DNA from: Candidatus Omnitrophota bacterium | GTDB taxonomy: Bacteria; Omnitrophota; Gorgyraeia; Zapsychrales; JANLHA01 | Assembly: GCA_020632555.1 (NCBI GenBank) | Contig: JACKFI010000001.1 | Span: 1,750 to 65,749, forward strand | Direction: 5' to 3' | Length of the DNA: 64,000 nucleotides | Shown here: positions 1-64,000 of the stretch, in pieces | Position numbering within the stretch: the stretch's first letter is position 1 | Layout of the letters: every line of letters starts with the position of its first letter | Notes under the pieces: model-generated | What the model saw: the letters and a program-made list of their open reading frames with translations, nothing else | The model's database searches: none | What the model was told of the DNA's origin: nothing | Position numbers and translations under genes: made by a program

Positions 1-540
1 GTCCAAATCATGTTTGGTTGTAACCCCTGCCGGCAAAATAATGTCCCTGACATGCACACTATCGCCAATTTCCAAAGCGCTGACATCGACATCCAAATGA
101 TTTGGAATTTGCGTCGGCAAACAAACAATATCCAATTCCCAAAGCACATGCTCCAAAGACCCGCCGTCACGTTTCACGCCGATCGGCTCACCTTTGGCCA
201 TCAAAGCAACTTCAACCGTAATTTTATCCGTCAAAGAAATTCGATTAAAATCAATATGAATGATCTGATCCGTGACCGGGTGATATTGCTCTTCTTTAAC
301 AATCGCGGTATAATCACGCAATTTCTTATCCGCCTGAAAAACATTTAAACGATAAACCACATTCTCACCATGATGTTCACGGCGAATGCGCTCATAAATT
401 TTCCGATTGACCTTCACGACAGTTGATGGCAATTTGCCGCCATAAACAACGCCCGGCACAAAATTCTCCCGCCGCACCGCCTTAGCGGCCGAGGTCCCAA
501 CAACCTCACGAACTTGAACATCCAAATCAATTTGTTCCAT
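1..540 (-). CDS. rplY: 50S ribosomal protein L25 / general stress protein Ctc (3' end runs off the window)
   Basis: Absent from the ORF track because there is no stop inside the window. My translation from ATG at 540 gives MEQIDLDVQVREVVGTSAAKAVRRENFVPGVVYGG..., an L25/Ctc-type N-terminus, open to position 1. It lies directly downstream of prs. The + ORF 10..348 is its antisense shadow. Confidence 0.8.
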   Translation of the reverse strand, partial: MEQIDLDVQVREVVGTSAAKAVRRENFVPGVVYGGKLPSTVVKVNRKIYERIRREHHGENVVYRLNVFQADKKLRDYTAIVKEEQYHPVTDQIIHIDFNRISLTDKITVEVALMAKGEPIGVKRDGGSLEHVLWELDIVCLPTQIPNHLDVDVSALEIGDSVHVRDIILPAGVTTKHDLD

Positions 541-624
541 TTTTGATTACCTGCCTTTTTCTGTTAATGATTTTCCTGGTGAAATGTCAACACCACGCTG
601 ACATTTGACTTTTTACTGATACCT

Positions 625-1590
625 CTACTTCATTTGGTTCTGTGTTTCTTCAAACAATATGCTAACAGACTCCTCATCATGAATCCGCTTAATCGCGTCG
701 GCCAAAAGCTGGGCAACCGACACAACCTTAATCTTGGGATATTCCGACTCCCGAGAAAAAGGAATACTATTGGTGATCACCAATTCTTTGATTCGCTGAC
801 AATTTTTCACTCGTTCCAAAGCACTGCCGGAAAGAATCCCATGACTAACCGCGGCATAAACATCTTTGACCCCGTTGCGCCCCAAAGCCTGCGCGGCATC
901 AACCAAAGAGCCAGCCGTCGCCACGATATCATCAACAATCACCGCGATTTTTCCCTTGACTTCACCTAAAATATGCATCACTTCTGTGGTCTCTGGTCCT
1001 TTGCGACGCTTATCCACCACAGCCAATTCCGCTCCCAAACGCTTAGCATAGGCACGCGCCATTTTAACTCCACCAACATCCGAGGTCACAACAACCAAAT
1101 CTTTGGGATTGATGTTTTTGCTGGCAATATAATCACACAACACATTAATCGCGTACAAATGATCCACGGGAATATCAAAAAACCCCTGAATTTGGCTGGC
1201 ATGCAAATCCATGGTTAAAACACGATTAGCTCCGGCGGCACAAATCAAATTGGCCACCAATTTGGCCGTAATCGGAACACGCGATTGGTCCTTGCGATCC
1301 TGACGAGCATAACCATAATAAGGAATAACAGCCGTAATCCGTTGTGCCGAAGCCCGACGGGCCGCATCCATCAAAATCAACATTTCCATCAAATTATCAT
1401 TTGCCGGCGGACACGTTGGCTGGATTATAAAAATGTCCCGGCCACGAATATTTTCTTTAATCTGAACGCGTATCTCTCCTTCACTAAAACGCCCCACCAA
1501 AACATCCGTCAAAGGAATACCCAATTGTTCAGCGATTTCCTGTGCCAATTTCGGATTCGAATTTCCCGTTAAAATCGCCATCCCATTCAT
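625..1590 (-). CDS. prs: Ribose-phosphate pyrophosphokinase (PRPP synthetase)
   Basis: 321 aa with PRPP synthetase hallmarks DLHASQIQGFFDIPVD and VDDIVATAGSL. Typical length and glmU-prs-ctc context. Confidence 0.95.
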   Translation of the reverse strand: MNGMAILTGNSNPKLAQEIAEQLGIPLTDVLVGRFSEGEIRVQIKENIRGRDIFIIQPTCPPANDNLMEMLILMDAARRASAQRITAVIPYYGYARQDRKDQSRVPITAKLVANLICAAGANRVLTMDLHASQIQGFFDIPVDHLYAINVLCDYIASKNINPKDLVVVTSDVGGVKMARAYAKRLGAELAVVDKRRKGPETTEVMHILGEVKGKIAVIVDDIVATAGSLVDAAQALGRNGVKDVYAAVSHGILSGSALERVKNCQRIKELVITNSIPFSRESEYPKIKVVSVAQLLADAIKRIHDEESVSILFEETQNQMK

Positions 1591-1607
1591 ATGACTTTTC
1601 CCTTCTG

Positions 1608-2876
1608 TTATTCTCTGTTTTTTCGCGGCACCATTCTCGCCGGAACACCCACAAAAATCTTGCCGTCGGGAATCACTTTACCCTTGGTCACCACCGAACC
1701 GGCGCCCGTCATCGCTCTTTTACCGACTTTAACCGGGGCGACCAAAATCGAATCTGAACCGATAAAAGCCCCATCGCCAATCACGGTGCGATGCTTGTCT
1801 TTGCCGTCAAAATTTGCCGTAATGGTTCCCGCACCGATGTTCACATCCCGTCCGACCAAAGCATCACCCAAGAAACTAAAATGTTTCATAAACGTCCGAC
1901 TACCTACCGTTGTCCGCGAAATTTCCGCGAAATTTCCCACTTCAACGGTATCATCAATCCGCGTCCCAGGACGAAGATGCGCGAAAGGGCCGATCACACA
2001 ATTTTTACCAATCACCACATCATTAGCAATGACCGTAAACGGCTTGATAATCGTATCCATTCCGATCTTCACACCCGCGGCAATACGCGTCGTCGCTGGG
2101 TCAACAATAGTGACGCCGCCCAGCATCGTATCTTTCAATATTTTCTGGTGCAAAATATTTGCGCAGGCAGAAAGATCTTCACGCGTATTAACACCCAAAC
2201 CCTCTTGAGGTTCCCGGGTCGTCAGTGTTTCAACGATGAACCCTTGACCGGATAAAAGAGCAACGATATCCGTCAAATAATATTCACCCTTGCGAACATT
2301 GACTTTAATCTTTTTTAAATTTTCAAATAACAGCTGGCTGTTAAAACAAAAAACACCGGAATTGATCTCTTGAATCTTTTTTTCCTGTTGAGTGCAATCC
2401 TTTTCTTCACGAATCGCAGTAACTCTGCCAGCATTATCCCGAATGATACGACCATATCCTTGACTTTGCGAAACCACGGCGGTCAAAACAGTCACGGCTG
2501 CCTTTTGACGACGATGACGCTTTATCAAAGATTGAATCGTTTGAACTAGCAATAGCGGCGTGTCCCCGCACAAAATCAAAATATCACCACGGAAATCTTT
2601 AAAAAACTTTGACGCGCTTTTGATCGCGTCCCCCGTGCCCAACAATTGCTTTTGTTCAACCGTCAAAATATCTTTTGATAAGTGAGCTCGAACTTTTTCA
2701 ATCCCATGCCCGAGGACAACGCATGTTTTATTGGAACCAACACGGCAAGCGATATCAATCACATAATCAATTAACCGACGGCCACACACTTCATGCAATA
2801 CTTTCGGTAAAGCGGATTTCATCCGCGTTCCCTTGCCAGCCGCTAAAATAATCGTCGCTAAAGAACTCATGCCCAT
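1608..2876 (-). CDS. glmU: Bifunctional GlmU (UDP-GlcNAc pyrophosphorylase / GlcN-1-P N-acetyltransferase)
   Basis: LAAGKGTRM nucleotidyltransferase motif plus a C-terminal hexapeptide-repeat region. Start chosen at ATG 2876, which shares its A with the TGA of the upstream hepT-like ORF (TGATG); the ORF track extends to 2903. Confidence 0.9.
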   Translation of the reverse strand: MGMSSLATIILAAGKGTRMKSALPKVLHEVCGRRLIDYVIDIACRVGSNKTCVVLGHGIEKVRAHLSKDILTVEQKQLLGTGDAIKSASKFFKDFRGDILILCGDTPLLLVQTIQSLIKRHRRQKAAVTVLTAVVSQSQGYGRIIRDNAGRVTAIREEKDCTQQEKKIQEINSGVFCFNSQLLFENLKKIKVNVRKGEYYLTDIVALLSGQGFIVETLTTREPQEGLGVNTREDLSACANILHQKILKDTMLGGVTIVDPATTRIAAGVKIGMDTIIKPFTVIANDVVIGKNCVIGPFAHLRPGTRIDDTVEVGNFAEISRTTVGSRTFMKHFSFLGDALVGRDVNIGAGTITANFDGKDKHRTVIGDGAFIGSDSILVAPVKVGKRAMTGAGSVVTKGKVIPDGKIFVGVPARMVPRKNRE

Positions 2877-3205
2877 CACTTCCGAATGCTGTCGACCTGA
2901 CACTTCAACACAGGCAATTTATTTTTAATAATATCCCAAAGAACCTCTAAATCAACATTGAAATACTCATGCGCAAGGATATCTCTTAACCCAGCTATTT
3001 TTTTCCATTCAATTTCTAAATTTCTATTCTTTAAAACCGCCGGTGTCTTTTTTGCCGCTTCACCGATAATCTCTAAGTTGCGAACAACCCCATCAATAAT
3101 CAGATCATTCTTCCGGAACTGCGTAAAAGTTAATCCTGCGGTGTAATGCTCGACCTTAACGATCGCCGCATAAATATCATCGAGATATAAATTGTGGTCA
3201 CGCAT
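2876..3205 (-). CDS. hepT: HepT-like (DUF86) toxin of a HepT/MntA pair
   Basis: RX4HXY-type motif present as RDILAHEY. About 110 aa and overlaps the upstream nucleotidyltransferase ORF. The ORF-track start 3220 is TTG; ATG at 3205 or 3214 is more likely. Confidence 0.75.
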   Translation of the reverse strand: MRDHNLYLDDIYAAIVKVEHYTAGLTFTQFRKNDLIIDGVVRNLEIIGEAAKKTPAVLKNRNLEIEWKKIAGLRDILAHEYFNVDLEVLWDIIKNKLPVLKCQVDSIRK

Positions 3206-3491
3206 AAATAACATCAGCAAGTACTTGATCTTTGATCCTAGCCTTTAAAGCATCTTTCATCACAAGATCAACCTTACGGGAAAATAATTTCTCCAAATAG
3301 AACTTCAAATTCATATAATTATCAAATGTCTTCTGTTCACGGTCAAACTCAACTAAAACATCCACATCACTTCGTGAATTCTGACAAGACTTGGCAAACG
3401 AACCAAAAATGCCCAACTTTTTAACGCCATAGGAATTGAACTCACGCGCATGCTGTTTAATAATAATTAAGATTTTACTTTTTGTGAGCAT
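3198..3491 (-). CDS. mntA: MntA-like minimal nucleotidyltransferase antitoxin
   Basis: GIFGSFAKS...SDVDVLVEF matches the GS-X10-DXD minimal nucleotidyltransferase signature. 97 aa, overlapping the hepT-like ORF. Confidence 0.75.
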   Translation of the reverse strand: MLTKSKILIIIKQHAREFNSYGVKKLGIFGSFAKSCQNSRSDVDVLVEFDREQKTFDNYMNLKFYLEKLFSRKVDLVMKDALKARIKDQVLADVIYA

Positions 3492-3494
3492 TGA

Positions 3495-3806
3495 TTATCC
3501 CCTTGGGGCGTTCGTTAATTCTAATTTCTTTTTGCGCGGCCAACTTTTTATTTCACATTCCCGTTTAAGAGCTTGACTGCGTCCGCGCGCCTTTTCCCAA
3601 TACACAATTTGCTTAACCCCAAACGTCCGTGTGAATTTTCCGCCATTGCCGCTTTGATGCTGCTTAAATCTTCGTTCCAAATCACCCGTAATGCCCGTGT
3701 ACAAATCCCCATTGCCACATTCTAAAACATAAACACACCACGCCAATTTTTTCTTAGCTGGCTTTTTCTTGGCCGGCTTGTTCTTTTGGGCAGGTTTACT
3801 TTTCAT
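3495..3806 (-). CDS. GIY-YIG domain protein with a lysine-rich N-terminal tail
   Basis: YVYVLECGNGDLYTGITGDLERRFKQH is a GIY-YIG (UPF0213-like) motif, preceded by KPAKKKPAKKK. Confidence 0.75.
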   Translation of the reverse strand: MKSKPAQKNKPAKKKPAKKKLAWCVYVLECGNGDLYTGITGDLERRFKQHQSGNGGKFTRTFGVKQIVYWEKARGRSQALKRECEIKSWPRKKKLELTNAPRG

Positions 3807-4131
3807 TGAGAAACAACAGCAGAATAATCAAATGCACCTTACAAAATCTTAATTTGCGCACAAAACGCTCAGCATGACTGAGCCTGCCAATTTTCAAAGC
3901 AGTCAAACAGGCATTAAACATATACATACTGCCCAGCCAGTACCGTGTTCTACAAATCCTTAAAATTATCTCAGCGATCACGGTACTGTGTACTATGTTT
4001 CCTCTAAAGCCTATCTCAGAAAAACATAGTGCCAGGGCTGCTTCGCACGGAGTGCTCAGCACTCCCTCGGACATTTCGTCCTCGGTCGCGAACTATTGCT
4101 TCGCAATAGTTCGTCACATTCTGTTGAACAT

Positions 4132-4170
4132 GTATACATTTAAAAGGCCATCGGCCTTTTAAATGTATAC
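4132..4170 (-). terminator. Perfect 18-bp hairpin immediately 3' of tRNA-Gln
   Basis: GTATACATTTAAAAGGCC-atc-GGCCTTTTAAATGTATAC abuts the tRNA 3' end. There is no clear U-tract after it, so terminator function is inferred only. Confidence 0.4.
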
Positions 4171-4241
4171 TGCCCAGCCAGGGCTCGAACCTGGAAAACG
4201 AGATCCAAATTCTCGTGTGTTACCAATTACACCACCGGGCA
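4171..4241 (-). tRNA. tRNA-Gln (anticodon UUG)
   Basis: The reverse complement folds by hand into a 71-nt cloverleaf: acceptor TGCCCGG/CTGGGCA, D stem GTGT/ACAC, anticodon stem CGAGA/TCTCG with loop ATTTGGA, T arm CCAGG-TTCGAGC-CCTGG. CCA is not encoded. G at position 37 is slightly unusual. Confidence 0.8.
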
Positions 4242-4273
4242 AAAACTTAAACGTAAAACATCAACTTTATATT

Positions 4274-4356
4274 AGTTGACTTGAAAATTCTTTTTAAGCG
4301 AATAGCGCCATAGAGGCGCCAAACAATTGAGCCATAAAAGGATTTTCAAGTCAACT
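4274..4356 (-). repeat. X element copy 1: conserved 36-nt core inside a locus-specific 15-bp stem
   Basis: Arms AGTTGACTTGAAAAT (4274..4288) and ATTTTCAAGTCAACT (4342..4356) are perfectly complementary. On the minus strand the core reads GGCTCAATTGTTTGGCGCCTCTATGGCGCTATTCGC, identical to copy 2. Confidence 0.85.
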
Positions 4357-4396
4357 TAATTTGCAAACCCTATTCAATATTTTCACTAACATCTCT

Positions 4397-5254
4397 TTAA
4401 AACGTGCTGACCACAAAAACGCGAGCATAAAATCGCCGCAAATCTTTTGCTGCCGCACGCGCCATCTTTTCCGACGCAGCTAACCCATAACACGCCGGCC
4501 CGCTGCCCGAAAAAGCAACCCCACAAAATCCATATTGACACAAACGCTCTTTAACCCGCGCAAGCTGCGGAGCCATACTCAAAATGCTTGTTTCCAAATC
4601 GTTATGAAGTAAATCACCGGCTTGAAAAACAGATTTTTTTTGTAAAGCAAGAGTCAAAATACTAACATCCGCCCCTTTTTTTGTCAACTTCAAATTAAGT
4701 CCGGTAAAAACAGCTTTTGAGTACATCTTCATACGGGCAACCACAACCACATGCCACAGTTTTTGCCTGATTTTTAGCGGAGATATAATCTCACCGCGGC
4801 CTTCTCCCAAAGCCCAAGAAGTGTCATACAAAAAGAACGCCACATCACTGCCGATTTGCGCCCCCAAATCAACCAACTGCCTGGAAGAAAGACCCAATTT
4901 CCAAATTCGATTAAGCCCCAAAAGCGTTGTGGCCGCATTACTTGAACCCCCCGCCAAACCTGCGGCAACCGGGATATTTTTCTTAATCCTAATCGTCACT
5001 CCTTGTTGAATACCAAACCGCGTCTGCAACAAACGGGCAACTCGATAAACCAAATTTTTGGGTCCTTTGGGTACTTGCGGATGACTACAAAGAATTTGAA
5101 TTTTACCGCTCTGATTGCCAACCAAACGAATTTCATCACATAAACTGATACGTTCAAAAATCGTTTCCAAATTATGATAATGATCCGGTCTTTTACCGAG
5201 GACTTTAAGAAAAAGGTTGAGTTTTGCTGGTGAACGCAGAAGAAGAGTTGACAT
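4397..5254 (-). CDS. ispE: 4-diphosphocytidyl-2-C-methyl-D-erythritol kinase
   Basis: 285 aa with PAKLNLFLKV..KRPDHYH and GLAGGSSNAA GHMP-kinase motifs. Confidence 0.9.
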   Translation of the reverse strand: MSTLLLRSPAKLNLFLKVLGKRPDHYHNLETIFERISLCDEIRLVGNQSGKIQILCSHPQVPKGPKNLVYRVARLLQTRFGIQQGVTIRIKKNIPVAAGLAGGSSNAATTLLGLNRIWKLGLSSRQLVDLGAQIGSDVAFFLYDTSWALGEGRGEIISPLKIRQKLWHVVVVARMKMYSKAVFTGLNLKLTKKGADVSILTLALQKKSVFQAGDLLHNDLETSILSMAPQLARVKERLCQYGFCGVAFSGSGPACYGLAASEKMARAAAKDLRRFYARVFVVSTF

Positions 5255-5259
5255 GCACT

Positions 5260-6243
5260 TTAAAGGGAATCGAGAGCTTTTAATTTCTTAACAACCTGAT
5301 CTTGATTAGGATTTAATCCAATCGAAAGTTTCCAAAATTTCTTTGCAATAACTTTGTCGCCCATCTTGAAATAAACATCTCCTAAATGTTCATAAATAGC
5401 AGGATCCTGTAATAAACTTGAGGCTTTATTTAAATAATTAAGCGCGGCAGTGTAATCACCTTTTTTGAAGTAAACCCACCCCAAGCTGTCTAAATAGGCA
5501 CCATTTTTAGGCGCAATTTTAACGGCGCGCTGCACAAGCTCCAAAGCTTCATCCAAACGAGCGCCATCCTCCGCGTACAAATACCCTAAAGAATTCAATG
5601 CTTCATCATGATCCGGTTCAATCTTCAAAGCCCGCACAAATAATTCCAAAGCCTTATCGCGGTTCTTAATTTCCAAATACAAAGAACCAATCAAATAGAC
5701 CAGATCCGCGTTTTCCGTCGGCTCAAATGCTAAAACTTTTTCGAATTGCTGAATCGCCTTCTCATAATCTTTTTTTGAATAATACAACTGCCCAAGATAT
5801 CCATAAATCTCAACGTTCTGCGGATCGGCAATCGCCAATGATGTTAAAATCTTTTCGTATTCTTCAGCTGCTTTGTCGTAATCTTTTTTTATCGTATAAA
5901 TCAAGGCCAGCAAATAGCGTCCCTGCACATTGTCCGGATCATCTTTAAGCAAAGCATCCAATTCTTTTTTCGCTTCATCCAATTTTCCCAAACGCGCATA
6001 ATCGGCACCCAAACGCAAACGCACCGCGCTGGAATGCTCAAATTTCGCGCTGTGTTCATAAGCACTGATCGCCTGATCAGTGTCTCCTTTAAGATCATGG
6101 ATAACGCCCATCGCATACGCGCTGATTGAATTAACCTGATCCTCTTGGGAATTCATAGCAAAAGAAAAGGAGAGATGAGAAAATACAAAAAATAGCGGTG
6201 CTATGGTCCACAAAAGAAATTTGCCGAATATTTTTGACTTCAT
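5260..6243 (-). CDS. Secreted tetratricopeptide-repeat protein
   Basis: N-terminal hydrophobic signal-like segment followed by many TPR-like A..Y...G....A repeats (for example YLLALIYTIKKDYDKAAEEYEKIL). Confidence 0.75.
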   Translation of the reverse strand: MKSKIFGKFLLWTIAPLFFVFSHLSFSFAMNSQEDQVNSISAYAMGVIHDLKGDTDQAISAYEHSAKFEHSSAVRLRLGADYARLGKLDEAKKELDALLKDDPDNVQGRYLLALIYTIKKDYDKAAEEYEKILTSLAIADPQNVEIYGYLGQLYYSKKDYEKAIQQFEKVLAFEPTENADLVYLIGSLYLEIKNRDKALELFVRALKIEPDHDEALNSLGYLYAEDGARLDEALELVQRAVKIAPKNGAYLDSLGWVYFKKGDYTAALNYLNKASSLLQDPAIYEHLGDVYFKMGDKVIAKKFWKLSIGLNPNQDQVVKKLKALDSL

Positions 6244-6292
6244 GGGAGGAAACTCCTACCTGAGGTTTCATCGTAATGACATATCATTTCAA

Positions 6293-6327
6293 CAGAAAAC
6301 CATGTCCCTAAAGAACATGGCCTTCTG
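6293..6327 (-). terminator. Hairpin downstream of the small basic-protein gene
   Basis: On the minus strand, CAGAAGGCCATGT...ACATGGTTTTCTG forms 13 pairs including two G-U. These would be A-C mismatches on the plus strand, so the fold is strand-specific. Confidence 0.4.
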
Positions 6328-6341
6328 TCAAAAATGAAAAA

Positions 6342-6443
6342 TTACGCCCAATCGCGTTTCTTAAGATGACGCAGCGCTTTACGAACTTTTTTGCGCTTGT
6401 GCGTCCGGATCTTTCGAAGTTTGCGTTTTCTTCCGCAAGGCAT
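6342..6443 (-). CDS. 33-aa highly basic protein (bS22 / AURKAIP1-COX24-like)
   Basis: Below the ORF-track size cut-off. My translation is MPCGRKRKLRKIRTHKRKKVRKALRHLKKRDWA, 16 nt downstream of hisG and followed by a hairpin. It resembles the small Arg/Lys-rich ribosome-associated peptides. Confidence 0.5.
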   Translation of the reverse strand: MPCGRKRKLRKIRTHKRKKVRKALRHLKKRDWA

Positions 6444-6458
6444 ATACTGCTCCGTATG

Positions 6459-7334
6459 TTAATAAATAATCTTATTCAGACTATATTCAATGATACCTTC
6501 TGCGCCAGCCAATTTCAACTGTGGCACAAGGATGCGTACTTTACTCTCATGAATCACCGTTTCAACAGCCAGCCAACCTTTTTGACTAAGTGTTGAAATC
6601 GTTGGGTTTTTAAGCGAACTCAAAAGACTTAAAATTTTTTGCAAATTCTTTTCTTCGACATTCAGCTTCAAACACACCATGCCTTCAGCGGCAATGGCGC
6701 CCCCCAACAAAACCGCAATCTGATCCATCTTGGCTTTTTTCCAAGAATCTTTGGCAGCAGCCTTATTGGCAATAAATTGGGTCGTAGACTCACACAAAGT
6801 CGTGACAATGCGCAAATTATGCGCTTTCAAACTGCTGCCCGTTTCCGTCAATTCAACAATCGCGTCCACCAAACCCGTCGCAACTTTAGCTTCCGTCGCC
6901 CCCCAGCTAAACTCAACATCCGCTTTCACTTTATTAGTCTTTAAATAATTGCGCGTTACATTGACTAATTCCGTCGCTAAGCGCTTGCCTTCTAAATCTT
7001 TAACCGATTTGATATTCGAAGCATTGGGAACAGCTAAAACCCAGCGAACTTTTACTGAGGATGTTTTGGCATACACTAAATCAGAAATCGTATGGATTTT
7101 TGACTCATTTTCCAATATCCAATCCGCACCTGTAATGCCGCAATCCAAAACGCCTTGCTCCACGTACCGCGACATTTCTTGCGCGCGCAAAAGCACCAAT
7201 TCAATCTCTGGATCATCGATCGTCGGGAAATAGGACCTTCCCGAGACATGAACCTTATAACCGGCCCGCTCAAAAACTTTAACGGTGGCTTCCTGCAAAC
7301 TTCCTTTAGGCAAACCTAATTTTAATTTTGGCAT
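6459..7334 (-). CDS. hisG: ATP phosphoribosyltransferase (long form)
   Basis: 291 aa with N-terminus [15 protein letters not shown] typical of HisG, plus a C-terminal regulatory domain. Confidence 0.9.
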
Positions 7335-7401
7335 AAGTCTTTTTCCTTTTTAAACAAGGCGCCATTATACCCATCGGCACGTCTGTTGTAAAGAAATTTT
7401 C

Positions 7402-7430
7402 TTGTCAAAGCCTAAAGTGACGGATATACT
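7402..7430 (+). promoter_or_regulatory. Candidate sigma70-type promoter for the PpiD-like gene
   Basis: TTGTCA, 17 nt, TATACT in the divergent intergenic region, about 100 nt upstream of ATG 7534, which has an AGGAG RBS. Confidence 0.35.
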
Positions 7431-7533
7431 GCTTCTTCTTAAACTTGCAAATTGGTAATTTTAGTATTTTTTAAGGAAAGCAATACAATGCCCAACTTAA
7501 CAAAAAATTTCACATTCAAAATGAGGAGTAGCA

Positions 7534-9057
7534 ATGCTTAAAATTCTTCGCAGAAAAGGTGTATCCAAGATTATTCTCTGGTTTTTAGCAGGTATTATCA
7601 TTCTGGCTTTTGGTGTTTTTGGCTCCACCTACCGAATGGAATCCAGCGCCGATAAAAAACAAAAATATGCCGGCCGCGTGTTTGGACAAAAGATTCTTAC
7701 TGCTGATTTTCAAAACCAATTGAAACAAACGATCATCATGGACAGAATCAACTATGGAAACAATTACGAAAAAATCAAGCATCTCTTAGACCAAGACCGC
7801 GTGCAAAGAACTTGGGTTAGGCTGCTTCTGCTTAAGGAAGCGGAAAAACGCAATATCATAATTTCTGATCCAGATCTGATCAAAGCCATTATGGCGTACC
7901 CTAAATTTCAAATCTCCGACAAATTCAATGACCTTTACTACAAAGACATTTTGAAGAATTACCTCCAGATTAACGCTCGCGATTTTGAAGAATGCTTCCG
8001 TGACAAACTCAAAATCGACAATATCATGGCTCAAGAAACAGCGACCATCTCTGTCACGGAAGAAGAAACCGCAGAAGCTTACCGTCAATACAATGAGAAA
8101 GTTCAAGTCAGCTACATATTTTTTGGCAATGAAAATTTTAAGGATCAAGTTTCAGCTGACGAAGAAGCCATAAAGAAATATTATCAAGACCACAAAAATC
8201 AATTTGCCACACCCCCAATGATTAATGCGGAATTTCTACGTTTTAATTTTCCCAAACCAACACAATCACCCAAAAATCAGGAAACCCCCAGCATCAGCGA
8301 CGAGGACAAAGACGCGACCTGGCGTCAAGCTTATGATGCCCGCCAAGAATTAAAAACCAATCCTGACTTTGCCGTTGTTGCCGCAAAAAATAGCATCCCT
8401 GTCGAAGAAAGCGGATTTTTCAGTATGGAACAACCGAATCTGAAAGCTGGCTGGCCGTTCGAATTATTACAAAAAATCTTTGAAATGAAACCTGATGATA
8501 TCAGCGATCCTATTGAAACCGCAACCGGCTATCAAATTTTGCACGTCAAAGAACGCAAAGATGCCGCTATGCCAGAATTAAGTGAAATCAAAGACATTGT
8601 CACCGACCAATGGAAGCTCACCCAAGCCGCCCGACTGGCGCAAGCCAAAGCTACCGAAACCCTAAAAACAATTCGCGCATTAAGCGCTACAAAGCCAGAC
8701 TTCGCACAAATAGCCAAAGATGCAAAACTTGAACTTATACAAATTCCCGCATTCGGCCACAATGAAAACTACCTGCCTAAACTTGGGCCAGCACCGGACT
8801 TTATCGAAAAAGCTTTCGCTTTAACACCCGACAACCCCATCAGCGAGATTGCGCAAACATCCAAAGGCTATTGTATTATTCATCTGGATGGTCGCACCGA
8901 GGCAGATATGACTGACTTTGAAAAAGAAAAAGAAAAATACACCAATGCCCTGTTGATGGAAAAGAAAAGCAAAGCATTTAATGATTTCCTGACCCATCTG
9001 CGGCTAAAAGCCAATTTAGAATCGTATCTGCCTGAAGACAAAAAACTTTTCCGCTAG
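7534..9057 (+). CDS. PpiD/SurA-N-like periplasmic chaperone (parvulin-type PPIase domain protein)
   Basis: 507 aa with an N-terminal membrane anchor, a SurA-N-like region and a parvulin-like segment (ATGYQILHVKERK). Confidence 0.7.
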   Translation: MLKILRRKGVSKIILWFLAGIIILAFGVFGSTYRMESSADKKQKYAGRVFGQKILTADFQNQLKQTIIMDRINYGNNYEKIKHLLDQDRVQRTWVRLLLLKEAEKRNIIISDPDLIKAIMAYPKFQISDKFNDLYYKDILKNYLQINARDFEECFRDKLKIDNIMAQETATISVTEEETAEAYRQYNEKVQVSYIFFGNENFKDQVSADEEAIKKYYQDHKNQFATPPMINAEFLRFNFPKPTQSPKNQETPSISDEDKDATWRQAYDARQELKTNPDFAVVAAKNSIPVEESGFFSMEQPNLKAGWPFELLQKIFEMKPDDISDPIETATGYQILHVKERKDAAMPELSEIKDIVTDQWKLTQAARLAQAKATETLKTIRALSATKPDFAQIAKDAKLELIQIPAFGHNENYLPKLGPAPDFIEKAFALTPDNPISEIAQTSKGYCIIHLDGRTEADMTDFEKEKEKYTNALLMEKKSKAFNDFLTHLRLKANLESYLPEDKKLFR

Positions 9058-9082
9058 CTACACGCTGATTACACAATAAAAA

Positions 9083-9110
9083 ACCCCGTGCCAAATGCGC
9101 GGGGTTTTTT
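9083..9110 (+). terminator. Rho-independent terminator of the PpiD-like gene
   Basis: ACCCCGTG-ccaaatg-CGCGGGGT stem-loop followed by TTTTTT, 26 nt after the stop. Confidence 0.8.
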
Positions 9111-9116
9111 ATTATA

Positions 9117-9317
9117 AAAATTTTATCCCAAATTTTGCATTACAACACAGTGCACGACGATAAGTTGCTCACAAAAAAGTGAAATGCAAAATTTGCCTTC
9201 GGTTGCGGATTCCCGCAAGGATTAACCCCGCACGTCTCGTTTTTGTCGAGACATGCGGCCCTTTGGGCGAGTTTTGCTTGGCCTCGCAAAGGCGAGACTA
9301 ATGCAAAATCCGGGTTT
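9117..9317 (-). repeat. Y element copy 1 (hairpin repeat) carrying a nested 117-nt insertion
   Basis: It is the reverse complement of 36148..36229 except for extra sequence between two copies of AATGCAAAAT (9183..9192 and 9300..9309). It abuts the stop codon of the TlpA-like gene. Confidence 0.8.
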
Positions 9318-9837
9318 ATTTCTCAACAGCAACAGCGCCCAACATCGTCATAAAATTGTCCGGCAAACCATGCTCCATGGCAACAACAATCCCACCACGG
9401 TCAACAAAGAATAAAGTCGGCAAACCGATAATGCTGTACTGCTCGGATATCTCCGAATGTTCATCAAGAAAGACTGAATAAGGCAATTTGATTTTATTCA
9501 TATACGATTGCACCAGACGCGGGCCTTCTTCAACATTGACCAAAACAATCTTAATATTATTTTTCTTAAATACCTCTTCTAACTTGCCCAAAGTTTTTAA
9601 TTCTTCCCGGCAATGCGGACACCAAGTCGCCCAAAAGAAAATAATCGCCGGATCACTGCCACGGTACTGATTTAAGCTCATCGTTTCTCCCGAGCTTAAT
9701 TTTAATGTAAAATTTGGCGCTTGTTTTTGAATCAAAGGGTTTTCCTCAAAACTAAACTGACCTTCCGCTTTAAAAGGAATACAGATCAACATCACCACAC
9801 TCAAAACCCAAAACCACTTCAATAACCATTTCATCAT
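9316..9837 (-). CDS. TlpA/ResA-family thiol-disulfide oxidoreductase, secreted
   Basis: WATWCPHCREE thioredoxin-fold active site and a hydrophobic N-terminus. Start moved to ATG 9837/9834 behind a GGGAGG RBS, because the upstream cutA ends at 9861. Confidence 0.8.
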   Translation of the reverse strand: MMKWLLKWFWVLSVVMLICIPFKAEGQFSFEENPLIQKQAPNFTLKLSSGETMSLNQYRGSDPAIIFFWATWCPHCREELKTLGKLEEVFKKNNIKIVLVNVEEGPRLVQSYMNKIKLPYSVFLDEHSEISEQYSIIGLPTLFFVDRGGIVVAMEHGLPDNFMTMLGAVAVEK

Positions 9838-9860
9838 CAACCTCCCTGATTCATTTAAAT

Positions 9861-10175
9861 TTATTTTGTTTCTGCCGCTAACCATGCTAAATATTTCTTT
9901 TCTCCAGCGATAATCGGCAAAGCAATAATTTCCGGGACATCATAACCATGGACTTCTTTGACCGCTTTGGCCAATTTAGAAAAGAATGACTGACGCGTCT
10001 TAATCACCAAAAGAACTTCCGATGAACACTCCACCTTGCCTTGCCACCGATAATGCGATTCGATGTTGGGGATAATATTAACACAAGCGGCCAAATTTCG
10101 CGCTAACAAATGCTGCGCAATCTTACGCCCCTCTGATAAATCTTTCGCCGTCACATACACCACAATAAATTTCAT
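9861..10175 (-). CDS. cutA: Divalent-cation tolerance protein CutA
   Basis: 104 aa with a CutA1-like sequence (VYVTAKD...LAACVNI...S.Y.W.G). Confidence 0.85.
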   Translation of the reverse strand: MKFIVVYVTAKDLSEGRKIAQHLLARNLAACVNIIPNIESHYRWQGKVECSSEVLLVIKTRQSFFSKLAKAVKEVHGYDVPEIIALPIIAGEKKYLAWLAAETK

Positions 10176-10280
10176 GTTTTATCCTTCCTAAGAATTTACC
10201 CTATCCGCCCAATGACCAATTTGACCCGTGGATTCCCGCTTACGCGGGAATGACAGAAAGAAATACTACAACCCACAATC

Positions 10281-10349
10281 CAGAGTCTAACCCCTATCCC
10301 CCAACCACTAACCCCAACGTCTAGCGTCTAGCTTCCCACCCCTAATCCC
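10281..10349. repeat. W repeat copy (CTAACCCC/TAGTCCC-type low-complexity element)
   Basis: CAGAGTCTAACCCCTATCCCCCAACCACTAACCCCAACGTCTAGCGTCTAGC... is related, in reverse complement, to 44509..44546 and 44770..44817. It overlaps the 3' end of the pgeF-like ORF. Confidence 0.7.
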
Positions 10350-11060
10350 TGTTTCCATCATCATCATCGACAAATGCCGACCAGATTGCTCTTTATCCCG
10401 TCGATATGAAAAAAATCCTTTGCCGCAAACCGTGCACGAAGCATTATCAAAAATATTCGCTGGTTGTACACCCAAGCTAAGCAACTGATTTTTATTGACC
10501 AGCGGCAAATCCAGATACCGTTTATTTCCCATAACCAAAACTTCGCCCGGAAAAGTTGTCGCAAATTCTGCCCCAACCTCGTAACAACAAACCCCAATCG
10601 CCGGCCCAAAAGCCACTCTCAAGTCGACCGCACAACTGCCATAATTCTGCTTCAAAGCCGCAATTGCCTGCTTAACAATCTTCTGAGCGCTGCTCTGCCA
10701 TCCAGCGTGCACTAAACCAATAGATTCTTTCTGCGGATCATATAAAAAAACCGGCAAACAATCCGCCGTTCGCACCGAAAGAACAACTCCCGGGACATTA
10801 GTCACAACACCATCTGCCTGTGGAATCAAACCCTCCTGTTGAGGGATATCTCCGGCACTAATCGTTAAAATCTTATTGCCATGCACCTGACGAATAGTAA
10901 AAATCTTGTCTGCATCAATTTGATATTCGTGCCGTAAAAATTTTTTTTGCTCTGCAGAAAGGCCCAGCGCTTGCGGCGGCAAAACAAAATCTGTGGTCGC
11001 ATCGGTAAAAATAGCCTTCACCTGATTGGGAAAGAAATTATCAAATCCATCAAGATTCAC
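10308..11060 (-). CDS. pgeF: YfiH/PgeF (DUF152) purine nucleoside phosphorylase / laccase-domain protein
   Basis: Family motifs TADCLPV, LVHAGW and CTVCG..FFSYRRD. GTG start in the ORF track. The last ~15 aa are encoded by the W repeat. Confidence 0.85.
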   Translation of the reverse strand: MNLDGFDNFFPNQVKAIFTDATTDFVLPPQALGLSAEQKKFLRHEYQIDADKIFTIRQVHGNKILTISAGDIPQQEGLIPQADGVVTNVPGVVLSVRTADCLPVFLYDPQKESIGLVHAGWQSSAQKIVKQAIAALKQNYGSCAVDLRVAFGPAIGVCCYEVGAEFATTFPGEVLVMGNKRYLDLPLVNKNQLLSLGVQPANIFDNASCTVCGKGFFSYRRDKEQSGRHLSMMMMETGIRGGKLDARRWG

Positions 11061-12207
11061 GCAAAGCCTCCGCCTTTAAATCAATCGCCGCAAAATCTGT
11101 TTGCGTGACGGCAGGATTACCTTGCTTATATTCTTCAATTTGCCGAATTTTCGTATCCAACTGCACAAAGTTCTTGGTCTTAATATCTGCATAAAGCAAA
11201 TTGAGTTTCTCGACCTGTTTCCCCAACTCATCGTCAAACCGTCCTTTAAAACGATCGTACAAACCAATAAACTGTTCAATCAAACCAATGATTTTGCGAA
11301 TATCATTTTCATAGCGAAAATTCTCATGCGCCTGTCGAATCACCGACAGCATAGCATACAGCGTAAACGGCGAACACAAAACAACTTTGTCGCGCAAAGC
11401 TTCTGTCATCAAATCTGGCAAGTTCTCTTGAATAAACCCAAAAACTTGTTCATTGGGAATAAACAATAATACAAAATCCAGCGTGTTCTCGGCTGGATTA
11501 ATATAATTGCGGTTTTGAATTTCTTTAACGCGATCTTTGACATTTTTAAGAAACTCTTTGAGAGCAGCAGTGCGCTCCAAGCCTTCTGGCAAATTGACCA
11601 TCTTCATATAATTATCCAACGGAAATTTAGCATCCATATTCACCCGCTGATGATTAGGGAGAAAAAACGCATAATCTGGTTTAGTCGTCGCACTGTCTTG
11701 CTGCTTTTGCTTTTCGTAATTAATACCTTCCATCAAGCCAGCATAACGAATAATATCTTCGGCCATGCGCTCTCCCCATTGCCCGCGCAATTTGACATTG
11801 CCAAGGATATTATTCAAATGATTGGTGGTGTCCTGCAGACGCGCCGTCGCCAAAGAAGCATTTTTTAATTCATTTTCCAGTTGACCATATTTAACCGAGC
11901 GGTCTTGTTCAAAATCACGCACCTGTTTTTGATATTGCGCCAATTCCTCTTTAAGCTGTGTGACCCACGATTCAACCGCTTGCTTGCGAACTTCCAATTC
12001 CCCAGAAGCTTTGCTCTGTTCTGTTTTAAATTGCTGTCCGGCCAAAAGCAAAAACTGTTCTTGATTGGCTTTCATCTGCTGAGCAATCCGTTCTTCAAAA
12101 AAAGCAACCTGAGCTTGACTCTGCGATTGCAAAACCTTTTGCAAAACAAAGACAAACACAATCAAAACAAACACGATGCCAACAATTCCGACAATCAAGA
12201 ACTCCAT
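11050..12207 (-). CDS. rmuC: DNA recombination protein RmuC
   Basis: 385 aa with an N-terminal TM segment, a long coiled coil and an RmuC-type C-terminal nuclease-like region (DFVLLFIPNEQVF). Confidence 0.85.
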   Translation of the reverse strand: MEFLIVGIVGIVFVLIVFVFVLQKVLQSQSQAQVAFFEERIAQQMKANQEQFLLLAGQQFKTEQSKASGELEVRKQAVESWVTQLKEELAQYQKQVRDFEQDRSVKYGQLENELKNASLATARLQDTTNHLNNILGNVKLRGQWGERMAEDIIRYAGLMEGINYEKQKQQDSATTKPDYAFFLPNHQRVNMDAKFPLDNYMKMVNLPEGLERTAALKEFLKNVKDRVKEIQNRNYINPAENTLDFVLLFIPNEQVFGFIQENLPDLMTEALRDKVVLCSPFTLYAMLSVIRQAHENFRYENDIRKIIGLIEQFIGLYDRFKGRFDDELGKQVEKLNLLYADIKTKNFVQLDTKIRQIEEYKQGNPAVTQTDFAAIDLKAEALRES

Positions 12208-12257
12208 AAAAACACCCTTTCTATTATTCTAGCAAGGAGCTACAGCAAGAGAACAAC

Positions 12258-12336
12258 GAGTTGCATATTGAGTTTTTCGGCTCAATTGTTTGGCGCCTCT
12301 ATGGCGCTATTCGCCTAAAAACTCAATATGCAACTC
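12258..12336 (+). repeat. X element copy 2: conserved core inside a perfect 20-bp locus-specific stem
   Basis: GAGTTGCATATTGAGTTTTT, core CGGCTCAATTGTTTGGCGCCTCTATGGCGCTATTCGCC, then AAAAACTCAATATGCAACTC. It lies 5 nt from the dinB stop. Confidence 0.9.
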
Positions 12337-12341
12337 GCCAC

Positions 12342-13502
12342 CTACATCTTTCCACGTCCAATAGCTTGCTCACCAAACTTATTTTTTATCACATCGACAA
12401 CGCTATGAATTTTCTCGCGTCGTTCATTGACCGGATAACTAAACAAACTTTCTTGCACATAATCATCAGCGAAATTATTAACCTTAACTCCAATCAAACG
12501 AATTTTCATCCCTGGTTTAAAGAACTTTTTGAATATGTCTTTAGACACTGCAAAAATGATATCAGAAAAATTAGTCCGCTCTCCCAAAGTCTGCGCACGA
12601 GTGTACGTCTGAAATCCATGCAGACGTATTTTAACCGTGATGGTCTTACCTTTCAAGCTGTACTTTCGCAGTCGCCGCGAAACCTGCTGAGCCAAATCCA
12701 GCATCCTTGCCAAAACCTCCTCGCCGTCAGTGGTGTCTTTTTCAAAAGTATGCTCATGGCTAACCGACTTGATATCTGTTTGCTCAACAACTTCCCGCTG
12801 ATCAATGCCATGAGACAAATTGAAAAAATGTTCTCCGGTCTCGCCAAAATGATTATGCAACTGCTCCCGTGACATTCGCGCCAAATCTCCAATGGTTTGA
12901 ATATCCCAACGATGCAAAACTTCTGCTGCCTTAGGCCCCACACCCCACAACCGCTCAATTTTCAGCGGATGAAGAAAGCCTTGAACTTCCTTTTCTAAAA
13001 CCTCTAACAAACCATCTGGTTTTGATAAATCAGAAGCAATCTTAGCAACAAACTTCACCGGCGCAATACCAACCGACGCCGTTAATCCAACGTCCTGCCG
13101 AATCTTTTCTTTTAAACGTTGAGCGGCAAAAACAGCACCGCCGAATAAATGCGCGCTGGTGGTCATATCCAAAAACGCTTCATCAATACTCAGCCCTTCA
13201 ATGTGGGGAGTGAAGTCATAAAAAATTTTAAAAACCGCCCGCGATGCTTCACTGTATTTTTGAAAATTGGGCGACAGAAAGATAGCTGTTGGGCACAGTT
13301 GATAGGCTTTGGAAACCGGCATTGCGCTATGAATGCCAAACGTGCGAGCTTCATAAGAACAGGTCGAAACAACCCCGCGGCCACGACCTGCTTTGGGATC
13401 GGCGCCAATCACAACCGGCTTACCACGCAAATGCGGATGATCCCTTTGCTCAACTGCAGCAAAGAAAGCATCGAGATCAACATGCATAATTATTTTCATC
13501 AT
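12342..13502 (-). CDS. dinB: DNA polymerase IV
   Basis: HVDLDAFFAAVEQ and SIDEAFLD Y-family polymerase motifs. The ORF-track start 13514 is TTG; ATG at 13502/13499 is more likely. Confidence 0.9.
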   Translation of the reverse strand: MMKIIMHVDLDAFFAAVEQRDHPHLRGKPVVIGADPKAGRGRGVVSTCSYEARTFGIHSAMPVSKAYQLCPTAIFLSPNFQKYSEASRAVFKIFYDFTPHIEGLSIDEAFLDMTTSAHLFGGAVFAAQRLKEKIRQDVGLTASVGIAPVKFVAKIASDLSKPDGLLEVLEKEVQGFLHPLKIERLWGVGPKAAEVLHRWDIQTIGDLARMSREQLHNHFGETGEHFFNLSHGIDQREVVEQTDIKSVSHEHTFEKDTTDGEEVLARMLDLAQQVSRRLRKYSLKGKTITVKIRLHGFQTYTRAQTLGERTNFSDIIFAVSKDIFKKFFKPGMKIRLIGVKVNNFADDYVQESLFSYPVNERREKIHSVVDVIKNKFGEQAIGRGKM

Positions 13503-13563
13503 TCGAGGGAACAAACAAAGAACTCGTCTTCAAAACATCAAAAACAAGCTATTAGGAACAATA

Positions 13564-13989
13564 TTAATAACCCAATCTGGTACAAAGTCCAGCTGGGCCC
13601 CCGGAACAGGTGATGTTAGGCCTTACTGTCGTATTAATCACCACCATATTCAATGTATATGAAAGCGGCGGAGTTCGCGTGATCGTATATGTTAACGAAG
13701 GTATCCCCGGAGCAAATATTGCATTAACCGGCTGAAAATTCTCTGATAATTGTAAACCATTAGCAAACGGATCTATTCCCCCAACAATCACACCTGCAAT
13801 TGTTCCCGTTTCAACCTTAACCCGCTGAACATTAGAGAAAATAGCTATCAACATCCCTTCAGCTTCCTTCGCTCTCGATTTTTCAATCACAGTCCCATAA
13901 TTAATAAACGCCAGTGAGGCCAAGACAGTCACCATAATAATGGCAATAATAATCTCCATCAAAGTAAACCCGCTTAATCGATGCTTCAT
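13564..13989 (-). CDS. Type IV pilin / pseudopilin-like protein
   Basis: Prepilin N-terminal cleavage/methylation motif G|FTLMEIIIAIIMV after a short basic leader. Start at ATG 13989; the track start is TTG. Confidence 0.75.
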   Translation of the reverse strand: MKHRLSGFTLMEIIIAIIMVTVLASLAFINYGTVIEKSRAKEAEGMLIAIFSNVQRVKVETGTIAGVIVGGIDPFANGLQLSENFQPVNAIFAPGIPSLTYTITRTPPLSYTLNMVVINTTVRPNITCSGGPAGLCTRLGY

Positions 13990-14239
13990 TGTCAAAACAT
14001 CCTTTTTTATACGTGAATTATTGCTTCAACTATACCATTTAAAGAATAAAAAACCCAACGCAGATGTTCAACAACAAACACCTTCCCTAAACATCAACGA
14101 CGGCGAGACTTAGAACGCAAAATATCGTCATACGTCCAATCTTTATCTTTTTTCTGTTGAGTTTCAACCTGCGGAGTGAATTTCTTAGGATCTAGCTTTT
14201 GGCGAGGCTTACGAGACATCCACAATCCTTCCTTTGACA

Positions 14240-14656
14240 TTATCGAACAGATGTTATCCGACCACCCGGAAAGAAATCATACATCCTTAATTGACCTTCG
14301 GAATCAAAGTACAGATAAACTTTGTCAGAACCAAATAATTTGGTGGAATAACGATACATCCAAACTTGATAAACGCTATCGTCCATTTTAACTTTTTTAT
14401 CAAAAATCGGTTGGCCAAAATTGATCCAAATACTTTCCTGGTTTGAATATTGCTTCAATGTTCCGGTTTTCGCGGCAGTCAATAAATGTTCAAACCTTCG
14501 ATTTTGTTCTTGAACTGTGCTAGCTTGCCAGTCTTTATTCTGCGAATACCCTTTTAGCCGCAACAGCTCCTGCATATGCGAGACCTTGGCGCAACCAGCA
14601 AAAACCAAAATAATCAAAATCAAAACAAGACAATTAAAATTTTTCATTGCCGGCAT
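14240..14656 (-). CDS. Hypothetical lipoprotein
   Basis: Signal peptide ending in lipobox LVFAGC. I recognise no other domain. Confidence 0.5.
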   Translation of the reverse strand: MPAMKNFNCLVLILIILVFAGCAKVSHMQELLRLKGYSQNKDWQASTVQEQNRRFEHLLTAAKTGTLKQYSNQESIWINFGQPIFDKKVKMDDSVYQVWMYRYSTKLFGSDKVYLYFDSEGQLRMYDFFPGGRITSVR

Positions 14657-14720
14657 TATATACCTCGTTTTAAAAGTTCACCAATAAATATTACAGAAAA
14701 ACAAAAGAAACCTTCACGTC

Positions 14721-16667
14721 TTACTTACTAATCCGTCCCCGTTCTTCAGCCAATTGCTTAATGGTCGCCTCAATCTCCCGCTGACGCTGCGCAATCCATT
14801 TGAGCCGCTGGCCATATTCTTTGAGCATATCTGGGTCTTTGCCGTAAGCATTAGAAAGAACGCGCGCTTTGACATAACTTTCGGACTCGATCTCTTTGTT
14901 CTCAATTTCCAAGGCCTTGATTTCCTTTTTAATATCCGCAAGCCGCTTTAAAGCTTGATTATGCTGCGCCCGCGCCTCCTGCATTTTAGAATTCTCGGCG
15001 GCAAAAGCCCGGCGTTTGTCCTCCTTGACTTTCAATTCTTGTTCACGCGCCACGCGCTGACTCTCCTGGCCCAACGTTTCCCCGCTGGCCTTTTTATCGA
15101 GATAATAATCCAGGCCCCCTGCATAAATTTTAATGCGGCCCTGGTCCACCTCAATAATATAATCCGCGATTTGCTGAACAAAAAAAAGATCATGACTGAT
15201 AAAAACCAACGTTCCCTGATATTTCTGAAAACATTCGGTCAAAGCTTCAACGCCATCAATATCCAAATGCGTCGTCGGCTCATCCAATAAAACAAAGTTG
15301 GGTGGATTCAATAAAAGCTTGGCCAAAATCAAGCGGCTCTTTTCACCGCCGGAAAGAATTTTGACATGTTTAAAAACATCATCCCCGCGAAAATTAAAAA
15401 TACTCAACAGCGTCCGCATCGTCACCGCCGGAACACTCTTGGATGACGCGGTGGCCAATTCCTCTAAAGCCGTATTATTCGGATTCAAAACATCCAATCG
15501 TGTCTGCGAAAAATAACCGCGCGTGACATTAAATCCCAATTTCACCTGCCCCTCATCAGGCGAAATGATGTCCGCCAACATTTTTAACAATGTGGATTTA
15601 CCGGCGCCATTAGGCCCAATCAAACAAATTTTCTGTCCCTTAATAATTTCCAAATCCAGGTTTTTATAAACTTGTTTTTCCCCATAAGCTTTACTCAAGC
15701 CTTGCGCGGTGGCCACCACATATCCGCTTTCTTGAGTTGCCGGAAACTCAAAATCACGAATACTGCGTCGCTCTTGCGGCAAGTCCACTTGCTGTTCTTC
15801 AATCTTTTCCAACATTTTGCGCTTATTGCGAACAGCCGCCGCGCGATTGGGCTGGGCATGAAATCTCTGCGCGAACTTCTCCAGCTGATCTTTACGTTGC
15901 TCTAAAACCTTTTGCTGTTTTTCCAAGGATTTATTCATCAAACTCTTTTGTTCTTCATACGCTTGATAATTCCCCTTGATTTTAGTCATCTGCCCATTTT
16001 CCAAAACAATCGTATAATTGGTCACATCATTAAGAAAAATCTTATCGTGCGAAATAATAATAAAAGTTCCCGGGTAACTGGCGAGAAATCCTTTTAACCA
16101 CAATGTGGCATGCAAATCCAAATAATTGGTCGGCTCATCGAGGAGAATAATATCATATGAATACAAAAGCAACTTCGCCAGCAATGTTCGCATCTGCCAA
16201 CCGCCGCTCAAAGTATTAACCGGTTTATGAAACTCTTCGGTTTTGAATCCCAAACCCGTCAAAATACGCTCGGCTTTATTCTCTAGTTCATAAATCCCGG
16301 CGGCTTCCAATTCTTCCAAAATATCGCCATAGCGCACACTGTCAGCCTTATTGGCATCTTCCAACTCATGCTTTTCCTGTAACAATCTTTTAATGCGCGC
16401 ATCACCTGCCGTCACTTCATCCATAACAGTCTGCTTGGAAGAAAAATGAGCTTCTTGCGCCAAATGGCCGATATTCAAATTCTTCTGCATTTGCACACTG
16501 CCGCCGGTTGATTCCATTTGTCCGCGAATAATCGAAAACAAAGTCGACTTTCCCGAACCATTGGGACCTGTCAAACCAATTTTCTCACCGGCAAAAATGC
16601 TCAAATTCACATCTTTAAACAATGTGCGCCCGGTAAAATTCTTTGATAATCCATTAATTGTAATCAT
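14721..16667 (-). CDS. ABC-F family ATPase (two ABC domains, no TM domain)
   Basis: Walker A GPNGSGKST and GPNGAGKST, signatures LSGGWQ and LSGGEK, and a charged coiled-coil C-terminal extension. 648 aa. Confidence 0.9.
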   Translation of the reverse strand: MITINGLSKNFTGRTLFKDVNLSIFAGEKIGLTGPNGSGKSTLFSIIRGQMESTGGSVQMQKNLNIGHLAQEAHFSSKQTVMDEVTAGDARIKRLLQEKHELEDANKADSVRYGDILEELEAAGIYELENKAERILTGLGFKTEEFHKPVNTLSGGWQMRTLLAKLLLYSYDIILLDEPTNYLDLHATLWLKGFLASYPGTFIIISHDKIFLNDVTNYTIVLENGQMTKIKGNYQAYEEQKSLMNKSLEKQQKVLEQRKDQLEKFAQRFHAQPNRAAAVRNKRKMLEKIEEQQVDLPQERRSIRDFEFPATQESGYVVATAQGLSKAYGEKQVYKNLDLEIIKGQKICLIGPNGAGKSTLLKMLADIISPDEGQVKLGFNVTRGYFSQTRLDVLNPNNTALEELATASSKSVPAVTMRTLLSIFNFRGDDVFKHVKILSGGEKSRLILAKLLLNPPNFVLLDEPTTHLDIDGVEALTECFQKYQGTLVFISHDLFFVQQIADYIIEVDQGRIKIYAGGLDYYLDKKASGETLGQESQRVAREQELKVKEDKRRAFAAENSKMQEARAQHNQALKRLADIKKEIKALEIENKEIESESYVKARVLSNAYGKDPDMLKEYGQRLKWIAQRQREIEATIKQLAEERGRISK

Positions 16668-16692
16668 AATTCTCTAAATCCTTATTGTTTTG

Positions 16693-16768
16693 TGTCATTG
16701 CGAAGCCGTCAGGCCGAAGCAATCTTATCTTAAGATTGCCGCGTCGCCTTTGGCTCCTCGCAATGACA
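16693..16768. repeat. Z element copy 1 (76-nt foldback: TGTCATTGCGA...TCGCAATGACA)
   Basis: Terminal inverted repeats plus an inner hairpin GCAATCTT-atct-TAAGATTGC. Intergenic. Overlapping ORF-track ORFs on both strands are artefacts of the repeat. Confidence 0.85.
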
Positions 16769-16883
16769 GCACAACAATGCTGTCGCCAAAGACAACTCCC
16801 AATCTTTATATGTCCCCTGATCATTACGCACGCTGGGCGGGGCAAACGTTCAGACATAAGGCATACAAAAGCACAAACACCAA

Positions 16884-17618
16884 CTAAACACTCTGCTTTA
16901 TTTTTAAGTCCCGGATTTCCCTAGCCGTCAAAACCCGACATTTACCCGTCGCCAAATCCCCCAAAGACAATGACCCTTGTCGGATGCGCTTTAAAAATGT
17001 GACATAATGCCCAACTTGCGCAAGCATCAAACGAATTTGCCGTTTGCGACCTTCATGAATTGTAATCAAAAACTCACACCCTTTTTCCAAAATCTTAAGC
17101 GCGGTGATTTTTGCCGGCGCTGTTTTTTCTCCGTCAACGATAACGCCAATTTCCAAGTTCTTTTGATCCTGCGGACTTAATCGTTTTTGAATCCGCACCA
17201 CATAAGTTTTGTCCACATCATAGCGCGGATGAGTCAACTGATTGGCCAAATCCCCGTCATTGGTCATAATCAACAAACCTTCGGTATTCTTGTCCAACCG
17301 GCCGACCGGATTCAAATGACGCAAACCCGTCGGTAAAAGGTCTAGAACTGTTTTTTGCGCGAAGCGATCTTCCCGCGTGGTCACATAACCAACTGGTTTA
17401 TTGAGCATCACATACTCATACGCTTTTTTCTGAACAATTTTGCCATCAAAGATAATACGATCATGAGCCGCGTTAACCAGCGTGGACGGCTCGCGGACAA
17501 TCTGTCCATTAACACTGACAAAACCAAGTTGTATTGCTTCCATCGCTTTACGGCGAGAACAAATGCCTTGATGAGCCAAATACACATTAAGCCGCTGAGA
17601 TTCTGTTGTTTCTTGCAT
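16884..17618 (-). CDS. Pseudouridine synthase, RsuA/RluB family, with S4 domain
   Basis: S4-like N-terminus (RLNVYLAHQGICSRRKA) and catalytic GRLD motif (PVGRLDKNTEGLL). Confidence 0.85.
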   Translation of the reverse strand: MQETTESQRLNVYLAHQGICSRRKAMEAIQLGFVSVNGQIVREPSTLVNAAHDRIIFDGKIVQKKAYEYVMLNKPVGYVTTREDRFAQKTVLDLLPTGLRHLNPVGRLDKNTEGLLIMTNDGDLANQLTHPRYDVDKTYVVRIQKRLSPQDQKNLEIGVIVDGEKTAPAKITALKILEKGCEFLITIHEGRKRQIRLMLAQVGHYVTFLKRIRQGSLSLGDLATGKCRVLTAREIRDLKIKQSV

Positions 17619-17622
17619 GCAA

Positions 17623-18456
17623 TCAATTTCCCCTCTGCCTTAATGCTTCATAAGCGATCAGCGCGGCGGCCACCGACGTATTGAGCGAATCCGCTTTGCC
17701 CTTCATCGGGATAGAAATTCTTTCATCGGCCGCGTTTAACCAAAAATCACTCAAACCATCCTTTTCACTGCCAATCGCAATCGCGACACCACATCGCAAA
17801 TCTACAGTTGTAAAAACTTTTTGACCCGCCGGTGTTGCCGCGACAATTTTAATTTTGTGTCTTTTCAAAAAACTCAAAATATTCTCCGGCGTCTCAGGAA
17901 TAACCGCAACACTAAAAGCTGTTCCTAAACTTGCACGAATCACGTTGGGATTAAAAACATCCGTCGCCGCATCGCTAACCAGTAACGCTTCAATCCCGGC
18001 TGCATCAGCAGTACGCAAAATCGCACCCAAATTTCCCGGTTTTTCAACATGCTCAATCAACATCAACAAAGGATTTTTATTCACCTGCAAATCAACAAGC
18101 TTTTTAGTCTGAGGACAACCGACAGCCAAAACTCCCTCGACCCGATCGCCAAAACAAATCTTGGCAAAAACATCTTTAGAAACTTCAAACACAGCAATAT
18201 TCTTTGCCGTCAAGTTCTTTATAATATCCTGTTCAACATTGCCCTGCCCTTGATCTTGATACAAAGCCGGACAAACAAAGACTTCTTTGATCACCACGCC
18301 AGCATCCAGCGCGGCTTTTAGTTCACGAATGCCATCAATGATGGTCACCCCGGTTTTCATGCGTTCCCGCCGATCACGCAGTTTTACCAACTCCTTTATT
18401 TTGGGATTCGCGAAACTGGTAATCTTTGGGAATACTTGGAATTTGGTCTGCATCAT
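17623..18456 (-). CDS. TrmH/SpoU-family RNA 2'-O-methyltransferase
   Basis: SpoU motifs GNLGAILRTA, AIGSEKDGL and ADSLNTSVAAAL. Confidence 0.8.
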   Translation of the reverse strand: MMQTKFQVFPKITSFANPKIKELVKLRDRRERMKTGVTIIDGIRELKAALDAGVVIKEVFVCPALYQDQGQGNVEQDIIKNLTAKNIAVFEVSKDVFAKICFGDRVEGVLAVGCPQTKKLVDLQVNKNPLLMLIEHVEKPGNLGAILRTADAAGIEALLVSDAATDVFNPNVIRASLGTAFSVAVIPETPENILSFLKRHKIKIVAATPAGQKVFTTVDLRCGVAIAIGSEKDGLSDFWLNAADERISIPMKGKADSLNTSVAAALIAYEALRQRGN

Positions 18457-19269
18457 TTATCGCAATTGATTTTGGTCTAAAAACTGTTCCATCGCCGGCA
18501 AAAAGACATCTTTCGATTCCGAATACGCCTGCGCATGACTACCGGAAATTCGTAAAAACCTCTTGGGCTCAGGCGCCACTGCAAAAAGTTTCTGACCCAA
18601 ACGAAACGGGACTGTTTGGTCATCGAAGCTATGAATAAATAATTTGGGGACCTTAATTTCTTTAATCTTTTTGACATTATCCAACTGTGCTGTCAAAAGA
18701 AAAGACGGAACAAAAGGAACAATCGTCTGAGCCATATCCACAGCATTGGTCCAGGTCGAATCGGCAATCAAAGCGCTCACCATCCGTTGGGACACAAGGT
18801 CAATAGCCGCGACCCCACCCATCGATGCGCCATAAACAACAAATCGATCCTTAGCAATATCTTCACGGTTAACCAAATAATCATAGGCCGCCAAAGCATC
18901 CTGATACATTCCATTTTCGGTCGGACGCCCTTGGCTTTTTCCAAAACCGCGATAATCAAAAATAAAAACATTAACACCCAAATGATGAAAATCCCGAATC
19001 TTTTCGACACGATCACCGATATTGCCAGCATTGCCATGACAATACAAAATAGTCGCTGCTGTTTCTGGCGCCACCGCGCTTTTGATCAGCCATCCATTTA
19101 ATCGAACATGATCTTGGGTCACAAAATAAATATCTTCAAAATCAAGTCCTGCTTGGCTTGGAGTCAATGCAATATCGTGAGAAGGAACAAATAAACTCGA
19201 AGCCTCAAGAAAACGCACGTAAATAATAAAAACAACACATCCGCAAAAGATATAAATCAAAAACTTCAT
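18457..19269 (-). CDS. Alpha/beta hydrolase, membrane-anchored
   Basis: HGNAGN oxyanion-type motif and nucleophile elbow GASMGG, with an N-terminal TM segment. Confidence 0.75.
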   Translation of the reverse strand: MKFLIYIFCGCVVFIIYVRFLEASSLFVPSHDIALTPSQAGLDFEDIYFVTQDHVRLNGWLIKSAVAPETAATILYCHGNAGNIGDRVEKIRDFHHLGVNVFIFDYRGFGKSQGRPTENGMYQDALAAYDYLVNREDIAKDRFVVYGASMGGVAAIDLVSQRMVSALIADSTWTNAVDMAQTIVPFVPSFLLTAQLDNVKKIKEIKVPKLFIHSFDDQTVPFRLGQKLFAVAPEPKRFLRISGSHAQAYSESKDVFLPAMEQFLDQNQLR

Positions 19270-19278
19270 CCTTCTCCT

Positions 19279-19683
19279 TTAATCTTCACCGTGAGCTTTA
19301 TGCTGCGGAATCAACTTCGCCATCAAACGAATAGCATTAATCACATCCTCCATATTGCAAGGCTTGGTCAAATAATGATCCGCTTCCAGCAAAAAACCTT
19401 TCTGAATATCCTGCAACTCTTCTCGCGCGGAAACAATAATCACTGGCTGCCATTTCCTTGACGGCGGATTTTCGCGTAACCGTTTTAAAACTTCAAATCC
19501 TTCCAACTTGGGCATGGTCACATCCAATAAAATCACATCGGGATCATCCGCGACTATTTTGTCCCACGCGTCTTGCCCATCCACAGCCGTAATCACATCA
19601 TACCCGGCCGCGACAACCTTCTTAGCCATAATCGTCAGCACATCTGGTTCATCATCTGCCATCAACACTTTCAATTGAGTCAT
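19279..19683 (-). CDS. Single-domain response regulator (receiver only)
   Basis: ADDEPD acidic pocket, phospho-acceptor context LLDVTMP, and a conserved K (LTKP). Confidence 0.85.
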   Translation of the reverse strand: MTQLKVLMADDEPDVLTIMAKKVVAAGYDVITAVDGQDAWDKIVADDPDVILLDVTMPKLEGFEVLKRLRENPPSRKWQPVIIVSAREELQDIQKGFLLEADHYLTKPCNMEDVINAIRLMAKLIPQHKAHGED

Positions 19684-19694
19684 TTGGTTTTCCT

Positions 19695-20198
19695 TTATTT
19701 TCGCGCTGAAGAATAACTACCCAAATTATAATTGATTTGCACATTAGGCATCTCAATTTTATCAATCTGCACTTTTGCTACAGCAAAAAACTGTGTCGCC
19801 AGTGTGTCATGATAATCCGAAAACACAACAACTCGAACAACACCGGCGGTAATCAAAGATTTCGCACACGTTGTACACGGCATATTGGTCACATATGCTG
19901 TCGCCCCGTCCACAGCATGCCCACGTTTAGCCGCCTGCACCAAGGCGTTCATTTCCGCGTGCACCGTACGAACACAATGATTATCCACAATCAAACACCC
20001 AATATCTTCACAATGTTCATCTCCGGGAATTGAACCATTATAACCGGTTGAAATAACATTTTTATTTTTAACCAAAACACACCCGCAATGCATACGCGGA
20101 CACGTCGCGCGTTCAGAAGCCAGCATCGCGAGTTTTAAAAAATACTGGTCCCAGTCAGGACGTTGACTGACTTTAACAATTTTTGTTGATTTGACCAT
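19695..20198 (-). CDS. comEB: dCMP deaminase (ComEB-type)
   Basis: Zinc-deaminase motifs HAEMNA and PCTTCAK. Start at ATG 20198 behind AAGGGGAG; the track start 20228 is TTG. Confidence 0.85.
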   Translation of the reverse strand: MVKSTKIVKVSQRPDWDQYFLKLAMLASERATCPRMHCGCVLVKNKNVISTGYNGSIPGDEHCEDIGCLIVDNHCVRTVHAEMNALVQAAKRGHAVDGATAYVTNMPCTTCAKSLITAGVVRVVVFSDYHDTLATQFFAVAKVQIDKIEMPNVQINYNLGSYSSARK

Positions 20199-20224
20199 AG
20201 CCCTTTCTCCCCTTAAAAACTTTT

Positions 20225-21298
20225 TCAAACACTAAAACGAAAATACACCACATCCCCATCCTGCATCAAATAATCTTTCCCTTCCAATGAAACCAAACCT
20301 TTTTCCTGCACACTTTTATAAGAACCCAGTTCAATCAAATCCTTATACTTGTGAATCTCCGCCCGAATAAACCCGCGTTCAATATCACTATGAATTTTCC
20401 CCGCCGCTTTGACCGCCCGCGTTTCTTTTGGAATCAGCCACGCCCGAGTTTCCGTCGGGCCGGCTGTAAAAAAACAAATCTGATTTAATAGCCTTTGTCC
20501 GGCACGTGCCAAAGTGGCCAAGCCCGGAGACGTGATGCCCGCACTATCATAATAAGACGCCCGATCTTCCAACGGCAACTCAAGAATTTCCGCTTCAATC
20601 TTCGTGCACAAAACAACCACTTCCGCATTTTCCTTCTTAGCCCGTTCTTGCAAAGGCATCAAAAGTTCAGGACTAGCACCCCCCTCATCCGTATTCGCGA
20701 CATAAACAATCGGCTTGGACGTTAAAAACTGATACTCTGCCACCAGCTCCGCAGACAAACCTTGCGAACGGGCGGACTTGCCCTCATTAAAACCTTTCAT
20801 CGCCGCTTCCAATACCGCAACTTTCTCTTTTGCGACCTTATCTCCAGCTTGCGCCGGTTTCTTATATTTATCCAAAGCTTTCTGCGCTTGCTGTAAATCA
20901 GCCAATAAAAGTTCGGTTTCAATAATATCAGCAGCGTTCAAAGGATCCAAACTGCCCAAAACATTCACCACATTTTCATCTTTAAAGCAACGCACCACGT
21001 GACAAATCGCATCAACCGAACGGATATGAGAAAGAAACTTATTGCCCAAACCTTCTCCCTGGCTGGCTCCCTTGACAATACCGGCAATGTCCACGAAACG
21101 AATCCCCGCCGGAGAAACTTTAACACTTTCATTGATTTTCGCTAAAACATTTAAACGCTCATCCGGCAAAGGAACAATGCCAACGTTCGGTTCAATGGTG
21201 GTAAAAGGAAAATTTTCCGCAGCAACTCCCGCGCCAGTTAAAGCATTAAACAAAGTTGATTTGCCGACATTGGGCAACCCGACAATCCCTATTTCCAT
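20225..21298 (-). CDS. ychF: Ribosome-binding ATPase YchF
   Basis: MEIGIVGLPNVGKSTLFNALT P-loop start and a TGS-like C-terminus. Start at ATG 21298, because the upstream aminotransferase ends at 21327. Confidence 0.9.
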   Translation of the reverse strand: MEIGIVGLPNVGKSTLFNALTGAGVAAENFPFTTIEPNVGIVPLPDERLNVLAKINESVKVSPAGIRFVDIAGIVKGASQGEGLGNKFLSHIRSVDAICHVVRCFKDENVVNVLGSLDPLNAADIIETELLLADLQQAQKALDKYKKPAQAGDKVAKEKVAVLEAAMKGFNEGKSARSQGLSAELVAEYQFLTSKPIVYVANTDEGGASPELLMPLQERAKKENAEVVVLCTKIEAEILELPLEDRASYYDSAGITSPGLATLARAGQRLLNQICFFTAGPTETRAWLIPKETRAVKAAGKIHSDIERGFIRAEIHKYKDLIELGSYKSVQEKGLVSLEGKDYLMQDGDVVYFRFSV

Positions 21299-21326
21299 TG
21301 TAAACTCCCTCTGCCCTCTCTTAGAA

Positions 21327-22508
21327 TCAAGAAGAGGAATTAAATGATTTGACTCGCGCGATAATTCTTTTGACCCCTTCAATAAAAACGCTCTCGGGTG
21401 GCAAAAGACTTAAGATTAAAAATGACTCTTCACTAAAATTAAAGAAATAACCCGGATGCACATACACTTGATCGCGTAACAATAACCGCTCAGCTAGCGC
21501 TTCCTCATCAACCCCTCCCAACAACTTCACAATCATATACCATCCGCCATCAGCATGCAAAACTGTTCCAGCATCATAATTCGCAAAACTGTTAATCAGA
21601 TAATCTCGATTTACCGCAACACGTCTGATAATTTGTTCTTGAATCGCCGGCCGATAATTCATCCACGCAGCTAAAGCATTTTGTACCGGAGCATTCACAG
21701 AAAGATACGTGTCGGCAATAATTTCTAACCGCGCAATCGCGTCCGCAACAATGTCCGTCGGCCCATTAACCACAATCCATGATAATTTCATTTGCGGCAA
21801 AGCCAATGTTTTAGAAAGCCCCCCCAACGTAAAGGTCAAATTGTCTGTATTCGCCGCACACGACACAAAACGCTGAGAAGAATCAAAAGCATAATCAAAA
21901 AAGACTTCATCGCTGATCAAAGCCAACTGATTCTGCTGACACATTCGATTCAAATGCTTTAGTTCTTCCCTCGTGATATAAGAACCTGTCGGATTATTAG
22001 GATTAACGGCAACCACCGCCTTGGTTTGTACCGAAATATGGTTCTCTAACTCTCCTAAGTCAATCGCCCATTGCCCTTGATACACTAAAGAATAAAAACT
22101 GCTTTTCAAATCATTCAAATCCACCAAGAAATCAAACAAAGGATAACTGGGCGCGGGGAAAAGAATCTCTTCCTGCGGATTCGCTAATAATCGAAAAAGA
22201 AAAGAATACGCTTCGGATGTACTGGCCGTTAAAAAAATCTGTTGTGGTGAAATTGCAATATTCTGGCTTTGATAATACGCCGCCACCGCTTGACGCGCCG
22301 ACAAAAGTCCTTGTGACGATGGAACATACCGCATACTAGCGGGCATAGACAGAAGCGCCAAAAGCTCATCCTGCGGATACACAAATCCACAACACGTCGG
22401 GTTTGACTGTGTCAAATCCAGAATCTTTTGTCCGCTGCTTTTATAACCTTCAAGAATACCCGCCACGCGATTTGGCGTCAATTCCCAATTCGTTCGTTTT
22501 GCAAACAT
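21327..22508 (-). CDS. Class I/II PLP-dependent aminotransferase
   Basis: 393 aa with NPNNPTG and a GGLSKT...P..K PLP-lysine region. Confidence 0.8.
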   Translation of the reverse strand: MFAKRTNWELTPNRVAGILEGYKSSGQKILDLTQSNPTCCGFVYPQDELLALLSMPASMRYVPSSQGLLSARQAVAAYYQSQNIAISPQQIFLTASTSEAYSFLFRLLANPQEEILFPAPSYPLFDFLVDLNDLKSSFYSLVYQGQWAIDLGELENHISVQTKAVVAVNPNNPTGSYITREELKHLNRMCQQNQLALISDEVFFDYAFDSSQRFVSCAANTDNLTFTLGGLSKTLALPQMKLSWIVVNGPTDIVADAIARLEIIADTYLSVNAPVQNALAAWMNYRPAIQEQIIRRVAVNRDYLINSFANYDAGTVLHADGGWYMIVKLLGGVDEEALAERLLLRDQVYVHPGYFFNFSEESFLILSLLPPESVFIEGVKRIIARVKSFNSSS

Positions 22509-22647
22509 AAAATCCCAATCCTATGAATTCACTATTGAATCTTCGAATCCCGACCTAGCACTTTTACAAAAACGGGTCATTATAACGGGTTTTGCTCAGA
22601 CAGACAAATGATATTTCCCCAACGGGCGGGCGTATTGCAATACGTCC

Positions 22648-23349
22648 CTACGATACTTCTTTTTTCAATTGTTCCTTCAGGCGGGCTAGCTCTTTTTCAG
22701 TCTGACGAAAAGTTACTTCTAGTTTTTCAAAATCCTCTTTTGGTATCCAACTTTGCGCGTCTTTTTTCTCAGCCAGCCGCACATTATCCCACTTTAATTC
22801 TTTGACTTCTTTACGCAAACGTTCATTCTCCGCGTTTGCCTTTGCAATTTCTAATTCCAAATCACGACGCTGCATATTGATCGTATCCTGTTCACTTTTT
22901 GATTCTCTCAGCTGCCGCTCCAACCGCAAACGGTCCGAGTGCATAACGCTCAAATCATGCTCTAAACGCCGAGCCTCATTCTTGAGGGCAAGAATTTCTT
23001 GAGTTCTTTTTTCTAACCCCTGCTCTTCTTTCTTCTGCCAATCACGCTCTTGCGCCAATTTTTCCTGCAATTTAACATACTTTTCTTTATACACTGTTAA
23101 ATCCCGGTCCAAAAGACTTGTTTTCTTCTGATACTCTTGAATCTCTTTGCGCAAAGCCTGAATATGGCGTTCCAACTTCAAACTCACTGCTTGCCAATCC
23201 TTCTCTGGGGCACTGGAAACTTTATCCTTAGCGTCTCGCGGCAAACGATGCCGCTTAACTTTATCGGTAGGAACCAGCAATAACAGCCCAATAATACCGG
23301 CAATAATAACCACTGCCCCCGCGGCCATAACTTGAAAAGAAATTTCCAT
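22648..23349 (-). CDS. Membrane-anchored coiled-coil protein, function unknown
   Basis: One N-terminal TM helix, then about 190 aa of E/K/R/L-rich heptad-like sequence. Confidence 0.5.
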   Translation of the reverse strand: MEISFQVMAAGAVVIIAGIIGLLLLVPTDKVKRHRLPRDAKDKVSSAPEKDWQAVSLKLERHIQALRKEIQEYQKKTSLLDRDLTVYKEKYVKLQEKLAQERDWQKKEEQGLEKRTQEILALKNEARRLEHDLSVMHSDRLRLERQLRESKSEQDTINMQRRDLELEIAKANAENERLRKEVKELKWDNVRLAEKKDAQSWIPKEDFEKLEVTFRQTEKELARLKEQLKKEVS

Positions 23350-23350
23350 C

Positions 23351-25141
23351 CTAATCGCCTATACCTTTTTTCAAAGCTTTTTGTTTTAACAATTGGTTGA
23401 GATTTTCTTTCGCCGCGCCAAAACTTCCATCAACCTCCAAAGCACGACGAAAATATTCTTCAGCCTTATCTGTCTGACCAACACGAATATAACACACCCC
23501 TAAATTGGTCAAAACAGCAACATTTTGCATATCTTGCTTTAAAGCCCGCTCAAAACACATCATGGCCGTATCCCATTGCTCAAGACGAATGGCAATCATA
23601 CCCAAACTATTTTCAACATCGCTGTTCTGTGAAGACAAAATCAAAACCTTGTTATATTGATCTTGCGCGCCTACCCAATCACCAACCGCGGCATAAGAAG
23701 CTGCCAAACCCAATAAACTGTCGCGCAAAAATCCTTGATAAAACGGCCGGACTCTTTGATCACGAATCTTTCCTAAATAACCCGCCATAATGTCGCGGGC
23801 GTGTTGATACTCTCGCCGCGCCTGTTGATAATCTCCTTGAACATAATACGCTTGCGCTAACAACAAACGCAATCGTCCCATCGCCGGTTGATACTGAACT
23901 GCTTTTTCAAACAAAGGAACTTCTCCAGCCCACATTTTTGTTTGCGCTTGCGTCAAAACAACACAACCCAAAATGCCAACAACAATAAAGGCTTTTTTAA
24001 TGCTCCGGCTATACCGCCCAAACCATTGGTCAGCGAAATAATCCAAGGCCGTCAAAACACTCCACGCCAATCCCAGCAGTGGCAAATACAAAAAATGTTC
24101 AAACGTGGCTATCCAGGAATATTCATGAATCAAGGGAACCAAGCTAGTGGTCGGCAATAATGTTACGGCAAACCACGCCCAGCCAAAAGCAAAAAACGGT
24201 TGCCGATCACGAGGCAAAATTCGCCAAATCAAAACACAAGCAATTACAAAGAAAACAAAACTCAACGCCGGCCCTATCCAGGGAGCAAGAATATCGTAGC
24301 TGCGATAATAATGCAAATCCAATGGCACAAAAACCGTCTGCAAATGATTCATGACAATGGCCGGAAAAGCTTTAAGCCGCAAATAAAATTCACCCCAATT
24401 TTCAACAAAAGATGCGGCAAATCCACCAATCAAGACTTTACGCCATAAAAAATACCCTCCGGCAACAATCAAAAATCCTGCCAAACGCAGCCGCCAACCC
24501 GCATTGCCTCGCACCAGTACTCGCGGAAAACAAAATTCATAAAACATGAACAGCACTGGTAAAATCACCGCCTGCTCTTTGCACAATAAAGCCAACCCAA
24601 AAAGAAAAAGTGAGGCGCTGTAAATGCCTGCCATTTTTATCAAATTTAATTCATGCCTGCGGTCTGAAGCTCTAAGATAAAGCAAGAATGCCGCTAATAG
24701 AAAGAACGCAAATAACACGTTTGATATCCCGGAAATACAAGCGACCGCCTCAGACTGAATCGGATGAATTAAAAACAGCATTGCGGCACACCAGGACAAA
24801 CCCCGGCGCTGTGTTAACCGCAAAGTTAAAACAAATATTAATACAGCATTAAAGATATGCAGAATGATATTAACAATATGGTATCCCGCTGGTTGAGTGC
24901 CAAACATCCAATATTCCAAACGATACACCACATCTAAAAGAGGGCGATAATACGCATTGGCCAGTACAGCAGATTTGGGAGCAAAAGCACTTTGCGTAAA
25001 AACATCAGTGATCTGATCCAAACTATGAACCTGCGGATTTTGAACGATAAAAACAACATCGTCATGCACAAAAGGATTAAAGACAGCATTGCAGTAACAT
25101 AAAGTTCCGATTATAAAAAACGTTAAAAGGGCTTGTTTCAT
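23351..25141 (-). CDS. Polytopic GT-C-like (PMT/TMTC-like) membrane protein with C-terminal TPR repeats
   Basis: First-loop motif FVHDDVVFIVQNP, about 10 hydrophobic segments, then TPR repeats (AQAYYVQGDYQQARREYQHA...). Confidence 0.65.
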   Translation of the reverse strand: MKQALLTFFIIGTLCYCNAVFNPFVHDDVVFIVQNPQVHSLDQITDVFTQSAFAPKSAVLANAYYRPLLDVVYRLEYWMFGTQPAGYHIVNIILHIFNAVLIFVLTLRLTQRRGLSWCAAMLFLIHPIQSEAVACISGISNVLFAFFLLAAFLLYLRASDRRHELNLIKMAGIYSASLFLFGLALLCKEQAVILPVLFMFYEFCFPRVLVRGNAGWRLRLAGFLIVAGGYFLWRKVLIGGFAASFVENWGEFYLRLKAFPAIVMNHLQTVFVPLDLHYYRSYDILAPWIGPALSFVFFVIACVLIWRILPRDRQPFFAFGWAWFAVTLLPTTSLVPLIHEYSWIATFEHFLYLPLLGLAWSVLTALDYFADQWFGRYSRSIKKAFIVVGILGCVVLTQAQTKMWAGEVPLFEKAVQYQPAMGRLRLLLAQAYYVQGDYQQARREYQHARDIMAGYLGKIRDQRVRPFYQGFLRDSLLGLAASYAAVGDWVGAQDQYNKVLILSSQNSDVENSLGMIAIRLEQWDTAMMCFERALKQDMQNVAVLTNLGVCYIRVGQTDKAEEYFRRALEVDGSFGAAKENLNQLLKQKALKKGIGD

Positions 25142-25146
25142 ACCAT

Positions 25147-26151
25147 TTACTGCTTCCAGTCAACCTTTTTAAGAATACGAGCAAAATCGACATTGGTCGT
25201 TTCGTGAATCCGGAAGTTTTCCTTTTTATTTTCTAAGGTAATCGTGACACCCGCCAAATTCGGATTAAGATTAAGAATACGTATTTGCGCGGAATCAAAA
25301 TCCAACTTGCCCCGATTATCAACCATCGCCATAACTTTAGCGCGGTTCTCCTCATCTGTCATATAGCTGCTGATCTTTTTGGCCAAAGCCGTCGACATGC
25401 TCCCTTCTTTGGGCATTTCAGCCATGATCGCAAAAACTTGAATCAAACCATCCAACCGCGTTAAGCGCAACGTGCCATTAACATCACCCTGCAATTGCGA
25501 AAAAAGAGCTCTATTCACATCCACCAACTCTAAACTTTTGAAATCCTTAAACTCAATCCGAACCACTTCCGAAGTTTTTTTGCCGAAAGTCACATCCACA
25601 TTGCCCTTGACCCATCCTCCGTAAGCCTGCCCTTGAAATTCTGGAATTTTAAATCCTTCTCGACTAGCTTGAATCTTCGTCTGAACACGCGTCACACGAT
25701 ACGGAGGAATCATCACTTCCCCATTGCTCACAACAATGTCACAATGATTAAACCCTTTCGTATTCAAATTAACTGTCAAACTCAAGGCCGCACCGACAAC
25801 TTTAAAATTCTTTCGGTCAATATTTAACCCGACAAATTCAAGAAGGGCTTGGTCTTGCAACCGGATAAAAGTTTGAAAATTCAAAAAATCAAATTCTGCA
25901 ATTTCAATATGATATATTTCATCTTGCCATTCCACTTCAGCTTGAACATTATAAAGCTTTAATACTTCTGGATAAGATAGCGACTGACCACCAATGTGCA
26001 ATGATCGCAAAGTGACTTCAGGAATATGCTTTTCAATAAATGCAGGCGCAGCCCGCTGTATTAATACCGGGGTATAACAGATATAGTAAAAAACCCCCGC
26101 CAACAAAGCAATCAGTGCTACTGTTAATCGAAAGATATATTGCAAATTCAT
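25147..26151 (-). CDS. Membrane-anchored hypothetical protein
   Basis: One N-terminal TM segment and no motif I recognise. Tightly packed between the Hpt and GT-C/TPR genes. Confidence 0.45.
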   Translation of the reverse strand: MNLQYIFRLTVALIALLAGVFYYICYTPVLIQRAAPAFIEKHIPEVTLRSLHIGGQSLSYPEVLKLYNVQAEVEWQDEIYHIEIAEFDFLNFQTFIRLQDQALLEFVGLNIDRKNFKVVGAALSLTVNLNTKGFNHCDIVVSNGEVMIPPYRVTRVQTKIQASREGFKIPEFQGQAYGGWVKGNVDVTFGKKTSEVVRIEFKDFKSLELVDVNRALFSQLQGDVNGTLRLTRLDGLIQVFAIMAEMPKEGSMSTALAKKISSYMTDEENRAKVMAMVDNRGKLDFDSAQIRILNLNPNLAGVTITLENKKENFRIHETTNVDFARILKKVDWKQ

Positions 26152-26167
26152 ACGACCGCTCTATCCT

Positions 26168-26521
26168 TTAACCCCCAAACTCTTTTTTAATTTGCTCAAC
26201 ACGAACCTGCAAATCCCTAAAATGCCCATCCAAGACCGGGATCGCCGCCTCGACAGCAGCAATATCTTGCTTAAGACAAAGCTGTTCGACCTTAGCACAT
26301 AACCCGTGTACCATTTTCGCGGAAATATTGCCAGCTGCACCCTTAATCGAGTGAATCACATCTTTAATCACTTCAAAATTCTTATCCTTCACCGCAGATT
26401 TCAATATTTGTACTTTTTGAGTGTAATCATTTGCAAATATTTCAAAAAGTTCTAACAACAGTTCTTTATCATCCTGAACCCGTTCCATCACTTCATTTAA
26501 ATCAACAACGTGATCACTCAT
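26168..26521 (-). CDS. Hpt histidine phosphotransfer protein
   Basis: HSIKGAAGNISA phospho-histidine motif. 117 aa. Confidence 0.75.
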   Translation of the reverse strand: MSDHVVDLNEVMERVQDDKELLLELFEIFANDYTQKVQILKSAVKDKNFEVIKDVIHSIKGAAGNISAKMVHGLCAKVEQLCLKQDIAAVEAAIPVLDGHFRDLQVRVEQIKKEFGG

Positions 26522-26542
26522 ATGATTCCTTTGGTTTAAAAA

Positions 26543-28840
26543 CTATTTAACAACACTTTCTACAGCTTCATACAATTTCTGCCGGTCAATCGGCTTAGAA
26601 ACATAACCGTCCATGCCAGCATCCAAACATTTTTGCCGGTCACCCGCCATTGCATGGGCGGTTAATGCAACAATCGGAATATGTTTGCCGGTTTTTTTCT
26701 CCGCTTCACGAATCAAGCGCGTCGCCTCAAATCCATCGAGAACCGGCATTTGCGCGTCCATTAAAATCACATCAAATGGTTCCTGTTCAAGATACTCCAA
26801 AACTTGTTTGCCGTTTTCAGCCCCCTTAACCGTCCACCCTTTTTTCTCGATCATTTTAGCGGCAATCTTTTGATTCACGACATTGTCCTCAGCCAAAAGC
26901 ACCCGCAGAACCCTAATCTCCTTAACCACGGCAACCACCTCTTCGCTGGCTATTACGACGGGTTGAGCTGCTTTTTCTCCAATACGAAACTTCGCGGTAA
27001 AAATAAACACACTGCCTTGAAACTCTTCACTTTCCGCCCATATTCGGCCATTCATCATTTCGACCAATCGCTTTGAAATCGCCAAACCTAAACCAGTGCC
27101 GCCAAAACGACGCGTGGTCGAAGCATCCGCCTGCGTAAAAACTTCAAAAATAGTTTCCAACTTATCCTTAGGAATCCCGACTCCCTGATCTTTTACGGCA
27201 AACTGTAATTCACAAATCCCGTCAGCACAGCTGATCATCTTCACACTGGTTGTCACATTGCCTTGAAACGTAAACTTAATCGCATTATTAATCAAATTCA
27301 CCAAAATCTGACGAATACGAACCGGATCACCAATCAAAGCGGCAGGAATATTTTCATCAATCTCCCGAACCAGTTCAATTTTTTTATGCCGGGACAAAAC
27401 TTCCAACCCCTTGCACACACTTTGAACAATATTCGCGATATTCAGTTCAATATTCTCAAGTTGAATTTTGCCCGCCTCAACACGAGAAAGATCAAGAATA
27501 TCATTGAGCAAACTCAAAAGAATATCACCGGCATTTTTAATCGTGTTGAGATTATCCCGTTGTTCCGGCGACAACTGTGTGTCCAACGTCAAATCCACCA
27601 AGCCCAAAATCGTGTTCATTGGAGTACGAACTTCATGCGACATATTGGCCAAAAACAAACTTTTAGAATTATTCGCCTCTTCCGCCGCCACCTTAGCCTT
27701 AATCAACATTTGTTGCACACGCTTTTGTTCGGTAATATCTTGCATAATCCCTACCGAACCGACAATACTGCCGTTAGAGTCTTTTAACATATTTACTGAA
27801 AGATCCACATCAATCAAAGTCCCATCTTTCTTTACCGCGAAAGTTTCAAAATGATGTCGAGACCCAACTTTACGAATATCCGCGGCCCGAATCTTTTCCC
27901 ATTCCGACGGCGGATATAAAATGCTAATCGGCTGCATGTATAAATCTTCTTTGGTCTTGTCCAGCATTTGTTCCGTAAAACGATTCCACGAAATAATACG
28001 TTCTTGTTCATCCGTTAACGTAATGGCCGCCGCGGAATGATCCAGAATAATCCGAATCTTAGCTTCTGACTCACGGATCTTTCGCTCAGCAATCTTCTGT
28101 CGAGTCATATCACGTAAAATGATAATAGAACCAATCGTGTTTTGTTCACTATCCTTGATAAAAGACAAAGAAAGCCCAACATCCAGAACACTGCCATCTT
28201 TTTTATAAACCTGAGTTTCTATTTCCGCTGCCGGCTTATTATCCTTGGCGCGAGCAGCAACAACCCTTTGCCACTCCTGAGCTGGATAAAGGTCACTGAC
28301 CGATTTATTAAAAAGATCAATTTTCTCCATTCCCAGTATTTCTTGAACAAAAGGATTCCATGCCGTAACCCGATCTTGTTGATCCGCCACCAAAATCGCA
28401 ACCGCAGAATTATTAAAAACCGTCTGAAAAATCTCTTTGGAATCTTTCAAATCCTTATCAACACGATTAACTCCAGAAATATCTTCCAATATGCCGTCCA
28501 AAAAAACTGTTTTATCTTTACCGGCTGCAACAGCCACAAAAAACAATCGACAAAGCAGAACTCGCTGGGTCTTCGTCAAAATCTCAACGCGATCATTTTG
28601 AGAAAAACTCTGTTTAACAGCCATCGCTTCCAAAGTTTGATAAAGTTTTTGATCAGCGAATATATCTTTAACGGACAAAGACATTAACTCCGGGCGGGAA
28701 TACGACAATACCTGACACAAACAGTCATTTACCAAAACAAACGGTCGGTTCGAATCAAGCTTAATCCGAAAAACACCCACCGGCATAACATTGATCAAAG
28801 CCTGGGAATCAGGCCACACTGTTAAATTAGGTTCACTCAT
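26543..28840 (-). CDS. Hybrid sensor histidine kinase (PAS x3, HisKA, HATPase_c, receiver)
   Basis: H-box [11 protein letters not shown] boxes ([23 protein letters not shown]) and a C-terminal receiver (ILMDAQMP...K). Start at ATG 28840, after the upstream small ORF ends. Confidence 0.9.
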
Positions 28841-28886
28841 ACTTATAGTGCCGAAAAACGGTGCCCCTTCCCAAAATTTAAACAGA

Positions 28887-29195
28887 TCATTTTTTAAAAC
28901 GAATATTTCTAATAATAGCGACACAATTGACCATGCCAACCAAAACAGTCAAAACCAGCAAAGCATAACAAAAAACCAAATTCCAAACCCCCGGGCTCAT
29001 CGCGGGCATAAAAGGTCCGACCAACAAACGCAAAGCCCATAATCCTAAAAATACAGAAGATCCTGCCAACAAAAACAATAATACAGACAATAAGAAAGCA
29101 ATCAGAACAACATAGCTATTATATAAAAGCAAATTTCCTTTAGCGATCTTACTCGCTGCAATTCCAATGCGTTCCATAAACCTCCTTGGCGTCAT
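28887..29195 (-). CDS. Small membrane protein (2-3 TM), hypothetical
   Basis: Hydrophobic ORF filling the gap between the HD gene and the kinase. No known motif. Confidence 0.4.
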   Translation of the reverse strand: MTPRRFMERIGIAASKIAKGNLLLYNSYVVLIAFLLSVLLFLLAGSSVFLGLWALRLLVGPFMPAMSPGVWNLVFCYALLVLTVLVGMVNCVAIIRNIRFKK

Positions 29196-29200
29196 CCTCG

Positions 29201-29818
29201 TTATCGCTCAAACTTAACCACATTCTGCCACCACTGATGACTATCCCAATCTTTAATCGTCACCCACATTGCTTGGGCGCTTTTTGTTTTCAAATAATCC
29301 GGAGCCCGATTAAAAAAAATCTTAGCGCCTTGATGTCCACGATCATAATATTCTTTGGCCTGCAAAAGGCATTCTAAAATATCGGCATCCCGCGCCACAA
29401 TACTCTCCCGCGTCGTTTGCTCATCATAATCCCGGCGCATTCGCTCCAGTACTTGGCGAATATTCTCATCCAGATTAGTCATTTGATCTTTAAAAACTTT
29501 CTTTTCAGCCCCTTTAAAATCAATATAATAATGCCCCATTTTATGCAAATCATTAATACGGGCTTCATGAATATCATTAAACAGGGCCATCACCACAACC
29601 TTATACGGATCCAAATTTTCCAAATGCGCCAAATAAAATCCAATCACCGCTGTTCGAAATGAATGCTCAGCCACCGATTCCGGCTCTTTAATTCCAGCGA
29701 CCCACCAACCGCTGCGCTTGACGTGTTTTAAAAGACCAGCTTCCGCGAAAAAATCCACTGCCGCTGTCAATGACAAAGATGTCTTCTTCTTTGAACTTTT
29801 TCTTTTGTTTGGTTTCAT
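29201..29818 (-). CDS. HD-domain phosphohydrolase (YfbR-like)
   Basis: ESVAEHSF...H...FNDIHE...D metal-binding pattern. Start at ATG 29818 behind AAGGTAGAG, because the upstream gene ends at 29838. Confidence 0.75.
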   Translation of the reverse strand: MKPNKRKSSKKKTSLSLTAAVDFFAEAGLLKHVKRSGWWVAGIKEPESVAEHSFRTAVIGFYLAHLENLDPYKVVVMALFNDIHEARINDLHKMGHYYIDFKGAEKKVFKDQMTNLDENIRQVLERMRRDYDEQTTRESIVARDADILECLLQAKEYYDRGHQGAKIFFNRAPDYLKTKSAQAMWVTIKDWDSHQWWQNVVKFER

Positions 29819-29837
29819 CTCTACCTTAAAATATAGG

Positions 29838-30560
29838 CTATGCATTTTTACGCTGGCAAAAGATCTCGTAACACAAAATCGTCGTCGCGTGCGCGGCATT
29901 AAAAGACATCCGCGGATTGGCCATCGGGATTGTGACCGCAATATCCAAATGTTTGCTGATCACATTACGAATTCCTTTTTGTTCAGAACCAATCACTAAA
30001 GCCAACGGAAACTGAAATGTCGTTTGCGTCAAATCCTGACCATTTTCAACCACCGATCCAGCAATCCAAAAACCTTCTTCCTTGGCCTTGGTGATCGCTG
30101 CAGTGATATTGGCCACCTTCGCAACGCGAACATAATTGTCGCCTCCACAGGCGATGCGCAAAACAGTTTCGGTCACTTCCACTGAATGATGTGTCGGCAA
30201 AACTATATAAAAACCACCCAAACAACCCAAACTACGCATAATAGCCCCTAAATTCTGCGGGTCATTGAGTTCATCTAAAAAAACCAATGTCCCCTTTTGT
30301 TCTTTGACAACACTCAACATATCTGGAAAAGTTAAATACGAAAACCCTTCAATTTCAGCCAGCAAACCCTGCGAATTCACATTGCGCGCCAACTTCATCA
30401 TCTTGGAACCGGGCACCATGGTTACCGGTATGCCAAATTGCTTGGCTTTTTGATTGACATAGGTCGTTTCCGGATTCCCATGCTCAACAAAAATCCGTTT
30501 AATGCTGCGTGGATTTGACTTGATTCTTTCTAAAACAGGATTACGCCCGTATAATCTCAT
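29838..30560 (-). CDS. TrmH-family rRNA 2'-O-methyltransferase (RlmB-like)
   Basis: N-terminal SpoU substrate-binding-like region (LYGRNPVLE) and SpoU motifs (QNLGAIMRS, VIGSEQKGI). Confidence 0.8.
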   Translation of the reverse strand: MRLYGRNPVLERIKSNPRSIKRIFVEHGNPETTYVNQKAKQFGIPVTMVPGSKMMKLARNVNSQGLLAEIEGFSYLTFPDMLSVVKEQKGTLVFLDELNDPQNLGAIMRSLGCLGGFYIVLPTHHSVEVTETVLRIACGGDNYVRVAKVANITAAITKAKEEGFWIAGSVVENGQDLTQTTFQFPLALVIGSEQKGIRNVISKHLDIAVTIPMANPRMSFNAAHATTILCYEIFCQRKNA

Positions 30561-30832
30561 GGCAACATCTCCGAAACCGCACTGGGCGCGTTTTGATTTT
30601 GAATTAAATTCCGACGGGTATCTATCTTTTGCTGATAATCCTCTTCAACACGGTTCTTCTGTTCCAAATATTGCGCGTAACTGATTTTCTTTTGCAAATA
30701 GTCGGATTCCAATTGTTCTAACGTCGAGTTATATTCACTAAATTGCCGATCTCGAATAATATTCTTTAACGGCGTTTGTGCGCTACACCCCAAAATAAAT
30801 AAAAACCCAATCCCAATCAAAAACAACTTCAT
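30557..30832 (-). CDS. Small lipoprotein, hypothetical
   Basis: MKLFLIGIGFLFILGC lipobox at ATG 30832. Confidence 0.5.
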   Translation of the reverse strand: MKLFLIGIGFLFILGCSAQTPLKNIIRDRQFSEYNSTLEQLESDYLQKKISYAQYLEQKNRVEEDYQQKIDTRRNLIQNQNAPSAVSEMLP

Positions 30833-30916
30833 ATCCCCTCCCAAGTGTACGATCACATCATAACATTTTTATACCAGCAGCCACCGTCTAGCCACCAAAC
30901 CCTAACCCCACGACAA

Positions 30917-31672
30917 CTAATTTCTTATTAAAAAATGTCCCATACTTAAAAAGACCGGAAACATTGTCGCAATCACCAGCACCATTAAAATCAGAATAGA
31001 CAACCACACACATAACACATCAAAAATCCATCCCATTTCACTGCGGCGCGAACACAAATCTTTATACGCGCTGCGCTTACCAGCTTTCACTTTGCGATAC
31101 GCGCTCTCCTTAATCAACCCTTCGGTCTTATTCACATTGCCGCTTAAAATTTCATTGACAATACGAGAATACTCCAAATTGTATTCGCACTCGGCGGCAT
31201 TATGATATTGTGTTGCGTGCACCTGACGAAATTTCCAACCACATTTCGTACAATACGCATTATACGACATTCGAATATACAAAGAATCAATCACATCAAT
31301 CACAACCCACGGAATCATCAAAAAAGACGTTAAGTTCAAAGGTTGAACCAAAAGCCGCTTATAATCTCGACCCATCTTATAATGATTACGGCTAAAGAGA
31401 TATAAAAACTTAAACGTCCTGACCTTAAAATATGTTCCAATCACATACTGAGAGCGCAAATACTCACTCATCTCCCAGTCCAACAAAACCTTCTTTAAAA
31501 CTGAAACTTCCCGCTTAATGTCACTGCCAACTAAATTCGGATCAAAATCTTTGTCATCGCGAAATCCTAAAGTGTCATCTCGCTCGACTAACAATAAATT
31601 CGTATCACAATACAGGCATCGCTGTCGTTCATTATTATGAAAAACAATTTTGCAACGATTACATTTCTTCAC
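30917..31672 (-). CDS. Membrane protein with N-terminal CxxC...CxxC zinc-ribbon, unknown function
   Basis: CNRC...CLYC pair and a later CTKC pair, with TM segments mid-protein and at the C-terminus. Start overlaps the GT2 gene stop. Confidence 0.45.
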   Translation of the reverse strand: MKKCNRCKIVFHNNERQRCLYCDTNLLLVERDDTLGFRDDKDFDPNLVGSDIKREVSVLKKVLLDWEMSEYLRSQYVIGTYFKVRTFKFLYLFSRNHYKMGRDYKRLLVQPLNLTSFLMIPWVVIDVIDSLYIRMSYNAYCTKCGWKFRQVHATQYHNAAECEYNLEYSRIVNEILSGNVNKTEGLIKESAYRKVKAGKRSAYKDLCSRRSEMGWIFDVLCVWLSILILMVLVIATMFPVFLSMGHFLIRN

Positions 31673-32400
31673 TTCTTAATTCCAAATCCCAAATAAAAAA
31701 GCGGTTTTAAAATGCTCCACCAGCCGACAATCGGTTTCATTTTGGTGTAACCCAAACTTTTAGCCGGATAAATTTTGGTCACCGGCACTTCACAAAATCG
31801 ATAACCCAAACGGATCGTCTTAAAAAGCAAATAAGGTTCCAACTCATAGGTATTAAGCCACACCTGATCAATATCAATCCGGCAATCTTTGAACAAAGAT
31901 AAGCGCATCGCCCGAAAACCATTGGTGCTATCAGTCACTTTGCGCCCAACAAACAACGAAAGCAAAAACGGATGCAGGCGTGTCGCCCATTTGCGATAAA
32001 ACGGCATATCCCCGCCAATCCGATTACCTCCAATGTAACGGGAACCTTGAACCAAATCAAAGCCTTGATCAAAAATAGGCAAAAGCAATACCGGAATTTC
32101 ATCGGGATTATCTTTATCGTTTCCTGCCATAATCACCAAAACTTCATACCCTTGCTCTTGGGCATATTTAATCGCTGTCCGGATTGCTGACCCAACACCT
32201 TGCCGGTGAGAATGTTTAATCGTCTTGACACCTTGTGACGAGAAAGACGCAATCATCTGACTGGTTCCATCATCTGAAGCATCATCAATGATCAAATAAT
32301 CCGTGGTCCCATAAGCTGGAGATTTCAAAAACCGTTGAATAACGCTTTTTAACTTAACATTCTCATTATAAGCAACTGGGCACACCAAACACTTATGCAT
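31669..32400 (-). CDS. Family 2 glycosyltransferase (polyprenol-phosphate sugar transferase-like)
   Basis: GT2 pattern with IIDDASDDGT and MAGNDKD acidic motifs. Confidence 0.85.
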   Translation of the reverse strand: MHKCLVCPVAYNENVKLKSVIQRFLKSPAYGTTDYLIIDDASDDGTSQMIASFSSQGVKTIKHSHRQGVGSAIRTAIKYAQEQGYEVLVIMAGNDKDNPDEIPVLLLPIFDQGFDLVQGSRYIGGNRIGGDMPFYRKWATRLHPFLLSLFVGRKVTDSTNGFRAMRLSLFKDCRIDIDQVWLNTYELEPYLLFKTIRLGYRFCEVPVTKIYPAKSLGYTKMKPIVGWWSILKPLFYLGFGIKK

Positions 32401-32409
32401 AAGGAAAAA

Positions 32410-32982
32410 TCACTCTTTAAGACGAAGTTGATTATCTAAAAGCCGATACTGTTTGCGGCAAGCAGCGCAATCATAATCCGCGGAAAGTTTACGGCCACAA
32501 CGGCACGCATACCCCAAAGACCGGCTGGGATTTCCAGCGACAATTTCATAATCCGCGACATTTTTTGTGACCACAGCGCCCGCGCCGACAACCGCATACT
32601 GTCCGATGGTCACTCCGCATAAAATCACCGCATTGCTGCCAATTGACGCGCCCGTTTTCACCAAAGTCTTTTCCAAAACCCAAGGGTCCCGACGCACAGC
32701 CCGCGGATTTCTATCATTGGTAAAAGCGGTATTAGCGCCGCAAAAAACATTGTCTTCAATCGTCACGCCCTCAAAGACATTGACCCCATTCTTCAAAATC
32801 ACATGATTGCCAATCACGGCACCCTTTTCGATATAGCAGCCATCGCAAATATTACAGTCTTGGCCAATGACCGCGCCGTCGGCAATATTGACAAAGGCCC
32901 AAACACGGGTCCTCTCGCCGATTTGCGCTTGCGCGCTAATCAAAGCCTTTGAGTGACAAAAGAACTTTCTTTTCAGAATCAT
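32410..32982 (-). CDS. Hexapeptide-repeat sugar N-acetyltransferase (WlbB-like) with C-terminal Cys cluster
   Basis: Left-handed beta-helix repeats throughout. C-terminus CRCG...CAAC. Start at ATG 32982 in an ATGA overlap with the upstream oxidoreductase. Confidence 0.75.
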
Positions 32983-33995
32983 GCGATCACCTGCGGCATG
33001 CCGCCTTTTTCCATGGAACACTGCGTCGCGCATAATGTCCGTACCACGTGATAACCTTTTTGAGCATCCGCGCGATCTGGTTGTTTATTATTCATAACGC
33101 AATCGATAAAATACTGAGCCTGTACTTTGAGCGGTTCGTGAAAGCCCATATTAGGAATCGTAATGCTGCCTTCCCGGGATAATAATTGGAACTCCCCATA
33201 ACTTTCATAAAATTTGGCTGTGCGCTCAACATGCTTATCATACAAGCGAATCGGCCCCAAATTATCCAAATCATCCCAAACAACCATTTTTTTATCGCCG
33301 ACAATGGTAATCTGGCGAACTTTCTTGGGATCCAACCAACTGACGTGAATATTCACCAAAACTTTGTTGGGATATTCTAAAGAAGCAAAGGCCACATCCT
33401 CGAGGCTTTGACCAAGATATTTCTGACCACAAGCCGATACCTTCAACGCCGAAGAATCAAACAAATAATCAAAGATTGAAATATCATGCGGCGCCAAATC
33501 CCAGAGCGCATTGACATCATAACGAAACGGTCCCAAATTAGTCCGCTCCGAATGCGCGTACTGAATCGTTCCCAACTCGCCGGACTGAATATATTCTTTA
33601 AGCCGCACAATGCCTTGATTAAACACAAAAATATGACCCACCATCAGCAGTTTTTTTGTTTGTGCCGCAATGTCTTTCAATTTTAAACATTCTTGAGGAT
33701 CCAAAGCCAAAGGCTTCTCGCACAAAACATGTTTGCCATGTTCTAAAGCTTCTTTCGAAAATTGAAAATGCGTATTGGTCGGGGAAGCAATGCAAACCGC
33801 GTCGATTTCGCTGTTTTCAAGAATTTCAAGATAATTCTTAGTGGTTTTGATCGTCGGGAAAAGCGCCTGTATCGACTTTAACCGTTCTTGGTCCAAATCC
33901 GCGCACATCACAACTTGCGAATTGGCAATTTGACTAAAAATACGAATATGATTGGGCCCCCAATGGCCGCAACCGATAATGCCTAAACGAATCAA
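32979..33995 (-). CDS. Gfo/Idh/MocA-family sugar oxidoreductase (WlbA-like)
   Basis: N-terminal Rossmann motif [10 protein letters not shown]. 338 aa and coupled to the acetyltransferase. Confidence 0.85.
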
Positions 33996-34135
33996 AGCCC
34001 CCTCCTCGTATTTGATGATCCTTTATTTCCGACGGCCGCTGATGATCAACGGCAGAGGAAAATGATAAAAAGCTATCGCCATTATAGGCAATTTCCTTTA
34101 AGTTAAAAATAATAATCTTTTATATTTATAGTACA

Positions 34136-34666
34136 ATGCTCAAAGTGCAGAGCTTAGTTTATCCTATGAATACAAAAAAAACAGCCTTGTTAACAAAATT
34201 TACCAGAGAACATATCTTTCTCGTGACCGCATCTTTGGTTCTGATTTTTAATCTTTTCACTTTATCCCAACAAACCATCAAAATGGCAAAGATTCGCAAA
34301 CATATTCCCTACACATTTTTAGGCGACCGCTTTATGGGGCTTGACGCTTTTTTGGGACACGCTCCCCAGATTGGTTATTACACGGACAAAAATCTTGACG
34401 ACAATTTAAGCGCGCGGCAATTTGCACAAGCACAATTGATCTTGGCTCCAACGATTTTGGACCTCAACAATACCGCTCATGAATTTATTCTCTTTGATTG
34501 CACCTCTCCAAAAGCCGCAATACAAAAGATTCAAGAACTTGGCGCTCAAGCACTCAAAGCCAATCAATACGGTATTATTTTAGCGCGCAATCCCAATGTC
34601 AGCACTTTTCATAAGGCTGACACCAACAAAACTTTTGACCCAAGCCAACACCAACAAATCCCATGA
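34136..34666 (+). CDS. Membrane-anchored hypothetical protein
   Basis: One TM segment (IFLVTASLVLIFNLF). ATGA overlap with the next gene. The true start may be ATG 34166. Confidence 0.45.
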   Translation: MLKVQSLVYPMNTKKTALLTKFTREHIFLVTASLVLIFNLFTLSQQTIKMAKIRKHIPYTFLGDRFMGLDAFLGHAPQIGYYTDKNLDDNLSARQFAQAQLILAPTILDLNNTAHEFILFDCTSPKAAIQKIQELGAQALKANQYGIILARNPNVSTFHKADTNKTFDPSQHQQIP

Positions 34667-36015
34667 TCGTCGCCCCCTTTCTCATATCCAGCACAATCGG
34701 CATTCTTTTAATCAACCTTTTGTTCAAAAATGAAAAATCACCCAATGTGTATTTAAAAACAATCTTGGGAATTGGCTTAGGATTGGGCATCAGCAGTCAG
34801 CTGACTTTTTATAGCTTTTTATTTTTTAATCGTTTAATCCCCAACGCCATCATGGCCGCGCATGGGATTATTCTCAGCGTTTTACTGATCCAGCAATGGT
34901 TCATCTCTCGCACAACACCATTTACTTTTTCTTTACCCAAATTCAGTTGGAAGAATAGCAGCAGCATTCTATTGATTCTTATCGTTTTGATTTTTCTTAT
35001 CAAACAAGGATTGTTTTATCCCGACGGCGGCTGGGATGCCTGGCAGGTTTGGAATTTCAAAGCCAAATTTCTCTTATTGGCTGGCGAACAATGGCAAAAT
35101 TTATTTTCTCCCCAGCTCTGGCGCAGCAGTCCCCATTATCCATTGCTTTTGCCGCTGATCAATGTATGGGGCTGGCTGTGGACACCCAAAGCAACAAACA
35201 TCACCCCGCTAACAACCTCTATCCTTTTTGCTGTTCTCACTGGAGGATTATTAAGCAGTGCTCTCTGGGAGCAAAGCAAAAATATCTTTTCACTGTTGCC
35301 CGGTTTGCTTTTCTTAACTGTGCCATTTATTAACTTGCTGGCCACCACACAATATTGCGATATCGTGCTGTCGTTTTATCTTTTAGCGTCAATCATCGCA
35401 CTGTGCCAAACGCAAAAACAGCAACACAGTCCCTGGGCACTCTCGGCTGGACTCTTAAGCGGATTTTTAAGCTTTACCAAACCCGAAGGTCTTATCGCCA
35501 CGTTGATTATTAGTTTTTTAGTTGTCAGCTTACCTTTATGGGGAAAATTGCGCCAACTCAAAGATTTTTCCTTAGCTCATGCACAACTTTTTCTTTTAGG
35601 TTTGACCATTGCCTCTTTGCCAACACTAGCGTTTAACGTGATTTATTCACCCGGCAATCAAACCTTTGTCAATGGCTTAACCTCAACGCTTAAACCCGCA
35701 ACGTGGGAACGCTTTCAATTGGCCATGATCTTTCTACTGGCAGAATTAAAAAATGGGAAGTGGCATGGCTTATGGTTCTTGCTCTTGTTGGGATTTATTA
35801 TTGGCGGGAAAAAACTCTGGGACAAAAACACAATCATTACAGCTGGCTTTCTACTGCTCTATCTGAGCGTCATCCTCGCTTACTATCACATCAATACTTA
35901 CTTTGAAATCAAATGGTGGCTCTCGGTATCCCTTCACCGCATTCTATTCTCACTCTTACCGCTGTTTCTGTTCTGGGTTTTTGGAAGCCTGCTCAATAAA
36001 AACAATCGCTCTTAA
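34663..36015 (+). CDS. Polytopic membrane protein, possible GT-C (ArnT/PMT-like) glycosyltransferase
   Basis: At least 10 hydrophobic segments over 450 aa. The assignment rests on topology and context only. Confidence 0.5.
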   Translation: MIVAPFLISSTIGILLINLLFKNEKSPNVYLKTILGIGLGLGISSQLTFYSFLFFNRLIPNAIMAAHGIILSVLLIQQWFISRTTPFTFSLPKFSWKNSSSILLILIVLIFLIKQGLFYPDGGWDAWQVWNFKAKFLLLAGEQWQNLFSPQLWRSSPHYPLLLPLINVWGWLWTPKATNITPLTTSILFAVLTGGLLSSALWEQSKNIFSLLPGLLFLTVPFINLLATTQYCDIVLSFYLLASIIALCQTQKQQHSPWALSAGLLSGFLSFTKPEGLIATLIISFLVVSLPLWGKLRQLKDFSLAHAQLFLLGLTIASLPTLAFNVIYSPGNQTFVNGLTSTLKPATWERFQLAMIFLLAELKNGKWHGLWFLLLLGFIIGGKKLWDKNTIITAGFLLLYLSVILAYYHINTYFEIKWWLSVSLHRILFSLLPLFLFWVFGSLLNKNNRS

Positions 36016-36147
36016 TCAGCAAACACAAACAATCACTCTGTGGGGATTTGATTCTTGACTGCAGCAAAATCACCTGATGGTGTAATTTAGTCAGGTCTTT
36101 TTTACACCATGGTGTAAATTAGTCAAAAAATGCCGCGGATTTTTAAT

Positions 36148-36229
36148 AAACCCGGATTTTGCATTTCACTTTTTTGTGAGCAACGTATCATCGCGCTCTG
36201 TGCTGTAATGCAAAATTTGGGATAAAAAT
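36148..36229 (+). repeat. Y element copy 2 (uninterrupted hairpin repeat)
   Basis: CCCGGATTTTGCATT (36151..36165) pairs with AATGCAAAATTTGGG (36207..36221): 13 Watson-Crick pairs plus 2 G-T pairs on the + strand only. Confidence 0.85.
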
Positions 36230-36247
36230 GACGCAAGTGGTAATTTT

Positions 36248-39200
36248 CTAGTAAACTTCAGCTAAAGCAAAATTTTGACTTTGTTTTACAGATAAACCTA
36301 ATAACAGCGGAAGACTCACGGGAGTTGTTTGAATAATAATTGGCGTAATGCCGCTAAACGGAATAACCGTAGACGTTTCCGGGTCAAAAAGAATTACTGA
36401 AGAAGCAGGACGATCTGTTTGTTCTTCAAGTTGCCAATTCTGCGGATTTAAATCAATACCCCCGGGCGGCTCGACATCGAGAGAAGAACTAGCAGCTTTT
36501 GGGAGTTGAGAATTTTGCTTTTGATCTTTGAGCCAATCTTCAACTTTGGGTTTCAACAATTTCATCGCTTCCTCAAAACCCTTTCTTGACGTTTCTGCTT
36601 CCTCATGACGCACGCCTAAATTCCCAACCGTTTGCGCATACTCAAATTCTTTGCCCGGAATTTCAACAGCTAAACGCGTTTCATATCTGCCTCGTTCTTG
36701 ACTTTGCGTGACATGCAAATCAAATAATTTTCCGGAAATATTAATTTGTATTAAAAAATTAATTCTTTGATTCTCATACGCCGGTTCAATCAAATTTAAC
36801 CGCTTCGTTTGAATCTCATCTAAAGTAAGAACCTTCGTTGACTCTCCCAACGGAACAATGCCCCCGAAACCCTGACTACGCGCATTTTTGTTAAGTTCAA
36901 TTAACGCCTCGTCAAATACTTTTGAAAAATCTGTCCCACTTTGCCGAGCATAAAGATTTCCCCTCCACCCATTGGGTCGGCCGTTTTTATCAATACGGAA
37001 AACAACTGTTTTATGAGCTTCGTCTTTTATTTTTTCCCTACCCGACCAGGCTCTATCGTGCCCGCCAAATGCCTGAATAACCATATCAAACGCCTCACCT
37101 TGAACATTAACCGGAACTTGAACGGCCAGACTCTCCCCAAGAGCGTAAGACTTTTGTGCTAAAACTTCGCCGACGGCTTTTAAAATACTTTGTGCATTAT
37201 TTTTTTCAGATGTTGGCACTTGAGCTAACCGACGGTCAACCACCTCTTGCAAAGGGGTCTCTCCCTCTTTGCGCACCAAATCAACATCCCATGATTTATC
37301 AAAATCTTCATAAGACAAAACAAAAACATCATTCGGGTTATATTTCTTCCCAATAAAACCAGACAAAACATCTGCCGCCTTTTTCTGATCATCAGCACTA
37401 ATATTCTTACTGGGATCTTTTAATCCCGCCATAATTTCTTTTTGACTACCCGTAAAAGAAGGAGCCTCTGTGACCGACATCCCTATCGCCGGACCACCCG
37501 TCTCTTTATTAGGAACAATATTACTATTTAACCAAGACATATCCGCCGACTTCACCTCTGCGTCTGCTATACTCGCCCTTTTTTGCGCATCACTTTTAAC
37601 TTTGACCAAATCCGGCATTGTACTCTTGAGAAATTTCTTCATAAAATCAGTAAAAAACTGTCCCGACGGACCCTCTCGAAAAATATCAGTGGATAATTCT
37701 CTGGCCCGGGTGCGAACCTCAGGCAACTGGTTACGATCATATCGATCTGAAAAAATTCTTCGCAAATGATGGAGAAGCAAATCTCTATCCGTAAAATATT
37801 CGGCAAACTCACGATCATGCGAGACCTCGTGATATCCCATATGCGTTAAAAGCTTTTTTAGAAATTGCTGTTCTTCCTCTGTAAGTTTTTTCTTAACCTT
37901 TAACACTTCTTGTTGATACTGTTTGTCATGCTCATACAAAGCATGACCTTTTTCATGCTCCCGAACCGTGTGCTCATCCGCTTGTTCTAAATCATTAGAA
38001 TGGACCAAAATATTAACATCTTTGTCCCCGACAAATTTACCGCCTTGATTTTTTATCACTTGCTTTTTTTCTAAAAAATCTTTAAATTTCTTTTCTTGTG
38101 GCGTCAATCGATTGCCAGCCTGATTAAAAAACCTTGCCAACTCATTAGCCGTCGCATTATAAGCTGTAAACAACGAATCTTTCTTTTTCCCAAAACGATC
38201 AGAGTCTATATCCCCCGTCGATGTCAAAAGCTCGTCGACTTTCTGAGAGCTGACAACCTGACCTTGATAACCCGGATGTTCTTTCCAAACTCCAAAACGA
38301 TTTAACATCTCTCCCATTTTACTGATATTCGCAATAGCGACTTCCCATGTCCCCGGTAAGCCTTTAACAGCCTGCATACCAAAATCCTGACCAAAAGCAA
38401 TCTCAACTTGAGGCTGCGCGGCAATCGAAGGCGCAAAACTATCTTGCGCAAAACTATACGTTACTGGGGGCGGTTCTTCAATTGTCATTGTTCTAAACGT
38501 AGCCCTCTCTTCCTCAACCTCTTGCATTGCTCTCGAAAGCAGCTGGCCAGGAAGAACCTCGACAACCTCACCATTTGCGCCTAACAAATAATGATTCGCG
38601 GCTTTTAATTGTTCTTTCGATAGACCAAAAGGATTTCTAGGATCACCGCCTTCTTGAGGATTGATAAACTCCGTAGTCAGATTCGAAGACAAAGAATCAT
38701 TTGGATCTAAAAACCCTTCCCCTAAAGGTTTTCCATCGATGCGCATTATTAACGGTTTTACTTCTTGTTGTTCTTCAGAGTTTTTTGCTTGTTGCTCAAC
38801 AGATTTCTTTAGATCTGGAAAACCTACCAAAACCGCCTCTAATCTTGGTGCTGCTTCAATCGGCCGAGTTTCACTTCCCTGTGGCCCCCACCAAGCCATC
38901 ACGGATAAATGAAATAATAGAGACGTGCTTAAAGCGGCAACAAACCCACGATTTTTACCCCCACGATTTAACCCCAGATATGTCAGCACTTGATAGGCCT
39001 TACCCTTTTGTACACTTTCAACTTCTACGGCACTGCCGGCGACGGTAAGTTGGGTTTGCAAATTTGTCACTGTAATCCCGCCGGAGAAATACTTCTTTGG
39101 AATCATCTCCTGCGTCAACGGATCAATATCTTCTTTAATAATATTGTAAATTCCCTTCTCGAAAGATTGGACATAATCATCATAAATTCTTTCCTTCAAA

Positions 39201-40126
39201 GACAAATCATCGACCTCGACACCTGTCACCTTATCCTGTTGAGCATAATTCTTACCCAAAAAACTTTCGCGCAAGTTTTTCTTAAACCATACCGCGAGAA
39301 TTAAAGAATGATACACTTGGCGCAATTGTGCAAAATTTTTTCCCTCGTTAACTTCTCGCTCCAAAGCAGGAATCAAAATTTCCTCAGTAGCATTGCGCGC
39401 AATAATATTCTCGGGACTATCCTCTGCCACAAAACTCTGCGCATCTTTACTCTGGTTCTGATAACGACGGTAATCTTTATCCAACATAACTTTCAAATGT
39501 GTCTGCCCCACAAAAACCTTATCGTCTTGGCGATAAATTCTCGCAACATCCGGGACAATCCAAACACGATTAAACGTGTTAACAGCAATATCAATGGTCC
39601 CGTATTTCTCAACAAGTTCTTGATGAATATTCGCCCAGAATCTTTTTCCGACCTTATCGCCAGGATTAATCAAAGAACTGCTCAATTGCTTCAAAAGATA
39701 ATCTTGCGCCAAAAGCGTCATGCCCATTTGCGTCGAACCAAATCCGTCTGGAATAATCCGAGTCTTCTCATCCGGCGAAAGATTAACCCACATATTTTGA
39801 TCCGGCACAGTCAAAGACGCTAAGAAATATTTAATAAGTTGTTCTGATTGAGTTTTTAACGACGCCTCTGATAAAATCTCATCGCCAGGATCAATAATAA
39901 AATTAAACTTCAACGGATCATCCGGAAAATATTGCAAGCCACGCAAAACCGCTGGCGAATACGAAGGACTTTGATAAACCATCTCCCCCGGCAAGGGCAA
40001 AGCAGCGCTTTGCGCCAAAGCAGGGCTCACCGGCGCCAAGATCATGTTAACGATAAAAGCCAAAAGAATGCCGCTCGCCATAGAACGACGAACGGCAGAT
40101 TTATTTTTTGTATTAAGTTTTTTCAT
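36248..40126 (-). CDS. Very large secreted protein P1 (1292 aa), unknown family; paralog of P2
   Basis: Uninterrupted ORF with a signal-like N-terminus (ILLAFIVNMILAPVSPALAQ). N-terminal ~330 aa align block by block with P2. The C-terminal ~60 aa (GGIDLNP...LPLLLG) is shared with P2 and P3. Contains HEKGH at 37943..37957. Confidence 0.85.
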   Translation of the reverse strand: MKKLNTKNKSAVRRSMASGILLAFIVNMILAPVSPALAQSAALPLPGEMVYQSPSYSPAVLRGLQYFPDDPLKFNFIIDPGDEILSEASLKTQSEQLIKYFLASLTVPDQNMWVNLSPDEKTRIIPDGFGSTQMGMTLLAQDYLLKQLSSSLINPGDKVGKRFWANIHQELVEKYGTIDIAVNTFNRVWIVPDVARIYRQDDKVFVGQTHLKVMLDKDYRRYQNQSKDAQSFVAEDSPENIIARNATEEILIPALEREVNEGKNFAQLRQVYHSLILAVWFKKNLRESFLGKNYAQQDKVTGVEVDDLSLKERIYDDYVQSFEKGIYNIIKEDIDPLTQEMIPKKYFSGGITVTNLQTQLTVAGSAVEVESVQKGKAYQVLTYLGLNRGGKNRGFVAALSTSLLFHLSVMAWWGPQGSETRPIEAAPRLEAVLVGFPDLKKSVEQQAKNSEEQQEVKPLIMRIDGKPLGEGFLDPNDSLSSNLTTEFINPQEGGDPRNPFGLSKEQLKAANHYLLGANGEVVEVLPGQLLSRAMQEVEEERATFRTMTIEEPPPVTYSFAQDSFAPSIAAQPQVEIAFGQDFGMQAVKGLPGTWEVAIANISKMGEMLNRFGVWKEHPGYQGQVVSSQKVDELLTSTGDIDSDRFGKKKDSLFTAYNATANELARFFNQAGNRLTPQEKKFKDFLEKKQVIKNQGGKFVGDKDVNILVHSNDLEQADEHTVREHEKGHALYEHDKQYQQEVLKVKKKLTEEEQQFLKKLLTHMGYHEVSHDREFAEYFTDRDLLLHHLRRIFSDRYDRNQLPEVRTRARELSTDIFREGPSGQFFTDFMKKFLKSTMPDLVKVKSDAQKRASIADAEVKSADMSWLNSNIVPNKETGGPAIGMSVTEAPSFTGSQKEIMAGLKDPSKNISADDQKKAADVLSGFIGKKYNPNDVFVLSYEDFDKSWDVDLVRKEGETPLQEVVDRRLAQVPTSEKNNAQSILKAVGEVLAQKSYALGESLAVQVPVNVQGEAFDMVIQAFGGHDRAWSGREKIKDEAHKTVVFRIDKNGRPNGWRGNLYARQSGTDFSKVFDEALIELNKNARSQGFGGIVPLGESTKVLTLDEIQTKRLNLIEPAYENQRINFLIQINISGKLFDLHVTQSQERGRYETRLAVEIPGKEFEYAQTVGNLGVRHEEAETSRKGFEEAMKLLKPKVEDWLKDQKQNSQLPKAASSSLDVEPPGGIDLNPQNWQLEEQTDRPASSVILFDPETSTVIPFSGITPIIIQTTPVSLPLLLGLSVKQSQNFALAEVY

Positions 40127-40149
40127 AATGAATGAACCGTTAGCTCAAT

Positions 40150-40203
40150 TTTAAAATCCCCCGCTTCGCTGCCCCCTTTAATAAAGGGGGCTTGGGGGTT
40201 TTT
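40150..40203 (-). terminator. Nested GC hairpins followed by a T-rich run, between P2 and P1
   Basis: Minus strand reads AAAAACCCCCaaGCCCCCTTtattAAGGGGGCagcgaagcGGGGGATTTTAAAATT, starting 3 nt after the P2 stop. Confidence 0.55.
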
Positions 40204-40205
40204 GA

Positions 40206-43200
40206 TTAACTTGCGAGATTGGCTGCCAACTCGGCTTCTTTGGCAGGTTCCTTAGGGGCTTGGCCTAAAAAGATTGGCAAAGTCTGCGCGTTAATAGGAA
40301 CGATATTAATAATAATCGGAAACAAACCTTGAATATTAATTTGTTCTAAATTCTGTTGCGGTAAAGGCAGCGGAACACCTTTGCCGTCACGTTTGATTTG
40401 CAAATTCATATTGGTCGGGTCAAAGTCAATACCCCCGACAGGTGCGGAAGCAACCGTTTCATTAGCCGCAACATCCGCAGCTGCAAACTCTGGGAATCGC
40501 TCATCCAAAGCCTCTCGCGCCCATTTCAAAATACGAGAATAATGAAAACCCTCTAATTGATCATTATTTCTCAATGGCAATGGCCTATCACTCCCCTTGA
40601 CCTTGACGGATGTTGCCCACACTTGCAAATCTTTTGGTGATTCTATCGCCCCAAAATAACTTCTGAATAATTCTCTAAGGGCATCTTCTGCCGTCGGGTA
40701 TAGCTCTCCGTATTTAACATAATTAGGCAAATTAACAAAATGGCGCAATAAGCCCAGCGACACATAAAGACCTGCCGTACTAATCCCATATTGACGTACA
40801 AGATCTATATCTTTTTCAGTTGTCTTCTCCGTTGCCAACAAATCAAGATAATCATTTAAATTACGAATTTCCTGATTGTCCGACTCCTGGCCAGTCAGCA
40901 AAGTTAAATCCTGAATATTAATTGTTGCTTTAAACAATCGTTTATTAAGCTTTACAGCTTCAGCCTGACCTCTGGTTCTCATTGCCATTAACATCAACTC
41001 TTTTACTGATAAAACCGTTCCTGGCTGTACCATTCCTAAATTGCTTAACACACGGGATAAACTACGGCGTGATACCTCAAAACGAGGATCATTAGCCCAT
41101 ATTTGATCAACCTTAGCCCATCGCTGAGCAGATAAAACACGTTCAAAACTAATCACAGGATTAAACAGCTGCCCATCTGGATGTTTCATATCCTTTGTGG
41201 AAACAAAATTCCCCTCTCCATCAGGAACTTCAAAAACTCTTACATATCCCAAAAACTGATTAAATAATTGTTCACTATTACGCAAAGCCTCTGCAGACGA
41301 TTCAGCGGCTTGAGCTTCTAGCTCTGACAATAATCCTACCCATAATTGAGGTTCGCCGGGTTCATCGCGAAAATAATACGGAATCTCTTGAAATGTTCCG
41401 CCAATATTTTGTCCTGACCCCAAAGTTGTTAAAAAAGTCCCATCTTCTAAAGGAAAATATACTCGCCGCCCATTGGCAACCTTAAACTTTGCTTTCTCAT
41501 AATAGCGATCTGTCACAGCTATAACTATTTCTTCTTTTAACTCTGAATGAGCGACCACCTCAAGCGCTGTTTTAGTGGACCCAACACGAAAACTAAGATA
41601 TTTTTGCATTAATTCCAGAATCGTCATATTACCAATTTTTTGCTGAACCAAATCCTTATTTGACTCTAAAACTTGCAACTGTCCGACACTGCTGCCTGGC
41701 AAACGTTGCATAAATACTGGCCGTAAAGAACGATCGTTTAATAAGGCATATTTAACTTGAGCAGTAAACAAGTTTAATAACGGCTGATAAAGCTCAAGCC
41801 CACCTGGCTCATTAATACCCGGAAATGTCTCTGTTTGCTTAACGATATAAGCTGTCCATGCCGCCTCCAACTCTACTGGGTTTAAATCCTCGGCTAATTT
41901 CTGCCCCAAAGCGCTGGAGGCGCTTTGATCACCAAAAGTTCCTAACATCCTCCACAAAGCTAAATCTTGAATTGATCCCACAACAGCATCCAACGTATTA
42001 TCTAACGGCTGATGATCCACAAAATAATCCCTGCCCCGATTTATAAATTCTTGCACAACAGTATTAGTATTTGCTAGCCCTCCATCAAGACCCAAATGAA
42101 TACCCACACGCTTCTCATCTTGAGATACAACAGCCAGCAATTCACCATTGGCATTTTTATTAAGATAAAATTGCACCTGGGCTTGCCCCCATTGCTCGGC
42201 TTCTTTTCCAAACTGATTATACTCAGTGAGCAATCGGTTCAACTCGTCTCCCCGATAAACACTCCCTGCTTGATTACGAGCAGTATTATTAGCCCCTCCA
42301 TTCCGTGCTTTTTGTAAAGCATCTTTACGGTCTAATTCCTCAAACTCCTGATAATAAGCCGCCATTCGCTGAATACCATCTTCTGCAAGATCAATCCACT
42401 GGGCGTCGATTGGCAATTGCTGTCTTGCTGTTTGCATCGCACTCTTACGATCTGTTTCTCCTAGAGCCATTAACTGGTCAACAGCTTGATCAAGTCCATG
42501 CCGCGATTGAACTATTTGCTTTTTCTGTAACGGCTCTACAGCCTTATCAACTAATCCCTCATAATACATTTCAACAAGTTCAATATTCTGGCCAGCCGCG
42601 TCTTTTCCGAGAACTGCTTGAACAACAGCCACTTGCGATGCGTCTGCAGGCAAGCCATTTACTGCCCGTAATTCTTCTGCCGCTTGTAAACGCATTTGTT
42701 CGATCAAGTTATCAATGGTGCTGGAGGCGACAGCTTGAGATTGCTGATATTTAGCCATTAACTCTTCTGGAGAAGCTGTAACAAAATTCCCTTCTAAAAT
42801 TGCAAAACCGATTAGTGTGCTTTCATGGCTAAACAGCTTAACTACCGTAAAATCATTTTTGCTGCTATCACGATATAATCTTGCCTCATATTGATTTTTA
42901 TCATCAATGTCGCCAGATTTAATATTATTGCTCCCATTAACACGAAACAAATTCTTTTCTGCAATGGCTCGATTGAGCGCATCTAAAGCGCTGGAAGCGG
43001 CGAATTGCTTTAAAGTCTTCTCTAACAATGGCTTTATGATTTCTCCGGGGATTCCATTCGTAAGATCCAGTGAAGCTAAAATGCCAGACATTTCCTCTTT
43101 CGTAACTCTAAAGTTAGGCTTTATAGCATCAATGGTACTTTGATCCAATGTATCTTGCATAATATCCTCAATGGACCCACCTGGTTGTGCCCACACTTGC

Positions 43201-45323
43201 AAATACATTTCATAGAGGGCCTGCTGCAAAACACTCTGAGCATAAGATCTATCTTGACCACTGAGACTGTTTAAATCCGGTTTTGTTTTTGCTAATTCTG
43301 CAAACAATGCATCCGCTTGGTCAATAACATTATCCCTCGCACTGGATGTTTCTGTTTTAAACTGTGACGAAATTGTTTCTCGTAAATCATTATTGTGCGC
43401 AGCCATTTGTGAAATTTGATCTTCAACAATCTCTTGAGTAAACTTACTCAGCGCATCCCAAATCTCTCCGGCACCAAATTCTAAATACATTTGGGGTGTC
43501 CACTCTGCCAGCAAGGTTAAATTGCTTATATCCGGTCTATATTTATCTAAAAGATTACGGTGCTGATTTATAAATTCTGCCTGTTGCTCTAAAGTCAATA
43601 CGCGTTGGGCTGCTTGAACAACTTCCAATGGAGCTTTAGCATTCCATTGTTCTGGATTTTTAATACGAGAAGCTTCTGGTTCAACTGCCAAGACATCATA
43701 ATATTGCGCGAATTTATCGTATCCATCAGTTAACATTTGCTTTATGTGCTCTATGCCAGCCTCATTGGTTTTATTAACATAATTTGCCAATGTATCAAAA
43801 TACTCCATTATGCTCTTCTGCTCCTGAGCACTACTATGCTTGTACAATAATGATTGCTCGACTTTCATCTTCATATATTCAACACTAATATCTGACAAAC
43901 CATCCCTCAAATTGTACCAATACGCCTCAAATCGTTGATAAACCTTTTCAATCCGGGATTCTTGCAAACGATCAACGGCATTCTCAAAATCCTCAACATT
44001 TTTTTCAAAGTTTTTAACCGTGCTGGAAGAGACGGCAGCAAGTTGATCTGCTTCAGCATTGGGTTCCCCCAACTGAATTGTGGCAGCGTGAATTCCAGAG
44101 CTGGCGGATAATGTTCTTTCTGTTTGTAGTGGAGACCCAGCGATAATTCTTAATACTCCTGCAGTCTGACCTAACATTTCAATCCCGCCTGAGAAATACT
44201 TGCGCGGAATCAGGTCACCAGCTGCGTCAACTTCTTCTTTAATCAAATTGTAAGCACCTTTCTTAAAGGCGGCTAAGTACTGTTCATAAATGTGCTGCTT
44301 CATCTCTTTATCGTCGGTTTCAACACCAGCGACTTTACCTTGATCAGCATACACTTTGCCCAGCAAACTTTCTTTCAAAGCTTTTTTGTACCATGCGGCT
44401 AAAATGACGGAATTATAAATCTGACGCACATCGGCGAAATCTTTGCTTTCGTTGACGGCTTTGTCGATGGCAGGCAAAATGGTTTGGCGGAAGATATTAG
44501 TTGAATTATTAGGGACTAGGGGTTGGGAGTTGGGGGTTAGAGACTGACCGGTGGATGTGTCATTGCGAGCGACCAAAGGAAGCGAAGCAATCTCTGCTTT
44601 CGAGATTGCCGCGTCGCCCTGCGGGCTTCTCGCAATGACAGTGCTTTTTGTGACTGTTTCATAGTCCTCTGCGAGCATAACCTGCAACCGTTTTTCGCCA
44701 ACCAAAACAATGCCATTGCTTTCTAACACTTCGGCTTTGACAGGCATGATCCAAACTTTGTTCAACTGGTTAGGGACTAGAGGCTGGGGGTTAGGGGTTA
44801 GAGAGCGTCTAGCGTCCACTGTCTGCGCAGCATTGACCTGATCCCAATATTTTTTTCCCAAATCTGTTTCGGGATTGGTTAAGGAAGCTGCCATTTGTTT
44901 CAGCACATAATCCTGCTCCAACATGGTCTTGCCCATGGTCGTTTGGCCTAAGACGTCGGGAATAATGCGATCTTTTTCATATGGGGAAAGATTCACCCAA
45001 ACTTCTTTATCGGGAATGGTTAAAGCGGCTAGGAAATATTTGACTAACTTTTCGGTTTCACTTTTGAGTTCTTCACCTGAAAGTTTGGATTGACCTTGAT
45101 CAACAATAAAATCAAATAAAAGCGGGTTTTCAGGATGAACTTTAAGCCCCAGCAAAATAGGCGGTTGGAACCCCGTCGTCAAGGTCACCGGACTGTTGAG
45201 AACTGGTAAGATCTGCGCACCGGCTGGAGCAACAATCAAGGAAGAAATAAAACTCACCAAAATCACACTGCACGTCAATTTTTTATAAAATCTTAAAGAC
45301 CAACGACAAAAAAGACCCTTCAT
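40206..45323 (-). CDS. Very large secreted protein P2 (1705 aa), unknown family; paralog of P1
   Basis: Uninterrupted ORF. AAGGGGGAG RBS before ATG 45323 and a signal-like N-terminus (VILVSFISSLIVAPAGAQ). Shares N- and C-terminal modules with P1. Carries in-frame copies of the Z and W repeats. Confidence 0.85.
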   Translation of the reverse strand: MKGLFCRWSLRFYKKLTCSVILVSFISSLIVAPAGAQILPVLNSPVTLTTGFQPPILLGLKVHPENPLLFDFIVDQGQSKLSGEELKSETEKLVKYFLAALTIPDKEVWVNLSPYEKDRIIPDVLGQTTMGKTMLEQDYVLKQMAASLTNPETDLGKKYWDQVNAAQTVDARRSLTPNPQPLVPNQLNKVWIMPVKAEVLESNGIVLVGEKRLQVMLAEDYETVTKSTVIARSPQGDAAISKAEIASLPLVARNDTSTGQSLTPNSQPLVPNNSTNIFRQTILPAIDKAVNESKDFADVRQIYNSVILAAWYKKALKESLLGKVYADQGKVAGVETDDKEMKQHIYEQYLAAFKKGAYNLIKEEVDAAGDLIPRKYFSGGIEMLGQTAGVLRIIAGSPLQTERTLSASSGIHAATIQLGEPNAEADQLAAVSSSTVKNFEKNVEDFENAVDRLQESRIEKVYQRFEAYWYNLRDGLSDISVEYMKMKVEQSLLYKHSSAQEQKSIMEYFDTLANYVNKTNEAGIEHIKQMLTDGYDKFAQYYDVLAVEPEASRIKNPEQWNAKAPLEVVQAAQRVLTLEQQAEFINQHRNLLDKYRPDISNLTLLAEWTPQMYLEFGAGEIWDALSKFTQEIVEDQISQMAAHNNDLRETISSQFKTETSSARDNVIDQADALFAELAKTKPDLNSLSGQDRSYAQSVLQQALYEMYLQVWAQPGGSIEDIMQDTLDQSTIDAIKPNFRVTKEEMSGILASLDLTNGIPGEIIKPLLEKTLKQFAASSALDALNRAIAEKNLFRVNGSNNIKSGDIDDKNQYEARLYRDSSKNDFTVVKLFSHESTLIGFAILEGNFVTASPEELMAKYQQSQAVASSTIDNLIEQMRLQAAEELRAVNGLPADASQVAVVQAVLGKDAAGQNIELVEMYYEGLVDKAVEPLQKKQIVQSRHGLDQAVDQLMALGETDRKSAMQTARQQLPIDAQWIDLAEDGIQRMAAYYQEFEELDRKDALQKARNGGANNTARNQAGSVYRGDELNRLLTEYNQFGKEAEQWGQAQVQFYLNKNANGELLAVVSQDEKRVGIHLGLDGGLANTNTVVQEFINRGRDYFVDHQPLDNTLDAVVGSIQDLALWRMLGTFGDQSASSALGQKLAEDLNPVELEAAWTAYIVKQTETFPGINEPGGLELYQPLLNLFTAQVKYALLNDRSLRPVFMQRLPGSSVGQLQVLESNKDLVQQKIGNMTILELMQKYLSFRVGSTKTALEVVAHSELKEEIVIAVTDRYYEKAKFKVANGRRVYFPLEDGTFLTTLGSGQNIGGTFQEIPYYFRDEPGEPQLWVGLLSELEAQAAESSAEALRNSEQLFNQFLGYVRVFEVPDGEGNFVSTKDMKHPDGQLFNPVISFERVLSAQRWAKVDQIWANDPRFEVSRRSLSRVLSNLGMVQPGTVLSVKELMLMAMRTRGQAEAVKLNKRLFKATINIQDLTLLTGQESDNQEIRNLNDYLDLLATEKTTEKDIDLVRQYGISTAGLYVSLGLLRHFVNLPNYVKYGELYPTAEDALRELFRSYFGAIESPKDLQVWATSVKVKGSDRPLPLRNNDQLEGFHYSRILKWAREALDERFPEFAAADVAANETVASAPVGGIDFDPTNMNLQIKRDGKGVPLPLPQQNLEQINIQGLFPIIINIVPINAQTLPIFLGQAPKEPAKEAELAANLAS
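44509..44546. repeat. W repeat copy inside the P2 coding sequence (encodes SLTPNSQPLVPN)
   Basis: TTAGGGACTAGGGGTTGGGAGTTGGGGGTTAGAGACTG, a direct repeat of 44770..44807 located 261 nt (87 codons) away. Confidence 0.8.
44558..44640. repeat. Z element copy 2, in frame inside P2 (encodes TVIARSPQGDAAISKAEIASLPLVARND)
   Basis: It has the same termini (TGTCATTGCGA / TCGCAATGACA) and inner GCAATCT...AGATTGC hairpin as the intergenic copies. The frame check (45323-44639 divisible by 3) confirms the reading frame continues through it. Confidence 0.85.
44770..44817. repeat. W repeat copy inside the P2 coding sequence (encodes SLTPNPQPLVPN)
   Basis: TTAGGGACTAGAGGCTGGGGGTTAGGGGTTAGAGAGCGTCTAGCGTCC. 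The CGTCTAGCGTC tail also occurs at 10319..10332. Confidence 0.8.
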
Positions 45324-45465
45324 AAGGTTTTTTCTCCCCCTTACATGTTAAACACAATAAGTTTTGTCAAATTAAAATAAAAACACGCGGGAAATACAGA
45401 TAAGATACACAACCAGAATATACAAGAAAACCTCTTAAAAAGCAAACTTTCTTTTCTACAAATTT

Positions 45466-45945
45466 CTACAACGGGCGTTCAATCTTAAGGATTTTATAAT
45501 GAAGAATTCCGGCAGGAACCTTGATTTCAACAGCTTCGCCAACTTTATGGCCCAATAAACCCTTGCCGATTGGAGAGAAAATAGATACCTTATTCTCTTC
45601 ATAACTAGCTTCTTCGGGAGAAACCATTAAATATTTCATTTGTTCGCCAGACTTAACGTCTTTCAAAGAAACCAAAGCGCCAATCAAAACTTTATCGGAC
45701 GCAATATTTTGATCTTCAATAATGCGAACATTGGCTAGTTTTCCTTCCAGTTCCGCAATCCGTTGTTCACAATGCGCTTGCGCGTCTTTAGCCGCATCAT
45801 ATTCAGCATTCTCCGAAATATCACCCATCAGCCGAGCCTCGCCAATCGCTTTCGAAATACGATAACGCTCAGTGGTTTTTAACTGCTCTAAATCTAAACG
45901 TAATTTTTCAAAACCAGCACGCGTCAGATAAACTTCTTGTCCCAT
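45466..45945 (-). CDS. greA: Transcription elongation factor GreA
   Basis: 159 aa with an N-terminal coiled coil carrying the acidic tip (DISENAEYDAAKD) and a GreA C-terminal domain. Confidence 0.9.
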   Translation of the reverse strand: MGQEVYLTRAGFEKLRLDLEQLKTTERYRISKAIGEARLMGDISENAEYDAAKDAQAHCEQRIAELEGKLANVRIIEDQNIASDKVLIGALVSLKDVKSGEQMKYLMVSPEEASYEENKVSIFSPIGKGLLGHKVGEAVEIKVPAGILHYKILKIERPL

Positions 45946-45986
45946 AACAACTCCTTACAAATTATGTATATTCAAACATTTTCATC

Positions 45987-46284
45987 CCCCGCGCGGGGAG
46001 AGTTAGGGTGGGGCAGTTAAATTTCACCCTCCCCTAACCCCTCCCATCAAGGGAGGGGAATTGATACTGTGGCGCTTGCAGCACCACAGTATTTCGCCTC
46101 GCGCGTGGAACTTATACTGTGGTGGCTACGCCAAAAACCAATAGGGAATTCATACTGTGGCGCTTGCAGCACCACAGTATTTCGCCTCGCGTAAAGAAGC
46201 AAAACTAGTGGAACTTATACTGTGGTGGCTGCGCCGCCACAGTATTCACTCGCAGGTAAGGAAGCAAAATCAAGACCTGCGAGT
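45987..46284. repeat. Dense array of palindromes/hairpins (REP/BIME-like), not CRISPR
   Basis: CCCCGCGCGGGG (45987..45998); CCCCTCCC-atcaa-GGGAGGGG (46038..46058); ATACTGTGGCGCTTGCAGCACCACAGTAT at 46064..46092 and 46152..46180; ATACTGTGGTGGCT half-copy at 46114..46127; full ATACTGTGGTGGCTGCGCCGCCACAGTAT at 46217..46245; ACTCGCAGG...CCTGCGAGT at 46248..46284. Confidence 0.85.
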
Positions 46285-46518
46285 TCACATACTCTCAATT
46301 GCTTTCATAATCAAAGGAGCGACTTCTTGTGCTTCAGCCTTGGTCATACGGCCAAGTTTGGCAAAACGCCAATCATTATTTTGATCACGATTTTCCCGAG
46401 AAAGCTGTAATTTTTTTTCACCATTGTTATACGAAAAAACCCCCACCGTCACACGGCTTTCACCAAATTCTTTGGTCACTTTAAAAATTTCTTTGTCGAG
46501 CGTTGCATCGTATGGCAT
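46285..46518 (-). CDS. YdbC/PC4-like small ssDNA-binding protein (tentative)
   Basis: 77 aa. The pattern VGVFSYNNGEKKLQLSRE...W.FAKLGRMTKAEAQEV resembles bacterial PC4/YdbC-family proteins as I remember them. Confidence 0.5.
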   Translation of the reverse strand: MPYDATLDKEIFKVTKEFGESRVTVGVFSYNNGEKKLQLSRENRDQNNDWRFAKLGRMTKAEAQEVAPLIMKAIESM

Positions 46519-46600
46519 ATGAATCCTCCTTATAATGACGGGGTAGTTTAATTAATATAACCCCCGCAGCAAACCGCAGGGCATTATGAAGTGCTCTTAT

Positions 46601-46885
46601 TTACTTTAATCCCGGCATCGCGGCCATCATTTTTTGCGCGGCGACTTGCTGGACTTTCTTTGTTGCGGCATTGAGACTGCGCATCAAATCCGTTTCCAAA
46701 CGCTTTTTGTTCGTCGGCACTAAAAAAGTTTCATCAATATCAATCGCACGGATTTCTTGCGAACCAGTAATCGTAACCTTGATACCTTTGACGTCCGTAA
46801 CCTCTAAAGTCACCGCATCCAACTCTTTTTTGAGCTGTCCGGCCTGTTTTTGCATATCCATCAACTGTTTCATTTTATCAAACAT
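46601..46885 (-). CDS. ybaB: Nucleoid-associated protein YbaB/EbfC
   Basis: 94 aa. MFDKMKQLMDMQKQAGQLKKEL... is a typical YbaB N-terminus. Confidence 0.85.
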   Translation of the reverse strand: MFDKMKQLMDMQKQAGQLKKELDAVTLEVTDVKGIKVTITGSQEIRAIDIDETFLVPTNKKRLETDLMRSLNAATKKVQQVAAQKMMAAMPGLK

Positions 46886-46964
46886 TTAAAATCTCCTCCT
46901 TGAAATGAAAAAATATATTTAAATCTTATACACAATAAATTCACCTTTTGCAAGATTAAAAAAA

Positions 46965-47261
46965 TCAGTATTTTAAGCGTGAGCCGATATCAAATAATGT
47001 CTGCACTAAAAATGAACGCAGGACAAATATTGCTAAAAAAGCCACCAAAGGAGAAAAATCAATGCCCGATACTGGAAGAAAACGACGAATCGGCTCTAAA
47101 ATCGGCTCAGTGACTTGATACAAAAACCGGACAATCGGATTATACGGATCCGGACTAACCCAACTGATCAGCGCGCGCACCAAAATCAGCCAATATAAAG
47201 CCGTCAAAATAATACTGACCAACTGCGCAATCGTGATTACCAAATTACCCAAAACAAACAT
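46965..47261 (-). CDS. yggT: YggT-family membrane protein
   Basis: LILVRALISWVSPDPYNPIVRFLYQVTEPILEPIRR matches the YggT signature. Start at ATG 47261 behind GAAGGGGGG. Confidence 0.75.
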   Translation of the reverse strand: MFVLGNLVITIAQLVSIILTALYWLILVRALISWVSPDPYNPIVRFLYQVTEPILEPIRRFLPVSGIDFSPLVAFLAIFVLRSFLVQTLFDIGSRLKY

Positions 47262-47301
47262 ATTACACAACCCCCCTTCAATCGTTCTTACTGAACTCTC
47301 C

Positions 47302-47895
47302 TTAAAAAATTTTAAACAAATTACCGTCAATAACCCGCTGTTCAACACGGTTCAATAAACGTTTGGTCGAACCAGAAATATCCTTAATCTCGCGAATCAT
47401 ATCATCAATAGCTTTTGACGTTTGCAATAAAGACCCCGCCGCATCCCCAAAAGTCTCGGTTAAATTTTGAACATCCAAAGGATCAATCCCAATGACCGGA
47501 CGCGACAAATCTGTCCGTCGAAATCCCGGCGACGTTGTGATTTCCAAAACCTTCTCCCCCAAAACCCCCTCGGTGATAATGGCAAATTTAACACTCTTAA
47601 ACAGTTGCTTTTGATATTTTGAGTACAAATTCAAAACAACTTCCACATCACGGCCGGCAATTTCTTGATCTAAAAACCCGATGTCCTTGACTGTTCCTAC
47701 CGTGACTCCCGACAATCGCACCGGCGCGCCTATGGTCAATCCCCCCACCTTGCTAAATACAACCGTCATCTGAAACTTCGGTTGAGTTAACCCTTTCTCA
47801 ATACCAATAATAAAAATAACTACTCCAATGCCACCCAAACAAAGAATCAAAAACAAACCCGCTAGAAATTTCTTCACAAAATCATTTTGTTCCAT
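47302..47895 (-). CDS. mlaD: MlaD (MCE-domain) lipid-transport protein
   Basis: N-terminal TM segment plus an MCE domain (GLTIGAPVRLSGVTVGTV). Confidence 0.8.
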   Translation of the reverse strand: MEQNDFVKKFLAGLFLILCLGGIGVVIFIIGIEKGLTQPKFQMTVVFSKVGGLTIGAPVRLSGVTVGTVKDIGFLDQEIAGRDVEVVLNLYSKYQKQLFKSVKFAIITEGVLGEKVLEITTSPGFRRTDLSRPVIGIDPLDVQNLTETFGDAAGSLLQTSKAIDDMIREIKDISGSTKRLLNRVEQRVIDGNLFKIF

Positions 47896-47912
47896 AAAAA
47901 ACCCCTCGCACG

Positions 47913-48629
47913 TTAATTAAAGAACTCTTGTAAATAGGCATCCTGCGACGAACGCAACTGATCCGGCGTTCCTTGCGCGACAATTGTCCCTTGACGAATC
48001 AACACAATCCGATCCGCAATACGCAATGAATTAACAATATCATGCGACGCAATAACGGTCGTACACTTTAACTTGCGGGCAATCGTATGAATCAAATCCA
48101 TAATACTACGACTTTTGATCGGATCAAGACCTGAAGTCGGTTCGTCACAAAACAAAATCCGCGAATCCATGATCACCGCTCGCGCCAAAGCCGCCCGTTT
48201 TTGCATCCCCCCGCTTAATTGTGAAGGGAACTTGCCTTCCGCTGCATCTAAACCAACCAACTTCAAGATATCCTGAACTTTCGTCATCACCGCATTACGT
48301 TTCATACGCGTATGTTCCCGTAAAGGAAAAGCCACATTTTCAAAAACGGTCATAAAATCATACAAGGCGCCGCCTTGAAAAAGATATCCCATATCTTTAC
48401 GAACTTTTAAGAGTTTCTGCTCTGACAATCGGCTAATATCCTGGTCCGCGATCACCACACTGCCGCTATCGGGTCTTAAAAGTCCAATCATATGTTGCAA
48501 TAAAACGCTTTTGCCTGAACCACTCTCACCGACAATTACCAAAATTTCGCCGGGCTTGATCTCAAAATCAACGCCATGCAAAACCGTCTGACTACCAAAT
48601 GTTTTAAAAAGCTTTTTTACTTTTATCAT
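47913..48629 (-). CDS. mlaF: MlaF ABC-transporter ATPase
   Basis: Walker A GESGSGKS, signature LSGGMQKR, Walker B ILFCDEP. Start at ATG 48629. Confidence 0.85.
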   Translation of the reverse strand: MIKVKKLFKTFGSQTVLHGVDFEIKPGEILVIVGESGSGKSVLLQHMIGLLRPDSGSVVIADQDISRLSEQKLLKVRKDMGYLFQGGALYDFMTVFENVAFPLREHTRMKRNAVMTKVQDILKLVGLDAAEGKFPSQLSGGMQKRAALARAVIMDSRILFCDEPTSGLDPIKSRSIMDLIHTIARKLKCTTVIASHDIVNSLRIADRIVLIRQGTIVAQGTPDQLRSSQDAYLQEFFN

Positions 48630-48969
48630 CTGAGGACTTGGTTTCAAAAACACGAAATTTATTTTTGCCGAACTTAGTATAAATCCGTTCGTACGGACGC
48701 ACATCCACCGTCTGTAAATAAAAAGCAATGCCGCGATATTTGCCCAAAGGCAAAACTTCCGGATCCGTCAAAATATCAACAGTATCTCGCGGATACCACA
48801 GCTCCCCCTCAAACTCAATGGGCTCGCCATTGCGAATCCATTCCGGCTCTGGACTGACAATGCCATAAAGCATCGTGCTTTTATTTTGACCAGATAAAGA
48901 AAAGCATCCACTATTTAAAGAAACCAAAACCATCATCATTGCCATTGCCCATAAGAAATTTTTCACCAC
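48604..48969 (-). CDS. Small lipoprotein inserted between mlaE and mlaF
   Basis: Signal peptide with lipobox LNSGC. No recognised domain. Its 3' end overlaps the mlaF start by 26 nt. Confidence 0.45.
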   Translation of the reverse strand: MVKNFLWAMAMMMVLVSLNSGCFSLSGQNKSTMLYGIVSPEPEWIRNGEPIEFEGELWYPRDTVDILTDPEVLPLGKYRGIAFYLQTVDVRPYERIYTKFGKNKFRVFETKSSDDKSKKAF

Positions 48970-48988
48970 TGACCCTCCTTCAAGAATT

Positions 48989-49759
48989 TTATCCCCACAA
49001 CGCTAAAATGATTTTTGTTAAAACCACGTTAGTAACAACCACCAAAATATACGACAATGCCACCGCCTTGGTGGTGTATTGACCAACTCCCAGCGAACCG
49101 CCGCTGGTTTTAAATCCCTGATAACACGCAATCCACGCGATCAATAAAGCAAAAAAGAATGTTTTCGCAAAACCGCTAAAGAAATCCACAAACCCAACCG
49201 CATAAATCGTTTGATGAACATACGTCGAACTGGGAATACCCGCGTTGTACACACCAATCAAATAGCCGCCCCACACCCCGAGAATTTCTGAAAAAACCAC
49301 CAACCCCGGCAAAACCAATAAAGATGCCAGAATACGAGGCACAACCAGAAATTCCATCGGGTCCACGCCCATGGCCCGTGTGGCCGTGATTTGGTCATTG
49401 ACTTTCATCGTACCCAATTCCGCAGCAATGCGGGCGCCAACTTTCCCAGAAAAAATAAACGAACTGAAAACCGGACTCAATTCCCGAACCAAAGACAAAA
49501 CCACCAATTGCGCCACCGCTTCTTTGGCCCCAAAACGACTGAGCATCACATAACTTTGTAACGCTAGCACCGCGCCGGTGGCCATCGAAGTTAAAGCAAT
49601 AATCACAATCGATTGAACACCTTGAATATAAACCTGTTTAAAGACTTCACTCCAACGAATTTTGCCTCTGAGCACAACTCCGACAGCATCCAATAAAAAG
49701 AATAAGGCTTCTCCTGCCGATGCCACCAGTCCTATTACATAATTAAAAAGAAAGTTCAT
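48989..49759 (-). CDS. mlaE: MlaE ABC-transporter permease
   Basis: 256 aa with MlaE-type TM layout and conserved regions (LVRELSPV, GTMKVNDQI.A). Confidence 0.85.
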   Translation of the reverse strand: MNFLFNYVIGLVASAGEALFFLLDAVGVVLRGKIRWSEVFKQVYIQGVQSIVIIALTSMATGAVLALQSYVMLSRFGAKEAVAQLVVLSLVRELSPVFSSFIFSGKVGARIAAELGTMKVNDQITATRAMGVDPMEFLVVPRILASLLVLPGLVVFSEILGVWGGYLIGVYNAGIPSSTYVHQTIYAVGFVDFFSGFAKTFFFALLIAWIACYQGFKTSGGSLGVGQYTTKAVALSYILVVVTNVVLTKIILALWG

Positions 49760-50274
49760 TGGACTCTTTTTTTATGACCTTTAAGCCAGAATTCACTCAA
49801 TTCTGAAGTGATCTTCTGTTCCACAACACTGGAGATTTCTTTCTTTTCTGTTTGAACTCTTTTGAGTTTTCGGGCTAAATCCGCCTGCCGACGACGAGAA
49901 CCACGCCCTTCCAAAAACTCGCGTGTCCCCATAATCACCGCGCCTAAGGCACGCACAAAACAACGAATTTCTTTATCATCTGTGACCACAACAATACTTT
50001 TGGGTGTCGCAGAATCTTCGACACAACGCTTGATCCAATCATCGGCGGTTTCAAAACTGGTGTAAACAATATCAATGCCCGCAGAATAATGCTCTCGAGT
50101 TTCACCCATTTGGCCATCAAAAACAACTGTCACCCGATTGCTGCAACTGCCCTGCAATTGACGGGTCACAATCAACCTGAGCAAGGCCAATCGACCAGCT
50201 TCAAGCTTCAAAACAGCCAAATGCGCGTCTTGCTTTACCAGATTATAACCGTCCAAGACAAAATGCAATGACAT
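49756..50274 (-). CDS. NYN-domain protein (YacP/Rae1-like RNase)
   Basis: LDGYNLV...VVFDG...VYTS...ADD.I pattern typical of YacP-like NYN domains. Confidence 0.7.
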   Translation of the reverse strand: MSLHFVLDGYNLVKQDAHLAVLKLEAGRLALLRLIVTRQLQGSCSNRVTVVFDGQMGETREHYSAGIDIVYTSFETADDWIKRCVEDSATPKSIVVVTDDKEIRCFVRALGAVIMGTREFLEGRGSRRRQADLARKLKRVQTEKKEISSVVEQKITSELSEFWLKGHKKRVQ

Positions 50275-50317
50275 TAGCTGAATTCTCTAAAAGGTTATGA
50301 GCGTAGCGGTTTGGTCT

Positions 50318-51259
50318 CTATGAAATATCTTTTTTGGGTTGTGTTAAGAGAAAATAGATGCCGCCTAAAAGGCCAATCAAAACCATAAACAAAAAATTGA
50401 TTAAACTGATGCTGACAGCCACGCCGGAGGCTACGCCAACTTTTCCCAAGAAATAAGCTGCGCCTGCTTCCCGCACACCCAAGCCGCCAATAGAAGGAAC
50501 TGTAGATAAAACACAAATCAGTGGGATAAAAATGATGAAGTAAATCAGAGATACACTTTGATGAAACGAGCAACTCACCAGAAAAAATGTTACCGCTAAA
50601 AGAACTTGCGACAAAATCGACAAACCAATGGCTTGATAAATCGCGCTTTTTCGACCCTTTAATAAAGCGATATCATAATGCATGCGCATCAAACTGTCTT
50701 TGAATTTTGGGAAACGACCAAAAATCTGGCAACAAAAAGAATACGCGGTTTGATTAAAAAGCACCATGCCAATGCCCGTCGACACAACCGCCATCGCGAC
50801 AATCGCCAGTGCGATAGAAGCATCCGCGATCAAACGAAAACCAAAAATAAAAGAAACTGTCGCCACCACCACCATTCCGGCAAAACCACTCAAACGATCA
50901 ACCAAAACCGAAGCCACAACCTTGGGTTTATCCTGCGAACCATGACAAAGCCCGACAATCTTAATCACGTCGCCGCCAATAGCACTGGGCATAAACAAAT
51001 TTCCAAAAAGCCCGATCAGATAATACCTTGCCGCTGTTCCAAACCCAACTTTCAAATCCAACGCTTTGATAAAAACAAACCACCGGCTAATCAAAACAAA
51101 ATTAATGACCATAAACAAAACCAAAGCATAGAAAATATAGACCAAATCCGCCGACTTAACAACATTAGCTGTTTTAACAAAATCGATTTTCGTCGACAGC
51201 CACCAAAGCAATACCGCGCTTAAACCAACCCGGACAAGATTATTTAAAATATTTTTCAT
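50318..51259 (-). CDS. UPF0104 / lysyl-PG-synthase-TM-like (flippase-like) membrane protein
   Basis: About 8 TM segments, with P.IGGLGVREA near the C-terminus as in this family. Confidence 0.65.
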   Translation of the reverse strand: MKNILNNLVRVGLSAVLLWWLSTKIDFVKTANVVKSADLVYIFYALVLFMVINFVLISRWFVFIKALDLKVGFGTAARYYLIGLFGNLFMPSAIGGDVIKIVGLCHGSQDKPKVVASVLVDRLSGFAGMVVVATVSFIFGFRLIADASIALAIVAMAVVSTGIGMVLFNQTAYSFCCQIFGRFPKFKDSLMRMHYDIALLKGRKSAIYQAIGLSILSQVLLAVTFFLVSCSFHQSVSLIYFIIFIPLICVLSTVPSIGGLGVREAGAAYFLGKVGVASGVAVSISLINFLFMVLIGLLGGIYFLLTQPKKDIS

Positions 51260-51274
51260 AAAAGATCGGTTCGC

Positions 51275-52201
51275 CTATGCTGATTTTTGTGTCAAAGCTT
51301 GCATGCAACCCTGATAACCTTCTTCGGCAATAAAAGAACTGCGCACCAAAGGCCCAGACATCACATGTTTAAACCCTAAAGAATATCCCAAGTCTTCATA
51401 TTCCTTGAATCTTTCCGGCGTAACAAATTCCAAAACCGGCAAATGGCGTTTTAATTGCGTCGGCGCCAAATACTGGCCAATGGTTAAAATATCACAATCC
51501 ACCGCCCGCAAATCCATCATGGCTGTTTTCATTTCATCCATTGTTTCACCCAAGCCAACCATCAAGCTGGATTTGGTGAAAATGCTTGCGTCCAAATCTT
51601 TGAAATTTTTCAAAACCGCCAAAGAGCGATCATATTCCGCACGTGAACGAATCACCGGCGACAAACGCCGCACGGTTTCAATATTATGGCTGATCACTTG
51701 CGGTTTGGCATCAACAACAATTTGTAAAAGTTCCCGTCGATTCGAAAAGTCTGGCACGAGAACTTCCACCTTGGTTTGCGGCATCCATTGACCAATCGCA
51801 CGGATTGTATCCGCAAACTGTCCTGCCCCCTGGTCTTTCAAATCATCCCGCGCCACCGAGGTCACCACCACATAACGCAAAGCCAATTCTTTGACAGCTT
51901 GCGCCACATTTTGAGGTTCGGCGACGTCCAACTGTGTCGGACGCCCCGCATCAATCGCGCAAAAGCGACACGCCCGCGTACAAATGTCACCCAAAATCAT
52001 AAACGTCGCCACTCCTTGTCCCCAACATTTTCCGGTATTGGGACAATGCGCGCTTTCACAAACCGTATGCAAACGGCTGCCGCGAAAAAGTTGCTTCATC
52101 GCTTGAATACGATGCGCATCGGGAATATCTTGCCTTAACCACGAAGGCAAACGAGAAACTTTGACAAGAACAGGTAATGGGTTTTGGAGAGGAACAGTCA
52201 T
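51275..52201 (-). CDS. lipA: Lipoyl synthase
   Basis: Both Cys clusters are present: CESAHCPN...C and radical-SAM CTRACRFC. Confidence 0.9.
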   Translation of the reverse strand: MTVPLQNPLPVLVKVSRLPSWLRQDIPDAHRIQAMKQLFRGSRLHTVCESAHCPNTGKCWGQGVATFMILGDICTRACRFCAIDAGRPTQLDVAEPQNVAQAVKELALRYVVVTSVARDDLKDQGAGQFADTIRAIGQWMPQTKVEVLVPDFSNRRELLQIVVDAKPQVISHNIETVRRLSPVIRSRAEYDRSLAVLKNFKDLDASIFTKSSLMVGLGETMDEMKTAMMDLRAVDCDILTIGQYLAPTQLKRHLPVLEFVTPERFKEYEDLGYSLGFKHVMSGPLVRSSFIAEEGYQGCMQALTQKSA

Positions 52202-52204
52202 CTT

Positions 52205-52735
52205 TTATTTACTCAATTTCTTAATTTCGCTCAATTTTTTTCGCAATAAAGCTTTTTCTGCCAAAGTCGCATAATCGACAATTAATTTACCGTGCAAATG
52301 ATCATACTCATGCAAAAAAACCCGCGCTAATAATTCCGTCATGGAACGTTCAACCCTTCGATTGTTTTCATCAATATATTGAACAATAATATCTTTAGGA
52401 CGGCGCACATTCACATGAACCCCAGGAATACTCAAACAACCTTCTTCCATCTTGCCGCTACCGCTTTTCTTTAAAATTTTTGGATTGATGATCGCCAATG
52501 GGCCATCCCCGCTATCCGCCACAAAAATCTGTTGACTAATGCCCACCTGCGGAGCTGCTAAACCAACCCCTTTATGCTCATACATCGTCGCCAAAAGCGA
52601 TTTAATCAAAATGCGCTCACCCGGACCAACACTGGCAACAGACGCGGCTTTTTTTCTTAAAACCGGATCACCATATAATCGAATAGTTAATTGGGGAATC
52701 ATAATGTCGATAGGATGAAAAACCGAAGAACTCAA
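52205..52735 (-). CDS. def: Peptide deformylase
   Basis: GVGLAAPQ, EGCLS and HEYDH motifs. Confidence 0.92.
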   Translation of the reverse strand: MSSSVFHPIDIMIPQLTIRLYGDPVLRKKAASVASVGPGERILIKSLLATMYEHKGVGLAAPQVGISQQIFVADSGDGPLAIINPKILKKSGSGKMEEGCLSIPGVHVNVRRPKDIIVQYIDENNRRVERSMTELLARVFLHEYDHLHGKLIVDYATLAEKALLRKKLSEIKKLSK

Positions 52736-52759
52736 TCAAAAAGATACGCGCTGATAAAA

Positions 52760-53110
52760 TCACCGGCGGACATGATTCTTTTCATCCAAATAAACAACTT
52801 TTGTTTTAGCCTGTTTAGCTTCTTGTTGATCCAACAAAGCATAACTTAAAATAATCAGCTTATCTCCCACAAATCCCATCCGCGCCGCGGGGCCGTTTAA
52901 ACACACCTGTCCGGAACCTGCTTGGCCGGCAATCACATAGGTTTCTAAGCGACTGCCATTGTTCACGTTGAGCACTTCAACTTTTTCGCCGGGAATCAAA
53001 TCTACCGCCTGCAAGAGCGTCTCATCAATGGTGATGCTGCCTTCATAATACAATTCGGACTGAGTGATGATGGCGTGCGCGATTTTTGATTTACAAAAAG
53101 TGATTAACAT
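52760..53110 (-). CDS. panD: Aspartate 1-decarboxylase
   Basis: 116 aa with the self-processing site YEGSITID. Confidence 0.9.
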   Translation of the reverse strand: MLITFCKSKIAHAIITQSELYYEGSITIDETLLQAVDLIPGEKVEVLNVNNGSRLETYVIAGQAGSGQVCLNGPAARMGFVGDKLIILSYALLDQQEAKQAKTKVVYLDEKNHVRR

Positions 53111-53124
53111 GGTTCTTCCTGAAT

Positions 53125-53448
53125 TTACCCTAAACTCGGCTGTATTTTTGCCAAAAGTTGAGCTTTGCCCATTGCACCAACAAACTGGTCAACAGCTTCG
53201 CCGTTTTTAAAAACCATTAAGGTTGGAATTGACATAATATTATGTGTTGCGGCTAATTCACTGGCCTCGTCGACATTGACTTTGACAACTTTGAGTTTGC
53301 CGTTTAAATCCGCAGCTAATTCATCTACTATCGGACTCAATTGCTTGCAAGGACCGCACCACTCTGCCCAAAAATCCACTAAAACTGGTACCGTTGCTTT
53401 TAAAACTTCTTCTTCAAAATTCTGATCATTCACAGTAACAACAGACAT
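53125..53448 (-). CDS. trxA: Thioredoxin
   Basis: 107 aa with the WCGPC active site. Confidence 0.92.
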   Translation of the reverse strand: MSVVTVNDQNFEEEVLKATVPVLVDFWAEWCGPCKQLSPIVDELAADLNGKLKVVKVNVDEASELAATHNIMSIPTLMVFKNGEAVDQFVGAMGKAQLLAKIQPSLG

Positions 53449-53531
53449 ATGGCACTCCTTTTCTTAAAACGAAACTCTTTGAGACTCAAAAACTTAAACT
53501 GTCAACATCACCTTGACCAACGAAGTGCTTT

Positions 53532-53559
53532 ATTATAACGATACGCGAAAATCTTTCAA
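53532..53559 (-). promoter_or_regulatory. Candidate sigma70-type promoter upstream of trxA
   Basis: Minus strand TTGAAA, 16 nt, TATAAT, about 80 nt upstream of the trxA start. The -35 hexamer overlaps the radC stop. Confidence 0.4.
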
Positions 53560-54257
53560 GCAGAATTTACCGGCGGTTGGTCTTGATCAGCGAAGCTATA
53601 ATAGCGATTATCTCCAATAATCAAATGATCCAGAAATTTGATTCCTAAAACTTTGCTGGCTTGCGCTAAATCTTTGGTAAACTGTCGATCTTGCGGGCTG
53701 GGGCTCACTTCCCCGGAAGGATGATTGTGCACGCAAATCAGCGAAACCGCAAAAAGCGCCAAGGCTTTGTGACAAATTTCGCGAATAAACGGACTGGCGC
53801 AATTGACCGTCCCTTGGGCAATATCAGTGATTTCGATAATCCGATTCTGCGAATCAAGAAACACTGCTTTAAAGATTTCAATTTTTAAATCCCGCATCTG
53901 CGGCAATAGCATTTCGGCAATTTCCCTAGAGGACTTGATTTGCGTCACAACAGCGCGCATTTCATCTTCCCGAAATCGACGCCCAATCTCGAGCGCGGCA
54001 CGAATCTGCGCAATCTTAGCCGGACCCAAACCTCGTAAGGTTTTCCAATCTGAACTCGCGGCATAACTCATGTTACGAAAAGTTTTAAACTTATCCATCA
54101 CATTGCGAGCCAGATCCAAAGCACTTTGCCCGCGCGTACCGGTACTCAATAAAATGGCTAAAAGTTCTGAATTAGAAAGCTGTTGTTCCCCACAACGCAA
54201 AAGCTTCTCGCGTGGTCGGTCAGCCAGCGGCCAAAGACGGATTGGATTATTAGACAA
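53556..54257 (-). CDS. radC: RadC-family JAB/MPN-domain protein
   Basis: HhH-like N-terminal region and JAMM motif HNHPSG. Confidence 0.85.
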   Translation of the reverse strand: MSNNPIRLWPLADRPREKLLRCGEQQLSNSELLAILLSTGTRGQSALDLARNVMDKFKTFRNMSYAASSDWKTLRGLGPAKIAQIRAALEIGRRFREDEMRAVVTQIKSSREIAEMLLPQMRDLKIEIFKAVFLDSQNRIIEITDIAQGTVNCASPFIREICHKALALFAVSLICVHNHPSGEVSPSPQDRQFTKDLAQASKVLGIKFLDHLIIGDNRYYSFADQDQPPVNSA

Positions 54258-54371
54258 AGGGTAATCTTTTCGTGGGGGTAAATTAAAAAGCGTGTGGGAA
54301 GTCGTGAACCATTTTACCTAAAAAAATACTTTTCACAACTCAAATATTCTTCCGCCAATGTTTATTAAAGA

Positions 54372-54680
54372 CTAATTGAGTGATAAAGTTTTTTTCCTAT
54401 TATTTTTATAAACAAAACCCACCTGCAAATCTGCACCGCAAGCAACAGCAATTTTTCGCAACAAAGTCAAACTGTATCCCTGATAATTATTGCTTTCATA
54501 TCGAGATACGGCCGATTTTGTCGTGTGAATCCTTTTTGCTAATTCCGCTTGTGTTAAGTGTGCTTTATGGCGCAACTGTGCAATCTTCTCAGAAATAATA
54601 AGATTCTTATACTCTTGTTCAAAATCTTCTTTGAAATTCTTATCCGCAAGCAATTTATCCGCATAAGTCTTCTTACGCAT
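54372..54680 (-). CDS. XRE-family HTH antitoxin (HigA-like)
   Basis: HTH LTQAELAKRIHTTKSAVSRYE. Start at ATG 54680 behind AAGGAGG, overlapping the upstream toxin-like ORF by 8 nt. Confidence 0.75.
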   Translation of the reverse strand: MRKKTYADKLLADKNFKEDFEQEYKNLIISEKIAQLRHKAHLTQAELAKRIHTTKSAVSRYESNNYQGYSLTLLRKIAVACGADLQVGFVYKNNRKKTLSLN

Positions 54681-55074
54681 AGTATCGGCCTCCTTTGACA
54701 CGAGATTCATAATCTTTTTTTAGAGTGACCGCTCTAACTAATTCTTTAGGATTGACCTTCTGACTTTTCTTTCGATAAGCATTTGTTAAAACAATTTTCT
54801 TCCCTTCATAGAAGAAATTAAAAAACCGGTGTGCCATCGGCTTAAACTCATAAATCTTTTCATTCTTATCAACAATGCGAAACTTACCTTCGTCAAATAA
54901 TCGTCCTTCTTCAGCAATATACTTAACCAAAGCCAACAATTTGATTTTGACCTGACGGTCCACAGCGTCAAAATACTCTTTAGCGGGCAGCTCCCCTTTT
55001 TCATTAAAATAAAATTCAACCTGATACTTCTGTCCCTTATAAAAAATATACTCTGATGGCTTTAAATGCATCAT
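54673..55074 (-). CDS. Gp49/DUF891-type RelE/HigB-like toxin
   Basis: 133 aa. The pattern ...ELPAKEYFD...IYEFK...R.F.F...KKIVLTNAYRKKSQK is typical of phage Gp49-like HigB toxins. Toxin-first order with an XRE partner. Confidence 0.7.
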   Translation of the reverse strand: MMHLKPSEYIFYKGQKYQVEFYFNEKGELPAKEYFDAVDRQVKIKLLALVKYIAEEGRLFDEGKFRIVDKNEKIYEFKPMAHRFFNFFYEGKKIVLTNAYRKKSQKVNPKELVRAVTLKKDYESRVKGGRYYA

Positions 55075-55103
55075 ATTAGCTCACTTCAAAGTTAGCATAT
55101 ATG

Positions 55104-56354
55104 CTAACCTGCGTCAATTCCATTTCCAGTTATATTTTTCCGCCATTGTTTTCCGCCCAGAACACGGGCAACCAACATGCTGGCGACATTGTCCCCGACC
55201 GCATTGACCATCGTTGCTGGAGGGTCAACAATGGTGCCGACCATCGCCAACACCGGCAAAGCCTCAATGGGAAAGCCATACAAAGTCACAATCAATAATT
55301 CCCCAATAAAACCGCCGCCGGGAATGCCGCTCATCACCGTCCCGCTTAAAAGCGCGATGCCCATCGCGGTTAAAATAACACCCGGCGAAGAAAAATCCAT
55401 ATGAAAAATCCCAAACAAAAGGCTGATTTTAACAATCGCTGCCAAACATGATCCTTCCATATGAATCGTGGCCCCCAGCGGAATCACCACTTCACTAATG
55501 TCTTGCGGGACACCGTTTTTATTGGCCGCCTCCAAATTCACCGGAATGGTCGCGACACTACTACCCGTCGCCCACGCGGTCAAAGACGTTGAAATCATAT
55601 TTTGCCAAAAAGTTTTAACAGCTTTTAACCCGCCGGCAAAGAAAACGTAAAAGCTAAACGCGAAAATAAAATACAAAAACGCTACCGGATAGTACAGCAG
55701 TGCTACCCGAAGATATGATCCCATTAGTTGCGGACCAAAGACGCCAACCAAATACGCGAAATACGCGCCAAGCCCGACGGGCGCGTAAAACATAATCAAT
55801 TTGATCACCTTGGTCATCACCACATTGCCCGACACCAAGAACTTCGCAAAAGGCCGGCCGCCTTCACCAGCAAACAAAGTGGCCAATCCCATCAACGCAG
55901 AAAAAAGAATCAACGCCAGCATGTTCTTCTTTGAAAAGATTTCGACAAAATCTGTCACCGTCACCGCCTTAACAATTTGCTGAGCCAAACTATAAGACTC
56001 AACTGTCAGCGGTGCGGGCAAAGCAATATTGATCCCTTGTGCCAAAGGAAATATTTTAACTGCGACAATCATCACCACGGCCGCGATCATGCCTGTCAAA
56101 ACAAAAATCAGCATCATCGTCCCGAGGATTTTTGCTAAACGCTTGGCGTCCTGCATCCCAGCAATGGCAGAGGATATTGAAAAGAATACCAAGGGAACAA
56201 CTGCGGTAAAAAGCAAATTGAGAAAAATGTCACCCAACGGTTTAAACATCACCGCGTCCTGCTTAAAAAGCATTCCTGAAAAAGAACCAAAAAGAATTGA
56301 AACGAATAAGATCAGCGAGAAACCGTAATTTTTTAAGAACTTATTACTCTGCAT
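55104..56354 (-). CDS. Dicarboxylate/amino acid:cation symporter (DAACS family)
   Basis: Polytopic protein with family-like reentrant-loop regions (TGSSVATIPV, PLGATIHMEGS). The track start is TTG; ATG at 56354. Confidence 0.8.
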   Translation of the reverse strand: MQSNKFLKNYGFSLILFVSILFGSFSGMLFKQDAVMFKPLGDIFLNLLFTAVVPLVFFSISSAIAGMQDAKRLAKILGTMMLIFVLTGMIAAVVMIVAVKIFPLAQGINIALPAPLTVESYSLAQQIVKAVTVTDFVEIFSKKNMLALILFSALMGLATLFAGEGGRPFAKFLVSGNVVMTKVIKLIMFYAPVGLGAYFAYLVGVFGPQLMGSYLRVALLYYPVAFLYFIFAFSFYVFFAGGLKAVKTFWQNMISTSLTAWATGSSVATIPVNLEAANKNGVPQDISEVVIPLGATIHMEGSCLAAIVKISLLFGIFHMDFSSPGVILTAMGIALLSGTVMSGIPGGGFIGELLIVTLYGFPIEALPVLAMVGTIVDPPATMVNAVGDNVASMLVARVLGGKQWRKNITGNGIDAG

Positions 56355-56420
56355 CAACTCCCCTTATGTTAACCATACGTTATTGATCCCCGATAAAAGC
56401 CTTCGAGGATGACAATTTTT

Positions 56421-56586
56421 TGTCATTGCGAACGCAGTGAGTCCCTCCTCCGGGACGAACGAAGCGAAGGCCATCAAGGCCCAGCGGAGTGCCGAAAACA
56501 GGAGTTTTTCGGTCGAAGTGAAGCAATCTCATATCAATAAGATTGCCGCGTCGGCCGGTACTATTGATTGCCTCCTCGCAATGACA
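56421..56586. repeat. Z element copy 3 (expanded, 166 nt)
   Basis: Same termini and inner GAAGCAATCT...AGATTGCCGCGTCG as copies 1 and 2, with about 90 nt of extra internal sequence. The ORF-track ORF 56380..56589 is an artefact of the repeat. Confidence 0.85.
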
Positions 56587-56725
56587 CACTAAATAAGAAG
56601 TTGCTCCTCGCCCAAAAGGGAAGGGAAAATATTAATGATTTCTCCCTCAACGAGAGGAGAAAAATTCTCATATATCACTATTTTTAAACTCATTCTTTAT
56701 AAAACATTTAGCACTATCAACATAT

Positions 56726-57526
56726 CTACTTATTCTCACAACGCCAGTGCCAAGGTTCATAAGTTATGCCTACCGGCGCGTCTTTGGGATACGATAAAAC
56801 AAAACCAAAACGTTTGGCATGCTTTTTCATCCACAAGAATTCCGGCAAGGCATCAAACTCCGACATATTCTCTTCGCCGTTAATGCCGTCTTCATTAATA
56901 AAATCAATCGCTTGAAAAGCCGGCGCGCCGTGTTCGCTATAACCGGGCAAAGCCACAAATTTGACTGTTTCGCGTATCGAATATTTATGATTCTGCAAAT
57001 AAAAAACAAACAAATACAATTGATACGCGCTGGAGCGATAACCGGATTCGATCAAAAGTTTTTTACCCAAATCTTTTTGCATCGCAATCATCATGGCTTG
57101 ATACTTGGCATAAACATCCCGCGGCAAAAACTGCGGCGCCAATTCCCGACGATCGCGCTGAGTACCTTCTTTTTTATGGTCCCGCACTTTGACTTTTTGC
57201 CCGACGATTAAAACCAAATCCTCTTTACCAGTCGCTATCCCGCGAAAAGGAATTTTAACTCCCAACTGTTTAGCATCCAGTTGTTGAAAACTTTTTAAAA
57301 ATGTCTGTTCTTCTTTATTTAAAGGGGAATACAATTCATCAAACGTCAGCTTGGCCAAATCTTTGGTTTTGTCTCGCGCAAGAATAAACGGCTCGAGTTT
57401 TTTGATTAAACCTTTAACTTTTTTAATATCTTGTTCTGAAAGTTTATCCACATTCAATGCCGCAAACACCGGCCGTACACACAGTACAATCATTAACCCC
57501 GACAAAAATAACTTTTTAAAATGCAT
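56726..57526 (-). CDS. VanY-like D-alanyl-D-alanine carboxypeptidase (peptidase M15B)
   Basis: SGYRS, PGYSEHG and EPWHWR metal-site motifs, with an N-terminal signal peptide. Confidence 0.8.
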   Translation of the reverse strand: MHFKKLFLSGLMIVLCVRPVFAALNVDKLSEQDIKKVKGLIKKLEPFILARDKTKDLAKLTFDELYSPLNKEEQTFLKSFQQLDAKQLGVKIPFRGIATGKEDLVLIVGQKVKVRDHKKEGTQRDRRELAPQFLPRDVYAKYQAMMIAMQKDLGKKLLIESGYRSSAYQLYLFVFYLQNHKYSIRETVKFVALPGYSEHGAPAFQAIDFINEDGINGEENMSEFDALPEFLWMKKHAKRFGFVLSYPKDAPVGITYEPWHWRCENK

Positions 57527-57544
57527 AAAACACCCCTTGCTCGA

Positions 57545-58363
57545 TTAAACAATTTTAATGCCTTTTAAATCCGCTGGAGACTCTGGGTAATGCATCTTTA
57601 AATTCTCCAAAGCATCGACAATGGCTGAAGCAATAACAATATTGCGAAACCATTTGTGATCCGACGGGACAACAACCCACGGGGCATGTTTGGTGCTGGT
57701 TTTTTGAATCATCTCTTCATAAACTTTTTGATATTCATCCCAAAGCTTACGTTCTTTCAAATCCGTAATTCGAAACTTCCAATGCTTGCGTGAATCATCC
57801 AAACGTTCTTGCAAACGCTTTTTCTGCTCATCTTTGCTAATATGTAAAAAGAATTTTAAAATCGTCACCCCTTCATCCGCCAGCATCAGCTCAAAATCAT
57901 TGATATGCGCATAACGCTTGCGCCAAACTTTTTGAGACACATAATTGTGTACCCGCACGGCCAAAACATCTTCATAATGACTGCGATTAAAAATGACCAT
58001 TTCCCCGGCCGCCGGCATCGCTTGATGCACCCGCCACAAATAATCATGCGACAACTCCTCCGCTGACGGAGCCTTGAAACTTTTAACCTTAACCCCCTGC
58101 GGATTAACTCCCTGAAGAACATCGCGAATCGTGCCATCCTTGCCGGAGGTATCCATACCCTGCAAAATGATCAAGACTTTATTTTTGCTTTCGGCGTAAA
58201 GCAACTCCTGCAAAGCATCAATCTTAAGATTTAGATTATGCAAAAGCCCTTGAGCATCTTGTTTATCAAAGTTGACCAAACTGGTATCCCCGGGAGAAAT
58301 TTTTGATAAACGAAAGTCTTTACCCTTTGTGAAATAAAATGATTCGTAAAACTTCTTTTTCAT
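57545..58363 (-). CDS. ppk2: Polyphosphate kinase 2 family protein
   Basis: QGMDTSGKDGTI P-loop and PPK2 lid-region similarity. Single-domain, 272 aa. Confidence 0.85.
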   Translation of the reverse strand: MKKKFYESFYFTKGKDFRLSKISPGDTSLVNFDKQDAQGLLHNLNLKIDALQELLYAESKNKVLIILQGMDTSGKDGTIRDVLQGVNPQGVKVKSFKAPSAEELSHDYLWRVHQAMPAAGEMVIFNRSHYEDVLAVRVHNYVSQKVWRKRYAHINDFELMLADEGVTILKFFLHISKDEQKKRLQERLDDSRKHWKFRITDLKERKLWDEYQKVYEEMIQKTSTKHAPWVVVPSDHKWFRNIVIASAIVDALENLKMHYPESPADLKGIKIV

Positions 58364-58406
58364 AAAAATCCTTCCTTATTTTAGCCACAAACAAGTTTTT
58401 AACACC

Positions 58407-58491
58407 AGCTGATCCAGCAAGCCCTTTTTCGGCTCAATTGTTTGGCGCCTCTATGGCGCAATTCGCCTTAAAAGGACTTGCTGAATCAGCT
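58407..58491 (+). repeat. X element copy 3: conserved core inside a 22-23 bp locus-specific stem
   Basis: AGCTGATCCAGCAAGCCCTTTTT, core CGGCTCAATTGTTTGGCGCCTCTATGGCGCAATTCGCC, then TTAAAAGGACTTGCTGAATCAGCT. The two arm mismatches are C-A on the + strand, which is G-U on the - strand. Confidence 0.9.
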
Positions 58492-58512
58492 TAAAACGTG
58501 TTGATATCCAAT

Positions 58513-59811
58513 TTACTTGATCGCGCGAATAGCGACGATACGATCTAACAGGGAGCCCTTTTTAGTTCCCGCTCCCAAAGACAAATCAGAAACAATCACC
58601 CGGTTAACCACCCGCGTTTGATCCGTTGCTCCCGCCGTTTCTCGATACGCAAACGCAGCATGAATCGCATAAGGCTGCTGATCCACCATCCCTAAATATA
58701 AAACAATGTGCCCTTTTAGCTGCGCAATCGTAATGCCGGCAGTGGCTTTTTTAAAAGTTTCAATTTGTCCTTTGGATCCCAAAAGCTCACCAACCTGCCC
58801 CTGCTCAGAAGAATTGCGCGGCAATTCGATACCCACCGTCGAAAAAACTTGTTTTAAGAATGCTGAACAATCCTGCTGTCCATTAAGCCCACCCCAGCCG
58901 TAAGGGGCGTTGAGCATTTTAAAGGCCTGCTCAATAATCACGCGCGGCGTATATGTCAAATACCCCATATTAATATCCCGACGATGAATAAATAAACTCT
59001 GTCGCGGCGCTATGGCAACCTCTACGCTATCCGCATGGACACCATTAACCGCCAAACGCATTCCCATGCGAACATTATCGTAAAATTGTGTTCGCTCTCG
59101 ATCCCGGTAAAGATCCGCTTTAGCTGAAATCACCACGGCAAACTTCTTGGCAGTCAACTGATTTAAAAACTCATCTGATGAAACAAATTCTAAATTTTCT
59201 TTTTTAACCCAGCCAGCACTGGCCGCAGTTTGTGTATAAACCCATTGTTCATCCAGAGTTTCCTGAAAAACCACCACGGCCGTCCCCGCATCCAAAGAGC
59301 TGTTCTGGATTTCATCAAACTCAAAATCAAAGGGTTCAGCTGTTAAAATGTCTGTGGTTGGCAGCAACCGTTGATCACATTGCTGAATAACAAAGGCATG
59401 CCGTGGACGTTGATCTTCCATATTATCCAAAACGATATTGTCCTCAATTCGACTAAAAAAGTCACGCGGTGCCAACTTGCCCTCATGGTCAAAATAATCA
59501 CCTCGCGAAAACTTTTTGATTTCTTTTTGAATTTGCGCCGAACTCACTTGCACATCCAAGGAACTCATGCTCAACACATCTTTAACCAACCCATTGGCAA
59601 TTAGTGTTTGATTAAAATGCTGCACATCCGCCGCGTTTAAAACCACGCGATCCGCCAATGGGTTAAGGCTAATCCAAAATCCGGGCCGTTGCATCTGACG
59701 TGTTGTCTGAGGAATGCTGGCTGGCGCGGCGAAATTCAATTTTTCTCCGACGGGTGCGGCAGCAAAAGTTAAACTGGCTATCACTAATGATAAAACCCAA
59801 ATCTTTTTCAT
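58513..59811 (-). CDS. NlpC/P60 (C40) peptidase with N-terminal SH3-like regions (YkfC-like)
   Basis: Catalytic Cys context QQDCSAFLKQVF and a downstream His (GHIVLYLG). Signal peptide at ATG 59811, in an ATGA overlap with the upstream gene. Confidence 0.8.
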   Translation of the reverse strand: MKKIWVLSLVIASLTFAAAPVGEKLNFAAPASIPQTTRQMQRPGFWISLNPLADRVVLNAADVQHFNQTLIANGLVKDVLSMSSLDVQVSSAQIQKEIKKFSRGDYFDHEGKLAPRDFFSRIEDNIVLDNMEDQRPRHAFVIQQCDQRLLPTTDILTAEPFDFEFDEIQNSSLDAGTAVVVFQETLDEQWVYTQTAASAGWVKKENLEFVSSDEFLNQLTAKKFAVVISAKADLYRDRERTQFYDNVRMGMRLAVNGVHADSVEVAIAPRQSLFIHRRDINMGYLTYTPRVIIEQAFKMLNAPYGWGGLNGQQDCSAFLKQVFSTVGIELPRNSSEQGQVGELLGSKGQIETFKKATAGITIAQLKGHIVLYLGMVDQQPYAIHAAFAYRETAGATDQTRVVNRVIVSDLSLGAGTKKGSLLDRIVAIRAIK

Positions 59812-60977
59812 CCTGCCGCCATTCTGCACAGTTGTGCCGTAATAATTCCTAAATACATGCCCATAATATTTCCAAGAATCGCCAGCAACAAACCCACGCA
59901 CGCTAAACCCGGCTGATACATTTCAGCGACTATTGGAGCAGAGGCAACTCCCCCAATATTCGCCTGACTGGCCACCGCCGCTAAAAACATTGGCGCGCGA
60001 ATGATGCGAGCCGCCAACACAATCACGCCCGCGTGAAACAAAACCACCAAAAACCCAGCCCCGATCAAAATCAATACCGCCGAGGCATTGACCATCCCTG
60101 CTTTGGCGCCAATAGTCGTCAACACAAAGTATAAAAAGAAATATCCAATTTTAGACGCGCCGTTTTTCTCCAGCTGACGAGCCGGCGTAAAAGAAAGCCC
60201 AATGCCGATACTGGATGCCACAATAATCGTCCACGCATAGGCTGACAAAACATTCTTTATAATCGGCAAAGACATTCCGATAAACCGTGCCAAAAGCGCG
60301 CCAACTATGGCCAAAAAACAAATCACCGCAATTCTATTCCAAGATCTTTGGACTTGTCCCTGCTGAACAAAACCGGCCGCTCGCACACTCAAATCATCTA
60401 AAATCGTTCGATTGCTACGGTTGATACGGTCAAATTGCCATTGAAATCCCGACGCTATTAATAAAAATCCCAACCACACATAAGGGACAATGGTATCGAC
60501 AATCACCATCGGCGTAAAAACCGCTTCCGACGTTCCAATCGCTTGTTTGACGGCAATCATGTTAGCGCTGCCGCCAATCCAAGACCCCGATAACGCGCCA
60601 AAGCCCGACCACATCGCGCTGCCGACCCAAGGCTTGACCAACCAAAACACCAAAGGCATTCCCAGCATAATCCCCAGGCTTCCCGCCAACATCATAATCA
60701 GCGCCGGTCGTCCTAATCGCAAAATCGATTTGATATCCGCTGAAAGCAGCAATAAAATTAAGCTCGCCGGTAAAAACCAATTGCTAATCATTTGATACAC
60801 TGGCGATTTGGAATCAATCCATCCTAAAATCGAGCACAACATCGGCAAGAAATAAATCCAAAATACCGCCGGCAAAAATGAGAAATATTTTTTAAAACTC
60901 CGGTGAGATGAAACATAAAGAACTGCAATTTCAGTTACTAACAAGAAACTAATTAATAAATAAGGTGAACGAATCAT
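59808..60977 (-). CDS. DUF819-like polytopic membrane protein (putative transporter)
   Basis: About 11 TM segments. SGSWIGGSANMIAV resembles the DUF819 signature as I remember it. Start and stop overlap both neighbours. Confidence 0.55.
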   Translation of the reverse strand: MIRSPYLLISFLLVTEIAVLYVSSHRSFKKYFSFLPAVFWIYFLPMLCSILGWIDSKSPVYQMISNWFLPASLILLLLSADIKSILRLGRPALIMMLAGSLGIMLGMPLVFWLVKPWVGSAMWSGFGALSGSWIGGSANMIAVKQAIGTSEAVFTPMVIVDTIVPYVWLGFLLIASGFQWQFDRINRSNRTILDDLSVRAAGFVQQGQVQRSWNRIAVICFLAIVGALLARFIGMSLPIIKNVLSAYAWTIIVASSIGIGLSFTPARQLEKNGASKIGYFFLYFVLTTIGAKAGMVNASAVLILIGAGFLVVLFHAGVIVLAARIIRAPMFLAAVASQANIGGVASAPIVAEMYQPGLACVGLLLAILGNIMGMYLGIITAQLCRMAAG

Positions 60978-62068
60978 AAAGAAGCCGCCGAAAGCCCAAT
61001 GCCAGACTTCACATTGGAGACATCATAAATTCCTTTAGACGTCAAATACGTAATTTGACGAAGTCCGCCGATGCGAACCGCGGGAGTTATAAAAAATGGT
61101 GTATCCAAATCCACATATTTAAAACAATTCATTCCCGCGGCCAGATGCGCGGCGGCTGTCATCGCCAACGGACTTTCCATCATCCCGCCGATCATAAGCT
61201 CCAATCCAGCGGCTCGCGCCAAATTGGCCGCTTCCCGTGCCTGCACCAAACCAAACTTCATCAATTTGATATTAATCACCGCCGCTGCTTTTTCACGAAT
61301 AATTCGCGCAACATCCTGCAGACTGGCGGCACTCTCATCGGCACACACCAAAACATCACCAAGAGCGCTGACCCTCTTTAAACCTTCCCAATCTTCTTTG
61401 GGGACCGGCTGTTCAATCAACTGTGGACGCACGCCCAGCAATTTCAACTCTTTAAGAAAGTTCAAAGTTTGATCAGCAGTGTATCCTTGATTAGCGTCGA
61501 GAATAATGTCCGAATTGCCTGTGGCTTTTTTGACCGCGGCCACTCGTTTTAAATCAAGTTCCATATCGCGGCCAATTTTAACTTTGAAGCTGCGAAAACC
61601 CTGACGATAAAAATTCTTGGCGGCCAGTGTTGTTTCTTCCACGCTATTGATGACAATGGTGATATCGCTGCGCAATTTCCCCGGTTTTGCGCCAAAAAAT
61701 TTCCACAAAGGAATATTCAACTGCTGTGTCAAAGCATCTAAAAGGGCCATCTCAACCGCCGCCACGACGCTTTTATTACGCGAGAACATTTGCAGCAGAT
61801 ATGAAGACAAAGTCTGATAATCAAAAACATCTTGGCCAACAAAATCTTCACTAATATCCTGTAAATGGCTCTGCGTCAGTGGTATTGTTTCACCGGTGAT
61901 ATGGCTGGCAACTGCTGCCTCGCCAGAACCTTTGGTGCCGTCGGACAGCTCGATTGAAAAACTTAAATTTTCTAAACTGTCATGCTGACCTAAGGCGGTG
62001 CGAAACGGCGTGATCAACTTGGCATTAAGAGGCTGGACACTGCACTTTTTAATCTGACTTTTTTGCAC
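60974..62068 (-). CDS. Dipeptide (L-Ala-D/L-Glu) epimerase, enolase superfamily
   Basis: MR/MLE pattern: KVKIG, DANQGY, IEQP, CADES, plus conserved K and D positions. 364 aa. Confidence 0.8.
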   Translation of the reverse strand: MQKSQIKKCSVQPLNAKLITPFRTALGQHDSLENLSFSIELSDGTKGSGEAAVASHITGETIPLTQSHLQDISEDFVGQDVFDYQTLSSYLLQMFSRNKSVVAAVEMALLDALTQQLNIPLWKFFGAKPGKLRSDITIVINSVEETTLAAKNFYRQGFRSFKVKIGRDMELDLKRVAAVKKATGNSDIILDANQGYTADQTLNFLKELKLLGVRPQLIEQPVPKEDWEGLKRVSALGDVLVCADESAASLQDVARIIREKAAAVINIKLMKFGLVQAREAANLARAAGLELMIGGMMESPLAMTAAAHLAAGMNCFKYVDLDTPFFITPAVRIGGLRQITYLTSKGIYDVSNVKSGIGLSAASL

Positions 62069-62147
62069 GGATTATATTACCGCAAAAGAAAATCACCGGC
62101 AAGACAAGATTCGAGAGGTTTTTCTACCTTATCGATTACAACATCAC

Positions 62148-62594
62148 TCATAATCCAAGAGGTTTAACTGGTATGCCGTGGCTTTTGCAGTAAGAAATCA
62201 TTTTGACGTCGGCTGTCATAATCGCGGCATGAATATTTTTGGCTGTCATCAAAATCAATCGGTCTGCGGGATCCCCATGAACATCATCACCCATTTGTGT
62301 ACTCTCCAACAAAATATCCACTGATAATGGTTCAACATCTAGCCCATGACCTTTCAATGATTCTTTCACCCACAAAGCAACATCTTTGGACAAAGTAATC
62401 CGCTTCTTGGCAACCAGCATCCCTAATTCCCATATGGAAATTGCAGAAATCCGTAAAGCATCACGACGAGCATATTGCTCAATCCAGCGCAAATGATCTT
62501 TATGATTAAGTTCCTCATTGCCATTAATCAGCCATATCCACACATGGGTATCCAAAAGCAAATATTTTGTTCTAGCTGTCTGTGTTTTGGGCAT
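62148..62594 (-). CDS. vapC: PIN-domain toxin VapC
   Basis: LLDTHVWIW N-terminal acidic motif and a later D (PADRLI). 148 aa, overlapping the upstream antitoxin. Confidence 0.8.
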   Translation of the reverse strand: MPKTQTARTKYLLLDTHVWIWLINGNEELNHKDHLRWIEQYARRDALRISAISIWELGMLVAKKRITLSKDVALWVKESLKGHGLDVEPLSVDILLESTQMGDDVHGDPADRLILMTAKNIHAAIMTADVKMISYCKSHGIPVKPLGL

Positions 62595-62808
62595 CCCACG
62601 ACTCCTCTAACGAAGAAACAATATCGCCCTTGACCACAACCGAACCTTTTAGCAATCCAAATAAAGATTCCTTGGTTTTGTTGCTAACGCCAACCATCTT
62701 AACGATGGGTTTGCCATATTTGGTAACAATGACCTCACGATGATGTTTGTGCACATCATCCATGATCTTTAAACACTGTGCTTTAAATTTTCCTGCGGCA
62801 ATTAACAT
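62572..62808 (-). CDS. Phd/YefM-family antitoxin
   Basis: MLIAAGKFKAQCLKIMDDV....EVIVTKYGKPIVKMV is a typical Phd/YefM N-terminus. ATG 62808 behind GAGGAGGGGAG; the track start is TTG. Confidence 0.8.
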   Translation of the reverse strand: MLIAAGKFKAQCLKIMDDVHKHHREVIVTKYGKPIVKMVGVSNKTKESLFGLLKGSVVVKGDIVSSLEESWDAQNTDS

Positions 62809-62866
62809 AGCTCTCCCCTCCTCATTACCCAAAGAATAACATGGTCACACTTAATAGTCAAATTTA

Positions 62867-63046
62867 TTATCTTTTGGAAAGAACAGCCTCGGGCTGGACA
62901 TTCAACTGTCCGAGAATTGGCAAGGTTTGGGCATTGACGGGTAGAATGTTAAGAATAACAGGATACAAACCATTGATATGGATGTTTTCTATGTCCTGTT
63001 GCAGTAAAGGCAAAGGAACACCACGGCCGTCGCGCTTGATTTGCAA
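62867..63046 (-). pseudogene. Displaced 3' fragment (59 codons plus stop) of a P3-type gene
   Basis: 62894..63046 matches 63711..63863 at 151 of 153 nt by my hand alignment. It encodes LQIKRDGRGVPLPLLQQDIENIHINGLYPVILNILPVNAQTLPILGQLNVQPEAVLSKR. There is no start codon, and an in-frame TAG lies 10 codons upstream. Confidence 0.8.
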
Positions 63047-63048
63047 TT

Positions 63049-63192
63049 TTATCCACGCGAAACAACTGTTTGTCTAGCAGGGTACTTATCTCGCAATTTC
63101 TTTAAAAAAGTCTTGCGATCTTTCAAAAACTCACGACTTAATTTTTGACGGGCTTTACGCTGCAAGACTACGGCATCAAATTTCTTTTTCAT
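63049..63192 (-). CDS. 47-aa basic ORF overlapping the 3' end of the PIN gene (possible partner/antitoxin)
   Basis: Below the ORF-track cut-off. My translation is MKKKFDAVVLQRKARQKLSREFLKDRKTFLKKLRDKYPARQTVVSRG. The ATG at 63192 overlaps the PIN ORF by 17 nt. Confidence 0.4.
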   Translation of the reverse strand: MKKKFDAVVLQRKARQKLSREFLKDRKTFLKKLRDKYPARQTVVSRG

Positions 63193-63643
63193 TGAGCACC
63201 TCCCTAGGACTGCGAATCTCTAATACAGAAAATCCAAACTTTAAATTTACTGAATTAAATAAATGGATTCTGTTCAAATTTACGATCTGCTTAAAATTCC
63301 AACTCACCAAAACATCGACGCGTTCTAAAGTTGCTATTGCAATATGTTGAGCATCTGCTAAATGTTTATTTGTTACAACTTTATGACGAATATATTCTTT
63401 TGCCAGAGCTTCCGCATCATCAGAGAAACTCACCTTTTCACAAGACGATTGCGGTATTTTACCTACCAATGCTCGTACAGACTCTGGAGCAAGCTCAAGC
63501 TCTTCTAAAGTCAGGTCTGAGATAACCGCTACTTTCTTATACTCATGAAATTCTTGGAAAAGCCTTTTTGACCAATGTTCAAACTCAATGTCAAAGCACC
63601 CACCAATTACGGACGTATCAATATAAACTCGAGGAATTTTCAT
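63176..63643 (-). CDS. PIN-like domain protein (toxin-like)
   Basis: VYIDTSVIGG N-terminal acidic motif, with later acidic and ADAQHIA motifs. 155 aa. Confidence 0.7.
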   Translation of the reverse strand: MKIPRVYIDTSVIGGCFDIEFEHWSKRLFQEFHEYKKVAVISDLTLEELELAPESVRALVGKIPQSSCEKVSFSDDAEALAKEYIRHKVVTNKHLADAQHIAIATLERVDVLVSWNFKQIVNLNRIHLFNSVNLKFGFSVLEIRSPREVLNEKEI

Positions 63644-63683
63644 TTCTTAATTCTATCCATAAATACAAAATTTTCCATATATT

Positions 63684-64000
63684 TTACCCTTTTGACAACA
63701 CGGCTTCTGGCTGGACATTCAACTGTCCGAGAATTGGCAAGGTTTGGGCATTGACGGGCAGAATGTTGAGAATAACAGGATACAAACCATTGATATGGAT
63801 GTTTTCTATGTCCTGTTGCAGTAAAGGCAAAGGAACACCACGGCCGTCGCGCTTGATTTGCAAATTGAGTTTGGACGGGTCAAAATCAATACCCCCCTTG
63901 GTGAAGTTGCTAGCTGCAGGAGAAGAAACACTGATATTATCGACGGTTGACCCTTCCACAACCGCGTTGGAGGACGCGGATGCGAGTAAGACCTCAAAGA
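63684..64000 (-). CDS. C-terminal end of a third large P1/P2-family protein (P3); 5' part outside the window
   Basis: The frame stays open upstream of the ORF-track GTG at 63959, all the way to position 64000. The C-terminus GGIDFDPSKLNLQIKRDGRGVPLPLLQQDIENIHINGLYPVILNILPVNAQTLPILG closely parallels the P2 C-terminus. Confidence 0.8.
   Translation of the reverse strand, partial: FEVLLASASSNAVVEGSTVDNISVSSPAASNFTKGGIDFDPSKLNLQIKRDGRGVPLPLLQQDIENIHINGLYPVILNILPVNAQTLPILGQLNVQPEAVLSKG

Follow-up and report, generated by a model that had tools for sequence, protein, structure and literature searches.

The X element is a hairpin-forming repeat of ~95-100 bp that is confined to a narrow Omnitrophota clade; each copy consists of arms of ~20-24 bp, joined by a short T/A junction to an apical module of 37 nt. 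Its arms drift at about the neutral rate yet stay complementary, and the apical module is nearly constant. Gain and loss affect the hairpin as a whole, and copies then persist between housekeeping genes at sites that are orthologous across genomes. The element is of the same kind as the small intergenic palindromic repeats (PMC3184786, PMC3116915). Judged from its sequence, and with moderate confidence, the X element may best be seen as a REP/MITE-like foldback with an invariant tip that a putative factor would read as a single strand, either ssDNA or RNA, and with a stem that would serve only to pair.

Three copies lie in the window, the 64-kb stretch of DNA that was analysed (Table 1). The 36-nt core GGCTCAATTGTTTGGCGCCTCTATGGCGCWATTCGC is found at 4298-4333 (-), 12279-12314 (+) and 58431-58466 (+), two copies being identical and one having a T->A substitution, and the number expected by chance is 0 (100 shuffles of the sequence). 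A sequence scan thus bore out the positions, the orientations and the single substitution given in the original prediction, and the inner GCGCC/GGCGC hairpin, the T-run and A-run and the complementary arms that it described are all present. The 36-nt core occurs as described there, but the conserved unit is 37 nt long, with GGC...GCC closing a 3-bp helix; in copy 2, this module reads GGCGAAUAGCGCCAUAGAGGCGCCAAACAAUUGAGCC as the minus strand. Each core sits inside a long inverted repeat (inverted-repeat pairs I11 and I17), and the hairpins fold with z = -8 to -10.7 against shuffled sequence on both strands. A covariance model (R1) run over the window returned the three known copies and no others.

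Table 1. Positions of the X element in the window, and loci where it is present in some genomes and absent from others.
Feature	Position	Strand	Context or sequence	Filled	Empty
Copy 1, whole hairpin	4274..4356	+	between ispE-like gene (stop 4397) and tRNA (4170-4241, minus)
Copy 1, 37-nt core	4297-4333	minus, in the orientation written in the original prediction
Copy 2, whole hairpin	12257..12337	-	between dinB (stop 12342) and rmuC (start 12207)
Copy 2, 37-nt apical module	12279..12315	+	GGC / TCAATTGTTT / GGCGCC-TCTAT-GGCGC / TATTC / GCC
Copy 3, whole hairpin	58407..58491	-	between NlpC/P60 gene (stop 58513) and PPK2 (start 58363)
Copy 3, 37-nt core	58431-58467	+
dinB-rmuC site				window, L081, L078/L079, L080, L074, L017/L066/L037	L075 (12-nt spacer)
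NlpC/P60-PPK2 site				window, L082	L083, L084 (11-12-nt spacers)
ispE-tRNA site				window, L033	L074, L076
Window ~21.3 kb site	21325..21356			L049, L060	window (neither core nor arms)

The ORFs adjoining the three copies are all on the minus strand, and the genes downstream are the tRNA, RmuC and PPK2. The distances from stop codon to hairpin (5, 21 and 40 nt) and the domains of the upstream ORFs (IMS/DinB; NlpC/P60 with SH3_6; GHMP-kinase, ispE-like) agree with the earlier placement of the hairpins 5-40 nt after the minus-strand stops of ispE, dinB and NlpC/P60. When copy 1 is folded, the plus strand forms a continuous 21-bp stem with a U-G pair, and the minus strand has an A-C mismatch at that point. 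Its wobble-pairing strand is therefore the plus strand, antisense to the flanking genes, and its polarity relative to transcription is opposite to that of copies 2 and 3. Copy 2 has a perfect stem of 21-25 bp with arms (GAGTTGCATATTGAG) unlike the family consensus. In copy 3, folding confirmed the earlier observation that both arm mismatches are C-A on the plus strand and G-U on the minus strand.

Aligned on their T and A runs, ~70 copies give the arm consensus …(A)AGTTTAGCCGATTTGGAAAKTCC-TTTTT(C)-[core]-(C)TTAAAA-GGAYTTCCAAATCGGCTAAACTT…, or in shorter form …GCCGATTTGGAAATCC-TTTTT-[core]-AAAA-GGATTTCCAAATCGGC…, with conservation declining from the centre outward. Ungapped stems have a mean length of ~21 bp including the T/A run, and the arms are complementary in every complete copy. 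The earlier impression that the arms are unrelated between loci does not hold: copies 1 and 3 carry diverged variants of the family consensus, and copy 2 is the sole true outlier, with arms that it has in common, allowing for drift, with its orthologues in other genomes. The arm consensus was never found without the core in the sequence collected at that stage of the analysis.

Within the core, position 30 (window 12308, 58460 and 4304) is T or A about equally, with one C (L080) and no G at all. Orthologues disagree there in 25% of pairs, a faster rate than that of the flanks, and the allele is unlinked to core orientation. Several candidate features of the hairpin were rejected. A helix AAUW/AAUU within the core is broken by variable position 30 in half of the copies, its columns are invariant, and the variant core of L077 disrupts it without compensation. 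A small ORF across the hairpin (ATG…TGA in CAATTGA) meets an in-frame TAG before the core in many copies, and arm indels shift its frame. Look-alikes of a k-turn, loop E, hammerhead or CsrA site were checked by eye in the core, and none fits.

Across 682 kb from at least 8 related Omnitrophota genomes, 84 copies were counted, a figure that admits cores with at most 6 differences and includes syntenic loci reached via flanking proteins. A scan of one genome per species gave 67 loci (70 matches) in 5 related MAGs, four of them labelled Planctomycetales and one Omnitrophota; DinB homologues put the window in Omnitrophota. The loci from this genome scan amount to ~9-25 exact-pattern loci per MAG, and a scan of JGI metagenomes added only six. 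Core divergence is bimodal in Hamming scans, with matches at 0-4 mismatches and none at 5-11. The covariance model found nothing on two related 21-kb syntenic segments. Neither the viral contigs scanned for the core nor the plasmid and phage collections searched for the element gave a match, and a viral, plasmid or phage origin was rejected on these grounds. When Rfam 15 was run over the window, the sole match at the gathering score was a tRNA, and the element matched no family; in permissive mode, it drew only generic miRNA-precursor hairpins far under threshold (e.g. 32.6 bits vs a gathering score of 89). No description of the X element was found in Rfam, the plasmid and phage collections or the literature searched.

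In one metagenome population, the four to five copies occupy different loci and all share a G14T core variant and near-consensus arms, which suggests that a burst of amplification may have occurred recently. Neighbouring copies share a CC core variant. Given these shared variants, the constancy of the core could in part be due to gene conversion among copies. An unrelated 39-kb metagenome contig carries TCAATTGTTCAGCGCCATAGAGGCGCAATTG (L073:4383-4412), a look-alike that lacks arms and has its inner loop reversed; it is probably a chance palindrome. The X repeat breaks metagenome assemblies of its clade: many contigs, from several assemblers, end within the element (L007, L016, L040, L044, L047, L054, L055, L071, L078, L079 and L081), and the overlap between L054 and L055 is exactly 55 nt and spans the core. 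Heterogeneity in orientation could contribute to these breaks.

At four loci, some genomes carry the element and others lack it, and no hairpin is present in the empty alleles. At the dinB-rmuC site, the core has the same orientation as in the window in L081, L078/L079 and L080, and is inverted in L074 and L017/L066/L037. The original prediction had proposed comparing orthologous sites that lack the core; no stems are present there, the spacers being 11-12 nt long and free of hairpins. Because the arm consensus never occurs without the core and the empty sites are hairpin-less, the unit that is mobile, or gained and lost, is the whole ~95-bp foldback. The arms thus largely prove to be part of a longer conserved unit, an outcome that had been named in advance as telling against the insertion of a core into existing hairpins. 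Filled and empty orthologous spacers are too diverged for insertion boundaries or a target-site duplication to be placed, and a TA at both ends of the element is indistinguishable from the palindrome itself.

Other small palindromes are found in the same kinds of spacer. A second small-hairpin family (GTCATTGCGAGC… / GTCATTCCCGC…GCGGGAATCC) lies at 16733-16768 and 44558-44593 in the window and at L076:11160-11275, L077:11230-11270 and L065:964-1108. In L076 and L077, the dinB-rmuC spacer is occupied by other small hairpin repeats, and since this second family fills the spacer that elsewhere holds the X element, such spacers are hot spots for small palindromic insertions. A different foldback of ~125 nt with 22-bp arms (GCTGGGATGTCATGGTGTCCCG…) is present at L043:1428-1552, in a spacer where L002 and L024 carry the X element. 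The only decayed copy seen, CGCTCAATTCTTTCGCTCCGGGGATGAATTCGC at L024:5416-5466, is a relic that resembles a degraded core and lacks complementary arms, core and pairing having been lost together; L002 and L043 both carry the element at this site.

The window also holds repeats of other kinds. A 72-nt sequence occurs twice, inverted, with 93% identity (9121-9192, plus; 36156-36227, minus); the first copy is interrupted by a hairpin-rich insertion of ~108 nt (9193-9299) ahead of the shared tail AATGCAAAATCCGGGTTTATT, and this repeat is neither a tRNA nor a member of any Rfam family. Four to five tandem hairpin units of ~48 nt (ATACTGTGG…CCACAGTAT) lie at 46055-46256, in two sub-types whose stems differ by compensated changes. 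G-rich intergenic repeats of the GGGGTTAGGGG / CCCCTAACCCC type are found at 10286-10315 and 44509-44804, and in L074 at ~18990-19080.

The two parts of the X element evolve very differently. Over 24 orthologue pairs, differences per site were 0.009 in the core (excluding the T/A-variable position 30, where the value was 0.25), 0.124 in the arms and 0.104 in the flanks, so that the core changes ~10x more slowly than arms or flanks. It is intact in both orientation classes. Between orthologues, 12 double changes that preserve a pair were seen vs 39 single changes. In an ungapped alignment of 45 copies, double changes occur in 21 of the 25 pairs of the closing helix; cells with a double change number 307 vs 86 ± 8 in shuffles, and the covariation score is 0.559 vs 0.144 when shuffled and at most 0.132 with slid partners. 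Most stem positions have 3-5 pair types. The proportion of paired cells in this alignment (94.8%) is inflated by the selection of the 45 copies for ungapped pairing; the covariation measures are not.

The dinB locus illustrates this process. Across five lineages, its arms read GAGTTGCATATTGAG, GAGTTTATGATTGAG, AGACTTGGTATTGAG, GATTTTAATATTGAG and GAGTTGATATTGAG; they drift, but remain paired in every lineage for which both arms could be compared. L017 (GAGTTG-ATATTGAG) and the window (GAGTTGCATATTGAG) differ by a one-base insertion that is matched in the opposite arm. Since arms can drift in this way with pairing kept, old copies can lose all likeness to the consensus, and there is no need for cores to have homed into foreign hairpins. 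Of the two readings in the original prediction, that of a structured RNA with a covarying closing helix and a conserved loop stands as far as the structure goes, given the double changes, the covariation score and the slow core. As a simple cis-acting 3' UTR RNA it does not stand, because the folded strand is set by the core and both orientations are equally represented.

A further feature is the polarity of the G·U/G·T wobble pairs, which a transition mismatch in the stem can form on one strand or the other. At stem positions 1-19, wobble-type mismatches lie on the strand complementary to the written core in 66-71 cases vs 11-14 on the other, spread over many positions. Among inner-stem mismatches flanked by Watson-Crick pairs only, the same strand is favoured by 38 vs 2, and this bias is found both where the core runs with the genes (17:2) and where it runs against them (21:0). 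When the core was replaced by a tetraloop, so that the arms alone were folded, the complement-of-core strand was the more stable in 61 of 71 hairpins (p = 5e-10) by a mean of 3.6 kcal/mol (-3.6), with splits of 19:1 for written cores running with the flanking genes and 20:4 for those against. The closing helix is paired at 95.0% on the complement-of-core strand and 90.9% on the other, and GU pairs in stem columns 5-20 of the 45-copy alignments number 52 vs 10. Even mismatches that differ between orthologues have the bias (22 vs 8, p = 0.016).

Gene direction has no such effect. Inner-stem wobbles divide 23 vs 17 between gene-sense and antisense strands, which is not significant, and the core has the same direction as the flanking gene in 26 cases and the opposite direction in 28. 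A strand bias of the 38 vs 2 type rules out strand-symmetric mutation or conversion as its source, and the direction of transcription or replication cannot cause it, because core orientation is unrelated to gene direction. The polarity must then come from the element itself, with one specific strand probably being read in folded form.

In the preferred reading, a sequence-specific trans-acting factor would recognise the apical module on a folded single strand, and the stem would need only to pair. The strand read would be the complement of the core as written, fixed by the module and not by the direction of the flanking genes, which points to folded ssDNA or an operon-independent RNA rather than a co-transcribed terminator. 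Recognition may thus be of folded ssDNA, like that of REP hairpins with tyrosine transposases, or of an RNA made independently of the host operon. The lack of a conserved promoter or flank motif counts against an autonomous RNA: no conserved promoter, terminator or flank motif for such a transcript was found, and no flank column is informative. A candidate leader outside the arms was rejected, as its ATGYGCAAGTT tail is present in just 9 of 73 copies. Arm complementarity, the compensatory insertion and the inversions of the module would most simply arise from strand-switching between the arms during replication, and selection would remove non-wobble mismatches from the stem.

An unlikely alternative, though one that draws on several observations, is a co-transcribed 3'-end RNA hairpin that acts as a terminator, RNase III site or 3' exonuclease block, as has been reported for REP, ERIC, Correia and bcr1 repeats. 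RNA folds of the element are very stable (-35 to -52 kcal/mol, z about -8), copies occur within operons such as pyrR-pyrB-pyrC and proC-yggS, and co-transcription, with effects on mRNA stability, is known for repeats of the MITE type (PMC3184786). The hairpin base also lies a median of ~20 nt past the upstream stop codon; as a sign of function this was discounted, because the original spacers are 11-60 nt long and any insertion lands near a stop. Against this alternative, related genomes make do with spacers of 11-12 nt at the same junctions. The G+C-rich stem with a small loop, followed at once by a U-tract, that marks an intrinsic terminator is not what the X element presents: its T and A runs are stem-internal, and in neither direction is the 3' arm followed by a T-run. 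A terminator scan of 12100-12500 found 0 sites, and simple scans found neither a sigma-70 promoter nor an intrinsic terminator. The wobble bias tracks the core and not the gene strand, there is no preferred orientation to the genes, and stem function alone leaves the invariant 37-nt tip unexplained. A plain role as terminator or stabiliser is at odds with the absence of a U-tract, with a polarity that ignores orientation and with a tip that does not vary.

Inversion of the core in place is seen in 12 of the 33 orthologue pairs in which both flanks could be aligned. Clear flips are seen between L018 and L050 and between the window and L082, where the arms and flanks are the same and the core is reversed together with its junction bases. 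The flip in L082 left the arm wobbles on the gene-sense strand, which is the outcome predicted for switch points within the arms. Template switching between the arms of an inverted repeat homogenises the arms and inverts the spacer, and can make compensatory changes in one step (PMC8604942, PMC8794818). For the X element, it accounts for the flips, the paired insertion and part of the upkeep of the arms, but not for the frozen core or the strand bias. The quasipalindromes that evolve by template switching resemble the X element in their inversions and paired one-base insertion; unlike it, they reflect a mutational mechanism and not an element family.

These flips raise the question of whether the module is a switch, one that works in operon mRNA solely where transcription yields the 'folded' sense of the tip, with frequent strand-switch inversion of the tip and inner stem turning each locus on and off, so that assemblies would catch either state. 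We consider this quite unlikely. The proportion of inverted pairs is near the 50% expected at equilibrium, cores flip while arms and flanks stay, the core is intact in both states and the inner-stem wobble bias moves with it; on the other hand, the bias of outer-stem wobbles to the gene-sense strand that a switch predicts was rejected, as a loose count of 33 vs 16 became 7 vs 7 when only Watson-Crick-flanked mismatches were taken. Many contigs break within the element, which a repeated 37-55-mer explains equally well. An invertase is absent, and each locus has its own inverted repeats. In invertons, an invertase recognises conserved inverted repeats around a promoter-bearing segment of at least ~100 bp; the segment flipped in the X element is ~37-49 bp long and has no promoter-like site. 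It is similarly doubtful that a 37-nt strand-specific RNA or ssDNA module, flipped in place at high frequency via its own variable arms, would act as a miniature invertible switch and let dozens of housekeeping operon junctions toggle between 'read' and 'unread' states with no need of a site-specific recombinase. If rapid inversion does occur, the orientation argument against a role in mRNA is weakened.

It is improbable that the X element is a functionless, decaying MITE with a palindrome kept perfect by arm-to-arm template switching alone. Both the in-place inversions and the compensatory one-base insertion that separates L017 from the window are known results of that process, and an armless core relic is present in L024. 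Against this, the core changes ~10x more slowly than its flanks in situ, hardly any decayed cores exist, and a strong strand-specific wobble bias is impossible from strand-symmetric conversion.

The other reading in the original prediction, in which a mobile core of ~37-49 nt would enter, one way round or the other, the loops of terminator hairpins that were already there, is very improbable and is not supported by the evidence. In its favour, the core is identical across loci, its orientation varies between orthologues with the same arms, and some arms are unrelated to the consensus and even without T/A runs (for example copy 2, L002, L011/L023, L024 and L043). Against it, most arms follow a consensus that was seen only together with the core, hairpins are absent from three orthologous empty sites, and the compensated drift over five lineages at the dinB locus shows how old copies can lose their resemblance.

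Among known systems, the preferred reading finds a close counterpart in the REP and REPIN elements of Enterobacteria and Pseudomonas, whose hairpins are recognised strand-specifically, as folded single strands, by RAYT tyrosine transposases. REPs are imperfect palindromes, 20-40 nt long, in which the stem and a 5' GTAG-type tetranucleotide are conserved, and the cognate RAYT gene is typically flanked by copies. The X element is like REPs and REPINs in being a short intergenic palindrome present in tens of copies, in either orientation to genes, with long persistence at orthologous sites, and the wobble bias found in both gene contexts suggests that it may also have their folded-strand specificity independent of gene orientation. 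However, REPs combine a conserved stem and 5' tetranucleotide with a free loop, whereas in the X element the stem sequence is free and the conserved part is the 37-nt tip. Copy number is below that of REPs and REPINs, the latter being miniature mobile DNA (PMC3116915). In the sampled loci, copies were not seen on both sides of any RAYT-like gene; the genes bracketed by two copies there (proC, pyrB/pyrC and phosphorylases) are housekeeping genes and not transposases, which counts against the classic REP/RAYT arrangement.

Integron attC sites are also recombined as folded single-stranded hairpins, strand-selectively and with structure conserved more than sequence. Their plan is the reverse of that of the X element, with conserved R and L boxes at the stem base and a variable tip, and they form cassette arrays beside an integrase, whereas X copies are scattered among core housekeeping genes. 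Neither R''/L'' and L'/R' boxes at the stem base, nor a variable tip, nor arrays by intI are features of the X element.

To our knowledge, neither a strand-specific wobble bias nor in-place inversion has been reported for MITE-type foldback families. MITEs have target-site duplications and conserved terminal inverted repeats that they share with a parent IS, whereas the termini of the X element are its least conserved part, and no parent IS was seen in 682 kb. Correia/NEMIS, ERIC and bcr1 are intergenic foldbacks of ~100-150 bp that are co-transcribed with their neighbours; bcr1 has compensatory changes that preserve RNA structure, and Correia has a central site for protein binding (IHF) (PMC3184786). 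The presence or absence of MITE-type foldbacks varies between relatives (PMC3184786), and the X element is polymorphic for presence of the whole unit at 4 loci.

In summary, three differences set the X element apart from other small palindromic repeats: reversed conservation, a strand bias defined by the element and in-place flips. Such repeats are usually recognised via conserved stems or ends, and the X family reverses this plan: its 37-nt tip is frozen, while the stem drifts freely and yet is always paired. The family offers a clean natural dataset for telling selection on structure from the repair of hairpins by template switching. On the sequence patterns described here, the family implies a putative Omnitrophota factor that would read one particular hairpin tip, as DNA or as RNA. 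If inversion is not fast, the X element is still a useful, unannotated repeat family that disrupts the metagenome assemblies of its clade; if it is fast, the element would represent a new way of varying operon expression.

Follow-up and report, generated by a model that had tools for sequence, protein, structure and literature searches.

A palindromic repeat of many bacterial phyla, linked to small GIY-YIG nuclease genes, lies in frame in a hypervariable loop of an Omnitrophota protein

The Rickettsia palindromic elements (RPEs; Ogata et al. 2000, 2002) lie in frame in protein genes and are read through as an extra peptide; their insertions were predicted to be compatible with the three-dimensional conformation and function of the protein (PMC10969869). 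The CGTC-tagged REPs, as defined by Di Nocera et al. (2013), include the dRS3/NTS repeats of Neisseria and RPE-4 and RPE-6 of Rickettsia (PMC3733652). NTS and other Ssn-related motifs are associated with the SsnA GIY-YIG single-stranded DNA (ssDNA) nucleases (Chenal et al. 2025, PMC11893778), and in Neisseria the NTS repeats modulate recombination (PMC11893778). REPINs, in turn, move by means of RAYT transposases (Bertels and Rainey, PMC3337134).

The window analysed here is a 64,000-nucleotide stretch of a Candidatus Omnitrophota genome (contig JACKFI010000001.1, positions 1,750 to 65,749). It holds three copies of a repeat, Z, of the form TGTCATTGCGA...GAAGCAATCT...AGATTGCCGCG...TCGCAATGACA, all pointing the same way on the plus strand. 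Z1 (16693..16768, 76 nt) is downstream of ORF 16884..17618 and upstream of ORF 14721..16667 (both minus strand), with 26 nt between it and the start of the latter. Z3 (56421..56586, 166 nt), with an extra insert of ~85 nt in its left arm, lies between ORFs 55104..56357 and 56726..57526 (both minus strand). Both copies are genuinely intergenic, and their neighbouring genes are co-directional. Z2 (44558..44640) is located inside the gene P2 and is an 83-nt nested hairpin, TGTC-ATTGCGAG...GAAGCAATCTC-loop-GAGATTGCCGCG...CTCGCAAT-GACA. These positions and lengths, together with the 63 nt between ATTGCG and CGCAAT in Z2, agree with an earlier sequence-only reading of the same DNA. Pairwise identity among the three copies is 88-96% over aligned positions. 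The pattern GTCATTGCGA-N-GCAATCT-N-TCGCAATGAC matched Z1 and Z2 on both strands and 0 of 100 dinucleotide-preserving shuffles, and both copies are predicted to fold into long hairpins, with energies of -40 to -45 kcal/mol and z values of -3.7 to -7.2. An Rfam search gave no family for Z (whole window at the gathering threshold; four loci with Z, E up to 1). The full-text literature, queried with Z as DNA strings and as peptides, returned nothing relevant; the sister string GTCATTCCCGC alone led to the Ssn paper (PMC11893778).

Judged from its sequence, Z belongs with the CGTC-tagged REPs. It has an unpaired CGTC/TGTC (YGTC) head and an 8-bp outer stem starting with AT (ATTGCGAG / CTCGCAAT), the superfamily stem being 8-9 bp; this stem is invariant across all matched Z copies. 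The base before GTCATTGCGA (position -1) is T or C (Y) in 126 of 139 copies, and its mirror base (+1) is R in 131 of the 139. Z also shares with the group frequent dimers able to form one long hairpin, a presence in several phyla, the lack of a dedicated transposase, and the occurrence of some copies inside genes. It differs in being a heads-out doublet, an arrangement reported to be rare in the CGTC group, and in units that end in CTC rather than a CCA tail. If Z is split into two units, the only stem of each is a closing one of 5 bp (ATTGC/GCAAT), and the tail is CTC. Because the halves of the outer stem are 50-60 nt apart, compared with a loop of 4-5 nt in the superfamily, the assignment rests on the head, the AT-starting stem and the behaviour of the repeat, not on a curated consensus. 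The window contains two further elements of the CGTC type. A canonical CGTC-1 or NTS-type REP is located at 10229..10255 (minus strand; TGTC-ATTCCCGC-GTAA-GCGGGAAT-CCA), and a degenerate one at 56383..56414 (minus strand; TGTC-ATCCTCGA-aggctttta-TCGGGGAT-CAA), 6 nt away from Z3.

Z resembles REPINs in that it consists of a short palindromic unit doubled in inverted orientation, forms a long hairpin and has no target duplication. However, REPINs are GTAG-headed, lineage-specific, vertically inherited and paired with a RAYT gene, whereas Z is YGTC-headed, near-identical across phyla and paired with a GIY-YIG gene. An integron attC site was also considered and rejected, as the ends of Z do not fit the attC consensus, RYYYAAC / GTTRRRY.

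The link to nuclease genes was seen at eight of eight loci, four found starting from Z and four starting from the protein: Z lies beside a gene for a ~100-aa single-domain GIY-YIG nuclease, and on both sides of it in four. All four GIY-YIG genes at the Z-selected loci have Z within ~250 nt, and all four protein-first loci carry YGTCATTGCGAG hairpins 50-450 nt away. The layout is that of NTS-ssnA-NTS, in which copies flank a gene of this size and kind, often on both sides. Further likenesses of Z to the Ssn system are a hairpin with the conserved HGTCWY head (PMC11893778), a wide phylogenetic spread, and the canonical NTS-type copy in the same window. The Z-linked proteins all fall in PF01541, with UPF0213 protein BH0048 as their best PDB relative; they were placed by Pfam and PDB, the criterion for an Ssn nuclease being CDD cd10448 or a match to N. 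meningitidis SsnA at E < 1e-10. By analogy with SsnA, the GIY-YIG protein may cut Z as single-stranded DNA. Two differences from the Ssn system stand beside these likenesses. First, the published Ssn-related-motif pattern, HGTCWYN(0-2)YYVSBRHN(0-5)WNVSBRGN(0-2)RNCYNB (PMC11893778), matches 0 of 211 Z copies; it does recover the element at 10229-10255, its only match in the window, and the NTS-type copies of the related locus L130, so the test on Z works. Second, no GIY-YIG gene within the window is flanked by Z. The sole GIY-YIG ORF there, a small single-domain one (3498..3827, minus strand, 110 aa), has no Z within 700 nt. Its product is 44.6% identical to the Z-flanked GIY-YIG protein of locus L101, and it is a candidate trans-acting nuclease. 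A viral scan with the GIY-YIG profile gave a single locus, already known.

The gene P2 (40206..45323, minus strand) is a 1705-aa ORF. Its product, a large secreted protein, has a signal or transmembrane helix at the N terminus and a ~400-aa domain that is conserved across Candidatus Omnitrophota; its middle is variable and its C-terminal tail conserved. It has no Pfam family, and a fold search of its N-terminal model against the PDB gave no match at E ≤ 0.001. P1 (36248..40126, minus strand), a 1292-aa paralog directly downstream, is 39% identical to P2 over 413 aa; its loop is 28 aa long and lacks Z. The minus-strand frame of P2 turns Z2 into the peptide TVIARSPQGDAAISKAEIASLPLVARND (28 codons, aa 228-255; 84 nt, 44642-44559), which lies between the blocks LKVML.(D/E)DY and ILP..(D/E)..VNE, which are conserved with P1. 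The sequence-only reading had described both a translated third copy inside P2 and its P1-conserved flanks, and both descriptions stand. Translation of P2 through Z2 is predicted from the open frame only. An AlphaFold model of the N-terminal part of P2 (pLDDT 76.5, pTM 0.75) has residues 232-272 as coil, with block pLDDT values of 53, 43, 40 and 54. The Z2 peptide is modelled as a low-confidence coil between two helices, a floppy or disordered loop, as its earlier assignment to a variable loop had anticipated. It probably has no function of its own.

P2 also translates a second type of repeat, a 35-nt G-rich sequence (C-rich in the coding sense). One copy (44509..44543), 15 nt from Z2 on the coding strand, is read as SLTPNSQPLVPN (aa 261-272); the other (44770..44804), in an earlier P2 loop, is read as SLTPNPQPLVPN (aa 174-185). 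The two share the reading SLTPN[SP]QPLVPN.

In-frame insertion of a palindromic repeat is known from Rickettsia, as the sequence-only reading held, but the RPEs are not the sole precedent that it took them to be: REPs, ERIC, BOX and Coxiella QMITE1 have also been reported inside genes (PMC10969869, PMC3733652). Like the RPEs, Z is a palindromic repeat found in frame in protein genes, at aa 228-255 of P2 and, in other phyla, in YchF, GuaA and PurQ. It differs in range and habit, the RPEs being of ~100-150 bp and described in Rickettsia, while Z measures 57-166 nt and occurs across bacteria, with most copies intergenic and ~2% inside real genes in a cross-phylum sample. The comparison may nevertheless be more than an analogy, as RPE-4 and RPE-6 are placed in the CGTC-tagged superfamily (PMC3733652), whose head motif Z shares. 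Z peptides matched nothing in NCBIfam at E up to 10 (ten peptides, two frames) or in Pfam (six peptides). NCBIfam includes RPE models. Four long ORFs across Z in high-GC loci (L059, L076, L048 and L106) were discounted as spurious frames of low complexity.

Locus L125 is syntenic with the window (MlaE...YbaB-GreA-P2-457aa-176aa-GFO_IDH) and lacks P1. Its P2 ortholog, P0121, has 79% protein identity and DNA flanks that are ~90% identical, and the loop between them is unrelated in sequence and without Z. Z is likewise absent from most of the 202 P-family members with an extracted loop, for which the modal loop length without Z is 55 aa. On these sequence comparisons, Z2 is an acquired insert in P2, not an ancestral part of it; the peptide is not universal among orthologs, and the insertion first suspected from the window alone is upheld. 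No empty-site comparison was clean. The loop of the L125 ortholog is occupied by other repeats, so the Z2 event may have been a replacement. A metagenome scan with P2 as the query gave nine loci, all at ≤63% identity, and a search for near-identical strains with the GreA of the window gave two 1-kb contigs, both ending short of the loop.

We set out the following proposal. Z is best read as two REP-like hairpin units with a CGTC/TGTC tag, YGTC-ATTGC-GAG...GAA-GCAAT-CTC, joined tail to tail into a heads-out doublet. It is a small non-coding repeat spread over many bacterial phyla and, where a partner is visible, flanks a ~100-aa single-domain GIY-YIG gene as NTS flank ssnA. One copy would have entered, or replaced, the DNA for the hypervariable P2 linker in the ancestor shared by this organism and the lineage of the metagenome-assembled genome (MAG) H6753; the mode of insertion is one that we infer. 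Z2 would persist because its 84 nt make exactly 28 codons, because the VIA...RND reading frame has no stop codon (the conserved Z core has a single stop, the TGA in AATGAC, which falls in one other frame), and because the loop that it occupies, between two helices, is disordered. As a whole, this reading of a REP-like doublet with a GIY-YIG partner, inserted into the P2 linker and persisting there, is probably correct.

Not only Z but several other repeat types as well end up in the P-family loop, a general sink. Translated repeats expand about 30% of the 202 family loops, and the loops concerned are always the same two; the repeats come from at least three CGTC-type REP families and several others. 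In L130, a relative, canonical NTS-type CGTC REPs lie in frame in the same loop. P0124 and P0126, paralogs in one MAG, carry an identical Z peptide, and P0131 and P0122 carry half-Z remnants fused to other repeats. Such shared peptides, joined remnants and recurrent sites speak for the loop as a site of functional diversification, at which nuclease-targeted hairpins in the coding DNA of a secreted, multi-paralog family would promote single-strand breaks, recombination or gene conversion and so vary a surface-exposed segment. NTS repeats beside variable antigen genes in Neisseria offer a parallel, as does their modulation of recombination there (PMC11893778). However, random insertion, with survival confined to the disordered loops in which a very large family tolerates it, would give the same pattern. 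In-frame Z also occurs in housekeeping enzymes, where diversification would be senseless, and the window has no Z-linked nuclease gene. We consider diversification unlikely as the explanation of the loop.

Beyond Omnitrophota, a genome scan (at least 120 stretches with matches) found the 27-base core of Z unchanged in many phyla, those among the matches listed including Proteobacteria, Bacteroidota, Chloroflexota, Patescibacteria, Planctomycetota, Nitrospirota and Omnitrophota. The core is also present in 60 IMG/VR stretches. Z is not private to this genome or to Omnitrophota. This conservation sets it apart from lineage-specific MITEs, and it is very doubtful that Z should be counted as an ordinary MITE, derived by deletion from a DDE-transposase insertion sequence and transposing by cut-and-paste through 11-bp terminal inverted repeats. 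The inverted TG...CA ends (TGTCATTGCGA / TCGCAATGACA) and the length range of Z would suit a DDE-type MITE, but a target-site duplication was found around 0 of 139 copies. Further, an all-against-all ORF comparison of 120 loci revealed no transposase or other neighbour gene recurring beside Z, and single Z arms also occur alone, e.g. in L130 and L003. Nor did a tyrosine transposase gene turn up near Z. In an unbiased census, divisibility of Z length by three was not significant (49:40:36). The better-folding strand showed no bias relative to flanking genes (15 vs 10), so an RNA-level role of Z gains no support.

A further rival reading is that P2 is not expressed as one protein. In the closest relative, the H6753 MAG, the orthologous gene is broken inside an expanded Z (P0004, 237 aa, and P0126, 1090 aa), and assemblers can be misled by repeats; P2 might by the same token be a pseudogene or a mis-joined assembly in which Z2 is not really translated. 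This is highly improbable given a frame that stays open over 1705 codons and family-domain homology that runs on at both sides of Z2. An 83-nt repeat is, moreover, short compared with typical sequencing reads. Least tenable is the idea that the 28 residues are native to the P-family domain, ancestral and under selection, and that the intergenic copies derive from them: several members do carry VIA...KQS...EIAS...RND at the same loop and the P1 loop bears a faint resemblance (IIARNAT), but the segment has pLDDT below 55, and the idea is already contradicted by the absence of Z from the syntenic ortholog and most members and by its abundance, mostly intergenic, in phyla without the P family, so the intergenic copies are not decayed P-family fragments, in keeping with the independent repeat that the sequence-only reading had assumed.

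The in-frame copy in P2 is real, but it is an event of a kind already known; since in-frame palindromic repeats have been familiar since the Rickettsia work, the insert alone is unsurprising. Of wider interest is Z itself, one hairpin with an almost invariant core that is common to many phyla and to viral contigs and usually disappears in annotations behind tiny hypothetical proteins. It has a testable partner in a tightly linked small GIY-YIG nuclease gene with thousands of homologs. Because Z is linked to this gene and invisible to the published Ssn pattern, the pair may represent a putative further specificity class of ssDNA nucleases, a family that is new and has proposed biotechnological uses. 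That Z is a new, very widespread Ssn-type target class missed by the published motif, with the two hypervariable P-family loops as active recombination sites, driven by such hairpins and diversifying a surface-exposed segment of a secreted multi-paralog family, is a bolder possibility to which we attach little weight. In practice, VIA...KQS...EIAS...RND peptides in conserved proteins are repeat-derived and should not be taken for domain features. For the P family, a single disordered Omnitrophota loop that has absorbed many repeat types constitutes a natural experiment, showing which repeats gain entry to genes and which of their reading frames survive there.

Three copies of the hairpin repeat Z lie at the positions reported by the sequence-only reading: Z1 (16693-16768, 76 nt), Z2 (44558-44640, 83 nt) and Z3 (56421-56586, 166 nt). 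Z1 and Z3 are intergenic, as it had stated, each between co-directional genes, and Z2 lies inside the gene P2 (40206..45323(-)). All three copies have the same orientation, are 88-96% identical at aligned positions, and share the layout TGTCATTGCGA(R) - variable - GAAGCAATCT - loop - AGATTGCCGCGTCG - variable - CTCGCAATGACA. This composite pattern had no match in 100 shuffles of the window. Z1 and Z2 are predicted to form long hairpins on either strand (-40 to -45 kcal/mol, z = -3.7 to -7.2). Small repeats cluster around Z3, including a degenerate CGTC-type hairpin (TGTCATCCTCGA...TCGGGGATCAA) 6 nt away at 56383-56414 (-). A different hairpin family of ~80 nt with the core TTTTTCGGCTCAATTGTTTGGCGCCTCTATGGCGC has copies at 4274-4356, 12257-12337 and 58423-58479, one of which adjoins the tRNA gene at 4170-4241. 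Direct repeats of ~48 nt follow one another between GreA and a 77-aa ORF (46056-46256), and every unit contains an ACTGTGG...CCACAGT hairpin.

Z2 is translated as TVIARSPQGDAAISKAEIASLPLVARND, residues 228-255 of the open 1705-aa frame of P2, and is bracketed by blocks common to P2 and its paralogue P1, the gene downstream of it (36248..40126(-)); both the translation and the placement bear out the sequence-only reading. The N-terminal ~400 residues of P2 place it in a very large family found only in Candidatus Omnitrophota (673 matches), with variable C-terminal parts. Neither P2 nor P1 matches Pfam, and the predicted P2 fold has no match in the PDB at E ≤ 0.001. DNA resembling the C-terminal tail of P2 also occurs at 62916-63079 and 63733-63896. 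An AlphaFold model of the N-terminal part (112 aligned sequences; pLDDT 76.5, pTM 0.75) places residues 232-272 as coil between helices 218-231 and 273-292, with ten-residue pLDDT means of 53, 43, 40 and 54 against 80-96 on the flanking sides. The model supports, without proving, that the Z2 segment is a loop, since segments lacking aligned homologues give low pLDDT anyway.

A Z doublet is present in this disordered, hypervariable loop with the frame kept open, and is absent from the syntenic orthologue. The latter, P0121, is encoded in locus L125, which shares with the window, in this order, MlaE, an ABC ATPase, MlaD, YggT, YbaB, the 77-aa ORF, GreA, the P2 orthologue, 457-aa and 176-aa proteins and GFO_IDH. 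P0121 is 79% identical to P2 over the N-terminal domain, and the aligned DNA flanks of the loop are ~90% identical; the loop itself contains no Z, is unrelated in sequence to that of P2, and carries a CCCCCTCTTT...AAAGAGGGGG hairpin in its place. The orthologue in the H6753 MAG (83% identity to P2) does have Z at the same site, in expanded form. Its presence there and absence from L125 date the entry of Z into the loop to before the window and H6753 lineages separated, and to after the L125 lineage or independently of it. Z2 has no clean empty site, so it may have replaced other sequence instead of simply inserting. The H6753 orthologue, the closest to P2 and seen as proteins only, is called as two ORFs, P0004 ending in Z and P0126 starting in Z; the gene may be truly disrupted, or the split may stem from assembly or annotation. 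A second paralogue in the same MAG, P0124, has the identical 28-aa Z peptide in frame. P1 is missing from L125, and is therefore a lineage-specific gain adjoining P2. Just downstream of the P1 stop codon, at 36156-36227, is a 72-nt sequence that recurs in opposite orientation at 9121-9192 (93% complementary).

The P2-type loop takes up repeats of many kinds. Among 202 family proteins, the segment from LKVML to ILPxIEKEVN has a modal length of 55 aa and an ordinary-looking sequence; ~30% of the proteins have a longer loop, packed with small repeats that are translated. At least a dozen of the 202 have Z-type peptides (VIA..KQS..EIAS..RND), and P0131 and P0122 have truncated versions fused to other repeats. 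Further loop peptides are VILSAAKDL..PQND, VIPAKAGIH and FPRKRES..MDSRFRGND, alongside the unrelated types TPSLDKEGEGGVL, SPPLVGGVRGG, TLDAGRWTLEK, VGAYCNTPLQ and SLTPNPQPLVPN. DNA confirmed the repeat reading at two loci: in the L130 loop two canonical NTS-type hairpins are paired heads-out and read in frame (TGTCATTCCCGCGAAAGCGGGAATCC ... GGATCCCCGCTTTCGCGGGGATGACA), with a single Z arm in frame in an earlier loop of the same gene, and the L001 peptide SSPNASIGDP corresponds to the hairpin TGTCATCCCCGAATGCTTCTATCGGGGATCCA. A G-rich repeat of 35 nt, TTAGGGACTAGRGGYTGGGRGTTRGGGGTTAGAGA, is also translated in frame twice in P2 itself (44509-44543 and 44770-44804), as SLTPN[SP]QPLVPN. It recurs at 10286-10315, where ORF 10308..11060(-) has its 3' end, adjoining an NTS-type hairpin. 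That Z-type hairpins act in recombination-driven loop variation seems to us unlikely.

Z is widespread. Scanning one genome per species for its exact 27-base core matched at least 120 stretches, from Gamma-, Alpha- and Deltaproteobacteria, Campylobacterota, Bacteroidota isolates (Pedobacter, Flavobacterium, Mucilaginibacter, Lacinutrix), Chloroflexota, Patescibacteria, Planctomycetota, Nitrospirota, Omnitrophota, Zixibacteria, Margulisbacteria, Clostridia and one Rickettsiales symbiont. IMG/VR yielded 60 stretches, some with several copies; one 18-kb viral contig (UViG_3300022552_000049; L174/L180) has at least seven, between small co-directional ORFs. T or C precedes GTCATT in 126 of 139 copies, and the mirror base is A or G in 131; Z is therefore YGTC-ATTGCGAG...CTCGCAAT-GACR. 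The two arms are often unlike each other, either may hold an extra hairpin, and single arms also occur alone. No target-site duplication surrounds the 139 copies, no recurrent neighbouring gene family was found for Z in general, and Rfam has no family for it.

In a cross-phylum sample of ~125 elements Z is mostly intergenic, with three in-frame copies in real enzymes: YchF of a Daviesbacteria MAG (L095), the glutaminase domain of GMP synthase in a gammaproteobacterial MAG (L016) and PurQ of an Anaerolineales MAG (L080). The same YchF has an additional repeat-like peptide, PSTNSGQAP. The VIA...RND frame is read in two of the three and in most P-family Z-type peptides; in YchF, reading begins in the SLR frame and finishes with ...PRND. 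No real gene was seen to use the second open frame (HCE...LAMT), and the third is stopped by the TGA of AATGAC. This usage suggests that copies are filtered at the level of the protein; the independent events are few and uncertain in number.

CGTC-tagged REPs have a CGTC or TGTC head and an 8-9 bp stem starting AT; they occur in five phyla, frequently as dimers and sometimes intragenically, have no dedicated transposase, and include Neisseria dRS3 and Rickettsia RPE-6 and RPE-4 (Di Nocera et al. 2013, PMC3733652). SsnA, a small GIY-YIG nuclease with a single domain and with homologues across phyla, cleaves the Neisseria repeat NTS, CGTCATTCCCGCGMAVGCGGGAATCYRG, in single-stranded form, and the SsnA gene typically has the repeat on its flanks (Chenal et al. 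2025, PMC11893778). Motif screening and inspection of ~180 Z-selected loci revealed four small GIY-YIG ORFs of one type (GYVYILTN..LYVGVTSDL..HK..REKQxK), all with Z within ~250 nt and three with Z on both sides. A profile of these four proteins retrieved at least 7995 homologues. At the loci of four of these homologues, picked before their flanking DNA was seen (Cellulophaga, Xanthomarina, an uncultured lineage and Flavobacterium beibuense), YGTCATTGCGAG hairpins lay 50-450 nt from the gene in every case. Given this linkage, and as none of 211 Z copies matches the published degenerate Ssn motif, Z appears to behave as Ssn-type motifs do, in a class missed by the published search. Many of the homologues are on contigs below 1.5 kb, as would be expected if assemblies break at the flanking repeats. 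In Cellulophaga lytica (L198, 1286-1788), a Z-flanked small GIY-YIG gene sits between hsdS and hsdR of a type I restriction-modification operon.

The window's only match to the published motif is a canonical CGTC-1/NTS-type hairpin, TGTCATTCCCGCGTAAGCGGGAATCCA, at 10229-10255 (-). Its only GIY-YIG ORF, 3498..3827 (-), is 44.6% identical to one Z-linked protein and has no Z nearby. Some 260 nt upstream, at 4083-4115, a hairpin CGAACTATTGC-TTC-GCAATAGTTCG has the ATTGC/GCAAT core of Z and lacks its head.

We propose that Z spreads via single-stranded hairpin intermediates, with an Ssn-like nuclease possibly helping its spread or targeting it. Insertions would be kept only where the protein tolerates them, and the Z2 peptide would be a passenger in P2.

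Follow-up and report, generated by a model that had tools for sequence, protein, structure and literature searches.

A duplicated gene end and toxin-antitoxin cassettes behind a large-protein gene of Omnitrophota suggest C-terminal displacement anchored in a conserved module

We begin by considering the 3' end of P3, a large gene that leaves the analysed stretch of Omnitrophota DNA (64,000 nucleotides in all, called the window below) at its last position. All genes at this locus are on the minus strand, and the part of P3 inside the window occupies 63684..64000 (translation ...GGIDFDPSKLNLQIKRDGRGVPLPL...QPEAVLSKG*). P3 is a member of the P family, an Omnitrophota-specific, multi-copy family of large proteins with a conserved C-terminal module of about 60 amino acids. 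In P3 this module runs GGIDFDP...LQIKRDGRGVPLP...LPILGQ and is followed by the tail QPEAVLSKG*; it is shared with P1 and P2 of the same window and with about 190 Omnitrophota genes. P1 and P2 give no match in Pfam or NCBIfam, and hence contain no Rhs/YD domain, while both complete members in the window start with a signal-peptide-like sequence at the N-terminus. Identity between family members is 76-84%; the P2 and P3 modules are about 80% identical, with only short perfect runs, and one stretch of the module, CAAATCAAGCGCGA, is invariant even at synonymous sites in nine genes. The AlphaFold model of the module (pLDDT 66, pTM 0.30) is too poor for a structure search. Family genes are commonly found in tandem, as with P2/P1 here and at seven other loci (L018, L022, L028, L041, L042, L067, L078). 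Genome and metagenome scans returned no closer relatives of this strain, the best module identities being 92% and 87%.

The end of P3 contains a block of 153 nt (63711..63863, minus strand) that is found again at 62894-63046. Our re-alignment agrees with the initial annotation of the locus: the copies share 151 of 153 positions at a period of 817 nt, and the two mismatches (62942 T/C and 62951 A/G) are both synonymous Leu codons in the P3 frame (CTC/CTT and CTG/CTA). The repeat has a sharp 5' edge. What that annotation termed the upstream copy is 63711-63863, and its description as the true end of P3 is correct, for it closes an open reading frame that runs past the window edge. The downstream copy, 62894-63046, together with a tail PEAVLSKR and a stop codon, makes up an orphan 3' end of the P family at 62867..63046 (minus strand). 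This copy had been described as lacking a start codon; an in-frame stop lies 10 codons before its first homologous codon, the only possible start is a TTG (the Leu of NLQIKRD), and inspection by eye shows no obvious ribosome-binding site. In the NCBI annotation the orphan nevertheless appears as a hypothetical protein of 59 amino acids, H6753_00360 (P0007). The 3' end of P2, reported earlier as more diverged, is 76-80% identical to either copy. A short-read Logan contig (L001, run SRR12358676), retrieved by a look-up of the VapC gene described below, is identical to the window; it covers 31 nt of the shared sequence and breaks off at the first position where the copies differ, as a k=31 graph is expected to do when a repeat is real.

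Between the two copies the ORF list shows only a PIN gene and an overlapping ORF of 47 codons, as first described. The PIN-domain protein (155 amino acids, 63176..63643, minus strand) is the first gene of the inserted cassette and a putative toxin; its match to PF01850 (E=1.4e-4) scores 22.9 bits, under the cut-off of 23.6. It has more than 5000 homologues of about 154 amino acids in many phyla, and the closest one other than itself is 76% identical. Its basic partner (47 amino acids, 63049..63192, minus strand) lies downstream and overlaps the PIN gene by 17 nt; a gap of 2 nt separates its stop codon from the orphan block, and Pfam and NCBIfam assign it to no known antitoxin family. An overlapping ORF of 45-50 codons (MKKxFDAVxxQRKxRQKLSREFxKDRKxFLxKL) also follows PIN homologues in L084, L085 and L086. 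No family modules adjoin these three cassettes, and the partner-ORF end compared with the P3 tail gives a 14-nt match that is borderline (E about 0.02). Look-ups by exact protein sequence gave no match for the PIN protein, for the 47-aa ORF or for the orphan (P0007, P0121).

The orphan is followed by its 3' flank and a Phd-like antitoxin gene (62572..62866 in total, minus strand). The ORF itself is 62572-62832, its start is probably the ATG of MLIAAGKF..., and its matches to PF02604 (E=1.6e-4) and TIGR01552 (E=9e-4) are both under their cut-offs. Overlapping it by 23 nt (62572-62594) comes the VapC (PIN) toxin gene of this distal cassette (62148..62594, minus strand; PF01850 E=2.3e-13). The Phd/VapC pair that had been noted beyond the fragment is thus there, with a Phd-like match below threshold. 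The orphan flank contains a promoter-like TTGACT-17-TATTCT at chance level, and a scan for promoters and terminators found nothing above chance.

The extent of the insertion can be read from related genomes. Beyond the distal cassette, and outside the element, lie the MR_MLE, DUF819 and NlpC/P60 genes (58513..62068, minus strand; Pfam labels), which are 72-75% identical in nucleotides to L005, L006, L007 and L012 and identify the locus as the orthologue of the empty sites in these genomes. In these four metagenome-assembled genomes (MAGs) the stop codon of a family gene is found 11-211 nt from the orthologues of the three genes, and the window is longer at that point by about 1.56 kb. Since the family gene stop adjoins MR_MLE in the four relatives, the whole of this 1.56 kb, comprising the PIN cassette, the fragment and Phd/VapC, is an insertion, and to judge from the alignments Phd/VapC is part of it. 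Its right edge falls in 62069..62147 (minus strand): the conserved region upstream of MR_MLE, which in the relatives begins 11-18 nt past the family gene stop, resumes at about 62102-62126. The Campbell-type integration first proposed, of a circle carrying the fragment and the PIN cassette, therefore holds in placing an insertion at the 3' end of the gene, but it does not account for Phd/VapC, which was inserted too.

The two gene ends are not similar over the block only. A weaker similarity, overlooked in the initial annotation, extends across the last 9 codons, where the current P3 tail (PEAVLSKG and stop, 63684..63710, minus strand) differs from the orphan tail at 9 of 27 nt, as against 2 of 153 nt in the block (Fisher p=5e-7). 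Seven of the nine tail codons differ, six of them synonymously, and the only amino-acid change is at the last residue (G/R); among 100,000 simulations with 9 random substitutions in the tail, none yielded one amino-acid change or fewer. Such a pattern indicates that the two ends derive from different functional genes. L004, moreover, carries an intact family gene (more than 561 codons), and the stretch from the module of this gene through its tail and 3' flank to the beginning of Phd aligns with window 63045-62816 (78% over 230 nt). With the tails saturated by synonymous changes and the orphan collinear, flank and Phd start included, with this gene, the orphan is best read as a former end of a family gene that was displaced together with its own cassette, and the plain recent duplication of P3's own end, as supposed at first, does not stand. 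The near-identity of the 153 nt may then come either from the identity that recombination requires or from later gene conversion, though it could also be a real recent copying event instead of conversion.

The next question is whether similar fragment-plus-cassette layouts occur at other P-family genes, a search that had been proposed for this locus. Our survey of about 190 family gene ends finds five arrays, the window included. In the four other Omnitrophota loci a gene end, a toxin-antitoxin (TA) cassette and an orphan module fragment follow each other in the same way, and each locus has its own TA family and its own fragment boundary. L055 has HEPN + MNT and then Phd-like + VapC (repeat of 106 nt, 92%); L114 has HicB-like + HicA (146 nt, 96.6%); L102 has a DUF6036/AbiEii pair and then DUF5678 + an aspartyl protease (104 nt, 92%); and L122, identical in sequence to L128, has DUF433 + DUF5615 and then RelB-like + ParE (120 nt, 84%). 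Relatives with an empty site exist for L102 (L070) and for L122 (L115). Within the five arrays the blocks are 84-98.7% identical while the tails, 9-30 amino acids long, are divergent, and the 5' boundaries of the fragments are at nt 21, 30, 57, 58 and 67 of the module. Gene ends and orphans differ in total at 35 synonymous and 9 non-synonymous codons, a ratio which argues that the copies diverged as parts of functional genes. TA families are frequent among the 79 small ORFs that lie no further than 1.5 kb from a family gene stop (a set that includes L055), with 14 family matches; for 150 small control ORFs at distances above 3 kb, the top 25 families listed include 1 TA-related match. Short proteins that contain the module and are encoded on long contigs were considered as further arrays and rejected: L002, L003 and L167 are mostly frameshifts or error-rich long-read contigs, and L168 is a stand-alone gene of 120 codons. 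The arrangement is not described in two 2026 Omnitrophota preprints or in the TA literature searched.

Combining this information, we favor, as the probable explanation, a C-terminal displacement that is anchored in the conserved module, moves older ends downstream and has TA cassettes as its cargo. From an ancestral state with the P3 stop directly upstream of MR_MLE, a first unit made of the 3' part of the module, a tail, a promoter and Phd/VapC would have become the end of the gene. A second unit, with the 3' part of the module, a different tail, and the PIN gene with its 47-aa partner, would then have entered the module by homologous recombination, presumably as a circular intermediate. The previous end would thereby have moved downstream as a silent orphan, still joined to Phd/VapC, and the current P3 tail (63684-63710) would have come in with the PIN cassette. 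If earlier ends are shunted downstream in this way, the cassette next to the gene is the newest one. Recombination between the repeats would delete what lies between them, and as selection would act against cells that lose an addictive TA pair, such pairs may be what survives there. No clear orphan follows the distal cassettes, namely Phd/VapC in the window and the second cassettes of L055, L102 and L122, which suggests that some insertions proceed without duplication, for example by one-sided homology and illegitimate joining near the stop.

It had also been proposed that the module serves as portable homology between family members. The recurrence of the layout, independently and with other TA families, speaks for this, but movement from paralogue to paralogue inside one genome is doubtful. 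An identity of 76-80% is too low for efficient RecA recombination, and that is the identity among the paralogue modules in the window; either the donors would thus have been alleles of nearly identical sequence, or the joining followed some other mechanism. Exchange between near-identical alleles or orthologues is the more plausible of the two routes.

A rather unlikely alternative is that a tandem paralogue was deleted and that the orphan is what remains of it. P3, the PIN cassette, a complete P4 and Phd/VapC would once have stood in a row, and P4 would have been lost except for its last 59 codons, the block being homogenised by conversion. The frequency of tandem family genes, the synonymous bias of the tail divergence, as expected of a once-functional gene, and the way in which the orphan lines up with the intact gene end of L004 all agree with such a history. 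It has difficulty, however, with the boundaries: all five orphans start in the first 70 nt of a module of about 180 nt, and 0-93 nt past a TA gene stop, which random deletions in genes of 1000-3000 codons would not repeat, and remnants of intermediate length are almost absent. A single family gene, furthermore, adjoins MR_MLE in the four relatives.

We regard it as improbable, too, that P3's own 3' end was copied locally, either by an error of replication or repair or by a homology-facilitated illegitimate insertion of the PIN cassette that re-copied the 153 nt, with no foreign module involved. This reading would explain a block identity (98.7%) far in excess of the values between family members, and a 5' edge that is so sharp. 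Against it, the tails differ at nearly every codon and do so synonymously, the orphan tail and flank match the intact gene end of another genome, and the blocks of L055, L102 and L122 differ by 8-16%, again mostly synonymously, a pattern that neutral decay of a copy would not give. A simple tandem duplication also predicts the order A-B-A-B, while the layout at this locus is A-B-A' only.

With small probability, a recombinase supplied in trans could integrate the cassettes site-specifically, in the manner of an integron or integrase, with the module DNA as the attachment site. TA cassettes are classic integron cargo, the cassettes end 0-19 nt from the repeat in four of the five arrays, and CAAATCAAGCGCGA is invariant in the nine genes, synonymous sites included. 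The junctions, on the other hand, are at five different positions of the module, and the unit holds only the PIN gene and the 47-aa ORF. We also considered an attC or other structured-DNA element and rejected it: the DNA fold z-scores are -1.5, -1.7, -0.2 and +0.3, with no attC-like hairpin and no Rfam match. An assembly artefact, namely a chimeric join of two family gene ends in the shared block, might be suspected in a MAG whose short-read graph breaks at the repeat, yet it is extremely unlikely given that non-homologous sequences meet where the 47-aa ORF passes into the block, a join that no assembler would invent, that the same architecture is present in four other assemblies from different projects, one of them assembled twice with the same outcome (L122 and L128), and that the MAG most likely stems from a Nanopore-plus-Illumina hybrid project (PMC8518188; deduced from the co-occurrence with HK-STAS-OMNI-2 in SRR12358676).

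Returning to displacement, we turn our attention to what it would mean. The spread of TA cassettes that have no recombinase, and their accumulation in chromosomes, is poorly understood outside integrons and transposons, and the present loci carry a readable footprint (empty sites, displaced ends, mosaic repeats) that points to the conserved module of a multi-copy host gene as the vehicle. C-terminal displacement would then extend beyond polymorphic-toxin genes and into an uncultivated phylum. As a tentative extension, the TA pairs of Omnitrophota may be recombinase-free cassettes whose attachment site is the 3' module of a multi-copy secreted-protein family; they might excise as small circles between module copies, re-enter, in their own cell or a different one, any family gene that is similar enough, and be retained because their loss is lethal. 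If true, this would give TA pairs a general means of moving and of building up arrays, driven by the recombination of the host. There are practical consequences as well, since short orphan ORFs such as H6753_00360 would be displaced gene ends rather than genes, and short-read assemblies of these genomes break at them.

Several known systems can be compared with this arrangement. The distal pair resembles type II VapBC and Phd-VapC modules in having a Phd-like gene upstream of a PIN gene with a 23-nt overlap, and the proximal pair likewise has a PIN-like protein; the proximal small partner differs in being downstream of the PIN gene and outside the known antitoxin families. Chromosomal integrons also have compact arrays of TA cassettes, promoter-poor or self-promoted, that are parted by a repeated element, with the newest cassette proximal. 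Here, however, the repeated element is the coding sequence of a host gene, without an attC-like fold and without a single core boundary, and there is no integrase gene among the ORFs of 62000-64000. Campbell-type elements (phages, islands) that integrate into the 3' ends of tRNA or protein genes bring a replacement 3' end of their target. The likeness is that a direct repeat of the target 3' end flanks the insert, the gene stays intact and the displaced original end is distal; the differences are that no integrase or other recombinase gene lies in or beside the 817-nt unit, that the junction positions vary, and that the insert is a single TA pair.

The closest parallel is with polymorphic-toxin genes, and the earlier remark that the layout recalls the orphan cassettes behind such genes is apt. 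A circular intermediate that enters by a single crossover, a step that needs very high identity, has been proposed for C-terminal displacement in rhs genes, where the displaced fragments are core pieces of variable length (Jackson et al. 2009, PMC2935791); Poole et al. 2011 (PMC3150448) treat the orphan CdiA-CT/CdiI and Rhs-CT modules. As in the rhs and CDI systems, an intact gene has a conserved region and a variable end, and in all five arrays the downstream fragments open with a partial copy of the conserved region. As in rhs, the conserved parts inside a locus are near-identical, the ends differ, the fragment length varies and the newest unit adjoins the gene. The arrays are also insertions relative to related genomes (L005/L006/L007/L012, L070, L115), as this type of displacement requires. 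The P family, by contrast, is unrelated, being neither Rhs/YD-repeat nor CdiA (no Pfam or NCBIfam match); its displaced end is a tail of 9-30 amino acids and not a toxin domain; its conserved region is the extreme C-terminal module, of which only 100-155 nt are duplicated; and the cargo consists of autonomous two-gene TA cassettes with a promoter-like region and without a tip-matched immunity gene. By this analogy, our best reading is that the displacement known for rhs would here carry TA pairs instead of a toxin tip and its immunity gene.

We consider a 153-nt block that occurs twice on the minus strand, the strand carrying every gene in this part of the window. The two copies (63711-63863 and 62894-63046) are spaced 817 nt apart and differ at two positions, both synonymous changes in Leu codons. 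The gene-proximal copy ends P3, an ORF running off the window with the C-terminal module GGIDFDPSKLNLQIKRDGRGVPLPLLQQDIENIHINGLYPVILNILPVNAQTLPILGQ and the tail LNVQPEAVLSKG*. The distal copy, which we call the orphan, is preceded by an in-frame stop at a distance of 10 codons, and its sole start candidate is the TTG of the motif's Leu. The only ORFs between the copies are a 155-aa PIN and a 47-aa ORF overlapping by 17 nt; 3' of the distal copy, a Phd-like ORF is followed by a VapC/PIN ORF. The P2 end shares 76-80% identity with each copy. The initial annotation had described the same arrangement, with the attached copy as the real P3 end, the other as a fragment without its own start and the P2 end as more diverged than both, and sequence comparison confirms each of these points. 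A short-read contig of run SRR12358676 matches the window without a difference up to its end, which comes after 31 nt of shared sequence, at the first copy-discriminating base, as a real repeat would make it do in a k=31 graph.

Within the block, P3 and the orphan have the same QIKRD-encoding CAAATCAAGCGCGA (63840-63853, also 63023-63036), and so have six of seven other genes aligned at the homologous positions (loci L004-L017). This identity covers third codon positions, the remaining gene having a single synonymous change, and the conservation exceeds what protein constraint alone needs. All 2-kb bins of window 1-64000 have a negative GC skew (-0.07 to -0.28), and the minus strand holds nearly all long ORFs of that range.

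Is the orphan a recent duplicate of the P3 end, as had been proposed? The last nine codons after the block are still similar between the copies, at a much lower level: 9 of 27 nt differ, whereas the block has 2 differences in 153 (Fisher p=5e-7). Seven codons have changed, six of them synonymously, only the last residue is altered (G/R), and none of 100,000 simulations of nine random substitutions preserved the tail peptide equally well; the tail ...AVLSKG/S* is a conserved feature of the family. The strong divergence, synonymous bias and conserved peptide therefore indicate that the tails separated long ago, each within a working gene. The block, at 98.7% identity, would have been either near-identical in both parents or homogenised later by conversion. 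In another MAG (L004), the module, tail, 3' flank (including a promoter-like TTGACT-17-TATTCT) and first Phd codons (MLIA...) of an intact family gene of >561 codons align to window 63045-62816 with 78% identity over 230 nt; thus the unit of gene end, flank and Phd/VapC occurs elsewhere on a working gene. Judged from these alignments, the orphan appears once to have ended a gene and to have a cassette of its own, and the event to be a displacement involving two different gene ends; the proposal of a fresh duplicate of the P3 end does not stand.

In four related MAGs (L005, L006, L007, L012), the family gene stop is followed within 11-211 nt by MR_MLE, DUF819 and NlpC/P60 orthologues. The window counterparts lie at 62068-58513 (72-75% nt identity), and the conserved region upstream of MR_MLE restarts at about 62102-62126. 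Since the gene stop adjoins these neighbours in the four MAGs, the window has about 1.56 kb extra exactly at the gene 3' end, consisting of the PIN cassette, the orphan fragment and Phd/VapC. L005 has a 211-nt insert of its own (1118-1329) exactly at the family gene stop codon, with internal palindromes and GGGATAAA on both flanks; L006 and L007 lack it. It resembles a miniature transposable element and would be a second insertion type at the same spot. The 43 nt from the VapC stop to the MR_MLE upstream region (62105-62147), reading ...AAGGTAGAAAAAC..., weakly match the tail end and stop of the L006 orthologue (AAGGATAAAAAC), possibly a faint 12-nt trace of the ancestral P3 stop region.

The module is common to P3, P2 (40206-45323) and P1 (36248-40126); P1 and P2 also have in common a signal-peptide-like N-terminal sequence (judged by eye) and a conserved N-terminal region. 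They stand in tandem, 79 nt apart (36248-45323), and the divergent P1 module lacks LQIKRDG.GVPLP and retains GGIDLNP and G.TPIII...P. No Pfam or NCBIfam model matches the family, and the AlphaFold model of the module alone is poor. The module occurs in 188 stretches from GTDB species genomes and in 279 from metagenome contigs; nearly all genome loci that we kept have Omnitrophota in their titles or, for one MAG series, "uncultured Planctomycetales". Some MAGs contain a dozen or more copies, frequently in tandem, and nearly all of the ~190 modules located in 160 kept loci terminate ORFs of hundreds to >3000 codons. In two other genomes (L002:7977-8150, L003:6666-6842) the module and the long ORF before it overlap by 4 nt and are in different frames, the shift in L003 coinciding with a tandem 7-nt repeat (GTCACCA GTCACCA); sequencing error, pseudogenisation or on/off switching of the module could be responsible. 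A stand-alone 120-aa ORF with a complete module (L168:5001-5363) lies between ROK kinase and alpha-amylase genes, without a long family gene upstream.

The initial annotation had pointed to other family genes as places to look for a fragment-plus-cassette layout. Scanning all fetched loci for module copies without a preceding long ORF yields four further independent arrays, all in Omnitrophota loci. Next to the family gene, L055 has HEPN and nucleotidyltransferase genes (repeat 106 nt, 92%; Phd-like and VapC after the orphan), L114 has HicB-like and HicA (146 nt, 96.6%, a nonsense change in the orphan; groES), L102 a small ORF and DUF6036/AbiEii (104 nt, 92%; DUF5678 and aspartyl protease) and L122, the same sequence as L128, DUF433 and DUF5615 (120 nt, 84%; RelB-like and ParE). 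In every array the post-block tails diverge, and the copies enclose a two-gene TA-type cassette, with 0-93 nt separating its last stop from the repeat. Each orphan has its 5' edge at its own position among the first 70 module nucleotides (nt 21, 30, 57, 58, 67). Over the five arrays, gene end and orphan differ by 35 synonymous codons versus 9 non-synonymous. Empty-site relatives exist for L102 (L070) and L122 (L115). Within 1.5 kb of family gene stops, TA families account for 14 family matches among 79 small ORFs (L055 included), counted among the top 25 families listed; among the top 25 listed for 150 control ORFs >3 kb away they are nearly absent. That only TA pairs are seen is presumably because direct repeats promote deletion of intervening DNA and selection acts against losing an addictive pair. 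The distal cassettes have no obvious orphan after them, which makes it probable that some of the insertions joined close to the stop codon, with no duplication. We found no description of the gene end/TA cassette/orphan layout in the searchable literature.

The window's PIN protein belongs to a family of >5000 proteins of ~154 aa from many phyla, its closest non-self relative being 76% identical. The two genes of the cassette form a conserved unit: in three homologous loci, none of which adjoins family modules, the PIN gene likewise overlaps by 17 nt a following ORF of 45-50 aa whose first 35 residues are the same. Another Omnitrophota MAG encodes a PIN homologue with 69% identity, and the small ORF that partners it ends ...YLSKG* (L085:5572-5585, L086:743-756), with 14 nt identical to the P3 tail (TTGTCAAAAGGGTA; borderline, E ~0.02), which could be a remnant of an earlier link to a family gene end.

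Combining these observations, we propose that a unit of module fragment, new tail and PIN cassette would cross over inside the P3 module, perhaps as a circular intermediate by analogy with the rhs model; the new tail would become the P3 end, and the old end, with Phd/VapC behind it, would shift 817 nt downstream. Alternatively, the orphan could be the remnant of a deleted tandem paralogue, which accounts for the synonymous bias but leaves unexplained both the single-gene empty sites and the start of every one of the five remnants within the module, immediately behind a TA gene; we consider it improbable. Local copying of P3's own end deserves equally little credence, contradicted as it is by the tails, by L004 and by the 8-16%, mostly synonymous, divergence in the other arrays. 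Site-specific integration is less probable still: the unit has no recombinase and no attC-like fold, and the junctions differ between arrays. An assembly artefact is unlikely, given that the junction joins non-homologous sequence, that independent assemblies show the same architecture, one sequence having been assembled twice with the same outcome, and that the window probably stems from a hybrid assembly with long reads.

The displacement reading retains most of the Campbell-type geometry first suggested, which the empty sites, the recurrence and the rhs match largely bear out, with the amendment that two different gene ends are involved. As regards the module as portable homology between family members, the paralogue modules in the window are only 76-80% identical, so that exchange between near-identical alleles is likelier than between the paralogues of one genome. 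In the rhs model, displacement leaves arrays of dissociated ends, each starting with a core fragment of variable length, and the cores are identical within a locus, very high identity being needed (PMC2935791). The likeness to orphan cassettes behind polymorphic-toxin genes, already remarked in the initial annotation, is thus well placed: the Omnitrophota array data match this model of C-terminal displacement.
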